The position numbers and the translations under genes are program-made. A DNA stretch of 64,000 nucleotides from the NCBI GenBank assembly GCA_002328835.1, contig DCWN01000042.1, positions 177,493-241,492 on the forward strand. Reading direction: 5' to 3'. Position 1 is the stretch's first letter, and each line of letters starts with the position of its first letter. The stretch comes from Acidobacteria bacterium UBA2161. GTDB lineage: Bacteria > Acidobacteriota > Vicinamibacteria > Vicinamibacterales > UBA823. Of the stretch, positions 1 through 64,000 are shown one piece after another. The notes below the pieces were generated by a model. That model was not told where the DNA came from. It was given only the letters and a program-made list of their open reading frames with translations, and did not search any database.

Positions 1-1
1 C

Positions 2-637
2 GCGGACGTCGCCGATCGGCCCGATCTCGAACCGTCGGCCGACCGCGCGACCGACGTCCTCGTGGACCAGGGCGCAAAGGTGGTCTCGATCCTGCTGGCC
101 CAGATGGAGGGCAGCGACATGAAGTCGCACTTCTACCTGGCGCGCATCCTCGGCCAGATCGGCCACGATGCGCTGCTGAAGCTGCAGGACTACCTGGCCG
201 AGGCGGAGGATCCCTACTCGCTGTCGTTCGCCCTGTACGCCCTGGGCAAGCTGACCACTCCCGAGGTGGTGCATGCGCTGCCGGAGGTCCTGGGATGTTT
301 GATCCATCCCGACAAGGAAGTCCGGGACTCGGCCGCCCGGACGGTCGGCAAGATCGCCGAGGCCGTGCCGCCCGAAGCGCTGAGCGTCGAGATGCGCGAA
401 CAGATGTTCGACGCGCTGCTGCGCTCGTCCCACTACCATCAGGCGCCCGTGCGGGCCAAGTCGTTCCGCAGCCTCGGGAAGATGGCGCGAGCCGGACTGC
501 TCGATACGACGCAGACGGACAAGCTCAGGCACGCCCTGCTGGGAGCCCTCGGGGAGGGTGATTCCGAGGAGCACACCTGGGACCAGGCGTTCATCGTGCG
601 GCGCGAGGCCAGGGACGCGCTCCGGGCGATCACGTGA
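2..637 (+). CDS. HEAT-type helical repeat protein, 5' end probably outside the window
   Basis: Track ORF 62..637. The same frame is stop-free back to nt 2. Repeated HEAT-like units are visible (ARILGQIGHDALLKL; HPDKEVRDSAARTVGKIAEAV; HQAPVRAKSFRSLGKMA). Confidence 0.6.
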   Translation, partial: ADVADRPDLEPSADRATDVLVDQGAKVVSILLAQMEGSDMKSHFYLARILGQIGHDALLKLQDYLAEAEDPYSLSFALYALGKLTTPEVVHALPEVLGCLIHPDKEVRDSAARTVGKIAEAVPPEALSVEMREQMFDALLRSSHYHQAPVRAKSFRSLGKMARAGLLDTTQTDKLRHALLGALGEGDSEEHTWDQAFIVRREARDALRAIT

Positions 638-683
638 CGTTTGCGCCATCGGCACGTTCCCTGACTCTTCAGCGGACTCCAGC

Positions 684-2123
684 ATGACCTCACCATTCGA
701 CGCCCTTCCCGAGCCGAAGAAGCCTGGCATGCCACGCCGGTTGCCGTACGCGGTCGCCGCGACATGGGTACTGGCCGTGCTGCCGGTGCAGGCGCACGTC
801 AAGTGGTTCAGCGAGTTCGACTTCAACGACCGCCCGCTGACGCTCGGCGAAGCCGTCACGCCGACCTTCATCGCCCTCGCCGGCCTGAGCATGGCGACGA
901 TCGCGCTGTTCGTCTACCTCGATCGCCATCTGGCGAGCACCGTCTGGTATCTGCGGGTGAGCGAATGGCTCGAAGCCCGCCGCGGCCAGAGCGTGCTGGT
1001 CATGCGCATCGGCCTGGGCGCCACGCTGCTGCTCTCGTGGCAGGCGGGAACGCTATTCGTGCCGGAGGGCACGGTCAGCGAATCGGTCGGGTGGTTCCAG
1101 TTTCTCGTCGCCTTCCTGTTGCTCTTCGACACCGCGGTTCCGCTGGCAGGCATCGGAGTCATGGTCCTGTTCGTGCTGGGCCTGAGCCTCTACGGCGCCT
1201 TCCACATGCTGGACTACACCTTCTTCATCGGTGTCGGCTACTACCTCGCCGTCAGCCGCTCGACCACACCGGCGCTCCGAGGCTCGGGCGTGCCCGCGCT
1301 CTATACGACGCTCGGGTTCTCTCTCTGCTGGGCCGCCCTGGAGAAGATCGTCTATCCACAGTGGAGCAGCTACTTGCTCGACGTGCACCCGCAGTTGACG
1401 CTCGGGTTCGAGCCGAGTTTCTTCCTCATCGGCGCGACCTTCGTCGAGATGAGCCTCGGCTACCTGCTGATCATCTGTCTCCTGCAGCGCCCGCTGGCGT
1501 TGCTCATCACGCTCGTCTTCTTCTTGACGACGATGGTCTTCGGCAAGACCGAGGTCATCGGACACACGATCATCCATGCGGCCCTGCTCGTGTTCTTGCT
1601 CGAAGGGCCCGGCGAGCGCTACGGCGCCCCGATTTCGTTCCTCGAACGGATCCACCTGCGAACCACGTTCGCGGCCGTGAGCTTCGCCTTCCTGCTCGCG
1701 GTCTTGATGGTTCCCTACGTCTACATCACCCAGCGCACCTACCTGGCCAACCAGTCCGCGGCTGGCACGGTCGCATCCGGCGAGCCTCGGGTCTTCTTCC
1801 TGGAGCCCAGGGACGGCGCGATCGTCAGCAGTCCCGTCACGTTTCGATTCGGAGCCGAGAACTTCAGGATCGAAGCGGTGGCGCACCGTCAGGGCCGCGA
1901 CGGCGCCGGGCACTACCAACTAGGGGTCGACGCGGAGTGTCTCCCGCCGGGCGTGATCGTCCCGGACGGTCAGCCCTGGATCCATTTCCCTGACGCGACC
2001 TCCGAGATTGTCGTGCAACTCGAACCGGGCCCCCATCGCTTCTGCCGCCAGCCCGGCGACAGCGAGCATCGCACCCTGCCAGGAGATGGCTTGGCGGCGG
2101 CGATTCGGATCACCGTGAGGTGA
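684..2123 (+). CDS. Polytopic membrane protein with C-terminal DUF4399-like domain
   Basis: In-frame ATG at 684 of track ORF 558..2123 (MTSPFDALPEPKK...), followed by many hydrophobic segments. The C-terminal ~120 aa (GAIVSSPVTFRFGAENFRI...GHYQLGVD...LEPGPHRFCRQPGDSEH) match the DUF4399 pattern. Confidence 0.65.
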   Translation: MTSPFDALPEPKKPGMPRRLPYAVAATWVLAVLPVQAHVKWFSEFDFNDRPLTLGEAVTPTFIALAGLSMATIALFVYLDRHLASTVWYLRVSEWLEARRGQSVLVMRIGLGATLLLSWQAGTLFVPEGTVSESVGWFQFLVAFLLLFDTAVPLAGIGVMVLFVLGLSLYGAFHMLDYTFFIGVGYYLAVSRSTTPALRGSGVPALYTTLGFSLCWAALEKIVYPQWSSYLLDVHPQLTLGFEPSFFLIGATFVEMSLGYLLIICLLQRPLALLITLVFFLTTMVFGKTEVIGHTIIHAALLVFLLEGPGERYGAPISFLERIHLRTTFAAVSFAFLLAVLMVPYVYITQRTYLANQSAAGTVASGEPRVFFLEPRDGAIVSSPVTFRFGAENFRIEAVAHRQGRDGAGHYQLGVDAECLPPGVIVPDGQPWIHFPDATSEIVVQLEPGPHRFCRQPGDSEHRTLPGDGLAAAIRITVR

Positions 2124-2195
2124 TCGCGCGCGACTCGGGTCGCGAGACGGGCCGGGTCGCGGCCCTGTCTCACGCTCTCGCCGGCGCCCGTAGCT

Positions 2196-2759
2196 CTAGT
2201 AGGGATAGCCCTGAAGCCTCGGCATCCCGGGCTTCCAGTCCGGGAGCTCAGCCCACGTCTCGCGGTTCGGCATCTCGATCTGCGGCAGACTCTCGGCATC
2301 GAGGACCTGGTCCTCCGCGATGACGTCGTTGATGTAGAGCAGATAGGCGGTCAGCGCGTAGACCTCATCGGCCGTGAGCGTTCCCTCTCTATTGAGCGGC
2401 ATTCCGCGATTGATGTAGTCCCAGACCACGGTCGCGTACGGCGCGCGGATCGGGAGCACTCGCCCCCATGCCCAGGGATCGGCCGCTGACCCGCTCTCAC
2501 GCTTCACCAGCCGGTCGGCGCGGCCCCCTTCCCCTTCGGGCCCGTGGCAGGTGCCGCACCGTTTCCGCTGGTAGACCAGCGCGCCTTCCTCGGGGGTTCC
2601 CCTCCCCGGTGGCAACTCGTCACCCGCCGGACTGATGGAGATGTCCCAGGCACGGATTTCCTCTGCGGTCGGCGTCCGTCCGAGACCATACGTGGGCGAC
2701 TGCGCCAGCGCGGAGCCCGCGACGAGCATCAGCAGCGGAAGAAGGCTAAGCGATCGCAT
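2196..2759 (-). CDS. sorB: Monohaem c-type cytochrome, sulfite dehydrogenase small-subunit-like
   Basis: An internal ATG of track ORF 2196..3170 gives the signal peptide MRSLSLLPLLMLVAGSALAQ. There is a single CGTCH haem motif. The start overlaps the stop of the upstream molybdoenzyme gene by 14 nt, the classic sorAB order. Confidence 0.65.
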   Translation of the reverse strand: MRSLSLLPLLMLVAGSALAQSPTYGLGRTPTAEEIRAWDISISPAGDELPPGRGTPEEGALVYQRKRCGTCHGPEGEGGRADRLVKRESGSAADPWAWGRVLPIRAPYATVVWDYINRGMPLNREGTLTADEVYALTAYLLYINDVIAEDQVLDAESLPQIEMPNRETWAELPDWKPGMPRLQGYPY

Positions 2760-4002
2760 TGTGCACACTCCCATCGCTCGCGACCCGCCACGGCTGAATC
2801 GAGTTGTCGCGGCCTGGCACCCTGAATGACGGGCCCAGCGGCACCTCGAAAAACTCAGCGACCTGGGCTCGCGACGGCTGCACCTGGCCCAGTTCGTCCG
2901 TGCAGCGCGACTGTAGCTCGGTTGCCTGCCCATTCCAGTTCCATGAGAAACCGAATCGGGCGTGCGCCATCCGATCCGCCGTCCCCTTGATTTCGGCATC
3001 CGACCAGCTTTGGCCGCCGTCGGTGGAGACCTCCACCCTGCGAATGGCGCCCCCACCCGACCAGGCCAGGCCGCTGATCTCGTAGAATCCGCGGCCGGGC
3101 AGCTCCTGTCCGCCGGACGGATACGTGATGACCGACTTCGGGCCGATCTGGTACCCCAGCGCCGCGGCATCCGGGTCCTGCGTGAGATGGCCGTAGTCGT
3201 TGTAGGTCATGTAATACCGGTCAACCACCTTGATGCGCCTCAGGTACTTGGTGTGGAAGATCCCTTCGAAGCCGGGAACCATCAGCCGCAGCGGAAACCC
3301 CTGCTGGGCACGCAGGTCCTCGCCGTTCATGCCGTAGGCCACCAGGCAATCCTCCATCGCCTTCGCCATCGGAATGCTCGACGATCCCTTCACTTCCTCC
3401 GTCCCTTCACAGACGATCCAGGGTGCGCCGTCTTGCACGCCGGCCTCCTCGAGCAGGACGGACAGGGGCACGCCGGTCCATTCGGCGCAGCTGGTCATGC
3501 CATGCGTCTCCTGCGCGGTCCGACGATCGGACCTCGAGCTGTTCCCCGCGCACTCGATGAAATGTGTGCGAGTGACCGACGGGAGACGCTTCAAGTCCTC
3601 CATGGTGAACGTCAGCGGACGGTCCACCATGCCGTGGATCATGAGACGGTGTTCCTGGGGATCGATGTCGGGCATGAAGGAGCCACGCGTCGTCCCCACG
3701 AAGTGGAGCGAGGATGGCGTAATCACCCCCACCGAGTCCTGAAGCGGAGTCGCCACATGAAACACGAGCCCGAACCCATCGGGCGACGGCCTGCCGCCGG
3801 GCGGATGCTGTATGCGGACCGAGGTGACGAAGCGGGAGCGCTCCCCATAGGCGATCAGCTCGTCAGTGCCCTTGATGTAGCCAAGCGGCCCGGACCCTAG
3901 GGTCTGGCCGAGCGCGGGTTCTACCGCCCCCATGGTCAAACCGCCGGCCAACGCGGCTCCGCCTTTCAGGAATCCCCTTCGACCAGGTCGTGTGGAACCC
4001 AT
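2746..4002 (-). CDS. sorA: Sulfite-oxidase-family molybdopterin oxidoreductase (sulfite dehydrogenase-like), Tat-exported
   Basis: An internal ATG of track ORF 2746..4125 gives the Tat leader MGSTRPGRRGFLKGGAALAGG. The Mo-ligand cysteine context HFIECAGNS is present, with sulfite-oxidase-type Moco and dimerisation regions throughout. Confidence 0.8.
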   Translation of the reverse strand: MGSTRPGRRGFLKGGAALAGGLTMGAVEPALGQTLGSGPLGYIKGTDELIAYGERSRFVTSVRIQHPPGGRPSPDGFGLVFHVATPLQDSVGVITPSSLHFVGTTRGSFMPDIDPQEHRLMIHGMVDRPLTFTMEDLKRLPSVTRTHFIECAGNSSRSDRRTAQETHGMTSCAEWTGVPLSVLLEEAGVQDGAPWIVCEGTEEVKGSSSIPMAKAMEDCLVAYGMNGEDLRAQQGFPLRLMVPGFEGIFHTKYLRRIKVVDRYYMTYNDYGHLTQDPDAAALGYQIGPKSVITYPSGGQELPGRGFYEISGLAWSGGGAIRRVEVSTDGGQSWSDAEIKGTADRMAHARFGFSWNWNGQATELQSRCTDELGQVQPSRAQVAEFFEVPLGPSFRVPGRDNSIQPWRVASDGSVHNAIA

Positions 4003-4090
4003 GGGTCTCTCCTTCGCAGACGAGGTTGTCCGCAGATCATCTTCTCGGTGGACGAAAGTATACGCCACTGAGCCCGGCGACGAAGAGTGC

Positions 4091-4119
4091 TTGACTTCAC
4101 TCCAGACGTCGACAATACT
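4091..4119 (+). promoter_or_regulatory. Sigma-70-like promoter candidate (TTGACT-N17-AATACT)
   Basis: TTGACT at 4091-4096, a 17-nt spacer, then AATACT at 4114-4119. It lies about 50 nt upstream of ATG 4169 in the divergent gap between the sorA-like gene and the membrane-protein gene. Confidence 0.35.
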
Positions 4120-4168
4120 TTGCATTGTAAAGTTCGCCGAAGGGCCCAGCCGGCTGAGGTCGCTCCGT

Positions 4169-4792
4169 ATGCAGCTCGACGAGGCGTTGCGCCAGATTTC
4201 GGATATTCGCCAGCAGATGGCGCGAAGCGAACTGTTTCGCGGCTATCGATCGGTGACTGTCGGTTTTTCTGGCGCCGCCGGCCTCCTAGCGGCCGCATTT
4301 CAACCGCAGTGGGTCGCCTCGCCCGAGAACGATCTGGGGCGCTACCTCGGCCTCTGGCTGACTGTCGCCGCTGCGAGCCTGGCGGTGGGCGGAACCGAGA
4401 TGTACTGGCGGGCGCGTGGCGCCGGGGCCGGGTTGGCCCGCCAACGGACACTCCTGGCGGTCAACCAGTTCCTGCCCTGTGTCGTGGTAGGCGCCCTGCT
4501 CACGCTGGCCATCTATCGCAGCGCGCCGCACGTCGCCTGGATGCTGCCGGGGTTGTGGTCGCTGCTCTACGGCCTTGGCGTGTTCGCCTCGTACCGGCTG
4601 CTGCCCCGGCAGGTGTTCTGGGTCGGATCGTATTACGTGGTGTGTGGCTGCGCCTGCCTCCTCTGGGGACAGGGTGACAACGCATTCTCACCCTGGCTGA
4701 TGGGAGTCAGCTTCGGCGGTGGCCAGTTGCTGAGCGCGGCGATTCTGTACTGGACCCTGGAAAGGACCGATGCCTCGTCACGGACAGACTGA
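4169..4792 (+). CDS. Integral membrane protein of unknown function
   Basis: In-frame ATG at 4169 of track ORF 3932..4792 (MQLDEALRQISDIRQQM...), followed by about 5 hydrophobic helices. Its 3' end overlaps the following regulator gene by 23 nt. Confidence 0.55.
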   Translation: MQLDEALRQISDIRQQMARSELFRGYRSVTVGFSGAAGLLAAAFQPQWVASPENDLGRYLGLWLTVAAASLAVGGTEMYWRARGAGAGLARQRTLLAVNQFLPCVVVGALLTLAIYRSAPHVAWMLPGLWSLLYGLGVFASYRLLPRQVFWVGSYYVVCGCACLLWGQGDNAFSPWLMGVSFGGGQLLSAAILYWTLERTDASSRTD

Positions 4793-5177
4793 GAATGCCA
4801 AGCCTGCTGTCGCCGGCACGGGCCGTTTCTCCTACGAGGGCCTCGACCGCGTCATGCACGAGAAGGCCCGCTTGGGCATTCTGGCCTCGCTCGCGGCCAA
4901 TCTCGGCGGCCTGCTGTTCAACGACTTGAAGCAGCTCTGTTCGCTGACCGATGGGAATCTCAGCCGGCACCTGACCGTCCTGAGCGAAGCCAGACTGGTC
5001 GAGACCTGGAAGGGCACGACGGGGCCACGGCCCCAGACGATGTATCGCCTGACGGCCCGTGGCCGGCACCGGTTCGCCGACTACATCGGTGTCCTGGAGA
5101 AGGTTGTCGCCGATGCCCAGGCGGAGGTGCAGCCCGACGCCGGTCCGCAGTTGTCAAAGGGGTGGTCGCCAGCGTGA
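4770..5177 (+). CDS. Winged-helix (ArsR/HTH_34-like) transcriptional regulator
   Basis: YEGLDRVMHEKARLGILASLAAN...LLFNDLKQLCSLTDGNLSRHLTVLSEARLVE is the typical HTH_34 winged-helix pattern. It is translationally overlapped with the upstream membrane-protein gene. Confidence 0.65.
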   Translation: MPRHGQTENAKPAVAGTGRFSYEGLDRVMHEKARLGILASLAANLGGLLFNDLKQLCSLTDGNLSRHLTVLSEARLVETWKGTTGPRPQTMYRLTARGRHRFADYIGVLEKVVADAQAEVQPDAGPQLSKGWSPA

Positions 5178-5196
5178 AGGCACGCCCCTTTTTTTT
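5156..5196 (+). terminator. Possible intrinsic terminator ending in a T8 tract
   Basis: AAAGGGG (5156-5162) can pair with CCCCTTT (5185-5191). It is followed by the rest of an 8-T run (5189-5196), which is striking in this GC-rich DNA. An alternative short CCCC/GGGG hairpin flanks the T-run. It sits at the stop codon of the regulator gene. Confidence 0.35.
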
Positions 5197-5246
5197 GGGG
5201 CCCACTTTGCGATGCAACGATTGATGACAAGAGAGGCTGCAGGCCG

Positions 5247-6112
5247 ATGAGAGTCATCCGCGCCGCGGAAATGCGGATCTGCTTCGGCGTCAAGGACGCC
5301 CTCTACGTCACCACTCGGTTCCCGATCCGACCCAGGTCACGATCCATGGCGAACTGGTTCACAACCCACACGTCACGACACGCCTGCGTGCGGCAGGCTT
5401 TCGGCAGTCCGCCGAGGACAACCGCGACACGGTCGCAAGGACGCCGCTCGTCCTCATCGCGGCGCACGGCCTGAGCCACACGGAACGGCACCGACTGTCA
5501 GCCGCCCACGAGGCGGTAATCGACACGACCTGCCCGCTCGTTCGACGCGCGCACGACGCCGCCGTCGAGCTGCAGGCCGAGCGCCGGCATCTCTTACTCA
5601 TCGGCCAGCCCGGCCACGTCGAAGTACGAGGACTCATCGGTGATCTGGACAGCTATGACGTGATCGCCGATCCGACTGCCGTCAGGCGCTACGAGCATCA
5701 GCGGCTAGGCATCGTGTCCCAGACCACCACGCCCCCGGACCTCGTCGCCGCCATCTGCACGCGCATCCAGCAGCGCAATCCACTCGCCGACATACGCGTG
5801 ATCGATACGGTCTGCCAGCCCACCCGGCTTCGGCTGGACGCCGTCCTCGACCTGGTACAGCGTGTGGCCGCGATCGTAGTCGTCGGCGGACGCAACTCGA
5901 ACAACACTCACCAACTGGTGCAACTCTGCCACGAGCATCGGACCCCGGCGCTGCACGTCGAACGCGCGGATGAGCTGGACCCCGACTGGTTCGATGACGT
6001 CCACACCGTCGGACTGACGGCCGGCACATCGACGCTCGACGAAACGGTCGACGAGGTCCACCGCGCGCTCGAACGGATGGGCCCGCATCGACAAGAGGTA
6101 GCGACGCTATGA
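5247..6112 (+). pseudogene. ispH: 4-hydroxy-3-methylbut-2-enyl diphosphate reductase (IspH/LytB), interrupted by one frame change near 5319-5325
   Basis: The N-terminus MRVIRAAEMRICFGVKDAL is in frame 0 (track ORF 5247..5474). The remainder (VTIHGELVHN, DTTCPLV, GIVSQTT, DTVCQPT, GGRNSNNT) is in the +2 frame, which ends at 6112 (track ORF 5660..6112). All three Fe-S cysteines are present. Confidence 0.75.
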
Positions 6113-7399
6113 ATACTCCAACGAGTCGTTTCGGCCGCACCCTTCGGCTCTCGCTAGCCTCGCTCCCCCTACTGACCGCACCGCTGCTCTCCGCCTGCGG
6201 CCCGATCTGCGAGACGGTCAACTCCTGGAGCGCCTGCTACTTCGACGTCCACCGCGACGACGCCTCGGCCGTGCGTTCCGAAATCGACGAGGCCCCGGCG
6301 GCCGCGCACACCGACGCCGTCGAGCGGGCTCGCCCACTGGCCCGTGCCTTCGTCGCCGACGAGAACCTCCCCGGGTTGTCGCTCGCGGTGGGAGTCGCCG
6401 GAGAGGTCGTCTGGGCCGAGGGCTTCGGGTGGGCCGATATCGACGAGCGGCGCCTCGTGACGCCCAGCACGCTGTTCCGTATCGGAAGCGTTGCCAAACC
6501 GATGACCGCCGCGGCCGTTGGTCTGCTCGTCGAGCGCGGCCTGCTCGGCCTCGACGCGCCGGTGCGCGACTACGTGCCCGGCTTTCCCGAAAAGGCGTGG
6601 CCCGTCACGACGCGCCAGTTGATGGGCCACGTCGCCGGCGTGCGCCACTACGGCGACGACGACGAACTCCTGTACATGCGCGGCCGCTGCGCGAGCCCGG
6701 GGGGCGGGCTGGAACGCTTCGCCGACGATGCCTTGCACTTCCCCCCCCTACTCCAGCTACGGCTGGACCCTGGTCGGCGCCGTCGTCGAGGCGGCCGCGG
6801 ACGAGCCCTTTCTCGACTTCATGCAGCGCGAGGTATTCGACCCTTCGGAGATGAAGGACACGGCGCTCGACGATGCTCGCCGGCCCGCTGCCCGGCGGAC
6901 GCGCCTCTACTGGCCCTTCGCCGCTCGGAATCCGCGTCTCGGCGTCGAGTCTGCCAACGACGGCGACATCTCGTGCATCCAGGGCGCGGGCGCACTTCTC
7001 TCGACGCCGTCCGACGTCGCCCGTTTCGGCCTCGCGATGCTGGGCGGTCGCCTGCTGCGCTCCGACACGCTCGACCTGCTGCGAACGCCGCTCGAACTCG
7101 AGTCCGGCGAATCGACAGGGTACGGCCTTGGATGGTTCGTCCGGTCCGTACCCTTCGGAGAGGAGGCGACGACCGCCATCGGACACGGTGGCAGCACCGG
7201 CGGCGGCTCCACGTCGTTCCTGACGCTGCCCGAGCACGGCATCGTCGTCGCGGTGACCACCAACATCTCCTACGCCGGGAAGCTCCCCTCGCTCTCGCTG
7301 CGACTCGAACGGATCTTCGGCGGGATGGAGGCGCCGGCTTCCCAGGACCTCGACGGCGATTCCGCCCGCATCGACGAGTTCAGGCCGCGAGCCTGGTAG
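6109..7399 (+). pseudogene. Beta-lactamase-fold serine hydrolase lipoprotein, interrupted by a frame change in a C8 run (6741-6748)
   Basis: The N-terminal part is track ORF 6109.. (lipobox LLSAC, SxxK motif SVAKPMT). The C-terminal part is track ORF 6728..7399 (YSSYGWTLVGAVVE, GLGWFV, GHGGSTGG). Removing one C joins them as ...ALHFPPYSSYGW.... The ATG overlaps the ispH stop (ATGA). Confidence 0.7.
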
Positions 7400-7487
7400 G
7401 TCGCTCTAGAGCCCTGCCCATAAGGAATAGGGCCACGGCGACGAGGGCCACGGATGGGCTCATCATGAGCGACGGCGGGCGAACAGC

Positions 7488-8969
7488 TCAGACGCCGAGC
7501 GACCAGCCCCCGCGGTACTCGCGGCGAACGTACTGGTTGGCATCCTCGAGATTCGTGATCCGCATCGCCTCGCCGTCCCAGAGCAGCTTCTTCCTGCCCA
7601 GATAGTGGGTCTGCTCGCGGTCTCGGTCGTCTAGGACGGATTCGCTGAGCATGAAGCTGCGGAGCGCGAGGTTGCCCATCAACACCATCTCGGTCAACGG
7701 CCCCGAGTAGTCGAAGTTCGAGCTGCACGACGCGCCACCCTTGCAGGCCTCTACCCAAACACGCTGGTGGCCCTCCGTATCGCCGTCGACGCGCGCCAGC
7801 GTGGGAGCCGGCTGCTCGAAATCCTCCATCCTCGACGTCGGCAAGAGCACCGGGTTGCGGCCGTAGGTCTCGCACATGAGGGAGCCGCGGCTCCCGACGA
7901 AGAGACACCCCCCGTCCCCGTCGCCCAGCATTTCGTCCTCCGCCAGCTCCGCCGGTCGGCGAGGCAAGAGGCCGCCGTCGTACCAGGTGACCTGCACGGG
8001 CGGCATCCCTTCGCGCGCGGGGAAATCGAAGTGGATCACCGAGGAGTTGGGCGCGCTGCCAAAGTTGGGCAGCGGCTCCCAGTCGTCGACGAAGACCGAC
8101 GCGCTCGCCTCGACGCTCGTGGGGTACCCGAGCTTCAGCGCTTTGAAGATCGGGTCGATGATGTGGCAGGCCATATCCCCCAGGGCGCCGGTGCCGTAGT
8201 CCCACCACCCGCGCCAGCTGAATGGCAGGTAGGCAGGATGATACGCGCGCACTGGGGCCGTGCCCAGCCAGAGATCCCAGTCCAGCGTGGCCGGCACGGG
8301 CGGTCTGTCGCGCGGGCGCGTGAGCCCCTGCGGCCAGACGGGCCGGTTGGTCCAGGCGTGAACGGTGCGCACCTCGCCGATCGCGCCGGCCCAAATCCAC
8401 TCGCAGATCCGGCGGATGCCTTCACCGGAGTTTCCCTGGTTGCCCATCTGCGTGGCAACCCCGTAGCGCCGGGCCGCCTCGGTGAGCATGCGGGCCTCGT
8501 AGACATCGTGCGTCAACGGCTTTTCGACGTAGACGTGCTTGCCCAATTGCATCGCCGCCATCGCCACGACCGCGTGCATATGGTCCGGCGTCGCGACCAT
8601 CACGGCGTCGATGCCGTCCGGCATCTCGTCGAACAACACGCGATAGTCCTTGTAGCGCGTCGCGCCAGGAAACCGCTCGTAGGTGACGGCGGCCTGCTCG
8701 TCATCGACGTCGCACAGCGCGACGACGTTCTCGAGGGTCTTGCCGGTCTCCTCGGTGTAGCCACTGGCCCCGCGCAGGACGCCGGCACCTCGGCCGCCGA
8801 CCCCAACACCGGCGATGTTGAGCCGGTCGCTCGGGGCTTGGTAGCCGGTCCCGCCGAGCACATGTCGCGGAACGATCATCACGCCCCCGGCAGCCAACGC
8901 CGATCCCAGGAACGTCCGCCGCGACAGATCGGACCGCGCGGCCCCGCTGGTCTTCTTTGAGGTGTTCAT
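7488..8969 (-). CDS. Gfo/Idh/MocA-family oxidoreductase with Tat leader
   Basis: Tat leader SRRTFLGSALAAGGVMIV; Rossmann motif LNIAGVGVGGRG; the family signature EKPLTHDVYEARML. Confidence 0.8.
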   Translation of the reverse strand: MNTSKKTSGAARSDLSRRTFLGSALAAGGVMIVPRHVLGGTGYQAPSDRLNIAGVGVGGRGAGVLRGASGYTEETGKTLENVVALCDVDDEQAAVTYERFPGATRYKDYRVLFDEMPDGIDAVMVATPDHMHAVVAMAAMQLGKHVYVEKPLTHDVYEARMLTEAARRYGVATQMGNQGNSGEGIRRICEWIWAGAIGEVRTVHAWTNRPVWPQGLTRPRDRPPVPATLDWDLWLGTAPVRAYHPAYLPFSWRGWWDYGTGALGDMACHIIDPIFKALKLGYPTSVEASASVFVDDWEPLPNFGSAPNSSVIHFDFPAREGMPPVQVTWYDGGLLPRRPAELAEDEMLGDGDGGCLFVGSRGSLMCETYGRNPVLLPTSRMEDFEQPAPTLARVDGDTEGHQRVWVEACKGGASCSSNFDYSGPLTEMVLMGNLALRSFMLSESVLDDRDREQTHYLGRKKLLWDGEAMRITNLEDANQYVRREYRGGWSLGV

Positions 8970-9042
8970 GATCGAGTCCTCCCGGCTTCCGGCCCACCCG
9001 CTCAGCGCGAGACTAGCATAGTCGACACGAAACGCGAGACCG

Positions 9043-9294
9043 TCATGGCGTCTCGTAGATCTGGATCAGGTTGCCGCCAGTGTCGTCGAAGATCGCGATG
9101 GTCGCCGTGCCGACGGCGGTCGGTTCGGTGAAGAAGTCGACGCCCGATTCCCGCAACCGCTCGTAGGTCGCCGGCACGTCTTCGACCTCGAACGTGGGAA
9201 CGGCGCCGCCGATCTGCTGGCCGCTCACGCCACCGCCCAGCAGGGCGACTGCCAAGACGGCCGCTCCGCACGCAAACGTCCTCGGCCTCTCCAT
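9043..9294 (-). CDS. Small secreted VOC/glyoxalase-like single-module protein
   Basis: ATG at 9294 is preceded by GGAAGGAGAGGAGG. Signal peptide MERPRTFACGAAVLAVALLGGG, then one beta-alpha-beta-beta-beta module (FEVEDVPATYERLRESGVDFFTEP...IAIFDDTGGNLIQIYE). It is last in the PQQ-dehydrogenase/GH172 string. Confidence 0.45.
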   Translation of the reverse strand: MERPRTFACGAAVLAVALLGGGVSGQQIGGAVPTFEVEDVPATYERLRESGVDFFTEPTAVGTATIAIFDDTGGNLIQIYETP

Positions 9295-9320
9295 GCCTCC
9301 TCTCCTTCCCCACTCACGCG

Positions 9321-11348
9321 TCACGGCACCCGCTCGAAGACCAGGCTCATCAGATCGAGTCCCTGGCCGGACGATCGCGGATTCGTTCCGACCAACTTCA
9401 GCAGAACGACGTTCTCCCCTTCCGCGAACCCGAGTTCGGCCAAACGCATCGGCCCGACCCGCTGGCGCGTCTCCCGATAGAGGTCGACGGCCTGGCCCTC
9501 GGCTCGCTCGTTCCGAAAGATCTGCACGGTTGCCTGGCCGGGCCCGGCCAGCGCTTCGATCGACACCGCGTAGGTGCCCGCCTCCGGCAACTCGCAGCGG
9601 AATCCCACGCTGTGGGGTCCGAACACATCCTCGCCCTCGGCGTTCACCTGGAGATAGCGTGTATTCACGCCGTCGATCGACTCCTCGAGCTTCGTCATGG
9701 TCATGCCTTGAAACGACAGAGAGTCAATCGGCACGCTCCAGCCGGGTCGGAAGACGATGCGATCGGGATCGGCGACCCGCCGTGCGGCCACGTCGGGAAG
9801 CTCCCAGGGCATCGTCGGTCGCTCCTCCGAGTAGAGATAGACAACCGACGCGTAGTCGGTCGGCAGTCGGTTCTCCGTCGGCGCGTGCTCGATCGTCAGC
9901 CGAGCACTCGTGCGAAACGCATAGGCGTCGGTCAGCATGAAGCGATATCCGGCGCTCCGCCCGAGCGGATTCTTGTAGTCCAGGCACCCGCTGAGCGGCA
10001 ACGACACACGTGACATCCAGCGCCCCGTCACGTTGTACCAGCCGCCATTAAAGAAGTCTTCGGAGCCGGTGCCATGAATGACCAGCTCGCCATCGAGGAT
10101 CGCCTGATCGTCACCTTCGAAGAACCCGGTCTGCGCCGACTCGAACCCCTGCGCCTGCAACACGGCGCCGACAATGTGACCACGGCCCTGGGTATCCAGG
10201 AACGTGAACGGCTCGCCTTCCCTGGTCGGATTCTCGCGCCGCCAGAGCGCATAGAAGTGTCGTTCGTCCGGCATCCTTGAAATCTCGGCCCAGACCACCT
10301 CGACCTCCAGCTCGACCGGCGCGCCGCCGTCTCGCTCGAACGTCAGCTCGATCCGCGCCGACTGCTCGAACGGCATCGGGAGATAGAGGTAGTTCGTGTC
10401 GCCGGCGGTCCCTGCCACGACCGATCGCATCGCCGGATCGCCCCAGCTGTAGCCGAACAGGTCACCGACGGGGCTGAGCACGGCGGGCTCCTCGTCGCCA
10501 TCCCAGAACATCCGGATGACGACGTCGCGTCCCTTTCCGGCGAACGCCGATGCCGGAGCGAGCCGCAGGCCAGCGATCCGTCCCGGTCGGTCGGTCTCGA
10601 ACAGCCTCGCCGATGCCCCGGGAGCGAGCGACACCGACCTGCGCTCGGTTCTCAACTCGGCGCCCGGAGGCGCCGCGCTGGCGCTGACATCCTCCCCCGC
10701 GGATTCGAATAGCTCGACCGCCGTCGCCAGGAGCTCGCGTGACTCGGGCGTCTCGTACCCGTCGAAGGTCCGCACGTCGACGTCGTTCGGGTAGATGGCG
10801 TAGTTGATCTGGTAGAACTGAATCGTCTCAGCCCGGGCCACGATCTTGATCGAGCGCTCGAACGGAATCGGCAGGTAGCAGTAGAACCCACCCGCTCCGT
10901 AGCCCACGACCGGCGAGACGAACGGCTCGCGCTCGCCGGTGAACAGCTGCCTGAACGGGATCTCGAGCCGCGGTTCGGTCTCTCCATCAAAGTAGAAGGC
11001 AAAGACATCGTCCGTCGGCGTCGGGGTCCAGATACGGTAGATCGCTCCCGGACCGTCGAGCTCCGCCAGCACGAGCCCCTCCCCTTTTTGGCGGATGAAC
11101 GAGTACGTCCCGGAAAAGCCGTCGTCGTTGCCGCCCGTGCGGTCGTAGCTCGAAAACGACCCGACCGTCGCGGAGCGTTTGAACCGTGGCAGATGATCCA
11201 GACGAGTCAGCTCCGCAAGCCCGATCGAGGCTGTGGCCGGCGGCGACGCACCCGGCTCGGGGGACGACGTTCCCGATTCGCACGCGACAAGGCCAAGCGC
11301 GCCGAGCAAGGCCAGGACCAATCCGACTCGAGCAACCCTTGCTGTCAT
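9321..11348 (-). CDS. DUF2961 / glycoside hydrolase family 172-like lipoprotein
   Basis: Lipobox LGLVAC. DUF2961 hallmarks YDRTGGNDDGF, GPGAIYRIWTP, FYFDGETEPRLEIPFRQLF and GFYCYLPIPF. Confidence 0.8.
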   Translation of the reverse strand: MTARVARVGLVLALLGALGLVACESGTSSPEPGASPPATASIGLAELTRLDHLPRFKRSATVGSFSSYDRTGGNDDGFSGTYSFIRQKGEGLVLAELDGPGAIYRIWTPTPTDDVFAFYFDGETEPRLEIPFRQLFTGEREPFVSPVVGYGAGGFYCYLPIPFERSIKIVARAETIQFYQINYAIYPNDVDVRTFDGYETPESRELLATAVELFESAGEDVSASAAPPGAELRTERRSVSLAPGASARLFETDRPGRIAGLRLAPASAFAGKGRDVVIRMFWDGDEEPAVLSPVGDLFGYSWGDPAMRSVVAGTAGDTNYLYLPMPFEQSARIELTFERDGGAPVELEVEVVWAEISRMPDERHFYALWRRENPTREGEPFTFLDTQGRGHIVGAVLQAQGFESAQTGFFEGDDQAILDGELVIHGTGSEDFFNGGWYNVTGRWMSRVSLPLSGCLDYKNPLGRSAGYRFMLTDAYAFRTSARLTIEHAPTENRLPTDYASVVYLYSEERPTMPWELPDVAARRVADPDRIVFRPGWSVPIDSLSFQGMTMTKLEESIDGVNTRYLQVNAEGEDVFGPHSVGFRCELPEAGTYAVSIEALAGPGQATVQIFRNERAEGQAVDLYRETRQRVGPMRLAELGFAEGENVVLLKLVGTNPRSSGQGLDLMSLVFERVP

Positions 11349-13138
11349 CGAGCGCCGTTCCTGCGCCGACGCACGTCTTCTTCGCTGACCCCGCTGGCGT
11401 TGTTGCCAAACCCCGCCCGGATGTAGGTCAGCAGTTCCGCGACCTCCTCATCGGTCAGGAAGCTATGCTGCGGCATGACGTTGCTGTAACTCTCGCCGTT
11501 CACGTCGATGTCTCCCTCCATCCCATTCAGGGTGAGATCGATGAGCCGGCTCTTGTCGCCACTCACCCACTCGGTTCTGGCGATGGGCGGAAAGCGGGCA
11601 CCGTCGCCTTCGCCATCGGCCTGATGGCAGGTCGCGCAATAGGACTCGTACGTGAGCGCGCCTCCGGTGAGCACGGTGGGCGAAAGATTGTCGGCCACGG
11701 GATCGGGGGTGCGGATGTGGCTCAGCGTTTCGCGCGCCTTCATCGCCGCCAGTTCGGCCTCCCCAAACGTCGCCGCGTCGCCGGTGAAGCGAATCCGCCA
11801 GATCGCCCCGTGCTCGGTTTCGCCAACATACATCGAGCCATCGGGTCCGATCGCGATGCTCATCGGGCGGAAGACCGCGTCACCAGCCGCCACGATCGGG
11901 TCGACCCGGGCGAATCCATCAGCGAAGACCTCCGTCGGGCCACTGGGCTCACCGTCCTCGAACGGCACGAACCCGATGATGTAGCCCGACTGCGGATAGG
12001 GCCGCCGGTTGGTCGAGCCGTGGAACGCGATGAACGCACCATCTCGGTAGCGTGCAGGAAACTGCTCGCCTCGATAGAAGACGATGTCATTGGGCGCCCA
12101 GTGGCCCGGAAAGCCCCTGATGGGTAGGTCGTAGTTGCTGCATCGGCCGACGATCTGCCCGTCTCCTCCGTACTCGGGAGCCAGTAGTTTCTTGCCCTGC
12201 AATTGGTCGTAGTAGCAATACGGCCAGCCAAAGTCCGTGCCCTCCGTGACTCGCAGGAATTCCTCGGCTGGCAACAAGGCACTTTCCCACGCGTTGAAAT
12301 GATTGGAGAACATCCGCACCAGATCGTCGCGCCCGTGCATGACGGTGTAGAGCGTGCGATCCACCGGGTTCCAATCCATGCCCACGAGGCTCCGGATTCC
12401 GGTGGCGAGTCGGACGCCATCTTCCTGGCTTTGATTCGGCGTGTCGGCATCGAATCGCCAGACGCCACCGTAGGGCTCGAGCTGTGGACACGGATCCACG
12501 CCTGGCTGTCCCGGGGTGCGCTTGGGATCCTGACAGGCATTGGACGGCGCGCCGAAGGGCACGAAGATATGTCCCTCGTCGTCGAACGCGATCGGCTTCC
12601 CAACGTGTTCGCGTGCGGGCGGCTCGTTGGGGTCGATGACGATGGCCTCCATCTCCCCCGCCGGCACCAACTCGCCAGGGCGCAGCGGTTGGCGGTAGAC
12701 CGTCTTCTGCGAACTGAAGTACAGGTAGCCCTCGTGGATCCGCATGGCGGTCCCGTAGCGGCCAAAGATCGGATAGTTCCCGAAGTATCCGACCTCGTCG
12801 ATTCGCCCGTCTCCGTCCGTGTCGCGCAAGACCGCGTTGCCTTGCTCTTCGTGGACATCGCGGAGCTTCACGTACACATCACCCTCGTCATCCACGGCGA
12901 TGTGGCGAACCCGGCCCTCGAGCTGATTGATCAGCGCCTGCGCCTCGAACCCGTCCGGCAGGAACAGTCCACCGTTCTCTTCCAGGTCAAGACGGACTTC
13001 GTCCTCAAGGGCGTCCTGTCCGGCCGCTCCGCTCGCTATGGACACGAGGCTCAGGAACAGGCCGAGCACAAGGATCTTGCGAGCCGCAAGGCTCGCCCAG
13101 GGTTCACCACTCGAGAGCGACTGCTTGTCCGTGATCAT
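11345..13138 (-). CDS. PQQ-dependent (sGDH/sorbosone-dehydrogenase fold) sugar dehydrogenase fused to a C-terminal cytochrome c domain
   Basis: An internal ATG at 13138 gives a signal/anchor (ILVLGLFLSLVSIASGAAG). The body is a beta-propeller. The C-terminal domain has CATCHQADGEG...NVMPQH (haem c plus Met ligand context). The stop overlaps the GH172 start by 4 nt. Confidence 0.75.
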   Translation of the reverse strand: MITDKQSLSSGEPWASLAARKILVLGLFLSLVSIASGAAGQDALEDEVRLDLEENGGLFLPDGFEAQALINQLEGRVRHIAVDDEGDVYVKLRDVHEEQGNAVLRDTDGDGRIDEVGYFGNYPIFGRYGTAMRIHEGYLYFSSQKTVYRQPLRPGELVPAGEMEAIVIDPNEPPAREHVGKPIAFDDEGHIFVPFGAPSNACQDPKRTPGQPGVDPCPQLEPYGGVWRFDADTPNQSQEDGVRLATGIRSLVGMDWNPVDRTLYTVMHGRDDLVRMFSNHFNAWESALLPAEEFLRVTEGTDFGWPYCYYDQLQGKKLLAPEYGGDGQIVGRCSNYDLPIRGFPGHWAPNDIVFYRGEQFPARYRDGAFIAFHGSTNRRPYPQSGYIIGFVPFEDGEPSGPTEVFADGFARVDPIVAAGDAVFRPMSIAIGPDGSMYVGETEHGAIWRIRFTGDAATFGEAELAAMKARETLSHIRTPDPVADNLSPTVLTGGALTYESYCATCHQADGEGDGARFPPIARTEWVSGDKSRLIDLTLNGMEGDIDVNGESYSNVMPQHSFLTDEEVAELLTYIRAGFGNNASGVSEEDVRRRRNGAR

Positions 13139-13181
13139 CGCATGCAAAAGGGGCTCGGAGTCCCGGCACCATATCGGTCCT

Positions 13182-15731
13182 CTACCCCAATCGTATCGCG
13201 ATGGCGGGCGGGACACGAGCCGCCCTCCGGGCGGGGAGCCACGCTGCGACGAGCGTCACCGCGGCAACCATGGCGGCAATCGCCGCAAACGTGCCGGGAT
13301 CGCGCGGGCTGATCTGGAAGAGGAGCGTCTCGAGCAACGACACGAGAGCGAACGTGGCGAACAGCCCCACCGCCAGCCCCACCACGGCAGGCGCCGCTGC
13401 TTCCCGCACCATCATGCCCACGACGCTGCGGCCGTCCGCGCCGAGCACGCGCCGTATCCCGATTTCCCGAGTCCTCCGAACGGTCGAGTGCGACACGACC
13501 CCGTAGATGCCGACCGTCGCCAGGAATAGGGCGATGGCCGCGAAGCCGCCCATCAACGTCGCGGCGAGGCGCGGCTGGGAGACACTGCCGTCGATGCGCG
13601 CCCGCAGCGTGCTGACATCGGCGACGGCCAGGCGGGGCTCGACATCGGCAACCTCTCGACGCACTGCGGACATCAGCGCCAGCGGGTCGCCGATCGTCTG
13701 CAGCACGAATGAGCCGTTGCGGCCCGGATCACCGTGCACCCGGTAGGCCTGATCGTGGTGAAGATACATCTCAGGTTGAAATCCTCCGTCGAGCCTCTGT
13801 GTACGCGTATTCCCTACGACGCCAACGACCGTGACCCACGCGATCGATTCTCCTCGCGCACTGGCCCACCACTCGAATCCAAGTCGTTTTCCAATCGGGT
13901 CCTCCTCGGGCCAGAACAACCGTTCCATTTCCTCGCTGATCACAGCCACCAACTCGGTTTCCGCGCCATCACTCTCCCGGAAGGCGCGGCCCTTCACGAG
14001 CGGGATCCCCAGTGTCTGGAACCAGCCTGATCGAACCGATGCCGTCTCGGCGTTCCAGGCGGTGTCGCCCTGTGCGGGCTCGAGGCGGTTTTCAAGCGTG
14101 AAGCCTCTTCGCCCTCGGATGCCGGAGAACGGGAGCAGGGAGGTGTAGGACCCTCCCGTCACACCAGGAAGAGCCAGAAGCCGCTCGCGAATTCGACTGA
14201 TGATGGCCGGGGCGTTCTGGCCGTTCTCGTACAGGCTGGCCGGCACGGCGAGTTCGAACGAGAGACGGCCTTCCGTCTCGAGTCCAGTGTCGACCCCGAC
14301 GAGTGCCACGAAGCTGCGGACGAGGAGCCCCGCACCCACCAAGACGACGACGCAAAGCGCCACCTCGGCCGCCAGCAGCGCCATGCCCGCGGTGAAGACA
14401 AGAACCGGCAGATCGAGCGCGATACTGCTCGCCCGAGGCAGCGTGGACGGGTCCATCGCTCGCGCCACGCCAACGCCCCAGGCCGCAATTCCCACGCCGA
14501 TCGCGGTGCCCAGAATGGCCAACACGATGCTTCCGGTGAGCATCTGGCGCAGCACTCGAGAACGACTCGCCCCCAGGGCCGCGCGGATACTCATTTCAGC
14601 CATGCGTGATTCGCCGCGAGCCAAGAGCAAGTTGCCAACGTTCGCCGCCGCGATCACGAGGACGAGGGCGACTGCCGCGAACAGTATCCACAACGCTGCT
14701 CCGGCCGAGCCCACCACGTCGTCTTGCAGGGGAGCAAACACAAGGACGTGACCGGGGCCTGGATGGCCATACTGTTCGGCCCAACCGGTTTGAATGCCCT
14801 CCGACTCCAGGCGAGCGGATTCCGGCGTGTGCCCTGGCCCCAACCGCCCGATGGCTGAAAGGTTGTGCGAATCCCGTTCTTCACGAGAGTGTTCCGGATA
14901 TCGCAGCGGCGCAAAGAGATCGACGTCTTCCCCAGGCACCTTGAAGTCTTGGGGCATCACGCCGATGATCTCGGCCTCCGCCCCACTGAGTGAGATGGTG
15001 CGGCCGAGCACCGCCGAGTCGGCTCCGAAACGGGTGCGCCAAAGCGCGTGACCCAGCAGCACCGTCCAACTCACGCCAGACTCGTCTTCCTCTGGCCCAA
15101 ACCAACGGCCGATAGCCGGTTCCACGCCCAGCAGCGGAAGGAGTCGGTCGTCTGCCTGGAGCGCACGCACTCTCGCGGGCAGGTCGCCACTGCCGAGCAG
15201 CGTGACGCCGTTGACAGCGTAGTAGCCCACGTCCGCCATCGCGTTGCTCGCGTCACGATAGTCGAGCACCTCTGCGGGTGCGATGCCAAACTTGGGGACG
15301 TCGCGGCCCGACTCCGGCAGGAACCGCGTATGGATCCGGACCAACTCCTCCGACGCCCGATAGGCGAGCGGTCGCAGCAGCACAGCGTTCACAACACTGA
15401 AGATGGCCGTGTTGGCGCCGATGCCGACCGCGAGCGTCAGGATGGCGATGCTGGCAAACCCCGGATTGCGGCCGAGCATGCGCAGGGCGTAGCGAACGTC
15501 CTGCACGGCATCGTGCAGCCATGGCCAGATCCACACGTCCCGCGCGCGGTCGCGGGTCAACAGTGTGTTGCCGACCGTGCGTCGGGCCGCGACGGCCGCC
15601 TCGCGACGGTCGAGCCCATCCGACTCGAGCTCCTGCTGCTTCATCTCCAGATGGAACTTCAGCTCCGCTTCGAGCTCGCGCGCCTCGCGGGCTCGCCGGA
15701 ACACGTACCAGAGTCGTCGTACTGTTCTCAT
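13182..15731 (-). CDS. ADOP-family duplicated MacB/FtsX-like ABC transporter permease
   Basis: Characteristic N-terminus [26 protein letters not shown]...[16 protein letters not shown], and two FtsX-type 4-TM modules. It starts 12 nt after the PadR gene. Confidence 0.85.
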
Positions 15732-15743
15732 CAGAACTCGCCC

Positions 15744-16079
15744 TCAGGTCGCGCCGAGCACCTTGTGGATCGCGAGAATCATCCGGCCGAACTCGTGACG
15801 CTCGCGCTGCAGTTGCTTGCGCCCGGCGGGAGTCAGGGCGTAGAAACGCGCCCGACGCTTGTTCTCCGAGACCCCCCACGAGGCCTTGACCCATCCGTTC
15901 AACCGTAGTCTCCGGAGGGCCGGGTAGAGAGAACTCTCCCCCACCTGGAGGACGTCATTCGAGACGGTCTCGAGGTGCCGCGCGATCCCGTAGCCGTGCT
16001 GGGCCCCGCGGGTGAGCGTCTTCAGGATCAAGAGATCCAGCGTGCCGGGTAGGAGGTCAGAACTGTCAGTCGCTCCCAT
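15744..16079 (-). CDS. PadR-family transcriptional regulator
   Basis: PadR winged-helix signature LDLLILKTLTRGAQHGYGIARHLE...SLYPALRRLRLNGWV...YALTPAGRKQL. Confidence 0.85.
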   Translation of the reverse strand: MGATDSSDLLPGTLDLLILKTLTRGAQHGYGIARHLETVSNDVLQVGESSLYPALRRLRLNGWVKASWGVSENKRRARFYALTPAGRKQLQRERHEFGRMILAIHKVLGAT

Positions 16080-16095
16080 CGTCTATCGATGGGAG
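16073..16095. promoter_or_regulatory. Perfect 9-bp inverted repeat spanning the PadR start codon (candidate operator)
   Basis: CTCCCATCG-TCTAT-CGATGGGAG. The left arm contains the CAT (complement of ATG) at 16077-16079. It lies between the -10-like hexamer and the coding region. Confidence 0.4.
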
Positions 16096-16122
16096 AATGG
16101 CACGACGGGGAGATCGTGTCAA
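16094..16122 (-). promoter_or_regulatory. Sigma-70-like promoter of the padR-permease operon (TTGACA-N17-CATTCT)
   Basis: On the minus strand, a perfect TTGACA (16122-16117), a 17-nt spacer, CATTCT (16099-16094), then only 14 nt to the ATG with no SD. Confidence 0.45.
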
Positions 16123-16134
16123 GGATTCAGGGCC

Positions 16135-17415
16135 TCAGGCGAACGTCTCTGCCTTCAGCTTGAAGAGCGCGGCCAACTCCGGCCCGCTCAGGTTCGCTTC
16201 TGGGATCCCCTGCTCCTCACCGATGACCCGGTGCGCGACGTAGTCGCCGATCACGGGGCCGATCTTGAACGCGTGCCAGGAGCCCCCACCGACGAGCCAG
16301 ACGTTGTCCATCTCCGGATGGAGATCGAAGATGCACTGCCCGTCCACCGAGTTCTCGGTCTGGCAGGTCCAGACGTGGAGGATCGGCTGGTCCTTGAGCG
16401 CCGGAAAACGCGTGGCCAGTGTCCGTCTCGCTCTGGCCGTCTCGTCCGCGCTCGGCAGACGCTCGTACTCGTCGGGGTCGACCTCGTCGGTCGGGTTGAT
16501 CAGCAGCCCGAAGCCGGCGCCATTGATGCTCGGCAGTCCGAGACCGGTGTTCGGCAGATTCGGCACGGCAAAGCGATGGTCGCCAGGCGGCGTGCCGATC
16601 ATGTTGTACGCCGCCTTCCGCACGGACAACTTTCCGGTCATCACCTCGGGGAACACCTTGGGCAGCCACGCCCCCAGCGCGAAGACGAACGCTCCCGCGC
16701 TCACAGTCTCGCCGGACGACAGGGTCACCGTCTGGAGCGAGCCCCCGGCACGGGCGCCGGGCGCCGCCTTCCCGAGCAAGAACTTGCCGCCCTTCTTCTT
16801 GAACGACGTCGCCACGGCCATGTTGGCGTCTCGCGGCGACAGCACACCGCCCCACGGATGATAGAACCCGAAGTGCTCTTCGCTCGGGGGCGGCGCCTGC
16901 GGCCACCGCCGCACCAACTCGTCGTAGCGAATCACCTCGTACGGCACTTGGTGCTTGTCGAACAACGCGCGCTCCACCGTGTTGCGTGCCGTCCATTCGC
17001 GCCTGAACGAGAGACCGCCGCACTGGTAGAACATCTGGGTACCGAACTCCGCCCCACGCAGCTTCCACTGCTCGCAGGCGTCGCGCGCCCAGAGCATCTC
17101 GTGTTCGTCCTCGCCGTAAGTGAGACGCATCCCTCGAATCTCGCCCGGGGAACTCGATTTCGAGTTGCCAACACCGTATTGATCGACGAGCGCCACCGAC
17201 AGCCCCATCTCCCGAAGGTGGAGCGCTGTCCAGTTGCCCATCACCCCGGCGCCGATGACCGCCACGTCCACGGTGACGTCGCTGCCCATCGGCTGCGCCG
17301 GCTGTAACGCCAGAGATTCGACGTCCTCGGCCGCCGCGCTCAGAACGCTCGTTCCCCCGAGCGCCAGCGTCCCGGCGCTCGCTCCCACCGTCTTCACAAA
17401 GCGTCGCCGATCCAT
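16135..17415 (-). CDS. DAO-family FAD-dependent oxidoreductase with Tat leader
   Basis: An internal ATG at 17415 gives MDRRRFVKTVGASAGTLALGG. FAD-binding motif VAVIGAGVMGNWTALHL. The core is sarcosine-oxidase/D-amino-acid-oxidase-like (GNSKSSSPGEIRGMR). Confidence 0.75.
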   Translation of the reverse strand: MDRRRFVKTVGASAGTLALGGTSVLSAAAEDVESLALQPAQPMGSDVTVDVAVIGAGVMGNWTALHLREMGLSVALVDQYGVGNSKSSSPGEIRGMRLTYGEDEHEMLWARDACEQWKLRGAEFGTQMFYQCGGLSFRREWTARNTVERALFDKHQVPYEVIRYDELVRRWPQAPPPSEEHFGFYHPWGGVLSPRDANMAVATSFKKKGGKFLLGKAAPGARAGGSLQTVTLSSGETVSAGAFVFALGAWLPKVFPEVMTGKLSVRKAAYNMIGTPPGDHRFAVPNLPNTGLGLPSINGAGFGLLINPTDEVDPDEYERLPSADETARARRTLATRFPALKDQPILHVWTCQTENSVDGQCIFDLHPEMDNVWLVGGGSWHAFKIGPVIGDYVAHRVIGEEQGIPEANLSGPELAALFKLKAETFA

Positions 17416-17447
17416 CTGAGACTCCTCTGGCTTGCCGGTCCGCACGC

Positions 17448-17822
17448 TCACGGCGTGTCCGTCGCGCCGTCGCTTGCGATCCGATTCGACGATGACTGCA
17501 CGAGCCACTCGTAGATGATGGAAAGCTGCTCGTCCGGCACGTCGCCGTCGGCCTGCGCCTCCATCTCGCCGATCCCTTCGCGAACCACCCTCAGAAAATC
17601 CGGATACGGTCGGTCGGTACCCACGAGCTCCGGTGCCGTGCCGCCCTTGGCTGAAGGACCGTGACACGTCGCGCACCCTGCGTCGTCGAAGACCTGCCTG
17701 CCCCGATTCGCGTCGTCCTGCCTGCCCGCCACGCCGGCGCCCAGCAGGATTACCGCCACGCACGACACCGCACCGAAGGTAGTGACCGGCCTGGCTCGCC
17801 GATTGGGGGGATGACGAGGCAT
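17448..17822 (-). CDS. Monohaem c-type cytochrome
   Basis: CATCH motif and an N-terminal hydrophobic segment (FGAVSCVAVILLGAGVAG). ATG 17822 is preceded by AGGAG. It ends 32 nt upstream of the flavoprotein gene on the same strand. Confidence 0.7.
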   Translation of the reverse strand: MPRHPPNRRARPVTTFGAVSCVAVILLGAGVAGRQDDANRGRQVFDDAGCATCHGPSAKGGTAPELVGTDRPYPDFLRVVREGIGEMEAQADGDVPDEQLSIIYEWLVQSSSNRIASDGATDTP

Positions 17823-17911
17823 GGTCTCCTGCGAACGAAGAATCATGACCTATATACACCCGACACCCCCGCCAGCGCGAGGCATGTCGGGCCGAACGAG
17901 TCAGCTTCCCC

Positions 17912-17917
17912 TATAAT
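17912..17917 (+). promoter_or_regulatory. Perfect TATAAT -10 box upstream of the DUF1080 gene
   Basis: TATAAT lies 27 nt upstream of ATG 17945 in a divergent intergenic region. Confidence 0.4.
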
Positions 17918-17944
17918 CAGGCGATTCCAGACGCCTCCCGACAG

Positions 17945-18757
17945 ATGAGATCAACGAACTGGCTCACCCTCGTTGGCGTTCCCGCGATCGTGGCTGCCGT
18001 GAGCGTGATCGCCCTCGCCGAAGACCGCGCGCGCCCGACCAGCCCGGCTCAGTCCGACTGGATCCAGCTCTTCAACAGCCGCGACCTGACCGGCTGGACG
18101 CCCAAGATCACCGGCTACGCACTCGGCGACAACTACGGTGAGACCTTTCGCGTTGCGGACGGCCTGCTCACCGTCGCGTACGACCAGTACGACGACTTCG
18201 CCGGCCGCTTCGGGCATCTCTTCTTCGAGCAGTCGTTCTCGCACTACCTGCTGCGGATCGAATACCGCTTCGTCGGCGAGCAGGCACCCGGCGGACCCGA
18301 GTGGGCGATCCGCAACAGCGGCGTCATGCTGCACGGCGAGCCGGCCTCGGAGATGGCGCTCGATCAGGACTTCCCGGTGTCGATCGAGGTGCAGTTTCTC
18401 GGCGGGACCGGCGAGGGCGAGCGCCCCACGGCCAACCTGTGTACGCCGGGCACCAACGTCGTCATGGCCGGCGAACTCGTCACGCGACACTGCACCAGCT
18501 CGTCGTCACTGACCTACGACGGCGACGAGTGGGTGACGGTCGAGGTGGAGGTGCGAGGTGACGAGGTGATCCGGCACCTGATCGACGGCGAGGCCGTCCT
18601 CGAATACGAGGCGCCGCAACTCGACGACCGCGAGGCGCATTCCCGCGACCTCGCCGGACCGCAGGGAGACCTCAGGCTGTTCGGCGGCACGATCTCGCTG
18701 CAGTCAGAGAGCCACCCGATCCAGTTTCGCAGGGTCGAACTTCGCCAGCTCCAGTGA
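17945..18757 (+). CDS. DUF1080 (3-keto-disaccharide hydrolase-like) secreted protein
   Basis: Signal peptide, then WIQLFNSRDLTGWTP, LLRIEYRF, NSGVMLHG, and ISLQSESHPIQFRRVELRQL, which is typical of DUF1080. Confidence 0.8.
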   Translation: MRSTNWLTLVGVPAIVAAVSVIALAEDRARPTSPAQSDWIQLFNSRDLTGWTPKITGYALGDNYGETFRVADGLLTVAYDQYDDFAGRFGHLFFEQSFSHYLLRIEYRFVGEQAPGGPEWAIRNSGVMLHGEPASEMALDQDFPVSIEVQFLGGTGEGERPTANLCTPGTNVVMAGELVTRHCTSSSSLTYDGDEWVTVEVEVRGDEVIRHLIDGEAVLEYEAPQLDDREAHSRDLAGPQGDLRLFGGTISLQSESHPIQFRRVELRQLQ

Positions 18758-18763
18758 GCGCCG

Positions 18764-20230
18764 CTACTCAGTTCGGTCGCCGATGACCCAGAGGTTGGCG
18801 CTCGAGCGGATGAACAGCTGCCCCTGTGACACCGCCACCGTGCTGAGGCAGTACGGCGTGCAGCCGTCGTCAAACGAATTCGACGAGAGGATCTCGAACT
18901 GCGGGCCTGACTGGTACACGGTCCAGAGCCCCTCCTCCTCGGTCGACACATAGATCTTGCCGTCGCCGAGGATCGGCGACGAGCTGTAGGTCCCGCTTGG
19001 CAGGCGCTCGGGACCGTAGACGATCTCGCCCGTGTCGAGCCGCAGACAGTAGACGACGCCGCGGTCGGTCACGACGTAGACATACTCGCCGTCGCTCACC
19101 GGCGTCGGCACGTCGGGCCCTCGATCGAACTCCCAGGCAATGTGGGTGTCACCGATGTCACCGGTGCCACCCGGCCGGATCGCGACCATCGGACGCACCC
19201 GGCTCGGCGCGACGATCAGGTCGCCCATGATCGTCGGCGACGCGACGATACGATACGCCCCGTTGTTCTCCGGATTGAGGACGTTCGCACGCCAGAGCTC
19301 CTCACCGGTATCGGGATCGTGCCCGGTGACCGCATCGCCGCCCGTGATCACGAGTTCCGTCTTGCCGTCGTACTCGAGCCAGACCGGCGTCGTGTAGGAA
19401 TCTGGGGACTCGCGCCGTGCCGTCGTCGGCCGCTCGATGTACCACAGCGTCTCGCCGGTCATCTTGTCGACCTTGACGAGGTACGACGGATCGTCGGTCC
19501 GCATGCCGTGGAGCACCTGCACGTAGAGGGCGTCGGCCTGCAGTAGCGGCGACGAGGCATATCCCCAGTTGAGCCCGAACGGGTAGTAGTCGTCCGAGAT
19601 GTTGCGCGACCAGATCTCGTTGCCGTCGAAATCAAACGCTTTCAGAGCGCCGACACCGGTCATCACCCAGACATGCTCGCCGTCAGTCACGGGCGACGGC
19701 GACGACATGTTCTGCTTCCGCTGCATGTTGTTGCCGTCGGCGACAAGCGCCTTCCAGGCCACGTCCTGCGTTCGGCGGTCGACCGCCCAGAGCTCGAGGC
19801 TGCCCGAGGCCGTTTCCGTCGCGATGTTGAGGAAGACCAGGTCGCCCCAGATGATTGGCGTTGACCCGCTGTAGGCCGGCAGCGGGAGCCGCCACGCGAT
19901 GTTCTCGGTCGTAAAGTCATCGCAGTTCGGCGGATGCGTCGGCACCGCCACCGAACGCCCGCCGCGTCGTCGCCCGCGCTGCCCTCGGCCGCGCTGTGGC
20001 TGGTTCCCCGGCAGGGTCAGGCTAGCCTGGACAATGCGAGGGCTCGCGGGCCCCGCGGATGCCTGGGGCACCGGGGCGCCGAGGCATTCGGCGCTCCAAC
20101 TCACCGGCAGGCTGGTTTCGGAGCTGACGCCGTTGTGGGTCGGGCCGCGCCAGTGTGGCCAGTTGTCGGCCAGGAGCGACGATCCGGCCGCGACCATCAG
20201 CGCACATACCACTCCGAGCAATCTCCGCAT
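18764..20230 (-). CDS. PQQ-like / BamB-like beta-propeller repeat protein, secreted
   Basis: Signal peptide, then NWPHWRGPTHNGVS and repeated propeller blades. It contains an Arg/Gly-rich insert (QPQRGRGQRGRRRGGR). Confidence 0.7.
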   Translation of the reverse strand: MRRLLGVVCALMVAAGSSLLADNWPHWRGPTHNGVSSETSLPVSWSAECLGAPVPQASAGPASPRIVQASLTLPGNQPQRGRGQRGRRRGGRSVAVPTHPPNCDDFTTENIAWRLPLPAYSGSTPIIWGDLVFLNIATETASGSLELWAVDRRTQDVAWKALVADGNNMQRKQNMSSPSPVTDGEHVWVMTGVGALKAFDFDGNEIWSRNISDDYYPFGLNWGYASSPLLQADALYVQVLHGMRTDDPSYLVKVDKMTGETLWYIERPTTARRESPDSYTTPVWLEYDGKTELVITGGDAVTGHDPDTGEELWRANVLNPENNGAYRIVASPTIMGDLIVAPSRVRPMVAIRPGGTGDIGDTHIAWEFDRGPDVPTPVSDGEYVYVVTDRGVVYCLRLDTGEIVYGPERLPSGTYSSSPILGDGKIYVSTEEEGLWTVYQSGPQFEILSSNSFDDGCTPYCLSTVAVSQGQLFIRSSANLWVIGDRTE

Positions 20231-20341
20231 GTCAGTGATCCCTCTTAATCGTTAGCGTCACTAGAGATACGACCCGGTTCAACCCAGCGTTTCGCTTTTC
20301 TCGTCGCGGCGCGTACCCTGTCCCGCGTCTGGCTTTGCCTC

Positions 20342-20347
20342 TATAAT
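20342..20347 (+). promoter_or_regulatory. Perfect TATAAT -10 box
   Basis: TATAAT lies 45 nt upstream of ATG 20393. GAGGG sits 7 nt before the ATG as the SD. Confidence 0.4.
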
Positions 20348-20392
20348 CGCAGACCGTCGTCGCCTAACACGCTTCCTATTGAGGGTATCGCC

Positions 20393-21571
20393 ATGCGCAC
20401 GCGAGATCTGATGCTGGGCACACTGTTCCTGGCCGCGATCGCTGTTCTCGGGGCCGGCCAGTCGTTCGTCGAGCGGACGGGGGTCGTGCGGGCCCAGAGC
20501 GGCGTCCAGGCGCCGAGGTTCGAGGTGGACCCCCTCTGGCCAAAACCGCTGCCCAACCACTGGGTCATGGGCATGACGATCGGGGTCGCCGTCGATGCCC
20601 GCGACCACGTCTTCATCGTCCACCGGCCGGGCTCGGTCTCCGCCGGCGAAAGCCCGGCGGCGAACGGCAACGCCGAGGAGTGTTGCGAGGCCGCCCCACC
20701 GATCCTGGAGTTCGACCCCGCCGGGAACCTCGTCGGCTCCTGGGGCGGACCGGGTGAGGGCTACGAGTGGCCCGAGTCGAACCACGGACTGGCCTTCGAT
20801 CACCGGGGCAATCTCTGGATCGGCGGCAACGGCGCCAACGACGCCCACATCCTCAAGTTCACCCGAAACGGGCAGTTCGTGGCGCAGTTCGGCCGGTCGG
20901 GCGCCAACGGCGGCAGCCACGACCGTGAGAACTTCGGGCGCGTGGCCAAGGTCTTCGTCGACGCGCTCGAGAACGAAGTGTACGTGGCCGACGGCTACGG
21001 CAACAGGCGCGTCGCGGTGCTCGATGCCGACTCGGGGGAATTCAAGCGCTACTGGGGCGCCTACGGCAATCGTCCGGACGACGGCGACCTCGGACGCTAC
21101 GACCCGGACGGGCCGCCAGCGCAGCAGTTCCGGAGTCCGGTCCACTGCTCCGAGCTGTCGACCGACCGTCTGCTCTACGTCTGCGATCGGGCGAACGACC
21201 GGATCCAGGTGTTCCGTCCAGATGGCACGTTCGTGAAAGAGCAGTTCGTCGAGAAGCGGACGCTGAGCGGCGGGTCGGTGTGGGACGTCGCGTTCTCACG
21301 CGACCAGTGGCAGACGTACCTCTATCTGGCCGACGGCGTGAACCAGCGCATTCACATCCTGCTGCGAGACACGCTCGAGGTACTGACCAGCTTCGGCGAC
21401 GGCGGCCGGCAGCCCGGCCAGTTCTACGGCGCGCACAGCATCGCCACGGACTCGCAGGGCAACATCTACACGACCGAGACGTTCGAGGGACGCCGGGTCC
21501 AGAAGTTCGTCTACACCGGGATCGGGAATGTCCCCCGGGGGCACCAGGGCGTCGTCTGGCCCACCGAGTAG
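20393..21571 (+). CDS. Secreted NHL/PAL-like six-bladed beta-propeller protein (paralogue of 60114..61385)
   Basis: Signal peptide. FEVDPLWPKPLPNHW, vicinal cysteines EECCE, NLVGSWGGPG, and repeated blades (YVADGYGNRRV, YVCDRANDRIQVF, IYTTETFEGRRVQKF). Confidence 0.65.
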   Translation: MRTRDLMLGTLFLAAIAVLGAGQSFVERTGVVRAQSGVQAPRFEVDPLWPKPLPNHWVMGMTIGVAVDARDHVFIVHRPGSVSAGESPAANGNAEECCEAAPPILEFDPAGNLVGSWGGPGEGYEWPESNHGLAFDHRGNLWIGGNGANDAHILKFTRNGQFVAQFGRSGANGGSHDRENFGRVAKVFVDALENEVYVADGYGNRRVAVLDADSGEFKRYWGAYGNRPDDGDLGRYDPDGPPAQQFRSPVHCSELSTDRLLYVCDRANDRIQVFRPDGTFVKEQFVEKRTLSGGSVWDVAFSRDQWQTYLYLADGVNQRIHILLRDTLEVLTSFGDGGRQPGQFYGAHSIATDSQGNIYTTETFEGRRVQKFVYTGIGNVPRGHQGVVWPTE

Positions 21572-21601
21572 ACGGCCGACGCGACTGCCGCCGCCGCAGC
21601 G

Positions 21602-22903
21602 CTACACGCCCTGGGCGACGTACTTCTTGACGGCCGCGACTCCCCGCTCGACCTCCGACTCGAGGTTGTAGAAGTGCGGTGAGAATCGCAGGCCACCGCG
21701 ATCCTGGCCGCCCCGGGTCGCGCAGCCGATCCGGTCGTTCTCGTAGAGCGCCGCCGAGAGCCGCCGAACATCGAGATTCCCCGGAAGGAACGAGACCACC
21801 GCCGCGCGGCGTGAGGGATCGGGGCTGGTCCAGACCTGAACACCATCGATCTTGTTCAGTTCCTCGATCGCCAGCGACGCCAGGTGCCGCGAGCGCTGCT
21901 CGATCGCCTGACGGCCAATGCGGGTCTGAAGCTTCAAGGCCTCACCAAACGCGATGATCGCCGGCTCGTCCCGCTGGCCAAAGCCTTCGTGCGTACGGGA
22001 GATTCCGACGCGGCCCGAGTAGGCGCTGAGGATGACCGGCCAGATCTTGTCGTGCGACCGCTGGTTCACGAACAGCACCCCCGCCTCCTTGGCGCCACAG
22101 GGCCACTTGTGGGCACTGCCGGTGTAGAAGTCGGGCTGGATGTCGCTCAGGTCGACGTTGAGCAGACCGAAACTCTGGGCGCCATCGAGGAGCGAGAGGA
22201 CGTCGTTCTCACGCGCGAGCCGGCACAGCTCGCGCGCCGGCATCAGGTCACCGACCGAACTGGTCAGATGCGTCAACGCCAGGACGCGGGTCCGCGGCAT
22301 CAGCGCCGCGCGCACCGCCTCGATGTAGTACTCGGGCCCTGGATGCGGACTAGGATTTGGCAGCTCGTTGATCGTGAAACCGAAGCGCTCACTCTTGCTC
22401 TCCCACGCTCGCTTGTTGCTCGGGTGGTTGTCGGCAAACAGGATGACCTCGTCGCCCTCGTCGAGATGCACGCCGCTCGACACCATGTTGTTCGCTTCGC
22501 TGGTGTTGCGCGTGATGACGATCTCCTCGGGCGTGACCCGCAGGAAGTCGGCAAGGAGCTGGCGCGTGTCCTCCTTGCCCTGCCCCATCTTCACGCGGTT
22601 CTGCGGCGACGGATCGCGGTCCATGTCGCGGGTGTTCTCGTACATGGCGTCGAGCGCGGGCGCGGACGACGGGCACAGGTTGGCCGCATTCATCACGCCA
22701 AGGTCGCGGGGCATGACGAACTGGTCGCGCACCGCGCCCCAGAACGATTCGGTCGGCGCGGCGGGGGTTTGCGGCAGCGCCTGCGCCGGGCCGGTCCAGG
22801 GTCGCCCGGCCACGAAATACGAGGCGGCGCCACCCACCGTCACCATGCGCGCGAAATCCCGCCGACTCAGACCGTTCGAACGTCCCTCGTGACTGGCTGC
22901 CAT
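21602..22903 (-). CDS. Class-V aminotransferase-fold PLP enzyme with Tat leader
   Basis: ATG 22903 is preceded by GAAGGAGGA. Tat leader LSRRDFARMVTVGGAASYF. PLP-lysine context GSAHKW. The body is isopenicillin-N-epimerase/cysteine-desulfurase-like. Confidence 0.75.
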   Translation of the reverse strand: MAASHEGRSNGLSRRDFARMVTVGGAASYFVAGRPWTGPAQALPQTPAAPTESFWGAVRDQFVMPRDLGVMNAANLCPSSAPALDAMYENTRDMDRDPSPQNRVKMGQGKEDTRQLLADFLRVTPEEIVITRNTSEANNMVSSGVHLDEGDEVILFADNHPSNKRAWESKSERFGFTINELPNPSPHPGPEYYIEAVRAALMPRTRVLALTHLTSSVGDLMPARELCRLARENDVLSLLDGAQSFGLLNVDLSDIQPDFYTGSAHKWPCGAKEAGVLFVNQRSHDKIWPVILSAYSGRVGISRTHEGFGQRDEPAIIAFGEALKLQTRIGRQAIEQRSRHLASLAIEELNKIDGVQVWTSPDPSRRAAVVSFLPGNLDVRRLSAALYENDRIGCATRGGQDRGGLRFSPHFYNLESEVERGVAAVKKYVAQGV

Positions 22904-22988
22904 GACCACTCCTCCTTCGGTGACCCACAAACCCGAACGCACCTTTATACACCCGCCGCGGCCGCCCGGGCAGCGCCTCGCCGCCCCC

Positions 22989-24050
22989 TCAGAACCCGGT
23001 CGGCCGCACCCAGAAGCTTTCCTCCCAGACGCCGTCCGGGGGGATGCTCTGCAATTCCGCGTAGACGCCGCGCTCGGCGAGATTGAGCGCGTTGCTGATG
23101 CCGGCCATCGGCTCGAAGCAGACGAAGTTGCGATCCTGATCGGGCGAGGCGGGCTTCGGAGCCCAGACCACCGCCGCGCGCCAGTCGCGGCCGAAGAGGA
23201 CGTCGACCTGCTGGCGGCGGCCCTTCACCGACATCACCGCCCGGCCGTCGGCGTCACGCACGAGATCGGCGAACACCTCGTCCAGTTCGTGCTCCCGCAG
23301 CGCGATCGCTCCGGGATCCGGAAACAACCGCTCGATCGGCTCAGTCTCCCCCGTCGGCAGCTTCCGGTCGTCGAGCAGCCATCGGGTCCGGGCGCCGACC
23401 GAGATCGTCCACTCGTCACGACGCGAATCGGTGAGCTGGAAGTAGGGATGAAAGCCGATCGCGACGGGCATCGGCGCTTCCGACAAATTGTGCAGCCGCG
23501 TGGCGACCTCGAGCATCCCGTCTCCGAGCCGGTAGGTCATCTCGATCGTGTGCGCGAATGGGAACTGCGAGATCCACGCCGGGTGCTTGTAGAACTCGAG
23601 CCGGCTCGTTGCCCACGCCGACGTCGCGTCGGCGGCCGCCTCCACCAGCTGCCACTCGGCGGTCGCCAGAAACCCGTGGATCGGAATCTCCCCGCGGACG
23701 TTGCCGAGCCCCATGTCGAACGCATACCGGCGTCCGTTAGCGTAGAACGCCTGCTCGTCGAGGCGGTTCGCCCAGGGGCCCATGAAGGGGATGCCGCCCA
23801 GGCCGGGCCGTGCCGCGAACTCGGCGGGCGACGAGTATGGCCACCAGACGACGGGTTCGCCGTTCACCGTCAGGGCGACGCCCAGATTGCCAACCCCTGG
23901 TGCCAGTGAGACCGCCATCCCCGTCCGCGCGTCCTCCAGCCGGACGACATCGCCGGCCGCTCGCGCCGAGAACGGTTGGGCCCACACCGACGGGCAGATC
24001 GCGAGGGCAAGCACGAAGATGGACGCAAGGCCGAGATCTCGGACCGTCAT
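22989..24050 (-). CDS. Aldose 1-epimerase (mutarotase) family protein with signal peptide
   Basis: Signal peptide LGLASIFVLALAICPSVWAQ. IPFMGPWANR, IHGF and GFHPYFQL are typical of the aldose-epimerase fold. Confidence 0.75.
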   Translation of the reverse strand: MTVRDLGLASIFVLALAICPSVWAQPFSARAAGDVVRLEDARTGMAVSLAPGVGNLGVALTVNGEPVVWWPYSSPAEFAARPGLGGIPFMGPWANRLDEQAFYANGRRYAFDMGLGNVRGEIPIHGFLATAEWQLVEAAADATSAWATSRLEFYKHPAWISQFPFAHTIEMTYRLGDGMLEVATRLHNLSEAPMPVAIGFHPYFQLTDSRRDEWTISVGARTRWLLDDRKLPTGETEPIERLFPDPGAIALREHELDEVFADLVRDADGRAVMSVKGRRQQVDVLFGRDWRAAVVWAPKPASPDQDRNFVCFEPMAGISNALNLAERGVYAELQSIPPDGVWEESFWVRPTGF

Positions 24051-24111
24051 GGTGAGGCGCCGATCTTACCTGCTCTGGACGAAATCTTCACGACCGCTCC
24101 GCCGCCGTGGG

Positions 24112-24750
24112 ATGATCGCAGCGGAAGGGGTAGTCGTGCGAACGACGATCGTGGGCCTGCTGTTGCTCGTCGCCGGCGGTGTTGCCCTGTCGAGCCAGAC
24201 CCGGACACAGGTGGCCGGCTACGCCGACGACCAGATGTACGCCTTCGAGAATTGGGCCGCCTCGGCGCCGATGCCGTGCGCCGACGCCATAGAGGCCGAC
24301 GGCATCCGGCCCAGCTCGGTGCCCGTCGCGACCGAAACGGGATGGTCGCATCCGCACCAGGCCGATCCGTTGCTGACGCTCTTCACCGTGCCGAACGGCT
24401 ACGACTTCGAGACCAGCGGCGGCGCCACAATCGCCGCGGGCGGCCTGGATCTCTATTCGGTCGAAGACGGCGTCCCCGGGTGGGCCGATTCGCTGATGGT
24501 GACCAGCCTGAACCGCGGCGCGATCTATCGGGTTGGCCTGAGCGACGATGGCCGGCGGGCGCCCGATGCGCCGGTCGAGATGTTCAAGTCGACGAATCGC
24601 TACCGGGACCTGGCAATTCATCCTGACGGACGTGCCGTCTACATCGTCACGGACACCCGCGGCCCCACACGCGACAGCTCCGGCGCCGGCACGCGGGAAC
24701 TGGCGAATCCGGGCGCGCTTCTCGAGTTCACGTACGTCGTCCCAGAGTAA
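24112..24750 (+). CDS. C-terminal fragment of a soluble quinoprotein glucose dehydrogenase homologue (possible gene remnant)
   Basis: In-frame ATG at 24112 of track ORF 23782..24750. The tail MFKSTNRYRDLAIHPDGRAVYIVTDTRGP...LANPGALLEFTY closely resembles the sGDH (GdhB) C-terminus. The N-terminal two thirds of the propeller are absent, replaced by a short hydrophobic segment. Confidence 0.5.
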   Translation: MIAAEGVVVRTTIVGLLLLVAGGVALSSQTRTQVAGYADDQMYAFENWAASAPMPCADAIEADGIRPSSVPVATETGWSHPHQADPLLTLFTVPNGYDFETSGGATIAAGGLDLYSVEDGVPGWADSLMVTSLNRGAIYRVGLSDDGRRAPDAPVEMFKSTNRYRDLAIHPDGRAVYIVTDTRGPTRDSSGAGTRELANPGALLEFTYVVPE

Positions 24751-24788
24751 CTCCGCCGCGCTCGCTTCCGAGCACCTCGGTCAGGTCT

Positions 24789-25613
24789 CTACAGTTCTGC
24801 TCTGTTCACGATGAAGGCCTGCGGATTGCACTGGTACGTGCCGACGTTCCCCTCTTCGTCGATCTCCACGATGCGATAGCCGCGATAGTTCGTGCCCCAG
24901 TCGCCGCCGATGTGGCCATCGAACAGGTAGGCTCTCTCGTTGGCATACATGAAGCCGTCGACATCGTGATCATGACCGTGGAAGACGGCCGCGACGTTCG
25001 AGGTGGTCTCGAGAAGCGACGACGCCTCCAGGCAGTCGACACCGTACCTCGTCACCTTGCGCTGGCTGATGTGGAGAAATGCGAAGATGTGCCGCTTGTT
25101 TCGATAGTGGGATAGCCGCTCCTCGAGCCAGTCGACGTTCACGCAGAGATAGTCCCCATCGATATTCGATGTCGTGCCGAGCAGAAAGGCACAGTCGGCC
25201 TGTTCGAAGTCGTGGTTCTCGCCGTATCCCCACACCTCCTCCCAGTGCGACGCGGTCGTCATGTCGTGGTTGCCTTTGGTGACGAAGTAAGGGGCCTCGA
25301 GGCGCTCGTAGTACTCTCGCACCTGCGGCAACAGCCGCGGCTCGTTGTGAATCAGATCGCCGTTGAAGACGACGAAATCGAGGCCCTTGCTCCGGTGCTC
25401 GTCGTTGAGCCACGCCATCATCTCTTCGTGGAACCTCACGTAGTTCGTGTTCGCCTGACCGAAGTGGCCATCGGATGCGACCGCGAATCGAAGCGGCGAC
25501 GACACTTGGGCTCGTCCGCCACTCGCGGCCGGAGCGGCTCGGATGAATGGTGACGCGCACACCGCACCAGAGATCGCCTTGATGAAGGTTCGCCTGTCAG
25601 ATCGTCTTGGCAT
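24789..25613 (-). CDS. Calcineurin-like metallophosphoesterase with Tat-type leader
   Basis: An internal ATG at 25613 gives MPRRSDRRTFIKAISGAV. Motifs VASDGHFG, NGDLIHN, GNHD and GHDHD. Confidence 0.75.
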   Translation of the reverse strand: MPRRSDRRTFIKAISGAVCASPFIRAAPAASGGRAQVSSPLRFAVASDGHFGQANTNYVRFHEEMMAWLNDEHRSKGLDFVVFNGDLIHNEPRLLPQVREYYERLEAPYFVTKGNHDMTTASHWEEVWGYGENHDFEQADCAFLLGTTSNIDGDYLCVNVDWLEERLSHYRNKRHIFAFLHISQRKVTRYGVDCLEASSLLETTSNVAAVFHGHDHDVDGFMYANERAYLFDGHIGGDWGTNYRGYRIVEIDEEGNVGTYQCNPQAFIVNRAEL

Positions 25614-25664
25614 AACCTTAGGAATAGCAGAGGACACGCGTTCCCAGCAATAGGGAGTCTCACC

Positions 25665-26864
25665 ATGTCCGAGAGCGGATTCGACCGTCGCGCCTTCCTG
25701 GCCTCCGGGCCCGCGGCCCTCGTGGGTCTCAATGCCCTGGGCGTCAACGCCCAGGAAGCCCCGGTCAGCCCCACGGATGCAATCACGGTCACGAATATCG
25801 AAACCTTCGTCCTGACGAACTCCTGGGTCTTCGTGAAGATCTCCACCGATGCCGGCATCACCGGCTGGGGCGAAATGCTCAAGGACGACGCCAAGGCCTG
25901 CGCCGCGGGCGCGCTCGAGGTCGGCGACTACCTGATCGGGAAGGACCCCCGCCCCGTCGTGCACCACTGGCAGGCGATCCACCGGGGCGCGTTCTACCGG
26001 GGTGGTCCGATCAAGACGGCCATCTCGTCCGGTATCGACCAGGCGCTCTGGGACATCACCGGCAAGTGCTATGGCGTGCCCGTCTACCAACTCTTCGGCG
26101 GGCCGACGCGCGACCGGGCGAAGGTCTACGGCACCGTCAGTGAGGAAACCGGCGTCACGGCGATGAAGGTCGGTCCGAGATCAGCCCGTCAGCCTTTCAA
26201 ATACACGGAAGGCCGGAAGTTCATCGAGGAGGTCGCCGAACGCTTCGGGGCGCTGCGCGATCAGCACGGCATCGGCGTGGACATCGGTCTCGATTTTCAC
26301 GGCGCCGTTCAGCCGACCACAGCTAGCCTGCTCATCAAAGCCCTCGAGCCCTACCATCCCTGGTTCTACGAGGAGATCGTCCAGGCGCTCAATATCGACG
26401 TCATGGCCGACCTCGCCCTGAAGACGAACATCCCGCTGGCTACCGGTGAACGCGTGTTCACCAAGTGGGGGTTCAGGGAGATCCTGGAGAAGAGGGCCGC
26501 GATGATCCTGCAGCCCGACGTCTGCTACGCCGGCGGCATCACCGAGCTGAAGATCATCGCCGGGATGGCCGAGGCCTACTACGCGCCGATCGCGCCGCAC
26601 AATCCGAATGGCCCATGCTCGCTCGCCGCTAGCTTGCAGCTGGCCGCGTGCATCCCGAACTTCATGGTTCAGGAGCGTGGCGACCGAGAGTACGACCTCC
26701 TCGCCGAGCCCATGCCCGCCGTCGTGGACGGCTACCGGCCGATCCCGACGGGCCCCGGCCTCGGCATCACCATCGACGAAGACAAGCTGATGGCGGAGGT
26801 CGGCGAACCCAGGCCGTACACCGCTCAATTCGACTCCGATGACGGCTCGGTCGTCGACTGGTAG
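25665..26864 (+). CDS. D-galactonate dehydratase-like enolase-superfamily enzyme with an N-terminal Tat leader
   Basis: SD GGGAG 7 nt upstream. Leader MSESGFDRRAFLASGPAALVGLNALGVNAQEA. The body is colinear with DgoD (GWGE, GDYLIGKDP, AFYRGGP, GIDQALWDITG, DFHG, YEEI, ATGER, QPD..AGGITE, APHNP). Confidence 0.8.
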   Translation: MSESGFDRRAFLASGPAALVGLNALGVNAQEAPVSPTDAITVTNIETFVLTNSWVFVKISTDAGITGWGEMLKDDAKACAAGALEVGDYLIGKDPRPVVHHWQAIHRGAFYRGGPIKTAISSGIDQALWDITGKCYGVPVYQLFGGPTRDRAKVYGTVSEETGVTAMKVGPRSARQPFKYTEGRKFIEEVAERFGALRDQHGIGVDIGLDFHGAVQPTTASLLIKALEPYHPWFYEEIVQALNIDVMADLALKTNIPLATGERVFTKWGFREILEKRAAMILQPDVCYAGGITELKIIAGMAEAYYAPIAPHNPNGPCSLAASLQLAACIPNFMVQERGDREYDLLAEPMPAVVDGYRPIPTGPGLGITIDEDKLMAEVGEPRPYTAQFDSDDGSVVDW

Positions 26865-28392
26865 AACGCTCGTCGGTGCGGCCATCCTCTGCGGGATGGT
26901 GCTGGTCGCGGCCGGCGTCCTCGCGGCGTGGCAGCCGCAAGCACCGACAACGCCCCGCAACCGTTTCGAGGCGGCAGCCGCCCTCTTCGAGCGGGAGTGC
27001 GCGGCATGTCACGGCTCCGATAGCTCTGGCGGTCGTGCGGTCAGCCTGTTCGATCAGGCCTGGCTCGATTCGACCGACGACGACGCCATCGTCACGGCAA
27101 TCGAGAACGGCGTGCCCGACACCGAGATGGCACCGTACCGCGATCTGCTGGAGGCCCCGGACGTATGGGCGCTCGTCCAGTTCATCCGTACCCGTGCCGG
27201 CAGTTTCGTCGAAGCGCCTGCGTATGTAGCCCGCGCGGACGGCGAAGTCGTCGACTCGGAACGCCACACATTCAGGGTCGACACGGTCGTCGGCGGGCTG
27301 GAAACGCCCTGGGCCCTGGTGTTCCTGCCCGACGGGCGGATGCTGGTGACCGAACGGCGCGGGACCCTGCGCATCGTCGCCAACAATGAGCTCTCCGAGC
27401 CGGTGACAGGCACCCCCGAGGTCTGGGAGCGTCAGGACGCCGGTATGCACGACGTCGAGATTCATCCAGAGTATGCCGACAACGGCTGGATCTATCTGGC
27501 GTATTCGGAGGTCGCGCCCGGCCATACGCCGTCCGCGTCCGAGGCGACGCCAGGCTCACCCCCGGGGCGTGAACCGCCGAGTCCACCGAACATGCAGGTA
27601 TTCATTCGCGGCCGGATCGACGACGACAACAGGTGGGTCGACCAGGAACTGATCTATCGCGCCTCACTCGATCTCTATACCTCCAGCGACACGCACTACG
27701 GCACGCGGCTCGTCTTCGACGATGCCAACCACCTCTTCTTCGCGATCGGCGAGCGCGGCGTGATGGAACACGCGCAGGACCTGTCGAGCCCGCTGGGCAA
27801 GATTCATCGCGTCAACGACGACGGCTCGATCCCCGACGACAATCCGTTCGTCGGCGAGGGCGCCGCCGTGCCCTCGATCTGGAGCTACGGCCACCGGAAC
27901 CCCGAGGGCCTGGCCTGGCACCCGGAGACCGGCGCGCTCTGGGAATCGGAGCACGGGCCGCGAGGCGGTGACGAGATCAATCTCATCGAACCCGGACACA
28001 ACTACGGCTGGGGCGTCATCTCGTCCGGCATCCAGCGGGGCATCACCGAGGCGGCCCGCGACGGCATGGAGTCACCGATCGTCTACTACACGCCGACGCT
28101 CGCCCCAGCGGGGATCGCGTTCTATACAGGCAATCCATTTTCGGAATGGACGAACAGCTTGTTGGTCGGCAGCCTGTGGGGCCAGGAGCTCCGACGACTC
28201 GAGATCGTCGGCCGGGAGGTGACGCACCAGGAGGTGTTGTTCGCCCAGTTCGGCCGCGTGCGGGACGTCGTCGTCGGCCCCGACGGCTACGTCTACGTCG
28301 CGCGGCAGGATCCGACCGGCGGCAGCACCGGCGTGTCGCTGACCGCCTCGACACCGGGCTCGGTGATCAGACTCGTGCCCGTCGAGGACTAG
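26839..28392 (+). CDS. Cytochrome c fused to a PQQ-dependent (sGDH fold) sugar dehydrogenase
   Basis: N-terminal anchor/signal, haem motif CAACHG, then VVGGLETPWALVFLPDGRMLVTERRGTLRIV, GERG, GHRNPEGLAW, GGDEIN and NYGWG. The start overlaps the upstream gene by 26 nt. Confidence 0.8.
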   Translation: MTARSSTGRTLVGAAILCGMVLVAAGVLAAWQPQAPTTPRNRFEAAAALFERECAACHGSDSSGGRAVSLFDQAWLDSTDDDAIVTAIENGVPDTEMAPYRDLLEAPDVWALVQFIRTRAGSFVEAPAYVARADGEVVDSERHTFRVDTVVGGLETPWALVFLPDGRMLVTERRGTLRIVANNELSEPVTGTPEVWERQDAGMHDVEIHPEYADNGWIYLAYSEVAPGHTPSASEATPGSPPGREPPSPPNMQVFIRGRIDDDNRWVDQELIYRASLDLYTSSDTHYGTRLVFDDANHLFFAIGERGVMEHAQDLSSPLGKIHRVNDDGSIPDDNPFVGEGAAVPSIWSYGHRNPEGLAWHPETGALWESEHGPRGGDEINLIEPGHNYGWGVISSGIQRGITEAARDGMESPIVYYTPTLAPAGIAFYTGNPFSEWTNSLLVGSLWGQELRRLEIVGREVTHQEVLFAQFGRVRDVVVGPDGYVYVARQDPTGGSTGVSLTASTPGSVIRLVPVED

Positions 28393-28544
28393 GCGTTCAC
28401 CCTATTCCGGCCTCAGCCCCGGACGGCCACGATGAGAAGACGGCCCTTCCAGTAGCCATCGTGGGCACCGGCTGTAATCCTGGGCGCTTCGTGCTACGGT
28501 ATCGATCCGCGTCGATCGGATCTGTCATACCCAAGGGGGTGGCC

Positions 28545-29693
28545 ATGTCATCGTTTCGAGTCCTGAAGCCCGTCTTGTTCATCTCTGCCGTCTTCCTGCT
28601 GGCCGGCTGCGCCTCCGAATCGGGTGCGCCGGAGGCGATACCGGAGGCCGCGGCGCCCGTCGCCAGCGGCAGCCTGATCACAGGCGAGGGTCTGCCGAAC
28701 CCGGCGCCGAACGAGACACGGAACTGGGGCACCCTGCCCGAGGGCCGCGAATGGGGATCGACGGCCGGCATCGACATCGACCCGATCGACGGGCACATCT
28801 GGGCCTACGAGCGCTGCGGCGCGGGCGCGCTCAGCGGGGGCCGGGTCGACTGCGAGACGAACACGGTTGCCCCGATCTTCAAGTTCGATCGGAATACCGG
28901 TGAGATCCTGGCCAACATCGGCGCCGACGTCTTCGTCACGCCGCACGGCATCCACGTCGACGACGATGGGAACGTCTGGGTGACCGACTTCGCCGGCAAC
29001 CAGGCAGGCACCCGGGGACACCAGGTTCACAAGTTCAGCCCCGACGGCGAACTGCTGATGTCACTTGGTGTCGCGGGCCAGCCGGGCAGCGAGCCTGGCC
29101 AGTTCAATCAGCCCAACGACGTGATCGTTGGACCGGACGGCAGTATCTACGTGAGCGACGGACACAACGGGCAGAACCGCCCGCCGCACCCGGAGGGTTC
29201 GACCGGGCGGATCATCAAGTTCGACGCCGAGGGCAACTACCTGACGGAGTGGGGCCAGATCGGCTCGCTGCACGGCGAGTTCCGCACCCCACACGCCCTC
29301 GAGTTCGACGATCAGGGTCGCCTCTGGGTCGCCGACCGCGGGAACCACCGGATCGAGATCTTCGACCAGGAAGGGAACTACCTCGAGTCGCGCTACGCCT
29401 ACGGACGGATCAGCGGCATCTTCATCCATGAGGGGATGCTCTACGCGATCGACTCCGAGTCGAGCCCGAACAACCACTTCCCGTGGACGAACGGCGTCCG
29501 GATCGGCCCCCTCGACGAAGACGTCGTCACCGGCTACATCCCGCCGCACGACGCGGAGAGCCGGCCGTACCAGGGCGCGGCGGGTGAAGGTGTCGCGGTC
29601 GACGCGGATGGCAACGTGTACGCCGCCGAGGGTCCGAACTCGCTGCGTTTCGCCGGCGGCGCGTTCACGAAGTACTCGGTCGCCGGGCAGTAG
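28545..29693 (+). CDS. NHL-repeat / peptidylglycine-amidating-lyase-like beta-propeller lipoprotein
   Basis: In-frame ATG at 28545 of track ORF 28146..29693, preceded by AAGGGGG. Lipobox FLLAGC. Blades TPHGIHVDDDGNVWVTD, QPNDVIVGPDGSIYVSDGH, TPHALEFDDQGRLWVADRGNHRIEIF. Confidence 0.7.
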   Translation: MSSFRVLKPVLFISAVFLLAGCASESGAPEAIPEAAAPVASGSLITGEGLPNPAPNETRNWGTLPEGREWGSTAGIDIDPIDGHIWAYERCGAGALSGGRVDCETNTVAPIFKFDRNTGEILANIGADVFVTPHGIHVDDDGNVWVTDFAGNQAGTRGHQVHKFSPDGELLMSLGVAGQPGSEPGQFNQPNDVIVGPDGSIYVSDGHNGQNRPPHPEGSTGRIIKFDAEGNYLTEWGQIGSLHGEFRTPHALEFDDQGRLWVADRGNHRIEIFDQEGNYLESRYAYGRISGIFIHEGMLYAIDSESSPNNHFPWTNGVRIGPLDEDVVTGYIPPHDAESRPYQGAAGEGVAVDADGNVYAAEGPNSLRFAGGAFTKYSVAGQ

Positions 29694-29695
29694 AC

Positions 29696-31222
29696 GTGGC
29701 GCCCGGCGAACCCCGGTCGTCGTCGATTCCGCCGACCGACCCCGACCGGCGCCGGCTGCTCGTCGGCGCCGGTGCCGGCGCCGCCACCATGCTGTTCGAT
29801 CACGGCGGCGTGCACGCGCAGACACAGGGCGACACCGTCGTCTTCACGCACACCACGGTGGTGAACGCCGATGGCGTGCAGAACGACGTGGCCCTTGCCG
29901 TCGAGGGCAGCGTGATCGTGGCGATCGGCCCTACCGACGACGTCCTCCAGGCGTATCCGCGGGCCGAGGTGTACGATGGCCGGCGCAAGGCGCTCTTTCC
30001 GGGCCTCATCAACTGCCACGCGCACATGGGGGCCGTCCTGGCCCGCGGCTTCAACGAGGACTTCGGCTTCCCGAACTCCTATCGCCTGGCGCTCTCCCCC
30101 GGGAGCCTGCTCGAAGGCGAGGAAGCCACCTTGATGGTCACCGTGGCGGCACTCGAAGCGATTCGCACGGGGACGACAACCATCGTCGAATACACGGGGA
30201 ACATCGCACGGGACGCCGGGGCGCTGGCCGATAGCGGCCTCCGCTGCGTCCTCGCCGAATCGGTCCGGGACAGCGAGAACGTCGCCGGCCCGCTCTCTCC
30301 GGAACGGCTCGCCGCGAGCGAGACGCCGCGGTTCTCGCCCGACCGGCGGAACGCGGGGTTGCAGCGGATCGAGGACCTCTTCAGCGCGTGGCACGGCGCG
30401 CGGGATGGACGGATCTCGGTCTTCCCCGCAGCCGCGCTCACCGAAACATCGTCACCGGAACTCCTGCAGGCCGTCCGCGCCTTCGCCGAGGCGCACGACG
30501 TCGGCTACACGATCCATCTGAACCAGAGTCGTGCCGAGTTCGAGTTCATGCAGCGCTATCACGGCGTTCGGCCGACGGCCTACCTCGACCAGCACGACTT
30601 CCTCGGCCCCCGATTGTTCGCGGCGCACGCCCGGTACGTCGACGCGGGCGAGATCGCGATGCTGGCCCGCTCCGGGACGATCATCTCGCATCAGGCGGCC
30701 ATGGCGGCGAACCGCGGGGTGAGCCCGCCGGTCCCAGCGCTGCGGGCCGCCGGCTGCCCGATCGCACTCGGTACCGACAACAACACGAACGACCTGTTCG
30801 AGGTGATGCGGACCGCGCTTCGAACGGAACGGATCCGGCGCGACGACGAGCGGCCCGGCCTCCAGCCGCAGCCTGAGGACATCCTCGCCGACGCGACCGA
30901 GAACGGCGCGCGCGCCGTCCACCAGCGTGAGAGCCTTGGAACGCTCGAGGTCGGCAAGAAGGCCGATCTCCTCGTGCTGGATGCGCTGAAGGCCCACCTG
31001 GTTCCGGCCGGCCGGATCGCCTCGGCGTGGATCCACAACGGTCAACCGTCCGACATCGAGTCCTCGATGATCGACGGCCGCTTCGTCATGCGCGACCACC
31101 GCGTTCTGACGATGGACGAGGACGCCGTCCTCGACGAGGCCGACCGGGTCGGGCGCCGCATCTGGAACCGGGTGCAGGCGGAGAGCCCGGTCAGGGTGCC
31201 CCGCCTCCCGCGTCCGGTCTGA
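29696..31222 (+). CDS. Amidohydrolase-superfamily (ATZ/TRZ-like) protein with Tat leader
   Basis: Leader DPDRRRLLVGAGAGAATMLF. Metal motif GLINCHAHMG. The core is deaminase/chlorohydrolase-like. It starts 2 nt after the previous stop. Confidence 0.7.
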   Translation: MAPGEPRSSSIPPTDPDRRRLLVGAGAGAATMLFDHGGVHAQTQGDTVVFTHTTVVNADGVQNDVALAVEGSVIVAIGPTDDVLQAYPRAEVYDGRRKALFPGLINCHAHMGAVLARGFNEDFGFPNSYRLALSPGSLLEGEEATLMVTVAALEAIRTGTTTIVEYTGNIARDAGALADSGLRCVLAESVRDSENVAGPLSPERLAASETPRFSPDRRNAGLQRIEDLFSAWHGARDGRISVFPAAALTETSSPELLQAVRAFAEAHDVGYTIHLNQSRAEFEFMQRYHGVRPTAYLDQHDFLGPRLFAAHARYVDAGEIAMLARSGTIISHQAAMAANRGVSPPVPALRAAGCPIALGTDNNTNDLFEVMRTALRTERIRRDDERPGLQPQPEDILADATENGARAVHQRESLGTLEVGKKADLLVLDALKAHLVPAGRIASAWIHNGQPSDIESSMIDGRFVMRDHRVLTMDEDAVLDEADRVGRRIWNRVQAESPVRVPRLPRPV

Positions 31223-31275
31223 ACGCCGGAGGGCTGGCGAAGCCTCCTCAGTTCGCTAGCGGTAGTCGGCGCCGG

Positions 31276-31515
31276 TCAGGCTGTTGAGCACCGACAGCTG
31301 CCAGTCGCGCAGCTGAAGTTCCAGCCCCTCCACAACGGCGGGCTCGCGCCCGGCCATTCGATGAGGCCCGCCACCCTGATGCCGCCCTCGTACATCGTCC
31401 CCTTCAGACCCCTGAGAACGATGTTGGGCGGGTCAGCGCGCTGCGCCCGCGGCACCGCCGCCAGCAGGACGCCGAGCATCAGGACGAGGCCAGGCGCCAG
31501 TCGGATCGAACGCAT
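31276..31515 (-). pseudogene. Sulfatase gene remnant (signal peptide joined directly to a C-terminal segment)
   Basis: MRSIRLAPGLVLMLGVLLAAVPRAQRADPPNIVL (sulfatase N-terminus) runs straight into RGLKGTMYEGGIRVAGLIEWPG (a late sulfatase motif). The CxPxR active-site region is missing. Downstream, the best continuation is in another frame. Confidence 0.5.
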
Positions 31516-31523
31516 CGCGTCGC

Positions 31524-32969
31524 TCAGGTGGTCTTGCCGAGCATCTGCTTGAGCCGGACCATCAAGCCGCCGGAGTGCGTCGGCGCCGCGGGCGCGTCCG
31601 GGTCTGGCTCCTCCTGGACGGTGACGGCCGGAAGGTCGAAGATCAGCGGACCCGACCGGTAGGTAATGACAGCTCGTTCGACGATGCTCTGCAGCTCGCG
31701 CACGTTGCCCGGCCAGTCATACGCGAGCAGCTGACGCTCGCCGGGTTCGGTCAGCGCTGGACAGGTGCGCTTCAGCGTCTCGGCCGCCTCCTGTAGATAG
31801 TAGGCCGCCAAGACGGAGATGTCGCCTCCCAGACGTCGCAACGGCGCAAGCTCGATCGAGAAGACGCTGATCTGTTCGTAGAAATCTTGACGCACACGAC
31901 CGGCTGCGACTTCCTGCTTGAGGTCGCGGTTCGTCGTCGCGACTACCCGCAGATCCACCGGGCGCTTCCGCTCCTCCCCAAGCCGTGCGCACTTCCCCGC
32001 CTGCAGCACCTCGACGAGCTTGCTCTGCATGTCGGGTGGAATCTCGCCCACTTCGTCCAGGAACAGCGTCCCCTTGTCGGCCAGTTCGAAACGGCCGGCG
32101 TGATCGCGCAGCGCGCCGATGAAGGTACCCCTCGCGTAGCCGAAGAACTCACGTTCGAACAGCTCAGCGGGCATCGTACCGCAGTTCACCTTGATCAGCG
32201 GCTTCCGCTTTCTCGGACTCAGGGTGTGGAGCGTGCGGGCGACCAACTCCTTTCCGGTCCCCGTCTCGCCACTGACGACGACATTCGACCGGGTCCGCGC
32301 GACCGATTCGATCGCTCGGCGCACACCCTTAATCGCCTCCGATTCGCCGAGAATGGCGCCGAACTTGTGCTCGGTGGTGATCTCTTCCTGCAGGTGAGAG
32401 TTCTCTTGCTCGAGCCTCGACCTCCTGGCCGCCAATTCCTCGTGGGCGAGCGTGTTCTCGACCGCGAGGGCGACCTGGCGCGCCACTTCCTCCAGGAAGC
32501 CGGTCTCGGCGTCGGAGTACCGATCGGGGAGGCGGCTTCCGACCTCAACACTGCCAAAGGCCTCACGCCGTCGCAACAGCGGCACGGCCACGTAGGACCG
32601 GATCCCTCGCTCGAGCAGACGATCTTCCAGTCCGACGCGGTGTTCCGCCTGAAGGTCCCGGCGGACCACCGGTCGCTTCTCGTCGTACAACCGCGCCAGG
32701 TGGCTCTCGCGGCGGGGGAAACGTCGCTCCGACTTCGGGACTGGCTCCGATTCCGAGGGATCGAAGATGGCCCGGACGTTGAGGCTCTCCTTGTTCTGAT
32801 CGAGCACGGTGAGACTGCCACGATCGAACGGAACGGCCCGGCCGAGGGCTTCGAAGATGGCGTCGTACAGCGACGGCTTGTCGAGGTGGGCGATGATGGC
32901 GGTACTGATCTCGAGGAGCTTCCCTAGTCGTTCCTCCCCCGAGCCGACCTCCTCAGCAGGCACCGCCAT
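31524..32969 (-). CDS. GAF-domain, sigma-54-interaction-type AAA+ regulator lacking a recognisable DNA-binding HTH
   Basis: In-frame ATG at 32969 of track ORF 31524..33302. GAF-like N-terminal half. Walker [10 protein letters not shown], Walker B LFLDEVGE, sensor II GNVRELQ. The GAFTGA position reads GTFIGA (32112-32129). Only about 45 residues follow the AAA+ core, with no Fis-type HTH. Confidence 0.75.
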
Positions 32970-33031
32970 CAGCGGGACTCTACCACCTGACGCGCCGCCC
33001 CACGGATTCTCCCACCGGCGGTCGCCGGCGG

Positions 33032-34258
33032 CTAGGGCTGCGACTCGGCCGGTGGCTGGATCTTCACGAGCCCCACGGTGTTCGAACTGCTCTGGTGAAT
33101 GAGCAGATCTCCGTCCTGGGTCACCCATGTCCGCCTGATGATGCCGACGCCCGAGGGGATCGCCCAGCTCTGGAATACCTCGGTCTCGGGATCGAAGCGC
33201 ACCAGCGCCTCCGGCCGCATCGCCGACTCGTTGTACCAGATGACGTCGTCGATGATGGCCACGGCGTAGGGGTGCGAGGTCGGCCCGCTGGGCGATGGCC
33301 ATTCCTTGATCTCGCCCGTCTCGGGGTTCAACCGGCCGAGCCGGCCCATCGTCGAGTTCCCATACCAGACCATCCCGTCGCTCGAGAGGGCAAGGCGGCG
33401 AATGCGCGTCTCGGCCTCGGCGATCTCGTAGAACCGGATCTCCATCGTGTCCGGATCCATCGCACCAATCTTGTTCGTGCCGTTGTAGGCGATCCAGAGC
33501 GTGCCATCCGGGCCGACCTGAATCCCGTAGGGGCGGGGCTCGGTCACAATCTCGGTGAGCTCGCCGCTCTCGGGGTCGAGGCGGCCGAGCATGCCGGCCT
33601 GCTGCGCCGTGAAGTAGAGCTGACCGTTGGGGTGGAACAGGCCGGTGTGCGGGTCGCGCGCCTCGGTCTTGTACTCGGTAATCACGCCGGTCCTCGGTTC
33701 CAGCCGGCCGAGCGTGGCGTTGCTGTTCCCGGTGTACCAGATGCTGCCGTCCTCATCGGCGATGAGGCTGTGAGGCCGCGCCTCGGGCGGAAGGTGGTAC
33801 TCCTCCATCTCCATCGTCTCCGGATCGATCCGGCCCGCGAGGCTCGCCCACATCCCGGTCCACCAGATCGATCCGTCCGGCGCCTCGATCGGATCCCGGC
33901 ACCGCTGCCCGAGCGTCGGGACCGTCCACTCGACGATCTCGATCTCGGTGTCGCCGGGAATCAGCGTCGGACGCCGGCCCGGCTTCTCGGGAAAGTGCGT
34001 GGCCAGATAGTCGGCGAGAGTCTCCTCTTGCGGCTCCGCCAGCTCCACCATCGTGGCCATGATCTTCCGCCATTCCTCCGCCGTGTCGTAGCCCTGGGAG
34101 CGCGTGATCGTGTTGAGCCCGTGGCAGCTCCCGCAGGCCGCCTCCGCCAGGAGCTTGCCCGCGCCGTCCGGAAGGGAGACCGGCCCCCGCTGGGCCTGGG
34201 CTGGCGCGGCGGTGCCGAACGCGAGAACCGTCAATGCAATAAGGCTACGAATCCACAT
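33032..34258 (-). CDS. Cytochrome c fused to a Vgb (streptogramin-lyase)-like beta-propeller
   Basis: Signal peptide MWIRSLIALTVLAFGTAAPAQAQ. Haem motif CGSCHG. Five or more repeats of the type DGSIWYTGNSNATLGRLEPRTGVITEY. Confidence 0.7.
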   Translation of the reverse strand: MWIRSLIALTVLAFGTAAPAQAQRGPVSLPDGAGKLLAEAACGSCHGLNTITRSQGYDTAEEWRKIMATMVELAEPQEETLADYLATHFPEKPGRRPTLIPGDTEIEIVEWTVPTLGQRCRDPIEAPDGSIWWTGMWASLAGRIDPETMEMEEYHLPPEARPHSLIADEDGSIWYTGNSNATLGRLEPRTGVITEYKTEARDPHTGLFHPNGQLYFTAQQAGMLGRLDPESGELTEIVTEPRPYGIQVGPDGTLWIAYNGTNKIGAMDPDTMEIRFYEIAEAETRIRRLALSSDGMVWYGNSTMGRLGRLNPETGEIKEWPSPSGPTSHPYAVAIIDDVIWYNESAMRPEALVRFDPETEVFQSWAIPSGVGIIRRTWVTQDGDLLIHQSSSNTVGLVKIQPPAESQP

Positions 34259-34369
34259 GAGCATCCCCTTTCCGTCCACTCAGGACGGGCGTCTGCCACC
34301 CACTGGAGCAGCGTACAATGTTCGTCGTAGCGCGGCAATCGGGAGTTCACGCCGGGCCGCGTGGTCACC

Positions 34370-35041
34370 ATGAAACGCTCCACGATCAACGCTCGAATCC
34401 GTGCCGCCATCGACCTGTTCGACACCCACCGGTTCGCCCTCCCGCCGTTCGCCTCGTGGAGCCCGGCGGCCTGGAGAGAGGCCGGCACGAAAGCCGACGA
34501 CATCCGGCGGTGCCGCCTCGGGTGGGATCTGACCGACTTCGACCGCGACGACTTCACCCGATGCGGCCTGCTGCTCTTCACGTTGCGGAACGGCCGGGCG
34601 ACCGCAAAGCCGATCGAAGGGGTGAAGCCCTACGCCGAGAAGATCATGATCGTCGGCGACGCGCAGGTCACACCCTGGCACTACCACCTGGTCAAGATGG
34701 AGGACATCATCAACCGCAGCGGCGGACGACTCGTCGTTGACGTCTGCCGGGCCGACGTGGAGGGCCGGTTGACCGACGACGCCGTCGAGGTCTCGATCGA
34801 CGGTGTTCGCCGCTCGGTCGCGGCCCGCGGCCGGATCGAGCTCTCGCCTGGCGAGAGCATCACGCTGCCGCCCAGGCTGGCCCATCAGTTCACAGCCGTC
34901 GGCGGCGCGGTGGTCGCCGGCGAGGTCTCGTCGCTGAACGACGACGAGACCGACAACTACTTCATCGATCCGGTTAGTCGGTTCCCGTCCATCGAGGAAG
35001 ACGAGCCGGCTGAGTACCTGCTCTGTACCGAGTACTCCTAG
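34370..35041 (+). CDS. D-lyxose/D-mannose-type cupin sugar isomerase
   Basis: MKRSTINARIRAAIDLFDTHRFALPPFASW..., GWDLTDF, YAEKIMIV, TPWHYH, and a C-terminal LLCTEY. It is colinear with D-lyxose isomerases and has no signal peptide. A TACAAT box lies at 34314-34319. Confidence 0.75.
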   Translation: MKRSTINARIRAAIDLFDTHRFALPPFASWSPAAWREAGTKADDIRRCRLGWDLTDFDRDDFTRCGLLLFTLRNGRATAKPIEGVKPYAEKIMIVGDAQVTPWHYHLVKMEDIINRSGGRLVVDVCRADVEGRLTDDAVEVSIDGVRRSVAARGRIELSPGESITLPPRLAHQFTAVGGAVVAGEVSSLNDDETDNYFIDPVSRFPSIEEDEPAEYLLCTEYS

Positions 35042-35044
35042 GAA

Positions 35045-36226
35045 TCACGGGTCCAGGGCCAGCCCGCCGTGCGAGGCGATGTCGCGAAGCCGCGCGGCAT
35101 GGCTCGGATTCGCGCCGATGATGTCGCGCAGGCGCTGCCGGACCTGCGCCTGCTCCGCTGCCGCCATCGCACCGGCCGCCGTGACCGCATCCGTCGCGGC
35201 GGCGTAGCAATCGTCGGGATACGTGATCGATCCGCACTCGGCCGTCAGATTCGCCAGGACGCCGGCCGCGCCCAACCGTGACGTCGACGCCCCACCCGAA
35301 CCGGTGCGGCCGAAGCGCTCTTCTGCCAGTTGAATCTCGGCCTGCGCACCTCGACGGATGTTCGCCGCTTCGGTGCCCGCCTGGAAACAGGTGAACGCCG
35401 GCCGGTCCGCCCAGCGGAGCGGCCCGCAGGCGTGAATCCCCGCCTCGAGAGCCGCGTCGGCGACTTCAGTGATCAGCGCCTCGTATTCGGCGTCGCCCTG
35501 CCCGAAGCCGGAAAAGTTTCCGAGGTCGCCGCTTGCGGCGAATAGTCCCGTGACACCGGGCAACTTCGCAATCTCGCGTGCGTTCTCGACACCCTCGAGC
35601 GTCTCGATCATCAGGAACAGGACGACGTTGTCGTTCCAGGTCTGCCGGTACCCGCCGGGCACGTCGTTCCACAATTCGCTCGGCCCCTGCCCGCCACCGG
35701 AGCTGCGCCGGCCGATCGGCGGAAAGTAGGTCCAGTCGATGGCGGCCTGCGCCTCCTCGACGCTGTCGACGGTCGGCACCACGATGACGAGCGAGCCCAT
35801 GTCGGTGGCATGTTGGATTTCACGCTCGTCCGCGTAGGCGACACGGACCCCTGGCGCGGCCGGGCCTGGGCAGGTCCGCCAGAGACGCGCCACCTGCTCC
35901 CAGGAGATCGCCTCGTGCTGCATCTCCACCCAGAGGAAGTCGTAGCCGGCGCCGGCCATGGCGCAGTAGGTGCGCGCATCGGTGGCACGGATGGTGCCGC
36001 CGATCATCGGGCCGCCGGCGATCAGCTTCCGCTTCGCCGGATTCCAGATCTCGGGATGCTCCCCGTCGGGCAGCTCGAAGCGCGCACCGTAGTCGAACTC
36101 CTCGGCTCTGAACCGTTGATCCGTCTGGGACGACTGGGCCCCCGCCGGACCAGCGCCCAGGCTGAGGCCGACCGCCACCGCGACGCACCCGACACCGACG
36201 AACCCGAATCTGTTTCCAAGTAGCAT
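35045..36226 (-). CDS. HpcH/HpaI-family aldolase with signal peptide and C-terminal extension
   Basis: ATG 36226 is preceded by GAGGA. Signal peptide FVGVGCVAVAVGLSLGAGPAGAQ. Core GYDFLWVEMQHEAISWEQ, VRVAYADEREIQHATDMG, PPIGRRS, LMIETLEGVENAREIA. Confidence 0.7.
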   Translation of the reverse strand: MLLGNRFGFVGVGCVAVAVGLSLGAGPAGAQSSQTDQRFRAEEFDYGARFELPDGEHPEIWNPAKRKLIAGGPMIGGTIRATDARTYCAMAGAGYDFLWVEMQHEAISWEQVARLWRTCPGPAAPGVRVAYADEREIQHATDMGSLVIVVPTVDSVEEAQAAIDWTYFPPIGRRSSGGGQGPSELWNDVPGGYRQTWNDNVVLFLMIETLEGVENAREIAKLPGVTGLFAASGDLGNFSGFGQGDAEYEALITEVADAALEAGIHACGPLRWADRPAFTCFQAGTEAANIRRGAQAEIQLAEERFGRTGSGGASTSRLGAAGVLANLTAECGSITYPDDCYAAATDAVTAAGAMAAAEQAQVRQRLRDIIGANPSHAARLRDIASHGGLALDP

Positions 36227-36233
36227 GGCGTCC

Positions 36234-37208
36234 TCACTCGTGGTTTCTACCGTCTCCGGGGCTAGATGGCGCAACATAGTCCTTTCGGGCGCGCGGCTTC
36301 AGGCCCCGCTGGGAGACCCGGACGTCGATGTCGTGCACCTTGCCGTCGCGCTTCGGCGGCGCGAAGCCGATGAGGTACTGGCTGTGCAGCTCATCGGCAA
36401 CTCGCGCGAACGCGGCGCCGAGATCCTGCCCGAACCGGATCTCCGCATAGCCGCCACCCGTGTCCTCCGCCACGCGAGCGAGACCGGAATCGGGCATGTC
36501 GGCCAGTATCAACGCCCGAAGCCCGGCGGGACCAACCCCCGGCTGCATCGGCCGCGGTCCCCGGCTGCGCATCCCGATCGCGTAGATCATCACGTCTTCG
36601 TCGCGCGCCCGATCGATCACCTGGCCCTGGCTGGCGACGCCGCGACCGAAGCTGGGCAATCCGCTGTCCTTTCCGTCGCTCAGCACGAGGATGACCGGCC
36701 GCCCTTCGCCCCCCTCGGCGAACGCGTTCATCGCCTCGTCGAGCGCGCGCCAGAGCGGCGTCGGTGCATCGGCTGCGATCGCCTCCGGAAGCGCCTGCAA
36801 CAGCTCGTCGGGATCGCGGGTGAACGCAGGGCTGACGGCGATGTCGTGCCCGAACACGCCGACCCGCGCGAGATCCTCCGTGTCGAGCCTCGCCACGAGC
36901 TGTTCTGCCGCGCCGCGCAGTAGCGGCAGGTTGCCCTGCATGCTGCCAGACAGATCCAGCATGACGACCAACCGGACCGGTTGCGGCGTGTTGTCGAACA
37001 GGACGATCGGCTGCGTTCTGCCTTCATCCCGCACCTCGAAGTCGCCCTGCGTCAGGGTCGTGATGAGCCGGCCGTCACCATCGGTCACGGTCACGAATAC
37101 CCGGACGACGTCGCTCTCGCCGCGGAAGAGCGGCTGCTGCTGCTCGGCCATACCGAGAACAGCGAGGGCTCCCACAGTGAGGAATCCAGAGACCAGAAAC
37201 CGAGTCAC
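36234..37208 (-). CDS. VWA-domain protein (acidobacterial TIGR03436-like)
   Basis: GTG 37208 lies 8 nt after GAGGAG (an alternative GTG is at 37214). Signal peptide. MIDAS context MLDLSGSM, VILVLSDGKD, IYAIG. The tail SQYLIGFAPP...HDIDVRV is typical of the family. Confidence 0.75.
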   Translation of the reverse strand: MTRFLVSGFLTVGALAVLGMAEQQQPLFRGESDVVRVFVTVTDGDGRLITTLTQGDFEVRDEGRTQPIVLFDNTPQPVRLVVMLDLSGSMQGNLPLLRGAAEQLVARLDTEDLARVGVFGHDIAVSPAFTRDPDELLQALPEAIAADAPTPLWRALDEAMNAFAEGGEGRPVILVLSDGKDSGLPSFGRGVASQGQVIDRARDEDVMIYAIGMRSRGPRPMQPGVGPAGLRALILADMPDSGLARVAEDTGGGYAEIRFGQDLGAAFARVADELHSQYLIGFAPPKRDGKVHDIDVRVSQRGLKPRARKDYVAPSSPGDGRNHE

Positions 37209-37299
37209 GCGCACAGCTCCTCGATCGGTGTATAACGAGGCTGAAGGACAGACTACACGGAAACGCGGGCGCCCTGGTGATATCCCAAGGAGAGTCCAG

Positions 37300-39420
37300 A
37301 TGAACGTGCCGTTCCGATTCGCCTCGTCTCTGGTCGCGTGCGGCGTGGCGGGCGCTCTGATTCTCGCCTGCCAGGCGCCGCCGCCGGTCGAGATAGACAT
37401 CGATGCCGACGACATCGGCGGCATCGTCTCCAGCGCCAGCGGCCCCGAGGCCGGCGTCTGGGTGATCGCCGAGACCGACGACCTCGGCACGCGGTTTTCC
37501 CGCGTCGTCGTCACCGATGACCAGGGCCGATTCATCGTGCCGGACCTTCCCGCGGCCGACTACGAACTCTGGGTTCGCGGCTATGGCCTCCTCGACTCGG
37601 CCAAGACCGAGGCGTCGCCGGGCGCGGTGGTCGACCTCGCCGCCGTGGCCGCGCCGGATCCGGCCTCGGCCGCGCACGCCTACCCCGCCGCCTACTGGTA
37701 CTCGATGATGGCGTTGCCATCCGAGGACGAGCTGGCGGACGCCGAACTCGACGGCGGGATGAACGAGTACCTCACGTGGATGAAGAACATGGGCTGCGTC
37801 GGCTGCCATCAGCTCGGCCAGGAGTCGACGCGGACGATTCCCGCGGGCCTCGGCGAGTTCGCGACGTCCGAGGACGCCTGGCTGCGCCGGATCTCATCGG
37901 GGCAGGCTGGACGCCAGATGGCGGGGCAGGTGACCGGACGCCTGGGTGGCCTGCCGCTGAAGTACCTGGCCGACTGGACCGATCGCGTCGCCGACGGCGC
38001 CCTGCCCTCGACGCGTCCGGAGCGACCGGCCGGCGTCGAGCGGAACGTCGTGGCCACCATCAGGGACTGGGCCAGCCCGACCGTCTACATGCACGACCTG
38101 ATTTCCACCGACCGGCGTGACCCGACCGTCAACGCCTACGGCCGGATCTTCGGTGCGCCCGAGCTGAGTACCGATGACTTCCCCATTCTCGATCCGCAGG
38201 CCAACACCGATACGAGCTTCCACGCACCCGTACGCGACGACGACACCCCGACGACGGGGAGCGCGCCGGTCGTCGAGCCGTCGCCCTACTGGGACGACGA
38301 GCTGCTCTGGGACAGCCGGGCCAACGCACATAACCCGATGATGGACGGCGCCGGACGGGTCTGGTACACGTCGCGGATCCGCGGGCCGGGGAACCCCGAC
38401 TTCTGCCTCGAAGGGTCGGAGCACCCGTCGGCCCGCGTCTTCCCACTGGAGCGATCGGGACGGCACCTCGCAATCTACGAGCCGGACAGCGGCGACTACA
38501 CCTTCGTCGACACATGCTTCAGCACGCATCATCTGCAGTTCGCCGCGGATGCCAACGACACACTCTGGACGAGCGGCGGCGGGCAGGTGACCGGATGGCT
38601 CGACACGAAGATGTTCGACGAGACCGGCGACGCCGCAGCGTCGCAAGGGTGGACCCCGTTCATCCTCGACACCAACGGCAACGGCCGGCGTGACGCGTGG
38701 GTGGAGCCGGGTGAGCCGAACGACCCTGAACGCGACACTCGAATCAGCGCTGGCTTCTACGCGGTCATGCCGAATCCGGCTGATGGTTCGATCTGGGGGT
38801 CGGTCGCGTTCCGCTACCCGGGCGCCATCCTGCGGCTGGACCCCGGCGACAACCCGTCGGAGACCGCGCTGGCGGAGATCTACACGCCGCCGCTGCCCGG
38901 CTTCGGCGTCCGCGGCGCGGACATCGACTCGAACGGCGTCGTCTGGGTGTCGCTCGGCAGCGGGCACCTCGGTGAGTTCGACCGGAGCAAGTGCGAAGGG
39001 TCGCTGAACGGTCCGGAGGCGACCGGCGACCACTGTCCGGAGGGCTGGACGCTGCACCGGCTGCCCGGCCCCGGCTTCGACGATCTCCCGGAGTTCAGCA
39101 TCGAATCGAGCTATTACACCTGGGTCGACCAGCACAACACGTCCGGCCTTGGCACCGACGTGCCGATCGCCACCGGGAACCTCTTCGACGGCGTGCATGC
39201 GCTCGTCGACGGTGAGTTCGTAACGCTCCGCGTGCCGTATCCGTTGGGCTTCTACAGCAAGGGCTTCGACGGCCGCATCGACGACCCGGATGCCGGCTGG
39301 AAGGGTCGCGGACTCTGGGTCTCGGAGGGTGACCGGACGCCGTGGCTGATGGAAGGCGGCACCGCGAACCGCCCGCTCGTCGTCCACTTCCAGGTGCGGC
39401 CGGATCCGTTGGCCAAGTAA
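37300..39420 (+). CDS. Large secreted protein: CarboxypepD_reg-like N-terminal domain plus a CxxCH haem-type motif
   Basis: ATG 37300 is preceded by AAGGAGAG (in frame within track ORF 36691..39420). Lipobox-like ILAC. GVWVIAETDDLGTRFSRVVVTDDQGRFIVPDLPAADYELWVRGYG. Single motif MGCVGCHQLG. Confidence 0.7.
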   Translation: MNVPFRFASSLVACGVAGALILACQAPPPVEIDIDADDIGGIVSSASGPEAGVWVIAETDDLGTRFSRVVVTDDQGRFIVPDLPAADYELWVRGYGLLDSAKTEASPGAVVDLAAVAAPDPASAAHAYPAAYWYSMMALPSEDELADAELDGGMNEYLTWMKNMGCVGCHQLGQESTRTIPAGLGEFATSEDAWLRRISSGQAGRQMAGQVTGRLGGLPLKYLADWTDRVADGALPSTRPERPAGVERNVVATIRDWASPTVYMHDLISTDRRDPTVNAYGRIFGAPELSTDDFPILDPQANTDTSFHAPVRDDDTPTTGSAPVVEPSPYWDDELLWDSRANAHNPMMDGAGRVWYTSRIRGPGNPDFCLEGSEHPSARVFPLERSGRHLAIYEPDSGDYTFVDTCFSTHHLQFAADANDTLWTSGGGQVTGWLDTKMFDETGDAAASQGWTPFILDTNGNGRRDAWVEPGEPNDPERDTRISAGFYAVMPNPADGSIWGSVAFRYPGAILRLDPGDNPSETALAEIYTPPLPGFGVRGADIDSNGVVWVSLGSGHLGEFDRSKCEGSLNGPEATGDHCPEGWTLHRLPGPGFDDLPEFSIESSYYTWVDQHNTSGLGTDVPIATGNLFDGVHALVDGEFVTLRVPYPLGFYSKGFDGRIDDPDAGWKGRGLWVSEGDRTPWLMEGGTANRPLVVHFQVRPDPLAK

Positions 39421-39441
39421 GACGGCGTGGCCGCGGCGGCC

Positions 39442-40389
39442 TTACGGATAGACGAAGACCTCGCCCCGCAAGCCGAGGCTGATCCAGCGGAGGCGATCTT
39501 CGAACCTGACCCGCGACGGGATCTCGAAGGCCGACTCGTGGAATGGCGAGACGTCTCGGTTCTGGAGGTACATCGCGACGCTCAGCCGCGGCCCGGCCCC
39601 TTCCTCGCCACCCAGAGACCCCCAGTGGACCAGATGCGTCGTCCAGGCCATGACCGAGCCCGCCGCGGCTGGACAGGCGCGCACGTGCTGCAGCGCCGAC
39701 CGTGACGGCTCGACGGCGCGCGCGTCGGTCCGATACGCCGGATCGCGGTCGGCCGGCAGCAGGTAGATGCACGAACGGTCGAGCGTGGCGTCCGTCAGCG
39801 GAATCCAGACGTTGAGGATCGAGGGGCCGACTCCCGCCACGACCTGCGGGTCGGGCCCCAGGGAATCCCGGTGCGGGGGTGAGGGCCCGAACAGCGATCG
39901 CTTGTAGCGTCCCCGGTCGCCCGACTCGGCGTAGAAGGCCGACAGGCCGTCCGGCACCATCAGATAGTCGTCTCCCAGCAGCGGCGAGAGCAGGGCCTGC
40001 AGCCCGTCGAATATCTGGAAGAACTCGTCGTACACCGCCACGAAGAACGGTGGATACCCCGCCTCCACGACCCGCTCGATCCCGCGGCGCAGGCGGGCGA
40101 CCGCCGCCGCCGGGACGATCGGGCCGATCAGCGAATAGCCCTCGTCCCGTACCCGACCGGTGAACCGGCTCGCGTCGGCGGCGGAGACGGCATGCGGCGC
40201 CAGACGGTCGGCAAACGGCTCGTCGGAGATCGTCAGATCCGGGTTCAACTCTCGCCAGTGGTCGAGAGCCTCGAGGCGTCCGGTCGCCCGCGCCTCGTCC
40301 AGGAATCGACGACACCGATCCACGAAGCGGTGGGATCGGATCCATTCGAAGCCGACCTCGACCTGCTCATCGTCCGATCGGACTGCCAT
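39442..40389 (-). CDS. Phytanoyl-CoA dioxygenase (PhyH)-like Fe(II)/2-oxoglutarate oxygenase candidate
   Basis: Only the 3' third of track ORF 39442..42081 looks coding. MAVRSDDEQ... has an HxD (PPHRDS), NVWIPLTDAT..SCIYLLP, and a distal His (THLVHWG). Confidence 0.5.
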   Translation of the reverse strand: MAVRSDDEQVEVGFEWIRSHRFVDRCRRFLDEARATGRLEALDHWRELNPDLTISDEPFADRLAPHAVSAADASRFTGRVRDEGYSLIGPIVPAAAVARLRRGIERVVEAGYPPFFVAVYDEFFQIFDGLQALLSPLLGDDYLMVPDGLSAFYAESGDRGRYKRSLFGPSPPHRDSLGPDPQVVAGVGPSILNVWIPLTDATLDRSCIYLLPADRDPAYRTDARAVEPSRSALQHVRACPAAAGSVMAWTTHLVHWGSLGGEEGAGPRLSVAMYLQNRDVSPFHESAFEIPSRVRFEDRLRWISLGLRGEVFVYP

Positions 40390-40455
40390 ACCCCGCGATT
40401 GTAAGGCTTCCCGAGTTTGCACCCATAATCCGGGCCACACCGCGACCCGACGCCG

Positions 40456-42471
40456 ATGCTGACCGACCGAGTGCCACCGATCGCTCCCGCCGCGTGGCTT
40501 GGCGCCGTGCTCCTGCTGGCGGGATCCGTCTCGCCTCACGTCGTCGAGGCTCAGGCTCCGCGCCCCGGCCTCGACACGCTCGCGCGGTTCGAGCGCTACC
40601 CGCTGCTCGTGCCCGACGCCCAGGCACACTACCTGTCCAGCCACGACCGCACCGGCGGGAATGACGACGGATTCGACGGGACCTACTCCGCCCTCTACGT
40701 CGACGCGCGCGGGGAGCACGTCATCTTCGACGTGAAGGGACCCGGATCGCTCTACACTCTCTGGTTCACCAGCCGCGAGAGCGGCTTCGCGCCGCTCGGA
40801 TGGGGCCGGATCAGATTTTATTTCGACGACGAACCGGAGCCGCGGCTCGACATCGACGCCGACGAACTGTTCGGCGCCCAGCGACCCCCGTTCGTTCCGC
40901 CGTTCGTCTTCGACCGGTTCACCAGTTCGGGTGGCCACGTCAGCCACCTGCCGTTCCCCTTCCAGCAGCGTCTGAAGATCACGACGGAGAACCGCGTCGG
41001 GTTCTATAACGCCTACTACCACACCTATGCTCCGACTCGCCGGGTCGATAGCTGGACCGGGGACGAAGACGCGAGCCGGGTCGTCCGGATCTGGAACGCA
41101 CCCGGCCAGAACCCCAACAGCGAGACCGAGGCGGAGGTCCTCTCCGGCTCGGTCAACCTGTCGGCACCGGCGATGCCAGACGGCGAGATGGCACCGACAG
41201 TCGTAGAGGTCTTCGACTGGCGCGGCGCCGGCACCGTTACCGCGCTCAGGTTCAACCCGCTCGCGCCGCTCACGCGCTACCAGCTCAACCACCTCTTCCT
41301 TCGCATCTCGTGGGACGGCGAGGCGACGCCCTCGGTCGACGTGCCGCTCGGAAGCTTCTTCGGCTCGGGTCTCGGCGAGGCCGCGGTTCGGGCCGTGCCG
41401 CTCGGCATGCACCCGAACGGCGCGTACTACTGCTACCTGCCGATGCCCTTCTGGGAGCGCGCCAGGGTCGAACTCGTCAACACCAACCCCGATCCGATGC
41501 CACCGATCTGGTGGGAGGTGCGCCTGGCGACCGGTGCCGAGGCGAACTATTCTCAGGAGACCAGCGGATACTTCAAGGCGCGCTATCGCCGGGAGTGGCC
41601 GACGACGGAGGGCGCGGACTACGGCATCCTCGACACACGGGGGCGGGGCGTCTACGTCGGCCAGGTGATGACCGTCGAGCCGATCCGGCCCGAAGTGAAG
41701 CGCTGGTGGGAGGGCGACCTGCGCATCTACGTCGACGGCCGCCGCCAGCCCGCCTTCCATGGCACCGGCCACGAGGACGAGTACCTCGGCGGGTGGTCGA
41801 ACGAGTGGCTGATGAACCCGTACTCGCTGCCGATGCACGGCCAGCCGGCGACGCGCGACCTCACCCAGGTCGACTTTCAGTGGAGTGCCGCGACGACGGT
41901 CTACCGCTTCTTCCCCGGCGGCGTGCCCTACCAGTCGGCGCTGAGGGTGTCGACCGAGCACGGCACCGAGAATTCGGCTGCTGCCATGTACCCGAGCGTC
42001 GCCTACTACTACGAGCACCCGACGCCGATGCGGCAGGTCGACGCGCTCGACGTCGGCGACCCCCGGGACGAGGCCGCGCACGACTACCGCGCGGTGCCCG
42101 CCACGTCGGTCGAGCGGAGCGTAGCGCAGTTCGAGGGTGTCGATGACGCGGTCGACGTCGCGGAGAACGGGCGGGCGGTGACCGAGACGTCACGCTATTC
42201 CCTACGCGCGCCTGACGAGGGCACGACCTCCAGCCTACGCTTGCGACGGCTGTACGACCAGGCGGCCATTCAGGAGGCCGAGGTCTGGGTAAACGGCGCG
42301 CGCGCGGGCATCTGGTACTCGCCGGCCACCAACGCGAGCAAGCGCTGGGCCGAAGCCGACTTCATCATCCCGCTCGACCTCCTCAACGGCCGGCCGGTCG
42401 TCGACATCGAGATCCGGGTCGTGACCGGCCCCTGGAGCGAGTACCGGTACGAGCTTTGGGCCATCCCCTGA
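40456..42471 (+). CDS. DUF2961 / GH172-like secreted protein (second copy)
   Basis: Signal peptide. SHDRTGGNDDGFDGTY, GPGSLYTLWF, IRFYFDDEPEPRLDIDADELF, AYYCYLPMPFWERA. Confidence 0.8.
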   Translation: MLTDRVPPIAPAAWLGAVLLLAGSVSPHVVEAQAPRPGLDTLARFERYPLLVPDAQAHYLSSHDRTGGNDDGFDGTYSALYVDARGEHVIFDVKGPGSLYTLWFTSRESGFAPLGWGRIRFYFDDEPEPRLDIDADELFGAQRPPFVPPFVFDRFTSSGGHVSHLPFPFQQRLKITTENRVGFYNAYYHTYAPTRRVDSWTGDEDASRVVRIWNAPGQNPNSETEAEVLSGSVNLSAPAMPDGEMAPTVVEVFDWRGAGTVTALRFNPLAPLTRYQLNHLFLRISWDGEATPSVDVPLGSFFGSGLGEAAVRAVPLGMHPNGAYYCYLPMPFWERARVELVNTNPDPMPPIWWEVRLATGAEANYSQETSGYFKARYRREWPTTEGADYGILDTRGRGVYVGQVMTVEPIRPEVKRWWEGDLRIYVDGRRQPAFHGTGHEDEYLGGWSNEWLMNPYSLPMHGQPATRDLTQVDFQWSAATTVYRFFPGGVPYQSALRVSTEHGTENSAAAMYPSVAYYYEHPTPMRQVDALDVGDPRDEAAHDYRAVPATSVERSVAQFEGVDDAVDVAENGRAVTETSRYSLRAPDEGTTSSLRLRRLYDQAAIQEAEVWVNGARAGIWYSPATNASKRWAEADFIIPLDLLNGRPVVDIEIRVVTGPWSEYRYELWAIP

Positions 42472-42472
42472 C

Positions 42473-42478
42473 TATAAT
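42473..42478 (+). promoter_or_regulatory. Perfect TATAAT box 14 nt upstream of the kinase ATG (near-leaderless geometry)
   Basis: It begins 1 nt after the GH172 stop codon (a single C at 42472 lies between them). There is no SD in the 14 nt before ATG 42493. Confidence 0.45.
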
Positions 42479-42492
42479 CAAGCCGTCCCTCG

Positions 42493-43269
42493 ATGCACCT
42501 CGAAGCCGGTACGTTGCTCGGCGTGTACCAGGTCACGGCCAAGGTCGGCGCGGGCGGAATGGGCGAGGTCTACAAAGCCCGTGACACCCAGCTCGACCGC
42601 GACGTTGCGCTGAAGATCTTGCCGGAGGCGTGCGTCTCCGACCCGGAACGACTGGTCCGCTTCCGGCGCGAGGCGAAGGTCCTGGCCTCGCTCAACCACC
42701 CGAACATCGCGGCGATCTACGGCCTGGAGGAGTCTGGGGACTCACCCGCCCTGGTCCTGGAGTACGTCGAGGGCCCGACGCTGCAGGACCGGATCGAGCA
42801 GGCCCCGATGCCGCTCGACGAGGCCCTGCCGATCGCGCGCCAGATCGCCGAAGCGCTCGACGCCGCGCACGAGCAGGGAATCATCCACCGCGATCTCAAA
42901 CCTGCCAACGTGAAGGTGAGAGCCGCTGGCACGGTGAAGGTACTCGATTTCGGCCTCGCCAAGGCGCTCGCCGGCGACGCTGAGCGCGTCGCGGGGGACG
43001 CCGACTCGCCCACGGTCACGGCGGCAACGCGGGCTGGAGCAATCCTCGGGACCGCGGCCTACATGAGTCCGGAGCAGGCTCGCGGGGAGGTGCTGGACAA
43101 GCGCGTCGACATCTGGGCCTTCGGCGTCGTGCTGTTCGAAATGCTCACCGGACACCGGCCGTTCGAGGGCGGGACGATGTCCGACGCGCTGGCCGCCACC
43201 CAGACTCAGGAACCCGAGTGGGACGACGTTCCCGTGGAGCTTCGTCCGCTCCTCAAACGACCAGCGTGA
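42493..43269 (+). CDS. Ser/Thr protein kinase, catalytic domain only; 3' end frame-disrupted
   Basis: [33 protein letters not shown]. The ORF stops inside subdomain XI, and the next conserved piece (VKPASERF) is in another frame (43263..43319). Confidence 0.75.
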
Positions 43270-43605
43270 AACCGGCTTCCGAGCGATTCAACAGACCGCC
43301 TCCATCACTTCGCTTGTAGCACAATGCATGCCACGCGTTCGACGCTCCCCGCCGTCCGTTCAACCAAGGCAAAGTTCCTGACCAGAAAGCACTTAACGAG
43401 AATCACCCCCGAACTCTTGGGCCCCAACTTTCTGGTGTCACGATAGGACACCCGATTACATTTCTCGTATCCTCAACCCCGGAATACACAGCCTGGCGAA
43501 GTCGATTCTCGGCGTTCCCGAAGGCAAAGGCCAGCACACCTTATCCCTCCTATCGGCACCTGGGGGCCGCAGTCGGAGCGCTGGGACATCAGCGACCGAT
43601 TCACG

Positions 43606-43611
43606 TAGAGT
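43606..43611 (+). promoter_or_regulatory. TAGAGT -10-like box 10 nt upstream of the lactate permease ATG
   Basis: TAnnnT hexamer. There is no SD between it and ATG 43622. Confidence 0.35.
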
Positions 43612-43621
43612 GGGCTCCACC

Positions 43622-45253
43622 ATGTGGGAACAAGACTACGTCCCGATCGCCGGCAGCCTGGGCTACTCCACCCTGGTGGCGGCGATCCCGCTCGTCATCC
43701 TCTTCTATATGCTCGGCGTTCTGCGGAAACCGAGCTGGGTTGCAGGGTTGAGCGCGCTGGGCGTCTCGCTGGTCCTCGCGGTCGGCGTCTACGGCATGCC
43801 TGTGCCGCAGGCCGGCGCCTCGATGGTCTACGGCGCGGCGTTCGGCCTCTTCCCCATCGGCTGGATCGTCATCGCGTCCCTGATCCTCTATCGCGTGACG
43901 CTGGACACGGGGAAGTTCGAAATCATCAAGGACTCGATCGGCGCCCTGAGCAATGACCGGCGGCTGCAGGCCGTCCTCATCGGCTTCGCCTTCGGCGCGT
44001 TCATCGAAGGCGCCGCCGGCTTCGGCACGCCGGTGGCGGTCGCCGCCGCGATGCTCACCGGGCTGGGGTTCTCGCCGTTCTACGCGGCGTTCATCTGTCT
44101 GGTGGCCAACACGCCACCGGTCGCCTTCGGCTCGCTCGGCATCCCGGTCGTCACGCTGGCCGGGATCACCGGCCTGCCGATGGATGCGCTGAGTTCGATG
44201 ACCGGCCGGTTGTGCGCGCTGATCGCCATCGTCATCCCCGCCTACATGGTCGTCATCATGTCTGGATTCAGCCGCGCGCTGGAGGTCCTGCCGCCGGTCG
44301 CCACCTGCGCCGTGACCTTCGCCGCGGTGCTCTTCGGCGTCACGAACACGCTCGGCCCGGAGGTCGCCGTCATCCTCGCGTCGATCGCCGCCATGGTCGC
44401 GATGGTCCTGGTGATGAAGGCCTGGCAGCCGAGCCGAATCTTCCGGCTCGAGGGCGACGTCGAGGCCACATCGGTCGCCCGCGCGCATACGACGGGTGAA
44501 CTCGTCTCGGCCTGGAGTCCCTACATCCTCCTGGTCATCTTCGTCCTTGCGTGGCGCTACCCGCCGATCACGGCTGGGCTGAACGCCCTGGGCACGATGA
44601 TCCCGGTGCCGGGGCTCCACGAAACGATCCTCCGCGTGCCGCCGCTGACCCCGGAACCATCACCCTACGCGGCGATCTACAACTTCCAGTGGCTCTCGGC
44701 GGCCGGGACCTCGTGCTTCCTCTCGGCGTTCGCCGCGTCGCTGCTGCTCGGCCTCTCGCCGACCCGGTTCGCCGGCATCGTCGGGTCGGTCTTGAAGCAG
44801 CTCGCGTTTCCGCTGCTGACCATCGCGTCGGTCCTGGCCGTGGCATTCGTGATGAATTACGCGGGGATGACCTCGACCCTGGGCCTGGCGTTCGCGGCCA
44901 CCGGCTCGCTGTTTCCCTTCTTCAGCGCGATGCTCGGTTGGACCGGTGTCTTCTTGACCGGCAGCGACACGGCGTCGAACGCGCTGTTCGGCAACTTGCA
45001 GGTCGTGACGGCCAACGCGCTGGGCCTGAATCCGATCCTGACGGCGTCGACGAACGCCGCCACGGGCGTCATGGGGAAGATGATCTCGCTGCAGAGCATC
45101 GCCGTCGCCGTCGCGGCGACCGGCATGGCGGTATCCGAGGAGGGGCGCCTCTTCCGGATCGCCCTGAAGCACAGCCTCATCCTGGCGCTGTTCATGGCGA
45201 TCGTCACGCTGATCTTCGCCTACGTCGTCCCGCAGTTCGTGCCGTCGGTCTGA
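43622..45253 (+). CDS. lctP: L-lactate permease (LctP family)
   Basis: MWEQDYVPIAGSLGYS..., FIEGAAGFGTPVA, LVANTPPVAFGSLGIP, and a multi-TM profile throughout. The ATG is at 43622, within track ORF 43610..45253. Confidence 0.85.
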   Translation: MWEQDYVPIAGSLGYSTLVAAIPLVILFYMLGVLRKPSWVAGLSALGVSLVLAVGVYGMPVPQAGASMVYGAAFGLFPIGWIVIASLILYRVTLDTGKFEIIKDSIGALSNDRRLQAVLIGFAFGAFIEGAAGFGTPVAVAAAMLTGLGFSPFYAAFICLVANTPPVAFGSLGIPVVTLAGITGLPMDALSSMTGRLCALIAIVIPAYMVVIMSGFSRALEVLPPVATCAVTFAAVLFGVTNTLGPEVAVILASIAAMVAMVLVMKAWQPSRIFRLEGDVEATSVARAHTTGELVSAWSPYILLVIFVLAWRYPPITAGLNALGTMIPVPGLHETILRVPPLTPEPSPYAAIYNFQWLSAAGTSCFLSAFAASLLLGLSPTRFAGIVGSVLKQLAFPLLTIASVLAVAFVMNYAGMTSTLGLAFAATGSLFPFFSAMLGWTGVFLTGSDTASNALFGNLQVVTANALGLNPILTASTNAATGVMGKMISLQSIAVAVAATGMAVSEEGRLFRIALKHSLILALFMAIVTLIFAYVVPQFVPSV

Positions 45254-45269
45254 TGCGTCCACCGAAGCC

Positions 45270-46349
45270 ATGACCCGAACAGCCATTGTCCTGACACTCG
45301 CACTCGTGGCGGCCCCCGTCGCAGTCGCGACCGCCCAGACAGGGCCGGTTCCGAGGGCCCTCGGGACGGTCGAGGTCACTGCCGGACCGACCCCGTGCGA
45401 CGGCCAGACCTGCTACGACCTCATCGTCACCTGCCCGGAGGTCAGTGCGCCCGCGCGCGCCCGGCTCAAGGTTGGCGGTAGGGCCGAGCGCGGGTCCATT
45501 CTCTTCATGACCGGCGGCCTCGGCATCGGCCTCTACGAGACCGGCCAGGGACTCGCCACGCCTCCGGCCAACGGATCAGAGCCGGAAGCAGGTCGAATCG
45601 TGCGGGAGACCCGTGATGCCGGCTTCCGGAGCATCCAGCTCCAGTGGATCGACAGCTGGCTGATCGCCGCCCCGGGTGCGGTCGAGGGGCACGCCCGGCT
45701 GGCATGCAGGTCGGCGACCGTCGCCCGATGGATCGCCGACGAACTATCTCCCGGGGCGGGCTCGCGAACCTTCTGCGCCACGGGTCACTCGGCCGGTGGC
45801 GCGCAGACGAGCTACATGCTGAGCCACTACGGCCTCGACGACCTGCTGTCGGCCGCCGTGATCACCGGCGGCCCGCCGTTCGGCCGGCTCGACCGGGCGT
45901 GTTCGAGCGACCCCGAGGACCAACCATTTGCAGGCTCGGTCTGGGGCCGCAACGTGATGGACGCGGGCTTCGGCGGGCGCGCGGGCACCTTCGCGGGTGG
46001 CACCCTGGCCGGCGGGTGGGACGCGCCCGGATCGGGCCCGTGCGCGACGAGCGATCTCGAGAGTCGCGAGATGTTTCGGCAGGCCTCGGTCGCGTCTGGC
46101 GACGGCGACTACACCCACCCGACGACGTCGATCGCGTTCGTCATCGAGGGGATCGTCGGAATGGAGGTCGCGCACGCCGCCGACTACCGCGACCTGCTCC
46201 GACGGGAGGGCACGTCGCGGGTCAGCCACGACGTCGTGCCGGGCGTCGAGCACGAAGGCGTCAACGGGCTGTACAACGACCGCGACGGCACCGATCTCAT
46301 CCGCGACCTGCTGATCGCCGAGTGCCGGCGACATCCGGCAGGTCGATGA
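45270..46349 (+). CDS. Secreted alpha/beta-hydrolase-like protein
   Basis: Signal peptide LALVAAPVAVATAQ. Nucleophile elbow GHSAGG. No closer family was recognised. Confidence 0.55.
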   Translation: MTRTAIVLTLALVAAPVAVATAQTGPVPRALGTVEVTAGPTPCDGQTCYDLIVTCPEVSAPARARLKVGGRAERGSILFMTGGLGIGLYETGQGLATPPANGSEPEAGRIVRETRDAGFRSIQLQWIDSWLIAAPGAVEGHARLACRSATVARWIADELSPGAGSRTFCATGHSAGGAQTSYMLSHYGLDDLLSAAVITGGPPFGRLDRACSSDPEDQPFAGSVWGRNVMDAGFGGRAGTFAGGTLAGGWDAPGSGPCATSDLESREMFRQASVASGDGDYTHPTTSIAFVIEGIVGMEVAHAADYRDLLRREGTSRVSHDVVPGVEHEGVNGLYNDRDGTDLIRDLLIAECRRHPAGR

Positions 46350-46434
46350 GTCTGGACTAGGCCTTCACGGCACGACGCGCGCTGGAGATACCCGTCGTCG
46401 CTACGGAATCAGCCCCGATCGACATGGGCTCGGC

Positions 46435-46440
46435 TATAAT
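46435..46440 (+). promoter_or_regulatory. Perfect TATAAT box 10 nt upstream of ATG 46451
   Basis: The box lies inside the first codons of track ORF 46424... This argues that the real start is the ATG at 46451 (MTESTLGG..., followed by a signal peptide). No SD. Confidence 0.45.
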
Positions 46441-46450
46441 TCGGCACCTC

Positions 46451-47980
46451 ATGACCGAATCCACTCTCGGCGGTGACCGCGGCCCAGCCCCCTCGTGGCG
46501 CGCCCTCGCGTGTCTGGCCTTCGGCGTTGGACTCCTCCCAACGCCGGCTGTCGCACAGGCGCCCGAACCGGTCGACTCGCCCAAGGTTCTGGAGTTGACG
46601 ACCTACACGACACATCCGCAGGTGGGCCCAGAATCGGACGCGATCGATATCGATCACGCCAAGGACGGCTCCGGCCGGCTGTTCGTCGGCACGAACGAGG
46701 GCAAGATCTTCGCCTTCGACCCGTCCGGCGGTCTGCTCGGCATCTTCCACGATCTCGCCGCGCCCGGCGTTACACCAGATTTCGACCCTACGCTGCGATT
46801 CGTCACGCGCGGCCTCTCCTACTACGCGTTCCACCCTGACTACGGTCGAGCCGGTGCGCCCGGCGAAGGGAAGCTCTACACGCTCTACCGCTCGACGATT
46901 CCCGGCGCGCGCGAGCCCGACTACAGCGGCACCGTCTTGCCCACGAAGCCGGGTAAGGTAATCGGCCGGTTCGCGGTCGCCGAGTGGACCGTCGACCCTG
47001 ACGACCCGAGCCGGATCGATCCGACGTCGTACCGCGACATCATTCGGTTCGAGATCAGTGGCCCGAACCAGGACAACCACTCGATGGGCCACATCGCCTT
47101 CAACCCGTTCGTCGCGCCGGGCGACCCCGACTACGGCCTGCTCTACATCCCGCTCGGCGACACCTGGTCGGGCGGCGGTCTGTGGGACTGGCAGCACGTC
47201 CAGGATTCCGACAACCCGTTCGGCAAGATCCTCCGGATCGACCCGCTCCAGCACGGCGACGACCGCTACGCGATTCCACCGGACAACCCGTTCGCCGACG
47301 GCGGGCCGCTGCTCGACGATGACGGCAACGCCGAGGAGATCGCCGCCGTCGGCTTCCGCTATCCGGAGAATCTGACGTTCGCGCGGGAGCCCGACGGCAC
47401 GTCACGCCTTCTGGTCTTCGACATCGGCGCCGACGACTACGAAGAGCTGAACCTGGTCGACGTCGGGGACAACCATGGCTGGCCGACGATCGACGGCCCG
47501 GTCGACGTCGACCGGAGCCCCGAGCGCACGTCAAGCTTGAATCCGTCGCCGGCGCTCACCGTGGAGTACCCGGCGGCAATCTACGACCATGACTTCCAGT
47601 ACTACCCGGGGTCGGGATCGTACCGCCGCGCGGCCATCGTCGGGGGCTTCGTCGCCTCAGACCCGAACGATCCGGATTTCCAGGATCAGCTCGTCTTCGC
47701 CGACCTCCCGAGCGGCGCGTTCTTCCACGTCGACTTCGAGGAACTCCTGGCCGCCGATGCCAACGATACGCAGGCAACCCTCCACGTCATGTATGCGAGC
47801 ATCGACGGCAGCGAGCCGGACCTGTTCACCCGGATCATCCACGGCGATGACTACGTCCCCGAGGGACGGGGCGCCAGCCGGGGGGACCAGCGGTTCGGCG
47901 TCGACGAGCGGGGGCGGGTCTTCGTGACGGTCCGGTCGTCGAACACGATCTACCTGACCAATCTCATCGCCGCGCAGTAG
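46451..47980 (+). CDS. PQQ-dependent (sGDH fold) sugar dehydrogenase-like secreted protein
   Basis: Signal peptide ALACLAFGVGLLPTPAVAQA. DGSGRLFVGTNEGKIF, HSMGHIAFNP, LLYIPLGD, NPFGKILRIDP, GFRYPENL, GDNHGWP. Confidence 0.7.
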   Translation: MTESTLGGDRGPAPSWRALACLAFGVGLLPTPAVAQAPEPVDSPKVLELTTYTTHPQVGPESDAIDIDHAKDGSGRLFVGTNEGKIFAFDPSGGLLGIFHDLAAPGVTPDFDPTLRFVTRGLSYYAFHPDYGRAGAPGEGKLYTLYRSTIPGAREPDYSGTVLPTKPGKVIGRFAVAEWTVDPDDPSRIDPTSYRDIIRFEISGPNQDNHSMGHIAFNPFVAPGDPDYGLLYIPLGDTWSGGGLWDWQHVQDSDNPFGKILRIDPLQHGDDRYAIPPDNPFADGGPLLDDDGNAEEIAAVGFRYPENLTFAREPDGTSRLLVFDIGADDYEELNLVDVGDNHGWPTIDGPVDVDRSPERTSSLNPSPALTVEYPAAIYDHDFQYYPGSGSYRRAAIVGGFVASDPNDPDFQDQLVFADLPSGAFFHVDFEELLAADANDTQATLHVMYASIDGSEPDLFTRIIHGDDYVPEGRGASRGDQRFGVDERGRVFVTVRSSNTIYLTNLIAAQ

Positions 47981-48079
47981 ACGGGCCCGACCCTTCTTCG
48001 GCCCCTTTGTGTGAGCCAGTTCACAGCCGCGACCCGGCATGGCCGCACACCGCAGTAGCGCAACCGGCGCGTCTGGCGC

Positions 48080-48085
48080 TAGAAT
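48080..48085 (+). promoter_or_regulatory. TAGAAT -10-like box
   Basis: It lies 38 nt upstream of ATG 48124, which has the strong SD GAGGAGAGGA. Confidence 0.35.
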
Positions 48086-48123
48086 GTCGGCTTCCCCGGT
48101 ACGCTGAGCAGAGGAGAGGACCG

Positions 48124-48783
<660 letters not shown>

Positions 48784-48861
48784 ACCCGCTCGGCCCAGGG
48801 GGCGGCGCCGTCCCCACGTCCGCCGGCCGTTCATCGGCTTCCGGCTCGTGGTTTCTCGCGT

Positions 48862-50181
48862 TCAGTAGCCCGGCAGGACCTTGACCGAACCGACCGAGCG
48901 GTTCAGCCCGACGCGACCGTTGCTCAGCACCGCCAGCGGGTTGTGCAGCACCGACGGCTGCTCCAGCGGATTCCGATCGAAAACGAGGAGATCGGCTTCC
49001 AGCCCGGCTTCGATCGCGCCGGTGCGATCGGCCAGCCCGTAGGCCTCGGCCGAGCGGATCGTCGCCGCACGAAGCGCGTCGATCGGACTCATCCCGAAGT
49101 CAATGAAGGCATTGATCTCCCCCGCCACTCGATAGACACTCTCCGGACCGTAGCTGGTGTCGACGGCGGTCAAGATCGGGATCCCCATCTCGTGGCCGAG
49201 CCGGATCATCCGCTGCAGGTTCTCCAGGATGTGCGGCGCGCGCTGACGCGCGATCGTCGTCGCATAGTCGTCGTGCGGCAACTCGAACCCGACGACCGAG
49301 ATGTAGGTCGGTACCCAGAGCGTGCCTCGCGCCTTCATCAGCCGTAGCGCTTCCTCGTTGATGTAGGAGGCGTGCTCGATGCTCCGGCAGCCGGCCTCGA
49401 TGCCGGCGATCACGACCTCGATGCCGTGGGCATGACAGGCCACCGGAATCCCGTGCCGCGCGGCCTCGTCCATGATGGCGGCCAGTTCCTCGACGGTGAA
49501 CGCCATGGCCAAGGCGTCGGGGCCCGACGTGCGCGACGACAAGCCGCTGGTCCGGGTCTTGATCCAGTCGACGCCGCGCTCTGCGTTGATCCGCACGATC
49601 TCGCGCACGGCGGCCTCACCCCGCACCGGCCGGTTGAGATACTTCGCCAGACGCGGATCGGCCAGCACGTCGTCGGTCGTGCCCAGTTCCGGGGTCACGT
49701 ACACGCTGGCCGCAAGAATGTCGGGCCCGGCAAGGTAGCCGGCCTTGACGAGATCGCGCTGCGCAATGTCCGAGAATCCGTCGACGCTCGCGCTCCGCGC
49801 GGTGGTCACGCCGGAGACGAGCGCTCGATGCGCGGAGGCGACGCGGCTCCCGTGATAGTGCCCCTCGAAGAAACCGGGGGTGACATAGCGCCCGCCGAGG
49901 TCAATCGCCTCAGCCGCCGCGGGCGGCACCCCGGAGCCCACCGACACGATCCGGCCCTCCCGCAGGACGATGGTGACGTCGCCGAGGACGCTGCCCGAGC
50001 GCACGTCGACGACGTTCGCGCCGGTGAGCGCGACGAATGGCTGCGGCAGGATGCCGTCCGCCCCGGCCGCTGCCGCCAGCACCTCCAGCGACGGCCGGGC
50101 ATACGGATCCTGTGCGAGGGCCGGAGCGCTGGCCAGCGCGAGCACGGCAAGAGCGGTGACGACCTGCAGCAGCTTCGACAT
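48862..50181 (-). CDS. Amidohydrolase-family protein, secreted
   Basis: Signal peptide VTALAVLALASAPALAQ. FFEGHYHG metal motif. CHAHG. The C-terminus GLEADLLVFDRNPL is typical of amidohydrolases. Confidence 0.7.
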   Translation of the reverse strand: MSKLLQVVTALAVLALASAPALAQDPYARPSLEVLAAAAGADGILPQPFVALTGANVVDVRSGSVLGDVTIVLREGRIVSVGSGVPPAAAEAIDLGGRYVTPGFFEGHYHGSRVASAHRALVSGVTTARSASVDGFSDIAQRDLVKAGYLAGPDILAASVYVTPELGTTDDVLADPRLAKYLNRPVRGEAAVREIVRINAERGVDWIKTRTSGLSSRTSGPDALAMAFTVEELAAIMDEAARHGIPVACHAHGIEVVIAGIEAGCRSIEHASYINEEALRLMKARGTLWVPTYISVVGFELPHDDYATTIARQRAPHILENLQRMIRLGHEMGIPILTAVDTSYGPESVYRVAGEINAFIDFGMSPIDALRAATIRSAEAYGLADRTGAIEAGLEADLLVFDRNPLEQPSVLHNPLAVLSNGRVGLNRSVGSVKVLPGY

Positions 50182-50288
50182 TTCTACCCCTTTCCAAACG
50201 GTTCCGACCGACGCCGGGATTGTAGCCCACGCCCGCCGGCCGGACGGTGTATGCTCTTTCGGATAGGAACGCCCGGAGGGAAACGCCC

Positions 50289-50963
50289 ATGCCGAACTCG
50301 ACCACTCGAACCACCGCCATCCTTGCTTTGCTCCTCGCGGCTGCCTGGTCCGCCAGCGACGAACGACGGGGCCACGCCCAGACTCAGGACCAGCGGCCGC
50401 CGCTCGTCCAGCCCGGCGCGCCGGGTGAAGCCACCCGCCTGATCGACACCGCTGCCGCCACCGACCTCTCAGGCATCGAAGCCACCGCGCCGGACATCGC
50501 GTTCATGCAGGGGATGATCGGCCATCACGCGCAGGCACTCGAGATGACGACGCTACTCTACGAGCGGACTGCATGGCAGGACATGCGGCTGCTGGCCGAG
50601 CGGATCGACGTGTCGCAGGCCGACGAGATCGGCATGATGCAGGGCTGGCTGGAAGCCCGCGGCCAGGACGTGCCCCAAGGCGACGAGCACCATCAGCACG
50701 AGGGCATGCTGATGCCGGGTATGCTGACGCCCGAGCAGATGGCCGAACTCGAAGCAGCCCAGGGCACCGACTTCGACAAGCTCTTTCTCGAGTACATGAT
50801 CATGCACCACCAGGGCGCGGTCATCATGGTGGAGGAGCTCTTCGCCAGCACCGGCGCCGGTCAGGAATCGGTGATCTTCAGCTTCGCGTCGGACGTCGTG
50901 GCCGACCAGAGCATGGAGATCACCCGGATGCGCAGGATGCGCGGCTCGCTCGACAACCAGTAG
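50289..50963 (+). CDS. DUF305 (four-helix, His-pair) protein, secreted
   Basis: ATG 50289 follows GGAGGG. Signal peptide. Duplicated FMQGMIGHHAQALEM / YMIMHHQGAVIM motifs with a His/Met-rich linker DEHHQHEGMLMPGM. Confidence 0.75.
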   Translation: MPNSTTRTTAILALLLAAAWSASDERRGHAQTQDQRPPLVQPGAPGEATRLIDTAAATDLSGIEATAPDIAFMQGMIGHHAQALEMTTLLYERTAWQDMRLLAERIDVSQADEIGMMQGWLEARGQDVPQGDEHHQHEGMLMPGMLTPEQMAELEAAQGTDFDKLFLEYMIMHHQGAVIMVEELFASTGAGQESVIFSFASDVVADQSMEITRMRRMRGSLDNQ

Positions 50964-50999
50964 CCGTCGGCTTCACGACACGAGAAACCGAGGACCCGT

Positions 51000-52895
51000 A
51001 TGACACCGAGAACCTTGATTCGACACTCGAGCCTCTCGAGGCTCACGCTGATCTGCGGCCTGGCCGCGCTTGTGCTGGCCGCCGTCCCCGTTCTCGCGCA
51101 GCAGCGCCAGGCCGACCCTCGCGTCGGACTCGCCGCCGGCTTCCAGGACGCCGGCGAGGCTGCGCGGAACATGGAACTGGTCGTCAACCTGGCCAAGCCC
51201 GAGGGGTTCTTCGACCCCGAGGCACCGGCCGGCCGGCCGCGCCCGCCGCGTCCACCGCAGCCCGATCCCGAGGCCGAGGCGACGCCCGAGGCCGACGCGG
51301 CGCCCGCGCCGCCGCGTCCGCCGCAGATCAACTTCACCAACTCGGATCTGGCGTTCGGCGATACGCACATGTTCGTCGGCAACTACCACGGCTTCAACAC
51401 CTACAGCATCGAGGACCCACGATCGACGGAGCTGCTGGTCTCGGTCATCTGTCCGGGCGGCCAGGGCGACGTCTCGGTCTACGGCGACCTGCTGTTCATG
51501 TCGGTCGAGCAGACGCGCGGCCGGCTCGACTGCGGCACAGGTGGCGTCGAGGAGCCGGTGAGCGCCGAGCGGTTCCGCGGCATCCGGATCTTCGACATCA
51601 GCGACATCCGGAACCCACAACAGATCGCCGCGATCCAGACCTGCCGCGGCTCGCACACCCACACGCTGGTGCCCGATCCGAACGACCCGGGCACCCTGTA
51701 TCTCTACGGCCAGGGCACCGGCTCGGTCCGATCGGGTGACGAATTGGATGGCTGCGTCGACCTCGAGGAGGACCAGGATCCGGACGAACGCCCTGACACG
51801 GCGCTGTTCAGCATCGACGTCATCGAGGTGCCGCTCTCGGCGCCGGCAACCGCCCGCATCGTCAACCGGCCGAGGATCTTCGCCGACCCCGAGACCGGGT
51901 CGATCTCCGGCCTCTGGCAGGGCGGCGACCACGGCGAGGGGACGCAGAACTCGCGGATGACGAACCAGTGCCACGACATCACCGTCTATCCGGAGATGGG
52001 GCTGGCCGCGGGTGCCTGCTCGGGCAACGGCATCCTGCTGGACATCTCGGATCCGGCGAATCCCGAGCGGCTCGACGAGGTCGTCGACCAGAACTTCGCC
52101 TACTGGCACTCGGCGACGTTCAACAACGACGGCACCAAGGTCGTCTTCACCGACGAGTGGGGCGGCGGCGGCCGGCCGCGCTGCCTGGCGACCGACCTGC
52201 CGAGCTGGGGCGCCAACGCGCTCTTCGACATCGTCGACCGCAAGTTGGTCTTCCGCAGCTACTACAAGATGCCCGGGGCGCAGACCGAGATGGAGAACTG
52301 CGTCGCGCACAACGGCTCGCTCATCCCCGTGCCCGGACGCGACATCATGGTGCAGTCGTGGTACCAGGGCGGCGTCTCGGTCTTCGACTTCACCGATACG
52401 GCGAACCCGGTCGAGATCGCCTTCTTCGACCGCGGCCCGATCAACGACGAAGCGTTCATCATGGGCGGTTACTGGTCGAGCTACTGGTACAACGGGTTCG
52501 TCTACGGCGCCGAGATCTCACGCGGCGTCGACGTCTTCCGCCTGACACCCAGTGAGCATCTGTCGGCGAGTGAGGTCGCCGCGGCCGAGGAGGTCGAACT
52601 GGGCGGGTTCAATGCGCAGAACCAGCGCCTGATCACGTGGGAGCCGACCACCGCGGTCGCCAAGTCCTACGTCGACCAGCTCGCCCGGCAGAACGGCATC
52701 CGGGTGGCCCACCTCACGACGCTCGACACGGCGCTCCGCCGCATCGACCGCGATCAGGCCGACGGTGACCTGCTCGACGAGCTGGATGCGCTGGCCACGC
52801 AGCTGGACAGCGACGCGTCCGCCCTGCCGCGCGCCGCCGCCAGGTTGCATGCCCTGGCCGACACGCTCAGAGGTCTGACCGCGAGCCAGCGCTGA
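51000..52895 (+). CDS. LVIVD-repeat beta-propeller protein with Pro-rich linker and C-terminal helical tail
   Basis: Signal peptide. The Pro-rich PPRPPQ...PPRPPQ segment. Blades of LVIVD type (GDLLFMSVE, GIRIFDISD, LFSIDVIEV, GILLDISD, GVSVFDFTD, GVDVFRL). Confidence 0.65.
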   Translation: MTPRTLIRHSSLSRLTLICGLAALVLAAVPVLAQQRQADPRVGLAAGFQDAGEAARNMELVVNLAKPEGFFDPEAPAGRPRPPRPPQPDPEAEATPEADAAPAPPRPPQINFTNSDLAFGDTHMFVGNYHGFNTYSIEDPRSTELLVSVICPGGQGDVSVYGDLLFMSVEQTRGRLDCGTGGVEEPVSAERFRGIRIFDISDIRNPQQIAAIQTCRGSHTHTLVPDPNDPGTLYLYGQGTGSVRSGDELDGCVDLEEDQDPDERPDTALFSIDVIEVPLSAPATARIVNRPRIFADPETGSISGLWQGGDHGEGTQNSRMTNQCHDITVYPEMGLAAGACSGNGILLDISDPANPERLDEVVDQNFAYWHSATFNNDGTKVVFTDEWGGGGRPRCLATDLPSWGANALFDIVDRKLVFRSYYKMPGAQTEMENCVAHNGSLIPVPGRDIMVQSWYQGGVSVFDFTDTANPVEIAFFDRGPINDEAFIMGGYWSSYWYNGFVYGAEISRGVDVFRLTPSEHLSASEVAAAEEVELGGFNAQNQRLITWEPTTAVAKSYVDQLARQNGIRVAHLTTLDTALRRIDRDQADGDLLDELDALATQLDSDASALPRAAARLHALADTLRGLTASQR

Positions 52896-52965
52896 GCCCG
52901 AGCACGGACACTTCATCGGCGGGCGGGGCGCTCTGCCCCGTCCGCCTCTTCCTGTACAGCTGAGC

Positions 52966-55245
52966 GTGGCAGCACTCGGGATGACGCCTGCCGTGAACCG
53001 CGCGGGCCCCGTCGTCGCACTGCTGCTAGCCACGGCGACGCCCGCGTGGGCGCAGAGCGGCGACGCCCCTGGCAACCGCGGTCCGGTGCCGCCGGCGGTC
53101 GTGGCTCGCGATGCCGAGGGCCGCGTCACCGTGCGCGCCGTTCGCGTCGCGGAGCCGATCGTCGCCGACGGACGGCTCGACGACCCGGTCTACCGGGAGG
53201 TGCCGCCGATCGACGGCTTCATCCAGCAACTACCGGACGAGGGCGCCCCGGCCACCGAGCCCACAGACCTCTGGATCCTCTTCGACGATCGAAACGTCTA
53301 CCTGACCGCCCGGTGCTGGGACAGTCAGCCCGAGCGGATCATCGCCAACGAGATGACGCGCGACTCACGCAACCTCTGGCGCAACGACGGCATCTCGGTC
53401 GTCTTCGACACGTTTCACGATCGCCGTAACGCGATCTCCTTTCTGGCGAACCCGCTGGGCGGCTTGTTCGACAGCCTCGTCACCGACGAGAACGCCGTCA
53501 ACACCGACTGGAACACCGTCTGGGACGCCCGGACCAGCATCTTCGACCAGGGCTGGATCATCGAGATGGTGATCCCGTTCAAGTCGCTCCGATACCAGCC
53601 GGGCGGGGCACAGACCTGGGGAATCAACGTCTCCCGACGGGTGCAGTGGAAGAACGAGTCGTCCTACCTCAGCCCGGTACCGGCCTCGCTCGACCGCCGA
53701 GGCATCCTCCAGATCTCCGCCGCCGCAACGCTGGTCGGCATCGAGCCGCCCACGACGAGCAGGAACCTCGAGCTGAAGCCCTACGGCATCACCGGCGCGC
53801 TCGCCGAGCAGCAGGATACGCCCGACCCGAGGAACGACTTCACTGGCGACGCGGGCTTCGACGTCAAGTACGGCCTCACCCGCTCGCTCGTCGCCGACTT
53901 CACGGTCAACACCGATTTCGCCCAGGTCGAAGCCGACGAGCAGCAGGTGAACCTCACCCGCTTCAGCCTGTTCTTTCCCGAGAAGCGCGAGTTCTTCCTG
54001 GAAGGCCAGGGGATCTTCGCGTTCGGCGACCCGGGCGGGACCCGGCGGCAGAACGCGAGGCCGAGCGACACGCCGGTCATCTTCTTCAGCCGTCGAATCG
54101 GCCTCGAGGACGGCGAGGATGTGCCCATTCGCGCCGGTGGCCGTGTGACGGGGCGCGCGGGGCCGTTCTCAATCGGGCTCCTGAACATCCAGACGGGCGA
54201 CTCGGAAACGGCCGAGGCACTGTCGACCAACTTCTCCGTCATTCGCCTGAAGCGGGACCTCTTGCGTCGGAGCAATATCGGCCTGATCTACACTCGCCGG
54301 AGCCGCTTGACTGACGGCGACGGCGTGAACCAGGCCTACGGCGCCGACGCGAACTTCAGGTTCTACGAGAACGTCAACCTCAGCAGCTACTATGCGCGCA
54401 CCGACACGCCGGGGTTCGACGAGGGCGATGCCAGCTTTCGCGGGCGGTTCGAGTACACCGGCGACCGCTACGGCGCGGAACTCGAACACCTGACGGTCGA
54501 CGAGCAGTTCAACCCCGAGATCGGCTTCGTCCGCCGCGACGACTTCCGGCGCAACTTCGCGCAGCTACGCTTCAGCCCGCGCCCCCGTTCGGTCCGCTGG
54601 CTGCGCCGCATCATCTATCAAGGCAGCTTCGACTACATCACCGACACCGACGGCGTGCTCGAGACACGCGAAGGCAAGGCCAGATTCGAGTTGGAGCTGG
54701 AGAACAACGACAAGTGGCACGTCGAGTACACCGACGCGTTCGAGGGACTGCAAGAGGGATTCGAGATCGTCGACGGCATCATCCTGCCCGTCGGCGGCTA
54801 CAACTTCGGCGACGTGCGCACCGAGTACGAGCTGGGGCCGCAGCGCCGCATCTCGGGCCGGGTGAGCCTGCTGCGGGGCGGATTCTTCGGCGGCGCCCGC
54901 ACGGAAGCGGCGTACCAGGGTCGCGTCGTCGTCACGCCGCAGCTCGCGGTCGAGCCGCGCATCGCGGTCAACGACGTCGACCTCGCCGAAGGGCCCTTCA
55001 CGACGACGCTCGTCGGTGCCCGCACGAGCTATACCTTCTCGCCTCGGATGTTCGCGGCCGCACTGGTGCAGTACAACTCGAGCAACGCGACGCTCGACAC
55101 CAACATCAGGTTCCGCTGGGAATACCAGCCCGGCAGCGATCTCTTCGTCGTCTACAGTAGCGGGCGCGACACCGGCCTCGACGGCTTCCCGCGGCTCCAG
55201 AACCGCTCGTTCGTCATCAAGGTCACGCGGCTACTTCGATTCTAG
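52966..55245 (+). CDS. CBM9-like / DUF5916 protein, probable outer-membrane beta-barrel
   Basis: Signal peptide (alternative ATG at 52981). DGRLDDPVYREVPPIDGFIQQ, WILFDDRNVYLTARCWD, and WIIEMVIPFKSLRY. There is a long beta-rich C-terminus ending in ...VTRLLRF with a terminal Phe. Confidence 0.65.
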   Translation: MAALGMTPAVNRAGPVVALLLATATPAWAQSGDAPGNRGPVPPAVVARDAEGRVTVRAVRVAEPIVADGRLDDPVYREVPPIDGFIQQLPDEGAPATEPTDLWILFDDRNVYLTARCWDSQPERIIANEMTRDSRNLWRNDGISVVFDTFHDRRNAISFLANPLGGLFDSLVTDENAVNTDWNTVWDARTSIFDQGWIIEMVIPFKSLRYQPGGAQTWGINVSRRVQWKNESSYLSPVPASLDRRGILQISAAATLVGIEPPTTSRNLELKPYGITGALAEQQDTPDPRNDFTGDAGFDVKYGLTRSLVADFTVNTDFAQVEADEQQVNLTRFSLFFPEKREFFLEGQGIFAFGDPGGTRRQNARPSDTPVIFFSRRIGLEDGEDVPIRAGGRVTGRAGPFSIGLLNIQTGDSETAEALSTNFSVIRLKRDLLRRSNIGLIYTRRSRLTDGDGVNQAYGADANFRFYENVNLSSYYARTDTPGFDEGDASFRGRFEYTGDRYGAELEHLTVDEQFNPEIGFVRRDDFRRNFAQLRFSPRPRSVRWLRRIIYQGSFDYITDTDGVLETREGKARFELELENNDKWHVEYTDAFEGLQEGFEIVDGIILPVGGYNFGDVRTEYELGPQRRISGRVSLLRGGFFGGARTEAAYQGRVVVTPQLAVEPRIAVNDVDLAEGPFTTTLVGARTSYTFSPRMFAAALVQYNSSNATLDTNIRFRWEYQPGSDLFVVYSSGRDTGLDGFPRLQNRSFVIKVTRLLRF

Positions 55246-55269
55246 GCAGCCCGAAACAACAAGGCGCGT

Positions 55270-56538
55270 CTAGTCGAGGGCGTTCAGGAACGCGTCGATG
55301 TCGGCATCGTTGTTGTACACGGACACCCCGATGCGAAGTCCCCTGACCTGCTCGACCGCGCCCGTGGCATCGGTCTTCCGCCAGCGACCACCGGAGACCA
55401 CGCGCTCCGGAAAGGCCCGCTCGAGTTTGGCCTGGGTCGCGTCGGGATCCGGCGTGATGAAGCTGGCAATCGGCGTATTCGTGCCAGGCGGCGTGATCGA
55501 GGGAAAGCCCAGCCCGGGCATTTCGCCCTGCAGCCGTTCGACGAGACGGGCGGAGTGGGCGCGGATGTTGTCGACGCCCAGCTTCGTCACGTATTTGAGG
55601 CCTTCGAGCGCGCAGACCGCCGGCAGGTAGGGCATCGTTGTAGTGCCCTCGTACATCGCGGCGCCTGGCCGCGGCACGAAGGCTCCGTCGCGCTGAGCCA
55701 CCGCCCGCAGCCCGTAGCGCGTCTGCTTCACGACGTCGCCCTGCAGGTCGTCGCGCACGTACAGGAAGCCGAGGCCGAAGTCGCCCATCAGCCACTTGTA
55801 GGTGCTGGACGCCGCGCAGTCGATGCCCATGGCGCGGACGTCGACCGGGGTGTTGCCGGCGGCCTGAATGATGTCGGCGTAGACGTAGGCGCCCTGCGCG
55901 TGTGCGAGGTCGCTGATCGCGCGCGCGTCGTGGAGGTAGCCGTTGATGTTGGAGACCAGCGCCATCGAGACCAGTCGTGTCTCGCTGTCGATCGCCCGCT
56001 CCATATCGGCGACGTCGATCTTCCAGTCGCGGTGCGGCACCACGCGCAGCTCAATCTTCCCCGCGTCGGCCAGCGCCGTGTAGAGATAGCGCGACGCCGA
56101 GAAATGCAGGTCGTCGATCACGACGTTGCCGCCGCGCGCCGCCAGGTCGAGACCGGCCACGACGACGTTCTCACCGTCGGTCGTGCTCATCACGAAGGCG
56201 ATCTCGTCGGGCGTGGCGTTGATGAGCTGAGCGAACAACCGCTTCGTCTCGGCCTGGTGGTCGGCGGTGAAGCTGTGCCGCCCGTCACCCGAGCCCAACG
56301 CGCGGTACTCGGCGTACTGATCGATCGCCCGCAGCGTGTGGACACTGAACGGATGGGTCTCCGCCGCCGCCAGCCAGAGGTTCTTCGCGGCGCGCGGGAA
56401 ATCCGCTCGCACGGTCGCGACATCGAAAGCCTCTGCGGCGCCTGACGCGCCTGACTCCCCGTTCGCCGGGCGCCCAATCCCCAGCGCTAGGGCTCCGCCG
56501 CCGACGGTTCGCATGAGTTCACGTCTGCTGAGATTCAT
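55270..56538 (-). CDS. Class-V aminotransferase-fold PLP enzyme with Tat leader (second copy)
   Basis: Leader MNLSRRELMRTVGGGALALGIG. PLP-lysine context SSTYKWLMG. Class-V fold throughout. Confidence 0.75.
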   Translation of the reverse strand: MNLSRRELMRTVGGGALALGIGRPANGESGASGAAEAFDVATVRADFPRAAKNLWLAAAETHPFSVHTLRAIDQYAEYRALGSGDGRHSFTADHQAETKRLFAQLINATPDEIAFVMSTTDGENVVVAGLDLAARGGNVVIDDLHFSASRYLYTALADAGKIELRVVPHRDWKIDVADMERAIDSETRLVSMALVSNINGYLHDARAISDLAHAQGAYVYADIIQAAGNTPVDVRAMGIDCAASSTYKWLMGDFGLGFLYVRDDLQGDVVKQTRYGLRAVAQRDGAFVPRPGAAMYEGTTTMPYLPAVCALEGLKYVTKLGVDNIRAHSARLVERLQGEMPGLGFPSITPPGTNTPIASFITPDPDATQAKLERAFPERVVSGGRWRKTDATGAVEQVRGLRIGVSVYNNDADIDAFLNALD

Positions 56539-56565
56539 CCTCGCCTCCCCCGTGCGACCCGCAGC

Positions 56566-57270
56566 CTATACGCTGCGCGTCAGTCCCCCATCCACCCTGA
56601 GATTCTGTCCGGTGATGTAGCCGGCGTCGGCCGACAGCAGGAACCGAACCGTCTTGCCGATCTCCCCCACCGAGCCGTAGCGGCCCATCGGGATCTGCCG
56701 CACCAGTTCGTCGTCGGCCGGGAACGAATCGATGTACCCCGGAAGCACGTTGTTCATCCGGATGCCGTCCGCGGCATGCGCGTCGGCATAGAGCTTCGTG
56801 TAGCTGGCCAGCGCGGCGCGCAGCGTTGCCGAGATCGGGAACGCCGCCGATGGCTCGAAGGCCGCGAAGGTCGAGATGTTGACGATGGCGCCGCCGCCCG
56901 CCGCCTTCAGCGGCGGCGTCACGAGCCGCGCCATCCGGACGACGCCGAGGAGCACCAGCTCCAGCCCGTTCCGCCAATCGTCGTCGGTCAACTCCAGGAG
57001 CGGCCCCTTCGGCGGGTGGCCCGTGTTGTTGACGACGGCGTCGAGCCGCCCATGGCGATCGAGCGTCGCGTCGACCAGCCGACGCAAGTCGTCGGGCTCC
57101 GTGACCGACCCGGTCACGCCGAGGGCATCCAGTTCGCTCGCCAGCGTCTCGGCCGCGCCCGAGATCGACATCAGGGCCAGCCGGTAGCCATTCGCCGAAA
57201 GCTCTCGCGCGATCGCCGCACCCATCCCCTTGCCGGCGGCGGTCACGATGGCCACGGGGCTGTCGGGCAT
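56566..57270 (-). CDS. Short-chain dehydrogenase/reductase (SDR)
   Basis: TAAGKGMGAAIA cofactor motif, NNTG, and the classic C-terminus GYITGQNLRVDGG. Confidence 0.8.
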   Translation of the reverse strand: MPDSPVAIVTAAGKGMGAAIARELSANGYRLALMSISGAAETLASELDALGVTGSVTEPDDLRRLVDATLDRHGRLDAVVNNTGHPPKGPLLELTDDDWRNGLELVLLGVVRMARLVTPPLKAAGGGAIVNISTFAAFEPSAAFPISATLRAALASYTKLYADAHAADGIRMNNVLPGYIDSFPADDELVRQIPMGRYGSVGEIGKTVRFLLSADAGYITGQNLRVDGGLTRSV

Positions 57271-57298
57271 GATGGTCGAGGCGCGCGCGGGTGTCAGC

Positions 57299-57583
57299 CT
57301 ACTCTACCGCGTGTCTCAGGGTGGTCTCCCGCCTGTCCATAATCAGTGCCAGCTTCCGCGAACGGCGCCACCCTTTGATCTCGGCCTCGCGCCGCTGGGC
57401 CGACGACCGCGTCGGATGCGATTCCGTCCAGGCCAATCGGACCGGCCGACGGCCGGCGGTGTAGCGTGCGCTCCGGGCCGCGTCGTGCTCCCCATTGTGT
57501 TCACCGATTCGGCGGTCCAGGTCGGTCGTGACGCCGGTGTACAGGGTGCCATCGGCGCAGCGCACGACATAGCAGAAATACAT
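57299..57583 (-). CDS. GIY-YIG nuclease-domain protein (UPF0213-like)
   Basis: MYFCYVVRCADGTLYTGVTTDLDRRIGEHN...REAEIKGW is the GIY-YIG signature. Confidence 0.8.
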   Translation of the reverse strand: MYFCYVVRCADGTLYTGVTTDLDRRIGEHNGEHDAARSARYTAGRRPVRLAWTESHPTRSSAQRREAEIKGWRRSRKLALIMDRRETTLRHAVE

Positions 57584-57636
57584 GCGAGCCCATCGAGCTT
57601 ATGCGCTCCGCGTCCCGACGTCGAGCCACGTTGCCG

Positions 57637-57642
57637 TATAAT
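57637..57642 (+). promoter_or_regulatory. Perfect TATAAT box upstream of the S9 peptidase gene
   Basis: It lies 92 nt upstream of ATG 57735. The implied leader contains a GGGC-GAAA-GCCC tetraloop hairpin (57698-57709) and the SD GAGG. Confidence 0.35.
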
Positions 57643-57734
57643 CCGCGTCTGAACCAGATCGCCCGCATGCGCGCCTGTATCACCGGGACGACGATCCGGG
57701 CGAAAGCCCCACCCTTAGCCAAGACGAGGTATTC

Positions 57735-60032
57735 ATGCGACTTGCCCCCACGCCCTCGACGTCACGCGCGATGCTCGGCCTCGTGGCCGCGCTGAGCCTC
57801 GCCACCGCGGCACCGGCCGTCGTCTCCGCGCAGGCGACCCGGCCGATGACGTTCCTCGACGTTCAAGAACTCGCCCGGCCCGGCGCCTGGACCCCGAGCC
57901 CGGACGGCCAGTGGATGCTCTACACGATCTCGACTCCCGACTGGCAGGAGGCCGAGTCGCAGGTCGACCTCCACCTCGTGTCGATGTCGGATGGCGCGGC
58001 GTCGAGCCGGCGGCTGACGTTCACGGCCGATGCGGACGAGACGTCGCCGGCCTGGGCGCGCGACGGGAGCTTCTTCGCCTTCCTGTCCGACCGCGACGCC
58101 GGTGACAATGGCGACGACCAGCTGTTCTACATGCGTCCCGACGGCGGCGAAGCGCGCCGGATCACCGACGTACCGGACGGAATCGCCGATTTCGCCTTCA
58201 GTCTGGACGGCGACTGGCTTGCCTACCGCAGCGGCGACGACGGTCTCGAGCAGCTCTATCGACTCCCGGTGAGCGACCTCTTTTCGGCCGAATCCGAGCA
58301 ACTGACCGACGGCGAGGCGGGGGTCGAAGACTGGGAATGGGCGCGCGACAGCCGGCGGATCTATTTCACCCGCCCCGACGCCCACGACGCGGACGAGGTC
58401 GAGCGCCGGGAGCAGAAGTTCACGGTCGACATCCGCAACATGGTGACGCCGCTCTCCCACCTCTGGGCCATCGATCTCGCGCCCTCTGCCGGTGAGCCCC
58501 GGCAGCTCACCGACCAGGCCGACATCAGCGTCTCGGCCTTCCGCCTGTCCGACGACGGCCGCTGGGCCACGTTCACCGGCGGGTCCGCCGCGCGCTACGA
58601 GCGAAACATCACGGGCGCGCGGCTCTACGCCGACCAGTTCCTGCTGAACCTCCAGAGCGGCGACGTCGAGCGATTGACCGACAACTTCGAGGTCGGCGAG
58701 AGCCTCGCCAGCGTCTCTCCGGACGGCCGGTGGGTCGCCTTCTCCGCGCCGGATGACATGACGCGGTACACGATGACCGAGAATCGCGTCTACATCCGGG
58801 CGACCGGCGACCGTGGGCAGGCGTTCAGAAAGATCGGCGCCACGTTCGACGGCAGCCCCAGGATCGACTTCTGGTCCGACGACGGCAGCACGATCTACTT
58901 CAATCATGGCGTCAAGGTCACGACACAGCTCCACGCGCTCGACGTCGCCAGTGGCGACGTTCGTCAGATCACGACCGAACGTGCGGCACTCAGCGTGCGT
59001 CGCGACGACGACTCGGGCCGGATCCTCGTCGGCTACGCCGATCCGAAGACGCCGCCCACGGTCTTCGGCGTGCCCGACGTCGACGCCGTGGCCGACCGCG
59101 CCTCGTGGACGCGGCTGGTCGAGGCGAACCCGCAGGTCGCCGAGTTCGCGCTGGGCGAGGAGGCCGAGGTGAACTGGCGCTCGACCGACGGCAAGCTCGT
59201 CGGCGGCATCCTGGTTAAGCCGGTCGGGTACGAAGAAGGCCAGAGGTATCCCCTCATCGTCGCGATTCACGGCGGCCCGGCCTCGGCCGACGTCCTCCGC
59301 TTCAACGGCGGCTACAGCGCCCAGGTATACGCCGGCGCCGGCTACGCCGTCCTGAAGCCGAACTACCGGGGCTCGCGCAACTACGGCTACGCGCACCGGA
59401 CCGACATCGTCGGCGACTACTTCACGCTGGGCTACGACGACATCATGACCGGCGTGGACCACCTGATCGCCGAGGGCATCGTCGACGGCAACAGCATGGG
59501 CGCGCTCGGCTGGAGCGCCGGCGGCCACTGGTCGAACTGGATCCTGACGCACACCGATCGGTTCAAGGCGATCAGCTCGGGCGCCGGCACGATGAACTGG
59601 ATTTCGATGTACGCCCAGAGCGACGTCCAGCGAAACCGGCGCTTCTACGTGGGCGACGACCTGCTCTACGACAACTTCGACATGTATTGGGACCAGTCGC
59701 CGCTCAAGTACATCAAGGACGCGGCCACACCCACGATGATTCATGTCGTCGAGGGTGACCCGCGCGTCCCGAGCCCGCAGTCGGTCGAACTGCACATGGC
59801 GCTGAAGAAGCTCGGTGTCGACACGGAGCTGTTCATGTATCCGGGACGCAGCCACGGCATCCCGGATCCTCGGAACCGACTCGTGAAGGCCGTTAGCGAG
59901 ATGGCCTGGATGGACTTCTACGTCCGTGATCTTGGTGAGAAGTTCCAGTGGCGCGACGTGCTGGCCACGCTCGACCTGGACGCGGACGACGAGACGTCCG
60001 AGACCGGCGCGACGAGCGAGGCGCAGCGCTGA
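57735..60032 (+). CDS. S9-family (prolyl oligopeptidase / dipeptidyl peptidase) serine peptidase, secreted
   Basis: Signal peptide. N-terminal propeller. Catalytic domain with IHGGP, the nucleophile GWSAGG, and the distal D/H region (VVEGDPRVP, RSHGI). Confidence 0.85.
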   Translation: MRLAPTPSTSRAMLGLVAALSLATAAPAVVSAQATRPMTFLDVQELARPGAWTPSPDGQWMLYTISTPDWQEAESQVDLHLVSMSDGAASSRRLTFTADADETSPAWARDGSFFAFLSDRDAGDNGDDQLFYMRPDGGEARRITDVPDGIADFAFSLDGDWLAYRSGDDGLEQLYRLPVSDLFSAESEQLTDGEAGVEDWEWARDSRRIYFTRPDAHDADEVERREQKFTVDIRNMVTPLSHLWAIDLAPSAGEPRQLTDQADISVSAFRLSDDGRWATFTGGSAARYERNITGARLYADQFLLNLQSGDVERLTDNFEVGESLASVSPDGRWVAFSAPDDMTRYTMTENRVYIRATGDRGQAFRKIGATFDGSPRIDFWSDDGSTIYFNHGVKVTTQLHALDVASGDVRQITTERAALSVRRDDDSGRILVGYADPKTPPTVFGVPDVDAVADRASWTRLVEANPQVAEFALGEEAEVNWRSTDGKLVGGILVKPVGYEEGQRYPLIVAIHGGPASADVLRFNGGYSAQVYAGAGYAVLKPNYRGSRNYGYAHRTDIVGDYFTLGYDDIMTGVDHLIAEGIVDGNSMGALGWSAGGHWSNWILTHTDRFKAISSGAGTMNWISMYAQSDVQRNRRFYVGDDLLYDNFDMYWDQSPLKYIKDAATPTMIHVVEGDPRVPSPQSVELHMALKKLGVDTELFMYPGRSHGIPDPRNRLVKAVSEMAWMDFYVRDLGEKFQWRDVLATLDLDADDETSETGATSEAQR

Positions 60033-60052
60033 CGGACTTCGACGCCACAAGA

Positions 60053-60089
60053 AGACGGCCCGGGCATCGCGAGGAGGCCCGGGCCGTCT
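60053..60089. terminator. Perfect 13-bp GC-rich hairpin between convergent genes
   Basis: AGACGGCCCGGGC (60053-60065), an 11-nt loop, then GCCCGGGCCGTCT (60077-60089). The T-richer flank (TTCTTGTGG) is on the minus strand, downstream of the 60114..61385 gene. Confidence 0.55.
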
Positions 60090-60113
60090 GCGTACGCTCG
60101 ATCTGAGGCGCGC

Positions 60114-61385
60114 CTACTGGGTCGGCCAGAGCACGCCCTGGCTGTTCAGCCCCTCGGCACCTGCCGGAATCGGCCCCATGCCCTTGTAGACGAACTTCTG
60201 CACGCGAGACCCCTCGTAGGTCTCGGTCGTGTAGATGTTGCCGTCCGAGTCGACCGCGATGCTGTGCACGGCGAAGAACATGCCGGGCTGCCGTCCGCCA
60301 TCGCCGAACGCCGTCAGGACTTCCATCGTCTCGCGGAGGATGATGTAGACCTTCATGTTCTGCCCGTCGGCCAGGTAGATGTAGGTCTGCTCGGGATCGG
60401 GCGAGAAGTCGAGGTCCCAGGTCGAGCCTTGCGACCGCGTCGCCGGCGCGATGATGTACTCGTCGACGAACGTCCCGTCCTTCTGGAAGACCTGGATCCG
60501 GTCGGCGGCGCGGTCACAGACGTAGACCAGGCCGTCGTTGGCGATCTCAGAGCAATGCACGGGCCCACGGAACTGCTTCGCGGGTTCCGCCTCGTCCGGC
60601 GAGTACCGGCCGAGATCGACGCTGTCGTCCGGCGGCTCGCCATACGCGCCCCAGTACCGCTTGATTTCGCCTGAGTCCATGTCGACGACCGCGATCCGCT
60701 TGTTGTAGTAGCCGTCGGCGAAGTAGGCCTCGTTCGCGTCGGGGTCGATCCCGATCTTGGCGACCCGGCCGAAGCTCTCCATGTCGTGGCTGTCGCGCTC
60801 GAAGACCGGCCGGCCGTCGCGCTCGCCGGTCTGGCGCGCACCGAACTGGCCGAACGACTTCACGAACGTGCCGTCGCGCGTGAACTTGAGCACGTGCGAG
60901 TCGGCGCCGCCGTTGCCGCCGATCCAGACGTTGTCCATGTGATCGATGGTGATGCCGTGATTCGACTGCGGCCAGACGTAGTCACCGGTCTCGGTGCCGG
61001 GTCCGCCCCAGCTCCCCACCAGATTGCCTTCCTGGTCGAACTCGAGCACCGGGTCACCCGGCTGGCAGCACTCGCTCAGCGGCGGGTCCTGGGCCAGGCC
61101 GATCTCGGTGGTCGCGGCGAACTGGTCCGGCGTGTTGCGATGCACGACCCAGATGTGGTCCTGCGAGTCGACGTCGACGCCGATCGTCGGGCCCATCAGC
61201 CAGTGATTCGGCAGGTTCTTCGGCCACACCGGGTCGACCTCGAACATGGGCGCTTGTGTTCCGTCGCCCGCGGCCGCCGCCATGCCCTCACTGGCCTCCT
61301 CCTCCACCATCGCCTGGCCGCAGCCAAGCGCGATCAGGAGCGCGGCCAACGAGGCTCCAACGAAAAGGTTCTGCTTCCGCTTCAT
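60114..61385 (-). CDS. NHL/PAL-like beta-propeller lipoprotein (paralogue of 20393..21571)
   Basis: ATG 61385 is preceded by GGGGGAGGAG. Lipobox LIALGC. FEVDPVWPKNLPNHW, SECCQ, NLVGSWGGPG, YVCDRAADRIQVF, IYTTETYEGSRVQKF. Confidence 0.7.
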   Translation of the reverse strand: MKRKQNLFVGASLAALLIALGCGQAMVEEEASEGMAAAAGDGTQAPMFEVDPVWPKNLPNHWLMGPTIGVDVDSQDHIWVVHRNTPDQFAATTEIGLAQDPPLSECCQPGDPVLEFDQEGNLVGSWGGPGTETGDYVWPQSNHGITIDHMDNVWIGGNGGADSHVLKFTRDGTFVKSFGQFGARQTGERDGRPVFERDSHDMESFGRVAKIGIDPDANEAYFADGYYNKRIAVVDMDSGEIKRYWGAYGEPPDDSVDLGRYSPDEAEPAKQFRGPVHCSEIANDGLVYVCDRAADRIQVFQKDGTFVDEYIIAPATRSQGSTWDLDFSPDPEQTYIYLADGQNMKVYIILRETMEVLTAFGDGGRQPGMFFAVHSIAVDSDGNIYTTETYEGSRVQKFVYKGMGPIPAGAEGLNSQGVLWPTQ

Positions 61386-61448
61386 CCCACTCCTCCCCCT
61401 GGCCAAGATGCGAACCAAGCCGCGCCACACCACGGGCCCGGCATCGTC

Positions 61449-61478
61449 TTGGCGGCTGATAGCGCCGACAAGTATACT
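61449..61478 (+). promoter_or_regulatory. Sigma-70-like promoter TTGGCG-N18-TATACT, 14 nt from ATG 61493
   Basis: The -35 and -10 hexamers have canonical spacing. There is no SD before the ATG. The -10 sits in the 8-bp palindrome AGTATACT. Confidence 0.45.
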
Positions 61479-61492
61479 GGCGAACCGCTCGG

Positions 61493-62968
61493 ATGCACCC
61501 GATTTCCTCATTCCGATTCCTTCGCGGGCCTTCGGGCCCAACTTCTCGTCGCTCGAGTTCCGTATCCCGTTCGTCTTCAACGTGTTGCGCGCCTCGGCGG
61601 CCGGGCGTCCGCCGGCACCGTGGCGCCGCCTGTCTCGGCCTCCTGGTCGCAGGGCTTGTCGTCGCCTCACCGGTGGGCCCGGTCGCCCACGAGATTCCGG
61701 CCGACGTGACCGTGCAGGCGATCGTCCGGGCCGAGGGACGCCGGCTGCAGATGCTGGTGCGCGTGCCGTTGGTGGCGATGCAGGACTTCAATTTTCCGCA
61801 GCGCTCGGACGGCTACATTGACGTCGAGGCCGCCCGGGCGATGTTCCGGGACGCCATGATGGTCTGGGTGGGCGACGAACTGAACGTCTACGAACAGGAC
61901 ACGCGCCTGACCGGCCAGCGGCTGGTGGCCGTCCAGGTGTCCGAGCCGGATGACCGTTCGTTCGCGACCTATGCGGAGGCACTGGCCCGGATCACCGAGC
62001 AACCGCTCTCGAACGCCACGAACGTCTATTTCGAGAATGGCTTGCTGGACGCGCTCTTCGAGTATCCGATCCGATCGGGCACCTCGAACTTCTCGACCGA
62101 CCTGACGCTGGGCCGGCTGGGACTCCGGACGATCACCGTGCTGCGGCTCGTTCTGCCCAACGGCGCCGTCCGGGCGTTCGAGTACGCCGGCAACGCGGGC
62201 CTCATTCGCCTCGACCCGCGATGGCACCAGGCGGCGCTCCGCTTCGTGGCGCTCGGCTTCGAACACATCCTGGACGGCATCGACCACCTGCTCTTCCTGG
62301 CATGCCTGGTCATCCCCTTCAGGCGGCTCGGCCCGCTCGTGGCAATCGTCACCTCGTTCACCCTGGCCCACTCGGTCACGCTAATCGCGTCGGCGTTCGA
62401 CCTGGCGCCCGAGGCCGCCTGGTTCCCACCGCTCGTCGAGACGATCATCGCGCTGTCCATCGTCTACATGGCGGTCGAGAACATCGTCGGCGTGAAGCTC
62501 CAGCGGCGATGGCTGATCACGTTCGGCTTCGGATTGGTCCATGGCTTCGGGTTTTCGTTCGCCCTGCGCGAGACGCTGCAGTTCGCCGGATCGCACCTGC
62601 TGATGTCGCTGCTCTCGTTCAATCTCGGCGTCGAGCTGGGTCAACTCGCCGTCCTGGCGGTACTCGTGCCGGCCTTGACGTTGACGTTCAGACACGTCGT
62701 GCCGGAAACAATCGGCGCCGTCCTGCTCTCGGCGCTGGTGGCCCATACCGGCTGGCACTGGATGACCGAGCGCGGCGCGGAACTGGCGCTGCACGAGTTC
62801 CGACTCCCAGCATTCGATCTGCCTCTACTGATCACGGTCGCGCAGTGGGGGGTGCTCGCCGCCATCGTCGCCGGACTCGTCCGGCTGATGGTGTATGTCT
62901 TCCCGAACGCACCGTCACCGACCTCCGACCATGTCAGTCGCCGCGCACCTGAGAATCCGGGTCGCTGA
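61493..62968 (+). CDS. HupE/UreJ-family membrane protein with large N-terminal periplasmic domain
   Basis: GFEHILDGIDHLLFL, TLAHSVTL, GFGLVHGFGFS, NLGVELGQL. The start is assigned from the promoter geometry. The first ~35 aa are Arg/Ser-rich, so the start is uncertain. Confidence 0.7.
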   Translation: MHPISSFRFLRGPSGPTSRRSSSVSRSSSTCCAPRRPGVRRHRGAACLGLLVAGLVVASPVGPVAHEIPADVTVQAIVRAEGRRLQMLVRVPLVAMQDFNFPQRSDGYIDVEAARAMFRDAMMVWVGDELNVYEQDTRLTGQRLVAVQVSEPDDRSFATYAEALARITEQPLSNATNVYFENGLLDALFEYPIRSGTSNFSTDLTLGRLGLRTITVLRLVLPNGAVRAFEYAGNAGLIRLDPRWHQAALRFVALGFEHILDGIDHLLFLACLVIPFRRLGPLVAIVTSFTLAHSVTLIASAFDLAPEAAWFPPLVETIIALSIVYMAVENIVGVKLQRRWLITFGFGLVHGFGFSFALRETLQFAGSHLLMSLLSFNLGVELGQLAVLAVLVPALTLTFRHVVPETIGAVLLSALVAHTGWHWMTERGAELALHEFRLPAFDLPLLITVAQWGVLAAIVAGLVRLMVYVFPNAPSPTSDHVSRRAPENPGR

Positions 62969-63611
62969 GTACGACCGGACGATTCGCACGTTCATCCCCC
63001 ACTACAGCGAGATGCTGCGCGTGGCCTGCGATGCCCTGCGCCCGCGGCGTCCGGCACCGACGATCGTGGATCTGGGCGTCGGCACCGGCGCCCTCGCCGC
63101 CGCCTGCCTGAAGGCCGTGCCCGCCGCGCAGCTGGTCGGCCTCGATACCGACCCCGCCATGCTCGCCGTCGCCGCCCGCCGGCTGCGTCGCCGCGGGCGC
63201 CGCGTCGAGCTTCGACGGCAGGACTTCACCCGGGGCGCGCTCCCGCGCGCCGACCTCTTCACGGCCTGCATCTCGCTGCACCACGTCCTGACACCCGCCC
63301 CGAAGATCCGGCTGTACCGGCGCTGCCACGACGCCCTGCGGCGCGGCGGCGCCCTCGTGTCGATCGACTGCATGCCGCCGGCCGAGCCTGGCCTCCAGGC
63401 GATCTCCACCGAGGCGTGGCTCGACCACATGACCCGGACTTACTCGCGCCGCACCGCACGGGGCCACCTCGCAGCCTGGGCCGAGGAGGATCGGTACTTC
63501 CCGCTCGCGCAGGAACAGGAGATGCTGCGGGCCGCCGGCTTCCGGGTCGAGGTCGTCTGGCGGCGAGGCGCGTTCGCGGTCGTACGGGCCGCCAAGCGCC
63601 GCACGGCTTGA
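62931..63611 (+). CDS. Class I SAM-dependent methyltransferase
   Basis: YDRTIRTFIPHYSEML (CmoA-like N-terminus). Motif I VDLGVGTGAL. Overlaps the upstream gene by 38 nt. Confidence 0.7.
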   Translation: MSVAAHLRIRVAEYDRTIRTFIPHYSEMLRVACDALRPRRPAPTIVDLGVGTGALAAACLKAVPAAQLVGLDTDPAMLAVAARRLRRRGRRVELRRQDFTRGALPRADLFTACISLHHVLTPAPKIRLYRRCHDALRRGGALVSIDCMPPAEPGLQAISTEAWLDHMTRTYSRRTARGHLAAWAEEDRYFPLAQEQEMLRAAGFRVEVVWRRGAFAVVRAAKRRTA

Positions 63612-63626
63612 GGGAGATCCGGCCGG

Positions 63627-63638
63627 CCACTATAGTGG
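63627..63638 (+). promoter_or_regulatory. TATAGT -10-like box embedded in a perfect 12-bp palindrome CCACTATAGTGG
   Basis: TATAGT at 63631-63636, 40 nt upstream of ATG 63677 (SD CCAGGAGG). The palindrome is exact on both strands. Confidence 0.35.
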
Positions 63639-63676
63639 TGCGACCCGTCGGCAGGAATTGACTCCAGGAGGTCGCC

Positions 63677-64000
63677 ATGCAGGTCTTCCGTTGCGCCGTC
63701 GTCGTTGGGCTCGCCACGCTGCTCTGGGCCGCGCCGGCCGCAGCGCAGCAAGACGTCGACTGGGACGCCGTGGAGATCTCGGTGCATCACGTCGCCGGCG
63801 GCGTGCACTACCTGGAAGGCCGCGGCGGCAACATCGGCCTGTCGATCGGCGAGGATGGCGTCGTGATGATCGACGATCAGTACGCACCGCTGACCGATCG
63901 GATCGTCCGGGCGATCGAAGATGTGTCGAACGGCGACATCCGGTTCGTCATCAACACCCACGTGCACCCCGACCACACGGGCGGCAACGAGAACCTCGGC
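63677..64000 (+). CDS. MBL-fold metallo-hydrolase, secreted, 3'-partial
   Basis: It is not in the ORF track because there is no stop in the window. The ATG follows AGGAGG. Signal peptide VVVGLATLLWAAPAAAQQ. It reaches the HxHxDH motif (NTHVHPDHTGGN) at the window edge. Confidence 0.75.
   Translation, partial: MQVFRCAVVVGLATLLWAAPAAAQQDVDWDAVEISVHHVAGGVHYLEGRGGNIGLSIGEDGVVMIDDQYAPLTDRIVRAIEDVSNGDIRFVINTHVHPDHTGGNENLG

Follow-up and report, generated by a model that had tools for sequence, protein, structure and literature searches.

DgoD, the D-galactonate dehydratase known from E. coli, from Ralstonia (solved structure 3rr1) and as part of the De Ley-Doudoroff pathway, is a cytoplasmic enzyme with the two-domain architecture of the enolase superfamily, D/E/E metal ligands, a His-Asp base and a His acid. 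To our knowledge, all characterized acid-sugar dehydratases of the enolase superfamily work in the cytoplasm, as do the pathways that depend on them, and the same holds for all characterized non-phosphorylative acid-sugar routes, that is, the non-phosphorylative Entner-Doudoroff, Weimberg/Dahms and L-rhamnonate pathways, the last with the YfaU aldolase. In the periplasm, PQQ dehydrogenases oxidize aldoses directly, as in Acinetobacter sGDH and in the Gluconobacter and Pseudomonas systems; the aldonate is then imported or oxidized further to keto-acids, and we know of no periplasmic dehydratase or aldolase step in these systems. The glucose-fructose oxidoreductase of Zymomonas mobilis (Gfo/Idh/MocA family) is a sugar enzyme exported by Tat. 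It offers a precedent for a cofactor- or metal-dependent enzyme of 'cytoplasmic type' being folded and then exported, but it is unrelated in fold and chemistry to the enzyme described below, being an NADP-bound oxidoreductase and not a dehydratase. We found no description in the literature of an exported family resembling galactonate dehydratase.

We analysed a 64,000-nt stretch (the window) of contig DCWN01000042.1 of Acidobacteria bacterium UBA2161, in which the product of one gene (dgoD) belongs to a large, highly conserved D-galactonate dehydratase-family clade that carries a twin-arginine (RR) leader (Table 1).

Table 1. Features of the window bearing on the dehydratase and on the route proposed around it
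Feature	Position	Strand	Evidence
Aldose 1-epimerase (mutarotase), Sec signal peptide	22989..24050	-	Aldose_epim 6.6e-26
Divergent metallophosphoesterase, RR leader (SDRRTFIKA)	24789..25613	-	Metallophos 5.8e-13
DgoD-family (enolase superfamily) acid-sugar dehydratase precursor, 399 aa	25665..26864	+	Pfam, NCBIfam, PDB match, catalytic residues
Tat-type leader of the dehydratase, residues 1-29	25665..25751	+	Read from sequence; RR conserved in homologues
Cytochrome c (CAACH) fused to sGDH-type PQQ sugar dehydrogenase	26839..28392	+	GSDH 5.9e-114, Cytochrome_CBB3 (Pfam)
NHL-repeat beta-propeller lipoprotein, lipobox LLAGC	28545..29693	+	NHL 4.5e-19; ATG 28545 confirmed
Amidohydrolase, chlorohydrolase/deaminase type, RR leader (DRRRLLVGAGAGAA)	29696..31222	+	Amidohydro_1 9.6e-32
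HpcH/HpaI-family aldolase, Sec signal peptide, N- and C-terminal extensions	35045..36226	-	HpcH_HpaI 6e-14

The dehydratase matched the Pfam profiles MR_MLE_N (PF02746, 3.9e-18) and MR_MLE_C (PF13378, 2.3e-55). It also passed the NCBIfam DgoD equivalog NF010624 ('galactonate dehydratase') with 356.3 bits against a cutoff of 311, a margin of no more than 45 bits, the profile match starting at residue 41; ManD and the remaining NCBIfam models stayed far under their cutoffs. The nearest solved structure was Ralstonia DgoD (3rr1, E = 4e-75, query residues 40-399). In E. coli DgoD the metal ligands are D183, E209 and E235, with H285/D258 as the general base and H185 as the general acid. At a constant offset of +27, residues D210/H212, E236, E262, D285 and H312 of the window enzyme align with this set, the E. 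coli sites of which are D183/H185, E209, E235, D258 and H285 (numbering of Wieczorek et al. 1999). All of these window residues were invariant in an alignment of 34 homologues. That is, the three carboxylate metal ligands (D210, E236, E262), the His-Asp base (H312/D285) and the general-acid His (H212) are all retained, in agreement with the preliminary description, which had called the protein colinear with DgoD and its metal ligands and catalytic His conserved. The enzyme differs from solved or canonical DgoD in sharing less than 50% identity with it, in the loop after GWGE (MLKDDAKA instead of the PVIEGRAR of 3rr1), and in carrying a 29-residue RR leader and about 10 extra residues (APxxPxD) at the mature N-terminus. 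It is 100% identical to a protein from a Vicinamibacterales MAG that bears the name 'galactonate dehydratase', and this plain label is the one that databases give to leader-bearing proteins. An AF2 model had a pLDDT of 59.5, too low for use.

The leader, MSESGFDRRAFLASGPAALVGLNALGVNA followed by QEAP, is 29-30 residues long and consists of an n-region (D-R-R-A-F-L-A), an 18-residue uncharged core and a V-N-A cleavage motif ahead of QEAP. DRRAFLA and V-N-A followed by Q match the Tat-type pattern of an S/T-R-R-x-F-L-K-like motif, a moderately hydrophobic core and an AxA-type site. ATG 25665 is the first start past an in-frame stop at 25551 and has GGGAG 8 nt upstream; the next Met is residue 71, and the sole other start inside the leader, GTG codon 20, has no Shine-Dalgarno sequence. 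The earlier claim of an RR leader of about 30 residues with no internal Met to remove it therefore stands. Its assignment to Tat fits the sequence pattern but found no backing from the curated Tat HMMs TIGR01409 and PF10518, which match neither this leader nor the dehydratase leaders of PVC or Acidobacteria type, whereas the leader of a Bacteroidota orthologue (P0085) passes TIGR01409 (26.8 bits vs a cutoff of 16.7). These misses would fit an N-terminal extension that is not a working export signal, on a protein that is cytoplasmic or membrane-tethered and serves an ordinary De Ley-Doudoroff-type route. So would leaderless orthologues that are 76-82% identical and presumably cytoplasmic, and a DgoT-like MFS transporter adjoining the gene in Bacteroidales, which could import galactonate and not the product of the dehydratase.

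What argues against a cytoplasmic enzyme, besides the missing alternative start codon, is the distribution of the leader. The genome loci of related dehydratases that were fetched numbered 85, two pairs of which were near-identical, leaving 83 distinct loci; about 65 of these carry the leader, and so do at least 100 of 120 homologues in the database; loss of the leader in orthologues, which the preliminary description had named as refuting it, was thus not the rule. The bacteria concerned belong to the Planctomycetota, Verrucomicrobiota, Bacteroidota and Acidobacteriota, with one alphaproteobacterium; the orthologues of Latescibacterota, Gemmatimonadota and Poribacteria are leaderless. R8 and R9 were at least 90% conserved in the 34-homologue alignment, and the combination of RR, uncharged core and small-residue cleavage site recurs in five phyla, and the c-region frequently contains a basic residue. 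Among phyla the RR is invariant and the AxA-type site is kept while the remaining leader sequence drifts; in many Acidobacteriota leaders the core is short and broken by an Asp, and the dehydratase of a congener retains the leader with the site AAA ahead of QE. RR leaders were also present in 16 of 110 more distant DgoD-family representatives (full-length, 50%-identity set), the nearest outgroups included. Moreover, no dgoK, dgoA-type or dgoR genes were seen among the annotated neighbours of the dehydratase loci, a part of all neighbours, and neighbours with a signal peptide were commoner at leader-bearing than at leaderless loci (37% vs 25% as a crude fraction, p = 6e-4, confounded by phylogeny). 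Retention in the cytoplasm or tethering to the membrane thus appears improbable. Since the leader is found here and in most of the related bacteria sampled, the dehydration of sugar acids is probably periplasmic too.

At most dehydratase loci there was no pathway context, and the neighbours vary. In 13 Acidobacteriota loci the gene closest upstream encodes a protein with CarboxypepD_reg and an outer-membrane barrel; three Bacteroidales loci have an MFS transporter of the D-galactonate-transporter subfamily immediately downstream; and Tat-leader Gfo/Idh/MocA genes lie near many dehydratase genes. Exported acid-sugar enzymes that adjoin the dehydratase include Tat-leader ManD-like, UxuA-like and second DgoD-like proteins, as well as a GalM and an RraA-like aldolase that are both exported. 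The leaderless Latescibacterota orthologues sit amid signal-less SDR, Gfo/Idh/MocA, HpcH aldolase and cupin genes. A sulfatase was found within 10 kb in 28 of the 83 distinct loci (30 of the 85 fetched) and was the nearest neighbour in eight; such loci made up 27 of the 65 leader-bearing and one of the 18 leaderless ones (p = 0.004, confounded by phylogeny). Together with occasional GH127, rhamnogalacturonan lyase, rhamnosidase and RhaA neighbours, with the low identity to solved DgoD and with the altered loop after GWGE, this could suggest that the exported enzyme is not a galactonate dehydratase and acts on another acid sugar, e.g. from sulfated or acidic glycans, or catalyses a cycloisomerization or epimerization. 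A Bacteroidales locus (L060) points the same way, as several different Tat-leader enolase-family paralogues lie side by side there, which implies distinct substrates. We nevertheless regard a different substrate or reaction as unlikely, because DgoD is the best curated model and is scored over its cutoff, the whole catalytic set is kept including the general-acid His, the nearest type of inner-membrane transporter is of the galactonate/hexuronate family, and 5olc, a 3,6-anhydro-galactonate cycloisomerase, is a far weaker match (2.4e-31) than 3rr1.

In the window itself, the preliminary description had read the dehydratase as one step of a full exported route, and every family needed is indeed present with a plausible export signal. 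The complete periplasmic non-phosphorylative route would run from the mutarotase through the cytochrome-c-fused sGDH, the NHL protein as lactonase and the dehydratase to the HpcH aldolase, with electrons going to haem c. Its sequence of aldose, aldonate, 2-keto-3-deoxy acid, and pyruvate plus aldehyde would resemble the known non-phosphorylative routes, as does the HpcH-family aldolase; unlike in those routes, the linkage of the steps is not conserved. As in the periplasmic PQQ systems, aldonolactone would be produced in the periplasm by the sGDH, which is fused to cytochrome c and has an exported mutarotase in its vicinity. The dgoD and sGDH genes abut or overlap, the 26-nt overlap described earlier holding if the sGDH starts at 26839 (517 aa) and giving way to a 31-nt gap if it starts at ATG 26896 (498 aa), as in most public gene calls. 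There is no terminator-like site between them. The propeller lipoprotein was found downstream as described, although SGL matches it by whole-protein score only, no single stretch passing, and a lactonase role for it is speculative. The amidohydrolase starts 2 nt further on, as reported, with an RR leader that scores slightly short of the TIGR01409 cutoff (14.5 vs 16.7 bits), and every NCBIfam match to it is under its cutoff. No place for it in a sugar-acid route is evident. The phosphoesterase does begin 51 nt from dgoD with an RR leader if ATG 25613 is its start; public gene calls place the start downstream of that leader (210/238 aa). Neither of these two proteins has a part in the proposed route.

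The exported character of the flanking steps was borne out elsewhere: the signal peptide of the aldolase is retained in 120 of 120 orthologues, making this a real exported clade, and an exported mutarotase directly adjoins an sGDH in 12 unrelated metagenomic loci, so that these two form a conserved pair elsewhere. In the L060 locus, a GalM mutarotase and an RraA-like pyruvate aldolase, both exported, lie together with three enolase-family proteins that bear Tat leaders. This analogous array, taken with the exported flanking enzymes, makes a periplasmic acid-sugar route plausible in principle. Co-conservation, however, did not survive the comparison of neighbourhoods. The cluster of phosphoesterase, dehydratase, cytochrome c-sGDH, NHL lipoprotein, amidohydrolase, mutarotase and aldolase is syntenic in one congener only (L086), which was also the only syntenic one of 80 sGDH loci, the dehydratase being absent from all 79 others. 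No homologues of the sGDH, NHL lipoprotein, amidohydrolase, phosphoesterase or lyxose isomerase occurred within 10 kb of the dehydratase in the 85 loci, and the sole family-level mutarotase match was that of L060. HpcH relatives were found only near the Latescibacterota copies without a leader and in a single locus from a Planctomycete, the copy there lacking a signal peptide, and the exported aldolase orthologues had unrelated neighbours (no dehydratase or lyxose isomerase next to them on three long contigs). In addition, the genes are spread across 13 kb on the two strands, with the amidohydrolase, the phosphoesterase, a sigma-54 activator and a Vgb-like protein in between, and the lactonase call leans on the sub-threshold SGL match. 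The run of exported neighbours is weak evidence because about half of the window genes (about 25 of roughly 50) have signal peptides anyway. The specific secreted pathway proposed from the neighbours is not conserved, and a complete route encoded in this window seems quite doubtful.

We therefore lean, with moderate confidence and from sequence comparison, towards a Tat-exported periplasmic aldonate dehydratase that would usually operate on its own between transport across the outer and the inner membrane, and not as part of a fixed operon. The Mg2+-dependent enzyme would fold, and probably oligomerize, in the cytoplasm, pass folded through Tat and be cleaved after V-N-A. In the periplasm it would remove water from an aldonate to give a 2-keto-3-deoxy acid by the DgoD mechanism, with His312-Asp285 as base, His212 as acid and Mg2+ on D210/E236/E262; D-galactonate is the default guess from homology. 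Uptake might be served by the TonB-type outer-membrane barrel encoded directly upstream in many Acidobacteriota, and import across the inner membrane by an acid-sugar transporter such as the DgoT-like MFS encoded directly downstream in Bacteroidales, the dehydratase often having sulfatases and further exported enzymes around it. In this genome dgoD is probably co-transcribed with the sGDH, which could feed it aldonolactone or aldonate made from aldoses, a putative coupling that is lineage-specific. What is established here is the family of the enzyme, its intact catalytic residues, the conserved leader and the changing neighbourhood, whereas export, substrate and the link to the sGDH are inferred.

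The dehydratase observation is thus confirmed, and the cluster as a periplasmic route is partly supported. More broadly, the Tat-leader DgoD-, ManD- and UxuA-like dehydratases, the signal-peptide HpcH/RraA-type pyruvate aldolases and the exported mutarotases might together represent an undescribed periplasmic capacity for acid-sugar catabolism in Acidobacteriota, Planctomycetota, Verrucomicrobiota and Bacteroidota. On this tentative view, which we consider possible though not likely, this would be the first case of enolase-superfamily chemistry taking place outside the cytoplasm, and sugars or sugar acids entering via TonB-type barrels would already be converted, or even split to yield pyruvate, before they cross the inner membrane. 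Should the leader be functional, sugar acids would be dehydrated in the periplasm of hundreds of soil and marine species, members of these four phyla among them. The transporters to be expected would then be importers of 2-keto-3-deoxy acids and not of aldonates, and both the annotation of such genes and the modelling of polysaccharide carbon flow would be altered. The orthologues with and without the leader share more than 75% identity and form a natural pair that could show why the step crosses the membrane.

The window (64-69% G+C in 2-kb windows) is matched by a Vicinamibacterales (Acidobacteriota) MAG present in many public assemblies, in which a protein labelled 'galactonate dehydratase' is 100% identical to the window's dehydratase. 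Both enolase-superfamily domains are present in this protein, which scores 356 bits against NCBIfam NF010624 (cutoff 311; profile from residue 41) and whose best solved relative is Ralstonia DgoD 3rr1 (E 4e-75, residues 40-399). The DgoD metal ligands (D183, E209 and E235), the acid H185 and the base H285 with D258 are all matched at a constant offset of +27 and are invariant in 34 homologues; the residue numbers are those of E. coli DgoD (Wieczorek et al. 1999). An AlphaFold2 model of the dehydratase, made with 34 close homologues, was set aside (pLDDT 59.5, pTM 0.43).

The ATG at 25665, preceded by GGGAG 8 nt upstream, is the first start downstream of an in-frame stop; no further Met occurs before residue 71. 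Within the leader the one alternative start-type codon, a GTG, lies in the hydrophobic core and has no ribosome-binding site. The leader (MSESGFDRRAFLASGPAALVGLNALGVNA followed by QEAP) has the three-part Tat layout with its RR pair, and no internal Met would allow it to be bypassed, as the preliminary description had held. When ten leaders were run against the curated Tat HMMs, the leader of the window's dehydratase was not matched, the sensitivity of these models being too low to decide; the Bacteroidota version of the leader passed TIGR01409. In an alignment of 34 dehydratase homologues, conservation of the two leader arginines is at least 90%, whereas the remainder of the leader drifts, which is the pattern expected of a functional signal.

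The best 120 database homologues are spread over Planctomycetota, Verrucomicrobiota, Bacteroidota and Acidobacteriota, at 76-86% identity. An N-terminus made up of an RR motif, an uncharged core and a cleavage site of small residues, in many cases directly preceded by a basic one, is found in almost all of them; in about ten others the gene call starts within the leader, and a further eight have no leader. A one-genome-per-species scan returned at least 575 loci related to the dehydratase, of which 80 were kept and analysed together with five further contigs (85 loci, including two near-identical pairs), the leader status of each being established by re-reading the upstream frame. The leader had been expected to be kept in orthologues, and it does recur: in all loci from Planctomycetota (9/9), Verrucomicrobiota (7/7), Bacteroidota (11/11) and the alphaproteobacterium Rhizomicrobium (1/1), and in 39 of the 40 from Acidobacteriota. 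No RR leader was found in Latescibacterota (0/11), Gemmatimonadota (0/4), Poribacteria (0/1) or an unclassified locus (0/1). Two Latescibacterota loci flagged as leader-bearing by regex were rejected as read-through of upstream sequence; the leaderless loci all open directly at M-x-x-x-E-A-P-I-G-P-N. When 1.84 billion representatives at 50% identity were searched, the clade amounted to essentially one cluster; of the best 150 matches, 110 are full-length, and 16 of these, nearest outgroups included, have RR leaders. The best-supported reading of these sequences is that the window encodes a predicted Tat-exported, periplasmic acid-sugar dehydratase of the DgoD family. Dehydratase chemistry is predicted because the DgoD residues are intact, and a periplasmic location because the leader is conserved and contrasts with the leaderless orthologues; D-galactonate is the default putative substrate.

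In a rough neighbour-joining tree the window protein falls with PVC and Bacteroidota sequences, apart from other Acidobacteriota, and leaderless forms are scattered; this placement, in a tree that is not robust, suggests horizontal transfer together with leader loss. When set beside the copies at loci L052 and L059, the protein encoded in the window clusters with those of Verrucomicrobiota, Planctomycetota and Bacteroidota, sharing a leader style common to them and not to the other Vicinamibacterales/Acidobacteriota copies. This suggests that it may have been acquired horizontally, the rough neighbour-joining tree being the sole basis.

Features in and around the gene cluster of the window's dehydratase
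Feature	Coordinates	Strand	Signal or match
FAD oxidoreductase (DAO), small cytochrome c, DUF1080 '3-keto-disaccharide hydrolase', PQQ_2 propeller	16135-20230		signal peptide on DUF1080 protein
Class V aminotransferase	21602-22942	-	passes curated Tat HMM
Mutarotase	22989..24050	-	Sec signal
Short sGDH C-terminal fragment	about 24112..24750	+	weak Pfam GSDH match
Metallophosphoesterase	24789..25613	-	RR leader
DgoD-like protein	25665..26864	+	RR leader
Cytochrome c fused to sGDH	26839 (or 26896)..28392	+	
NHL propeller	28545..29693	+	lipoprotein
Amidohydrolase	29696..31222	+	RR leader
GAF/sigma-54 activator	31524-33302	-	
Cyt-c/Vgb-like propeller	33032..34279	-	
D-lyxose isomerase-like cupin	about 34370..35041	+	no signal
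HpcH aldolase	35045..36226	-	Sec signal

The spacings described for the cluster were borne out, with 51 nt separating the phosphoesterase from the dehydratase and 2 nt the propeller from the amidohydrolase. The reported 26-nt overlap of dehydratase and sGDH holds if the latter starts at 26839 but not if it starts at the ATG at 26896, as in most public gene calls; the syntenic congener locus (L086) cannot decide, because the start region overlaps dgoD. The sGDH fragment next to the mutarotase, a short ORF (about 205-212 aa) that combines a transmembrane-like N-terminus with just the C-terminal part of the sGDH domain, is absent from the congener. It may be what is left of an sGDH partner, given that in 12 other loci a mutarotase directly adjoins a full sGDH. 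The sigma-54 activator gene, which separates the amidohydrolase gene from the cyt-c/Vgb-like one, is likewise missing from the congener. A sigma-54 promoter search of the window, prompted by this gene, gave 48 matches (47 expected), none well placed, and a scan of 24-32 kb for sigma-70 promoters and terminators gave nothing above chance. Further upstream, the gene set beginning with the FAD oxidoreductase recalls periplasmic systems for glycoside 3-oxidation. The leader of the class V aminotransferase scores 20.4 bits (cutoff 16.7), and the second-best NCBIfam match of this enzyme is PvdN, a periplasmic pyoverdine-tailoring enzyme, far below the cutoff of that model.

From these genes the preliminary description had assembled a candidate periplasmic route, which in full would have five steps, running from mutarotase through cytochrome-c sGDH, lactonase (the NHL propeller) and dehydratase to HpcH aldolase. 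Signal peptides are found on about 25 of the roughly 50 window genes, so that a run of exported neighbours is not strong evidence. Within 10 kb on each side of the dehydratase in the 85 loci, tblastn detected no sGDH, propeller, amidohydrolase, phosphoesterase, mutarotase or lyxose isomerase, and HpcH relatives were found near leaderless Latescibacterota copies only. A family-level phmmer re-check agreed except at L060, L014 and Latescibacterota loci, adding the L060 mutarotase and, in one Planctomycete locus, an HpcH that lacks a signal peptide. In the reverse test, started from the sGDH, 80 metagenomic loci were recovered; the whole cluster order was kept in one, the congener (proteins 83-95% identical), and dehydratase, amidohydrolase and phosphoesterase were absent from the other 79. 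Conservation of the proposed cluster is not seen outside the congener. Members of the clade to which the HpcH aldolase belongs are about 380-400 aa long, and the Sec signal peptide of the aldolase is kept in 120 of 120 orthologues; its neighbours are unrelated in three long contigs. Export of a class II pyruvate aldolase would in itself be unusual.

On paper the five steps form a coherent route, and this has an independent analogue in L060, a Bacteroidales MAG locus (JBBRVC010000056.1, 798-11113) whose co-directional array includes four enolase-superfamily genes, three of them with Tat leaders. In order, the array encodes a GH127 lipoprotein, a GalM mutarotase with a lipoprotein signal, an RraA-like pyruvate aldolase with a Sec signal, an MR_MLE protein without signal, a Tat-leader DgoD-family protein (330 bits on NF010624), a Tat-leader ManD-like protein and a Tat-leader orthologue of the window's dehydratase. 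The window's own route genes, however, are unlinked in every other lineage sampled, and we consider it unlikely that they make up such a route.

The nearest neighbours of the dehydratase are mostly variable across the 85 loci. In 13 Acidobacteriota loci the nearest upstream neighbour is a CarboxypepD_reg plus outer-membrane barrel protein of about 1100-1350 aa, mostly on the same strand, at a distance ranging from a few nt to about 150. A sulfatase is nearest in 8 loci, and sulfatases make up about 6% of nearest neighbours compared with about 3% of ORFs. One lies within 10 kb in 27 of 65 leader-bearing but only 1 of 18 leaderless loci, a contrast confounded by phylogeny; this linkage is suggestive as a functional clue. 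DUF1501/PSCyt pairs and Tat-leader Gfo/Idh/MocA oxidoreductases also recur near the exported dehydratase, and an MFS protein of the D-galactonate-transporter subfamily is encoded directly downstream in three Bacteroidales loci. The leaderless Latescibacterota copies lie amid signal-less SDR, Gfo/Idh/MocA, HpcH aldolase, bicupin and class IV aminotransferase genes. By a crude count, signal peptides occur on 37% of neighbours in leader-bearing versus 25% in leaderless loci, again confounded by phylogeny. In two Bacteroidota loci an Nramp-family divalent-metal transporter gene directly adjoins the Tat-leader dehydratase (L005:8723-9970 and L079:11120-12394). The gene order at L079 is sulfatase, Tat-leader UxuA-like dehydratase, sulfatase, orthologue of the window's dehydratase and Nramp. 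RR-leader UxuA-like proteins (mannonate dehydratase/xylose-isomerase-like TIM barrel) near a Tat-leader DgoD-like gene (L079:7025-8146 and L033:6745-8037) represent a second, unrelated dehydratase fold with a predicted export signal.

To our knowledge, the characterised enolase-superfamily dehydratases are all cytoplasmic. A full-text literature search on galactonate and mannonate dehydratases, the superfamily, and export and sulfatase themes found no description of an exported bacterial member. Databases already list proteins of the clade, as 'galactonate dehydratase'. The adjacent cytochrome-c sGDH could feed the dehydratase in this genome and its congener, a coupling that would be biochemically sensible, yet lineage-specific. 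The predicted exported dehydratase does not seem to belong to a fixed operon; it seems to work as a step of its own in the periplasm, after uptake across the outer membrane and before acid-sugar import across the inner one.
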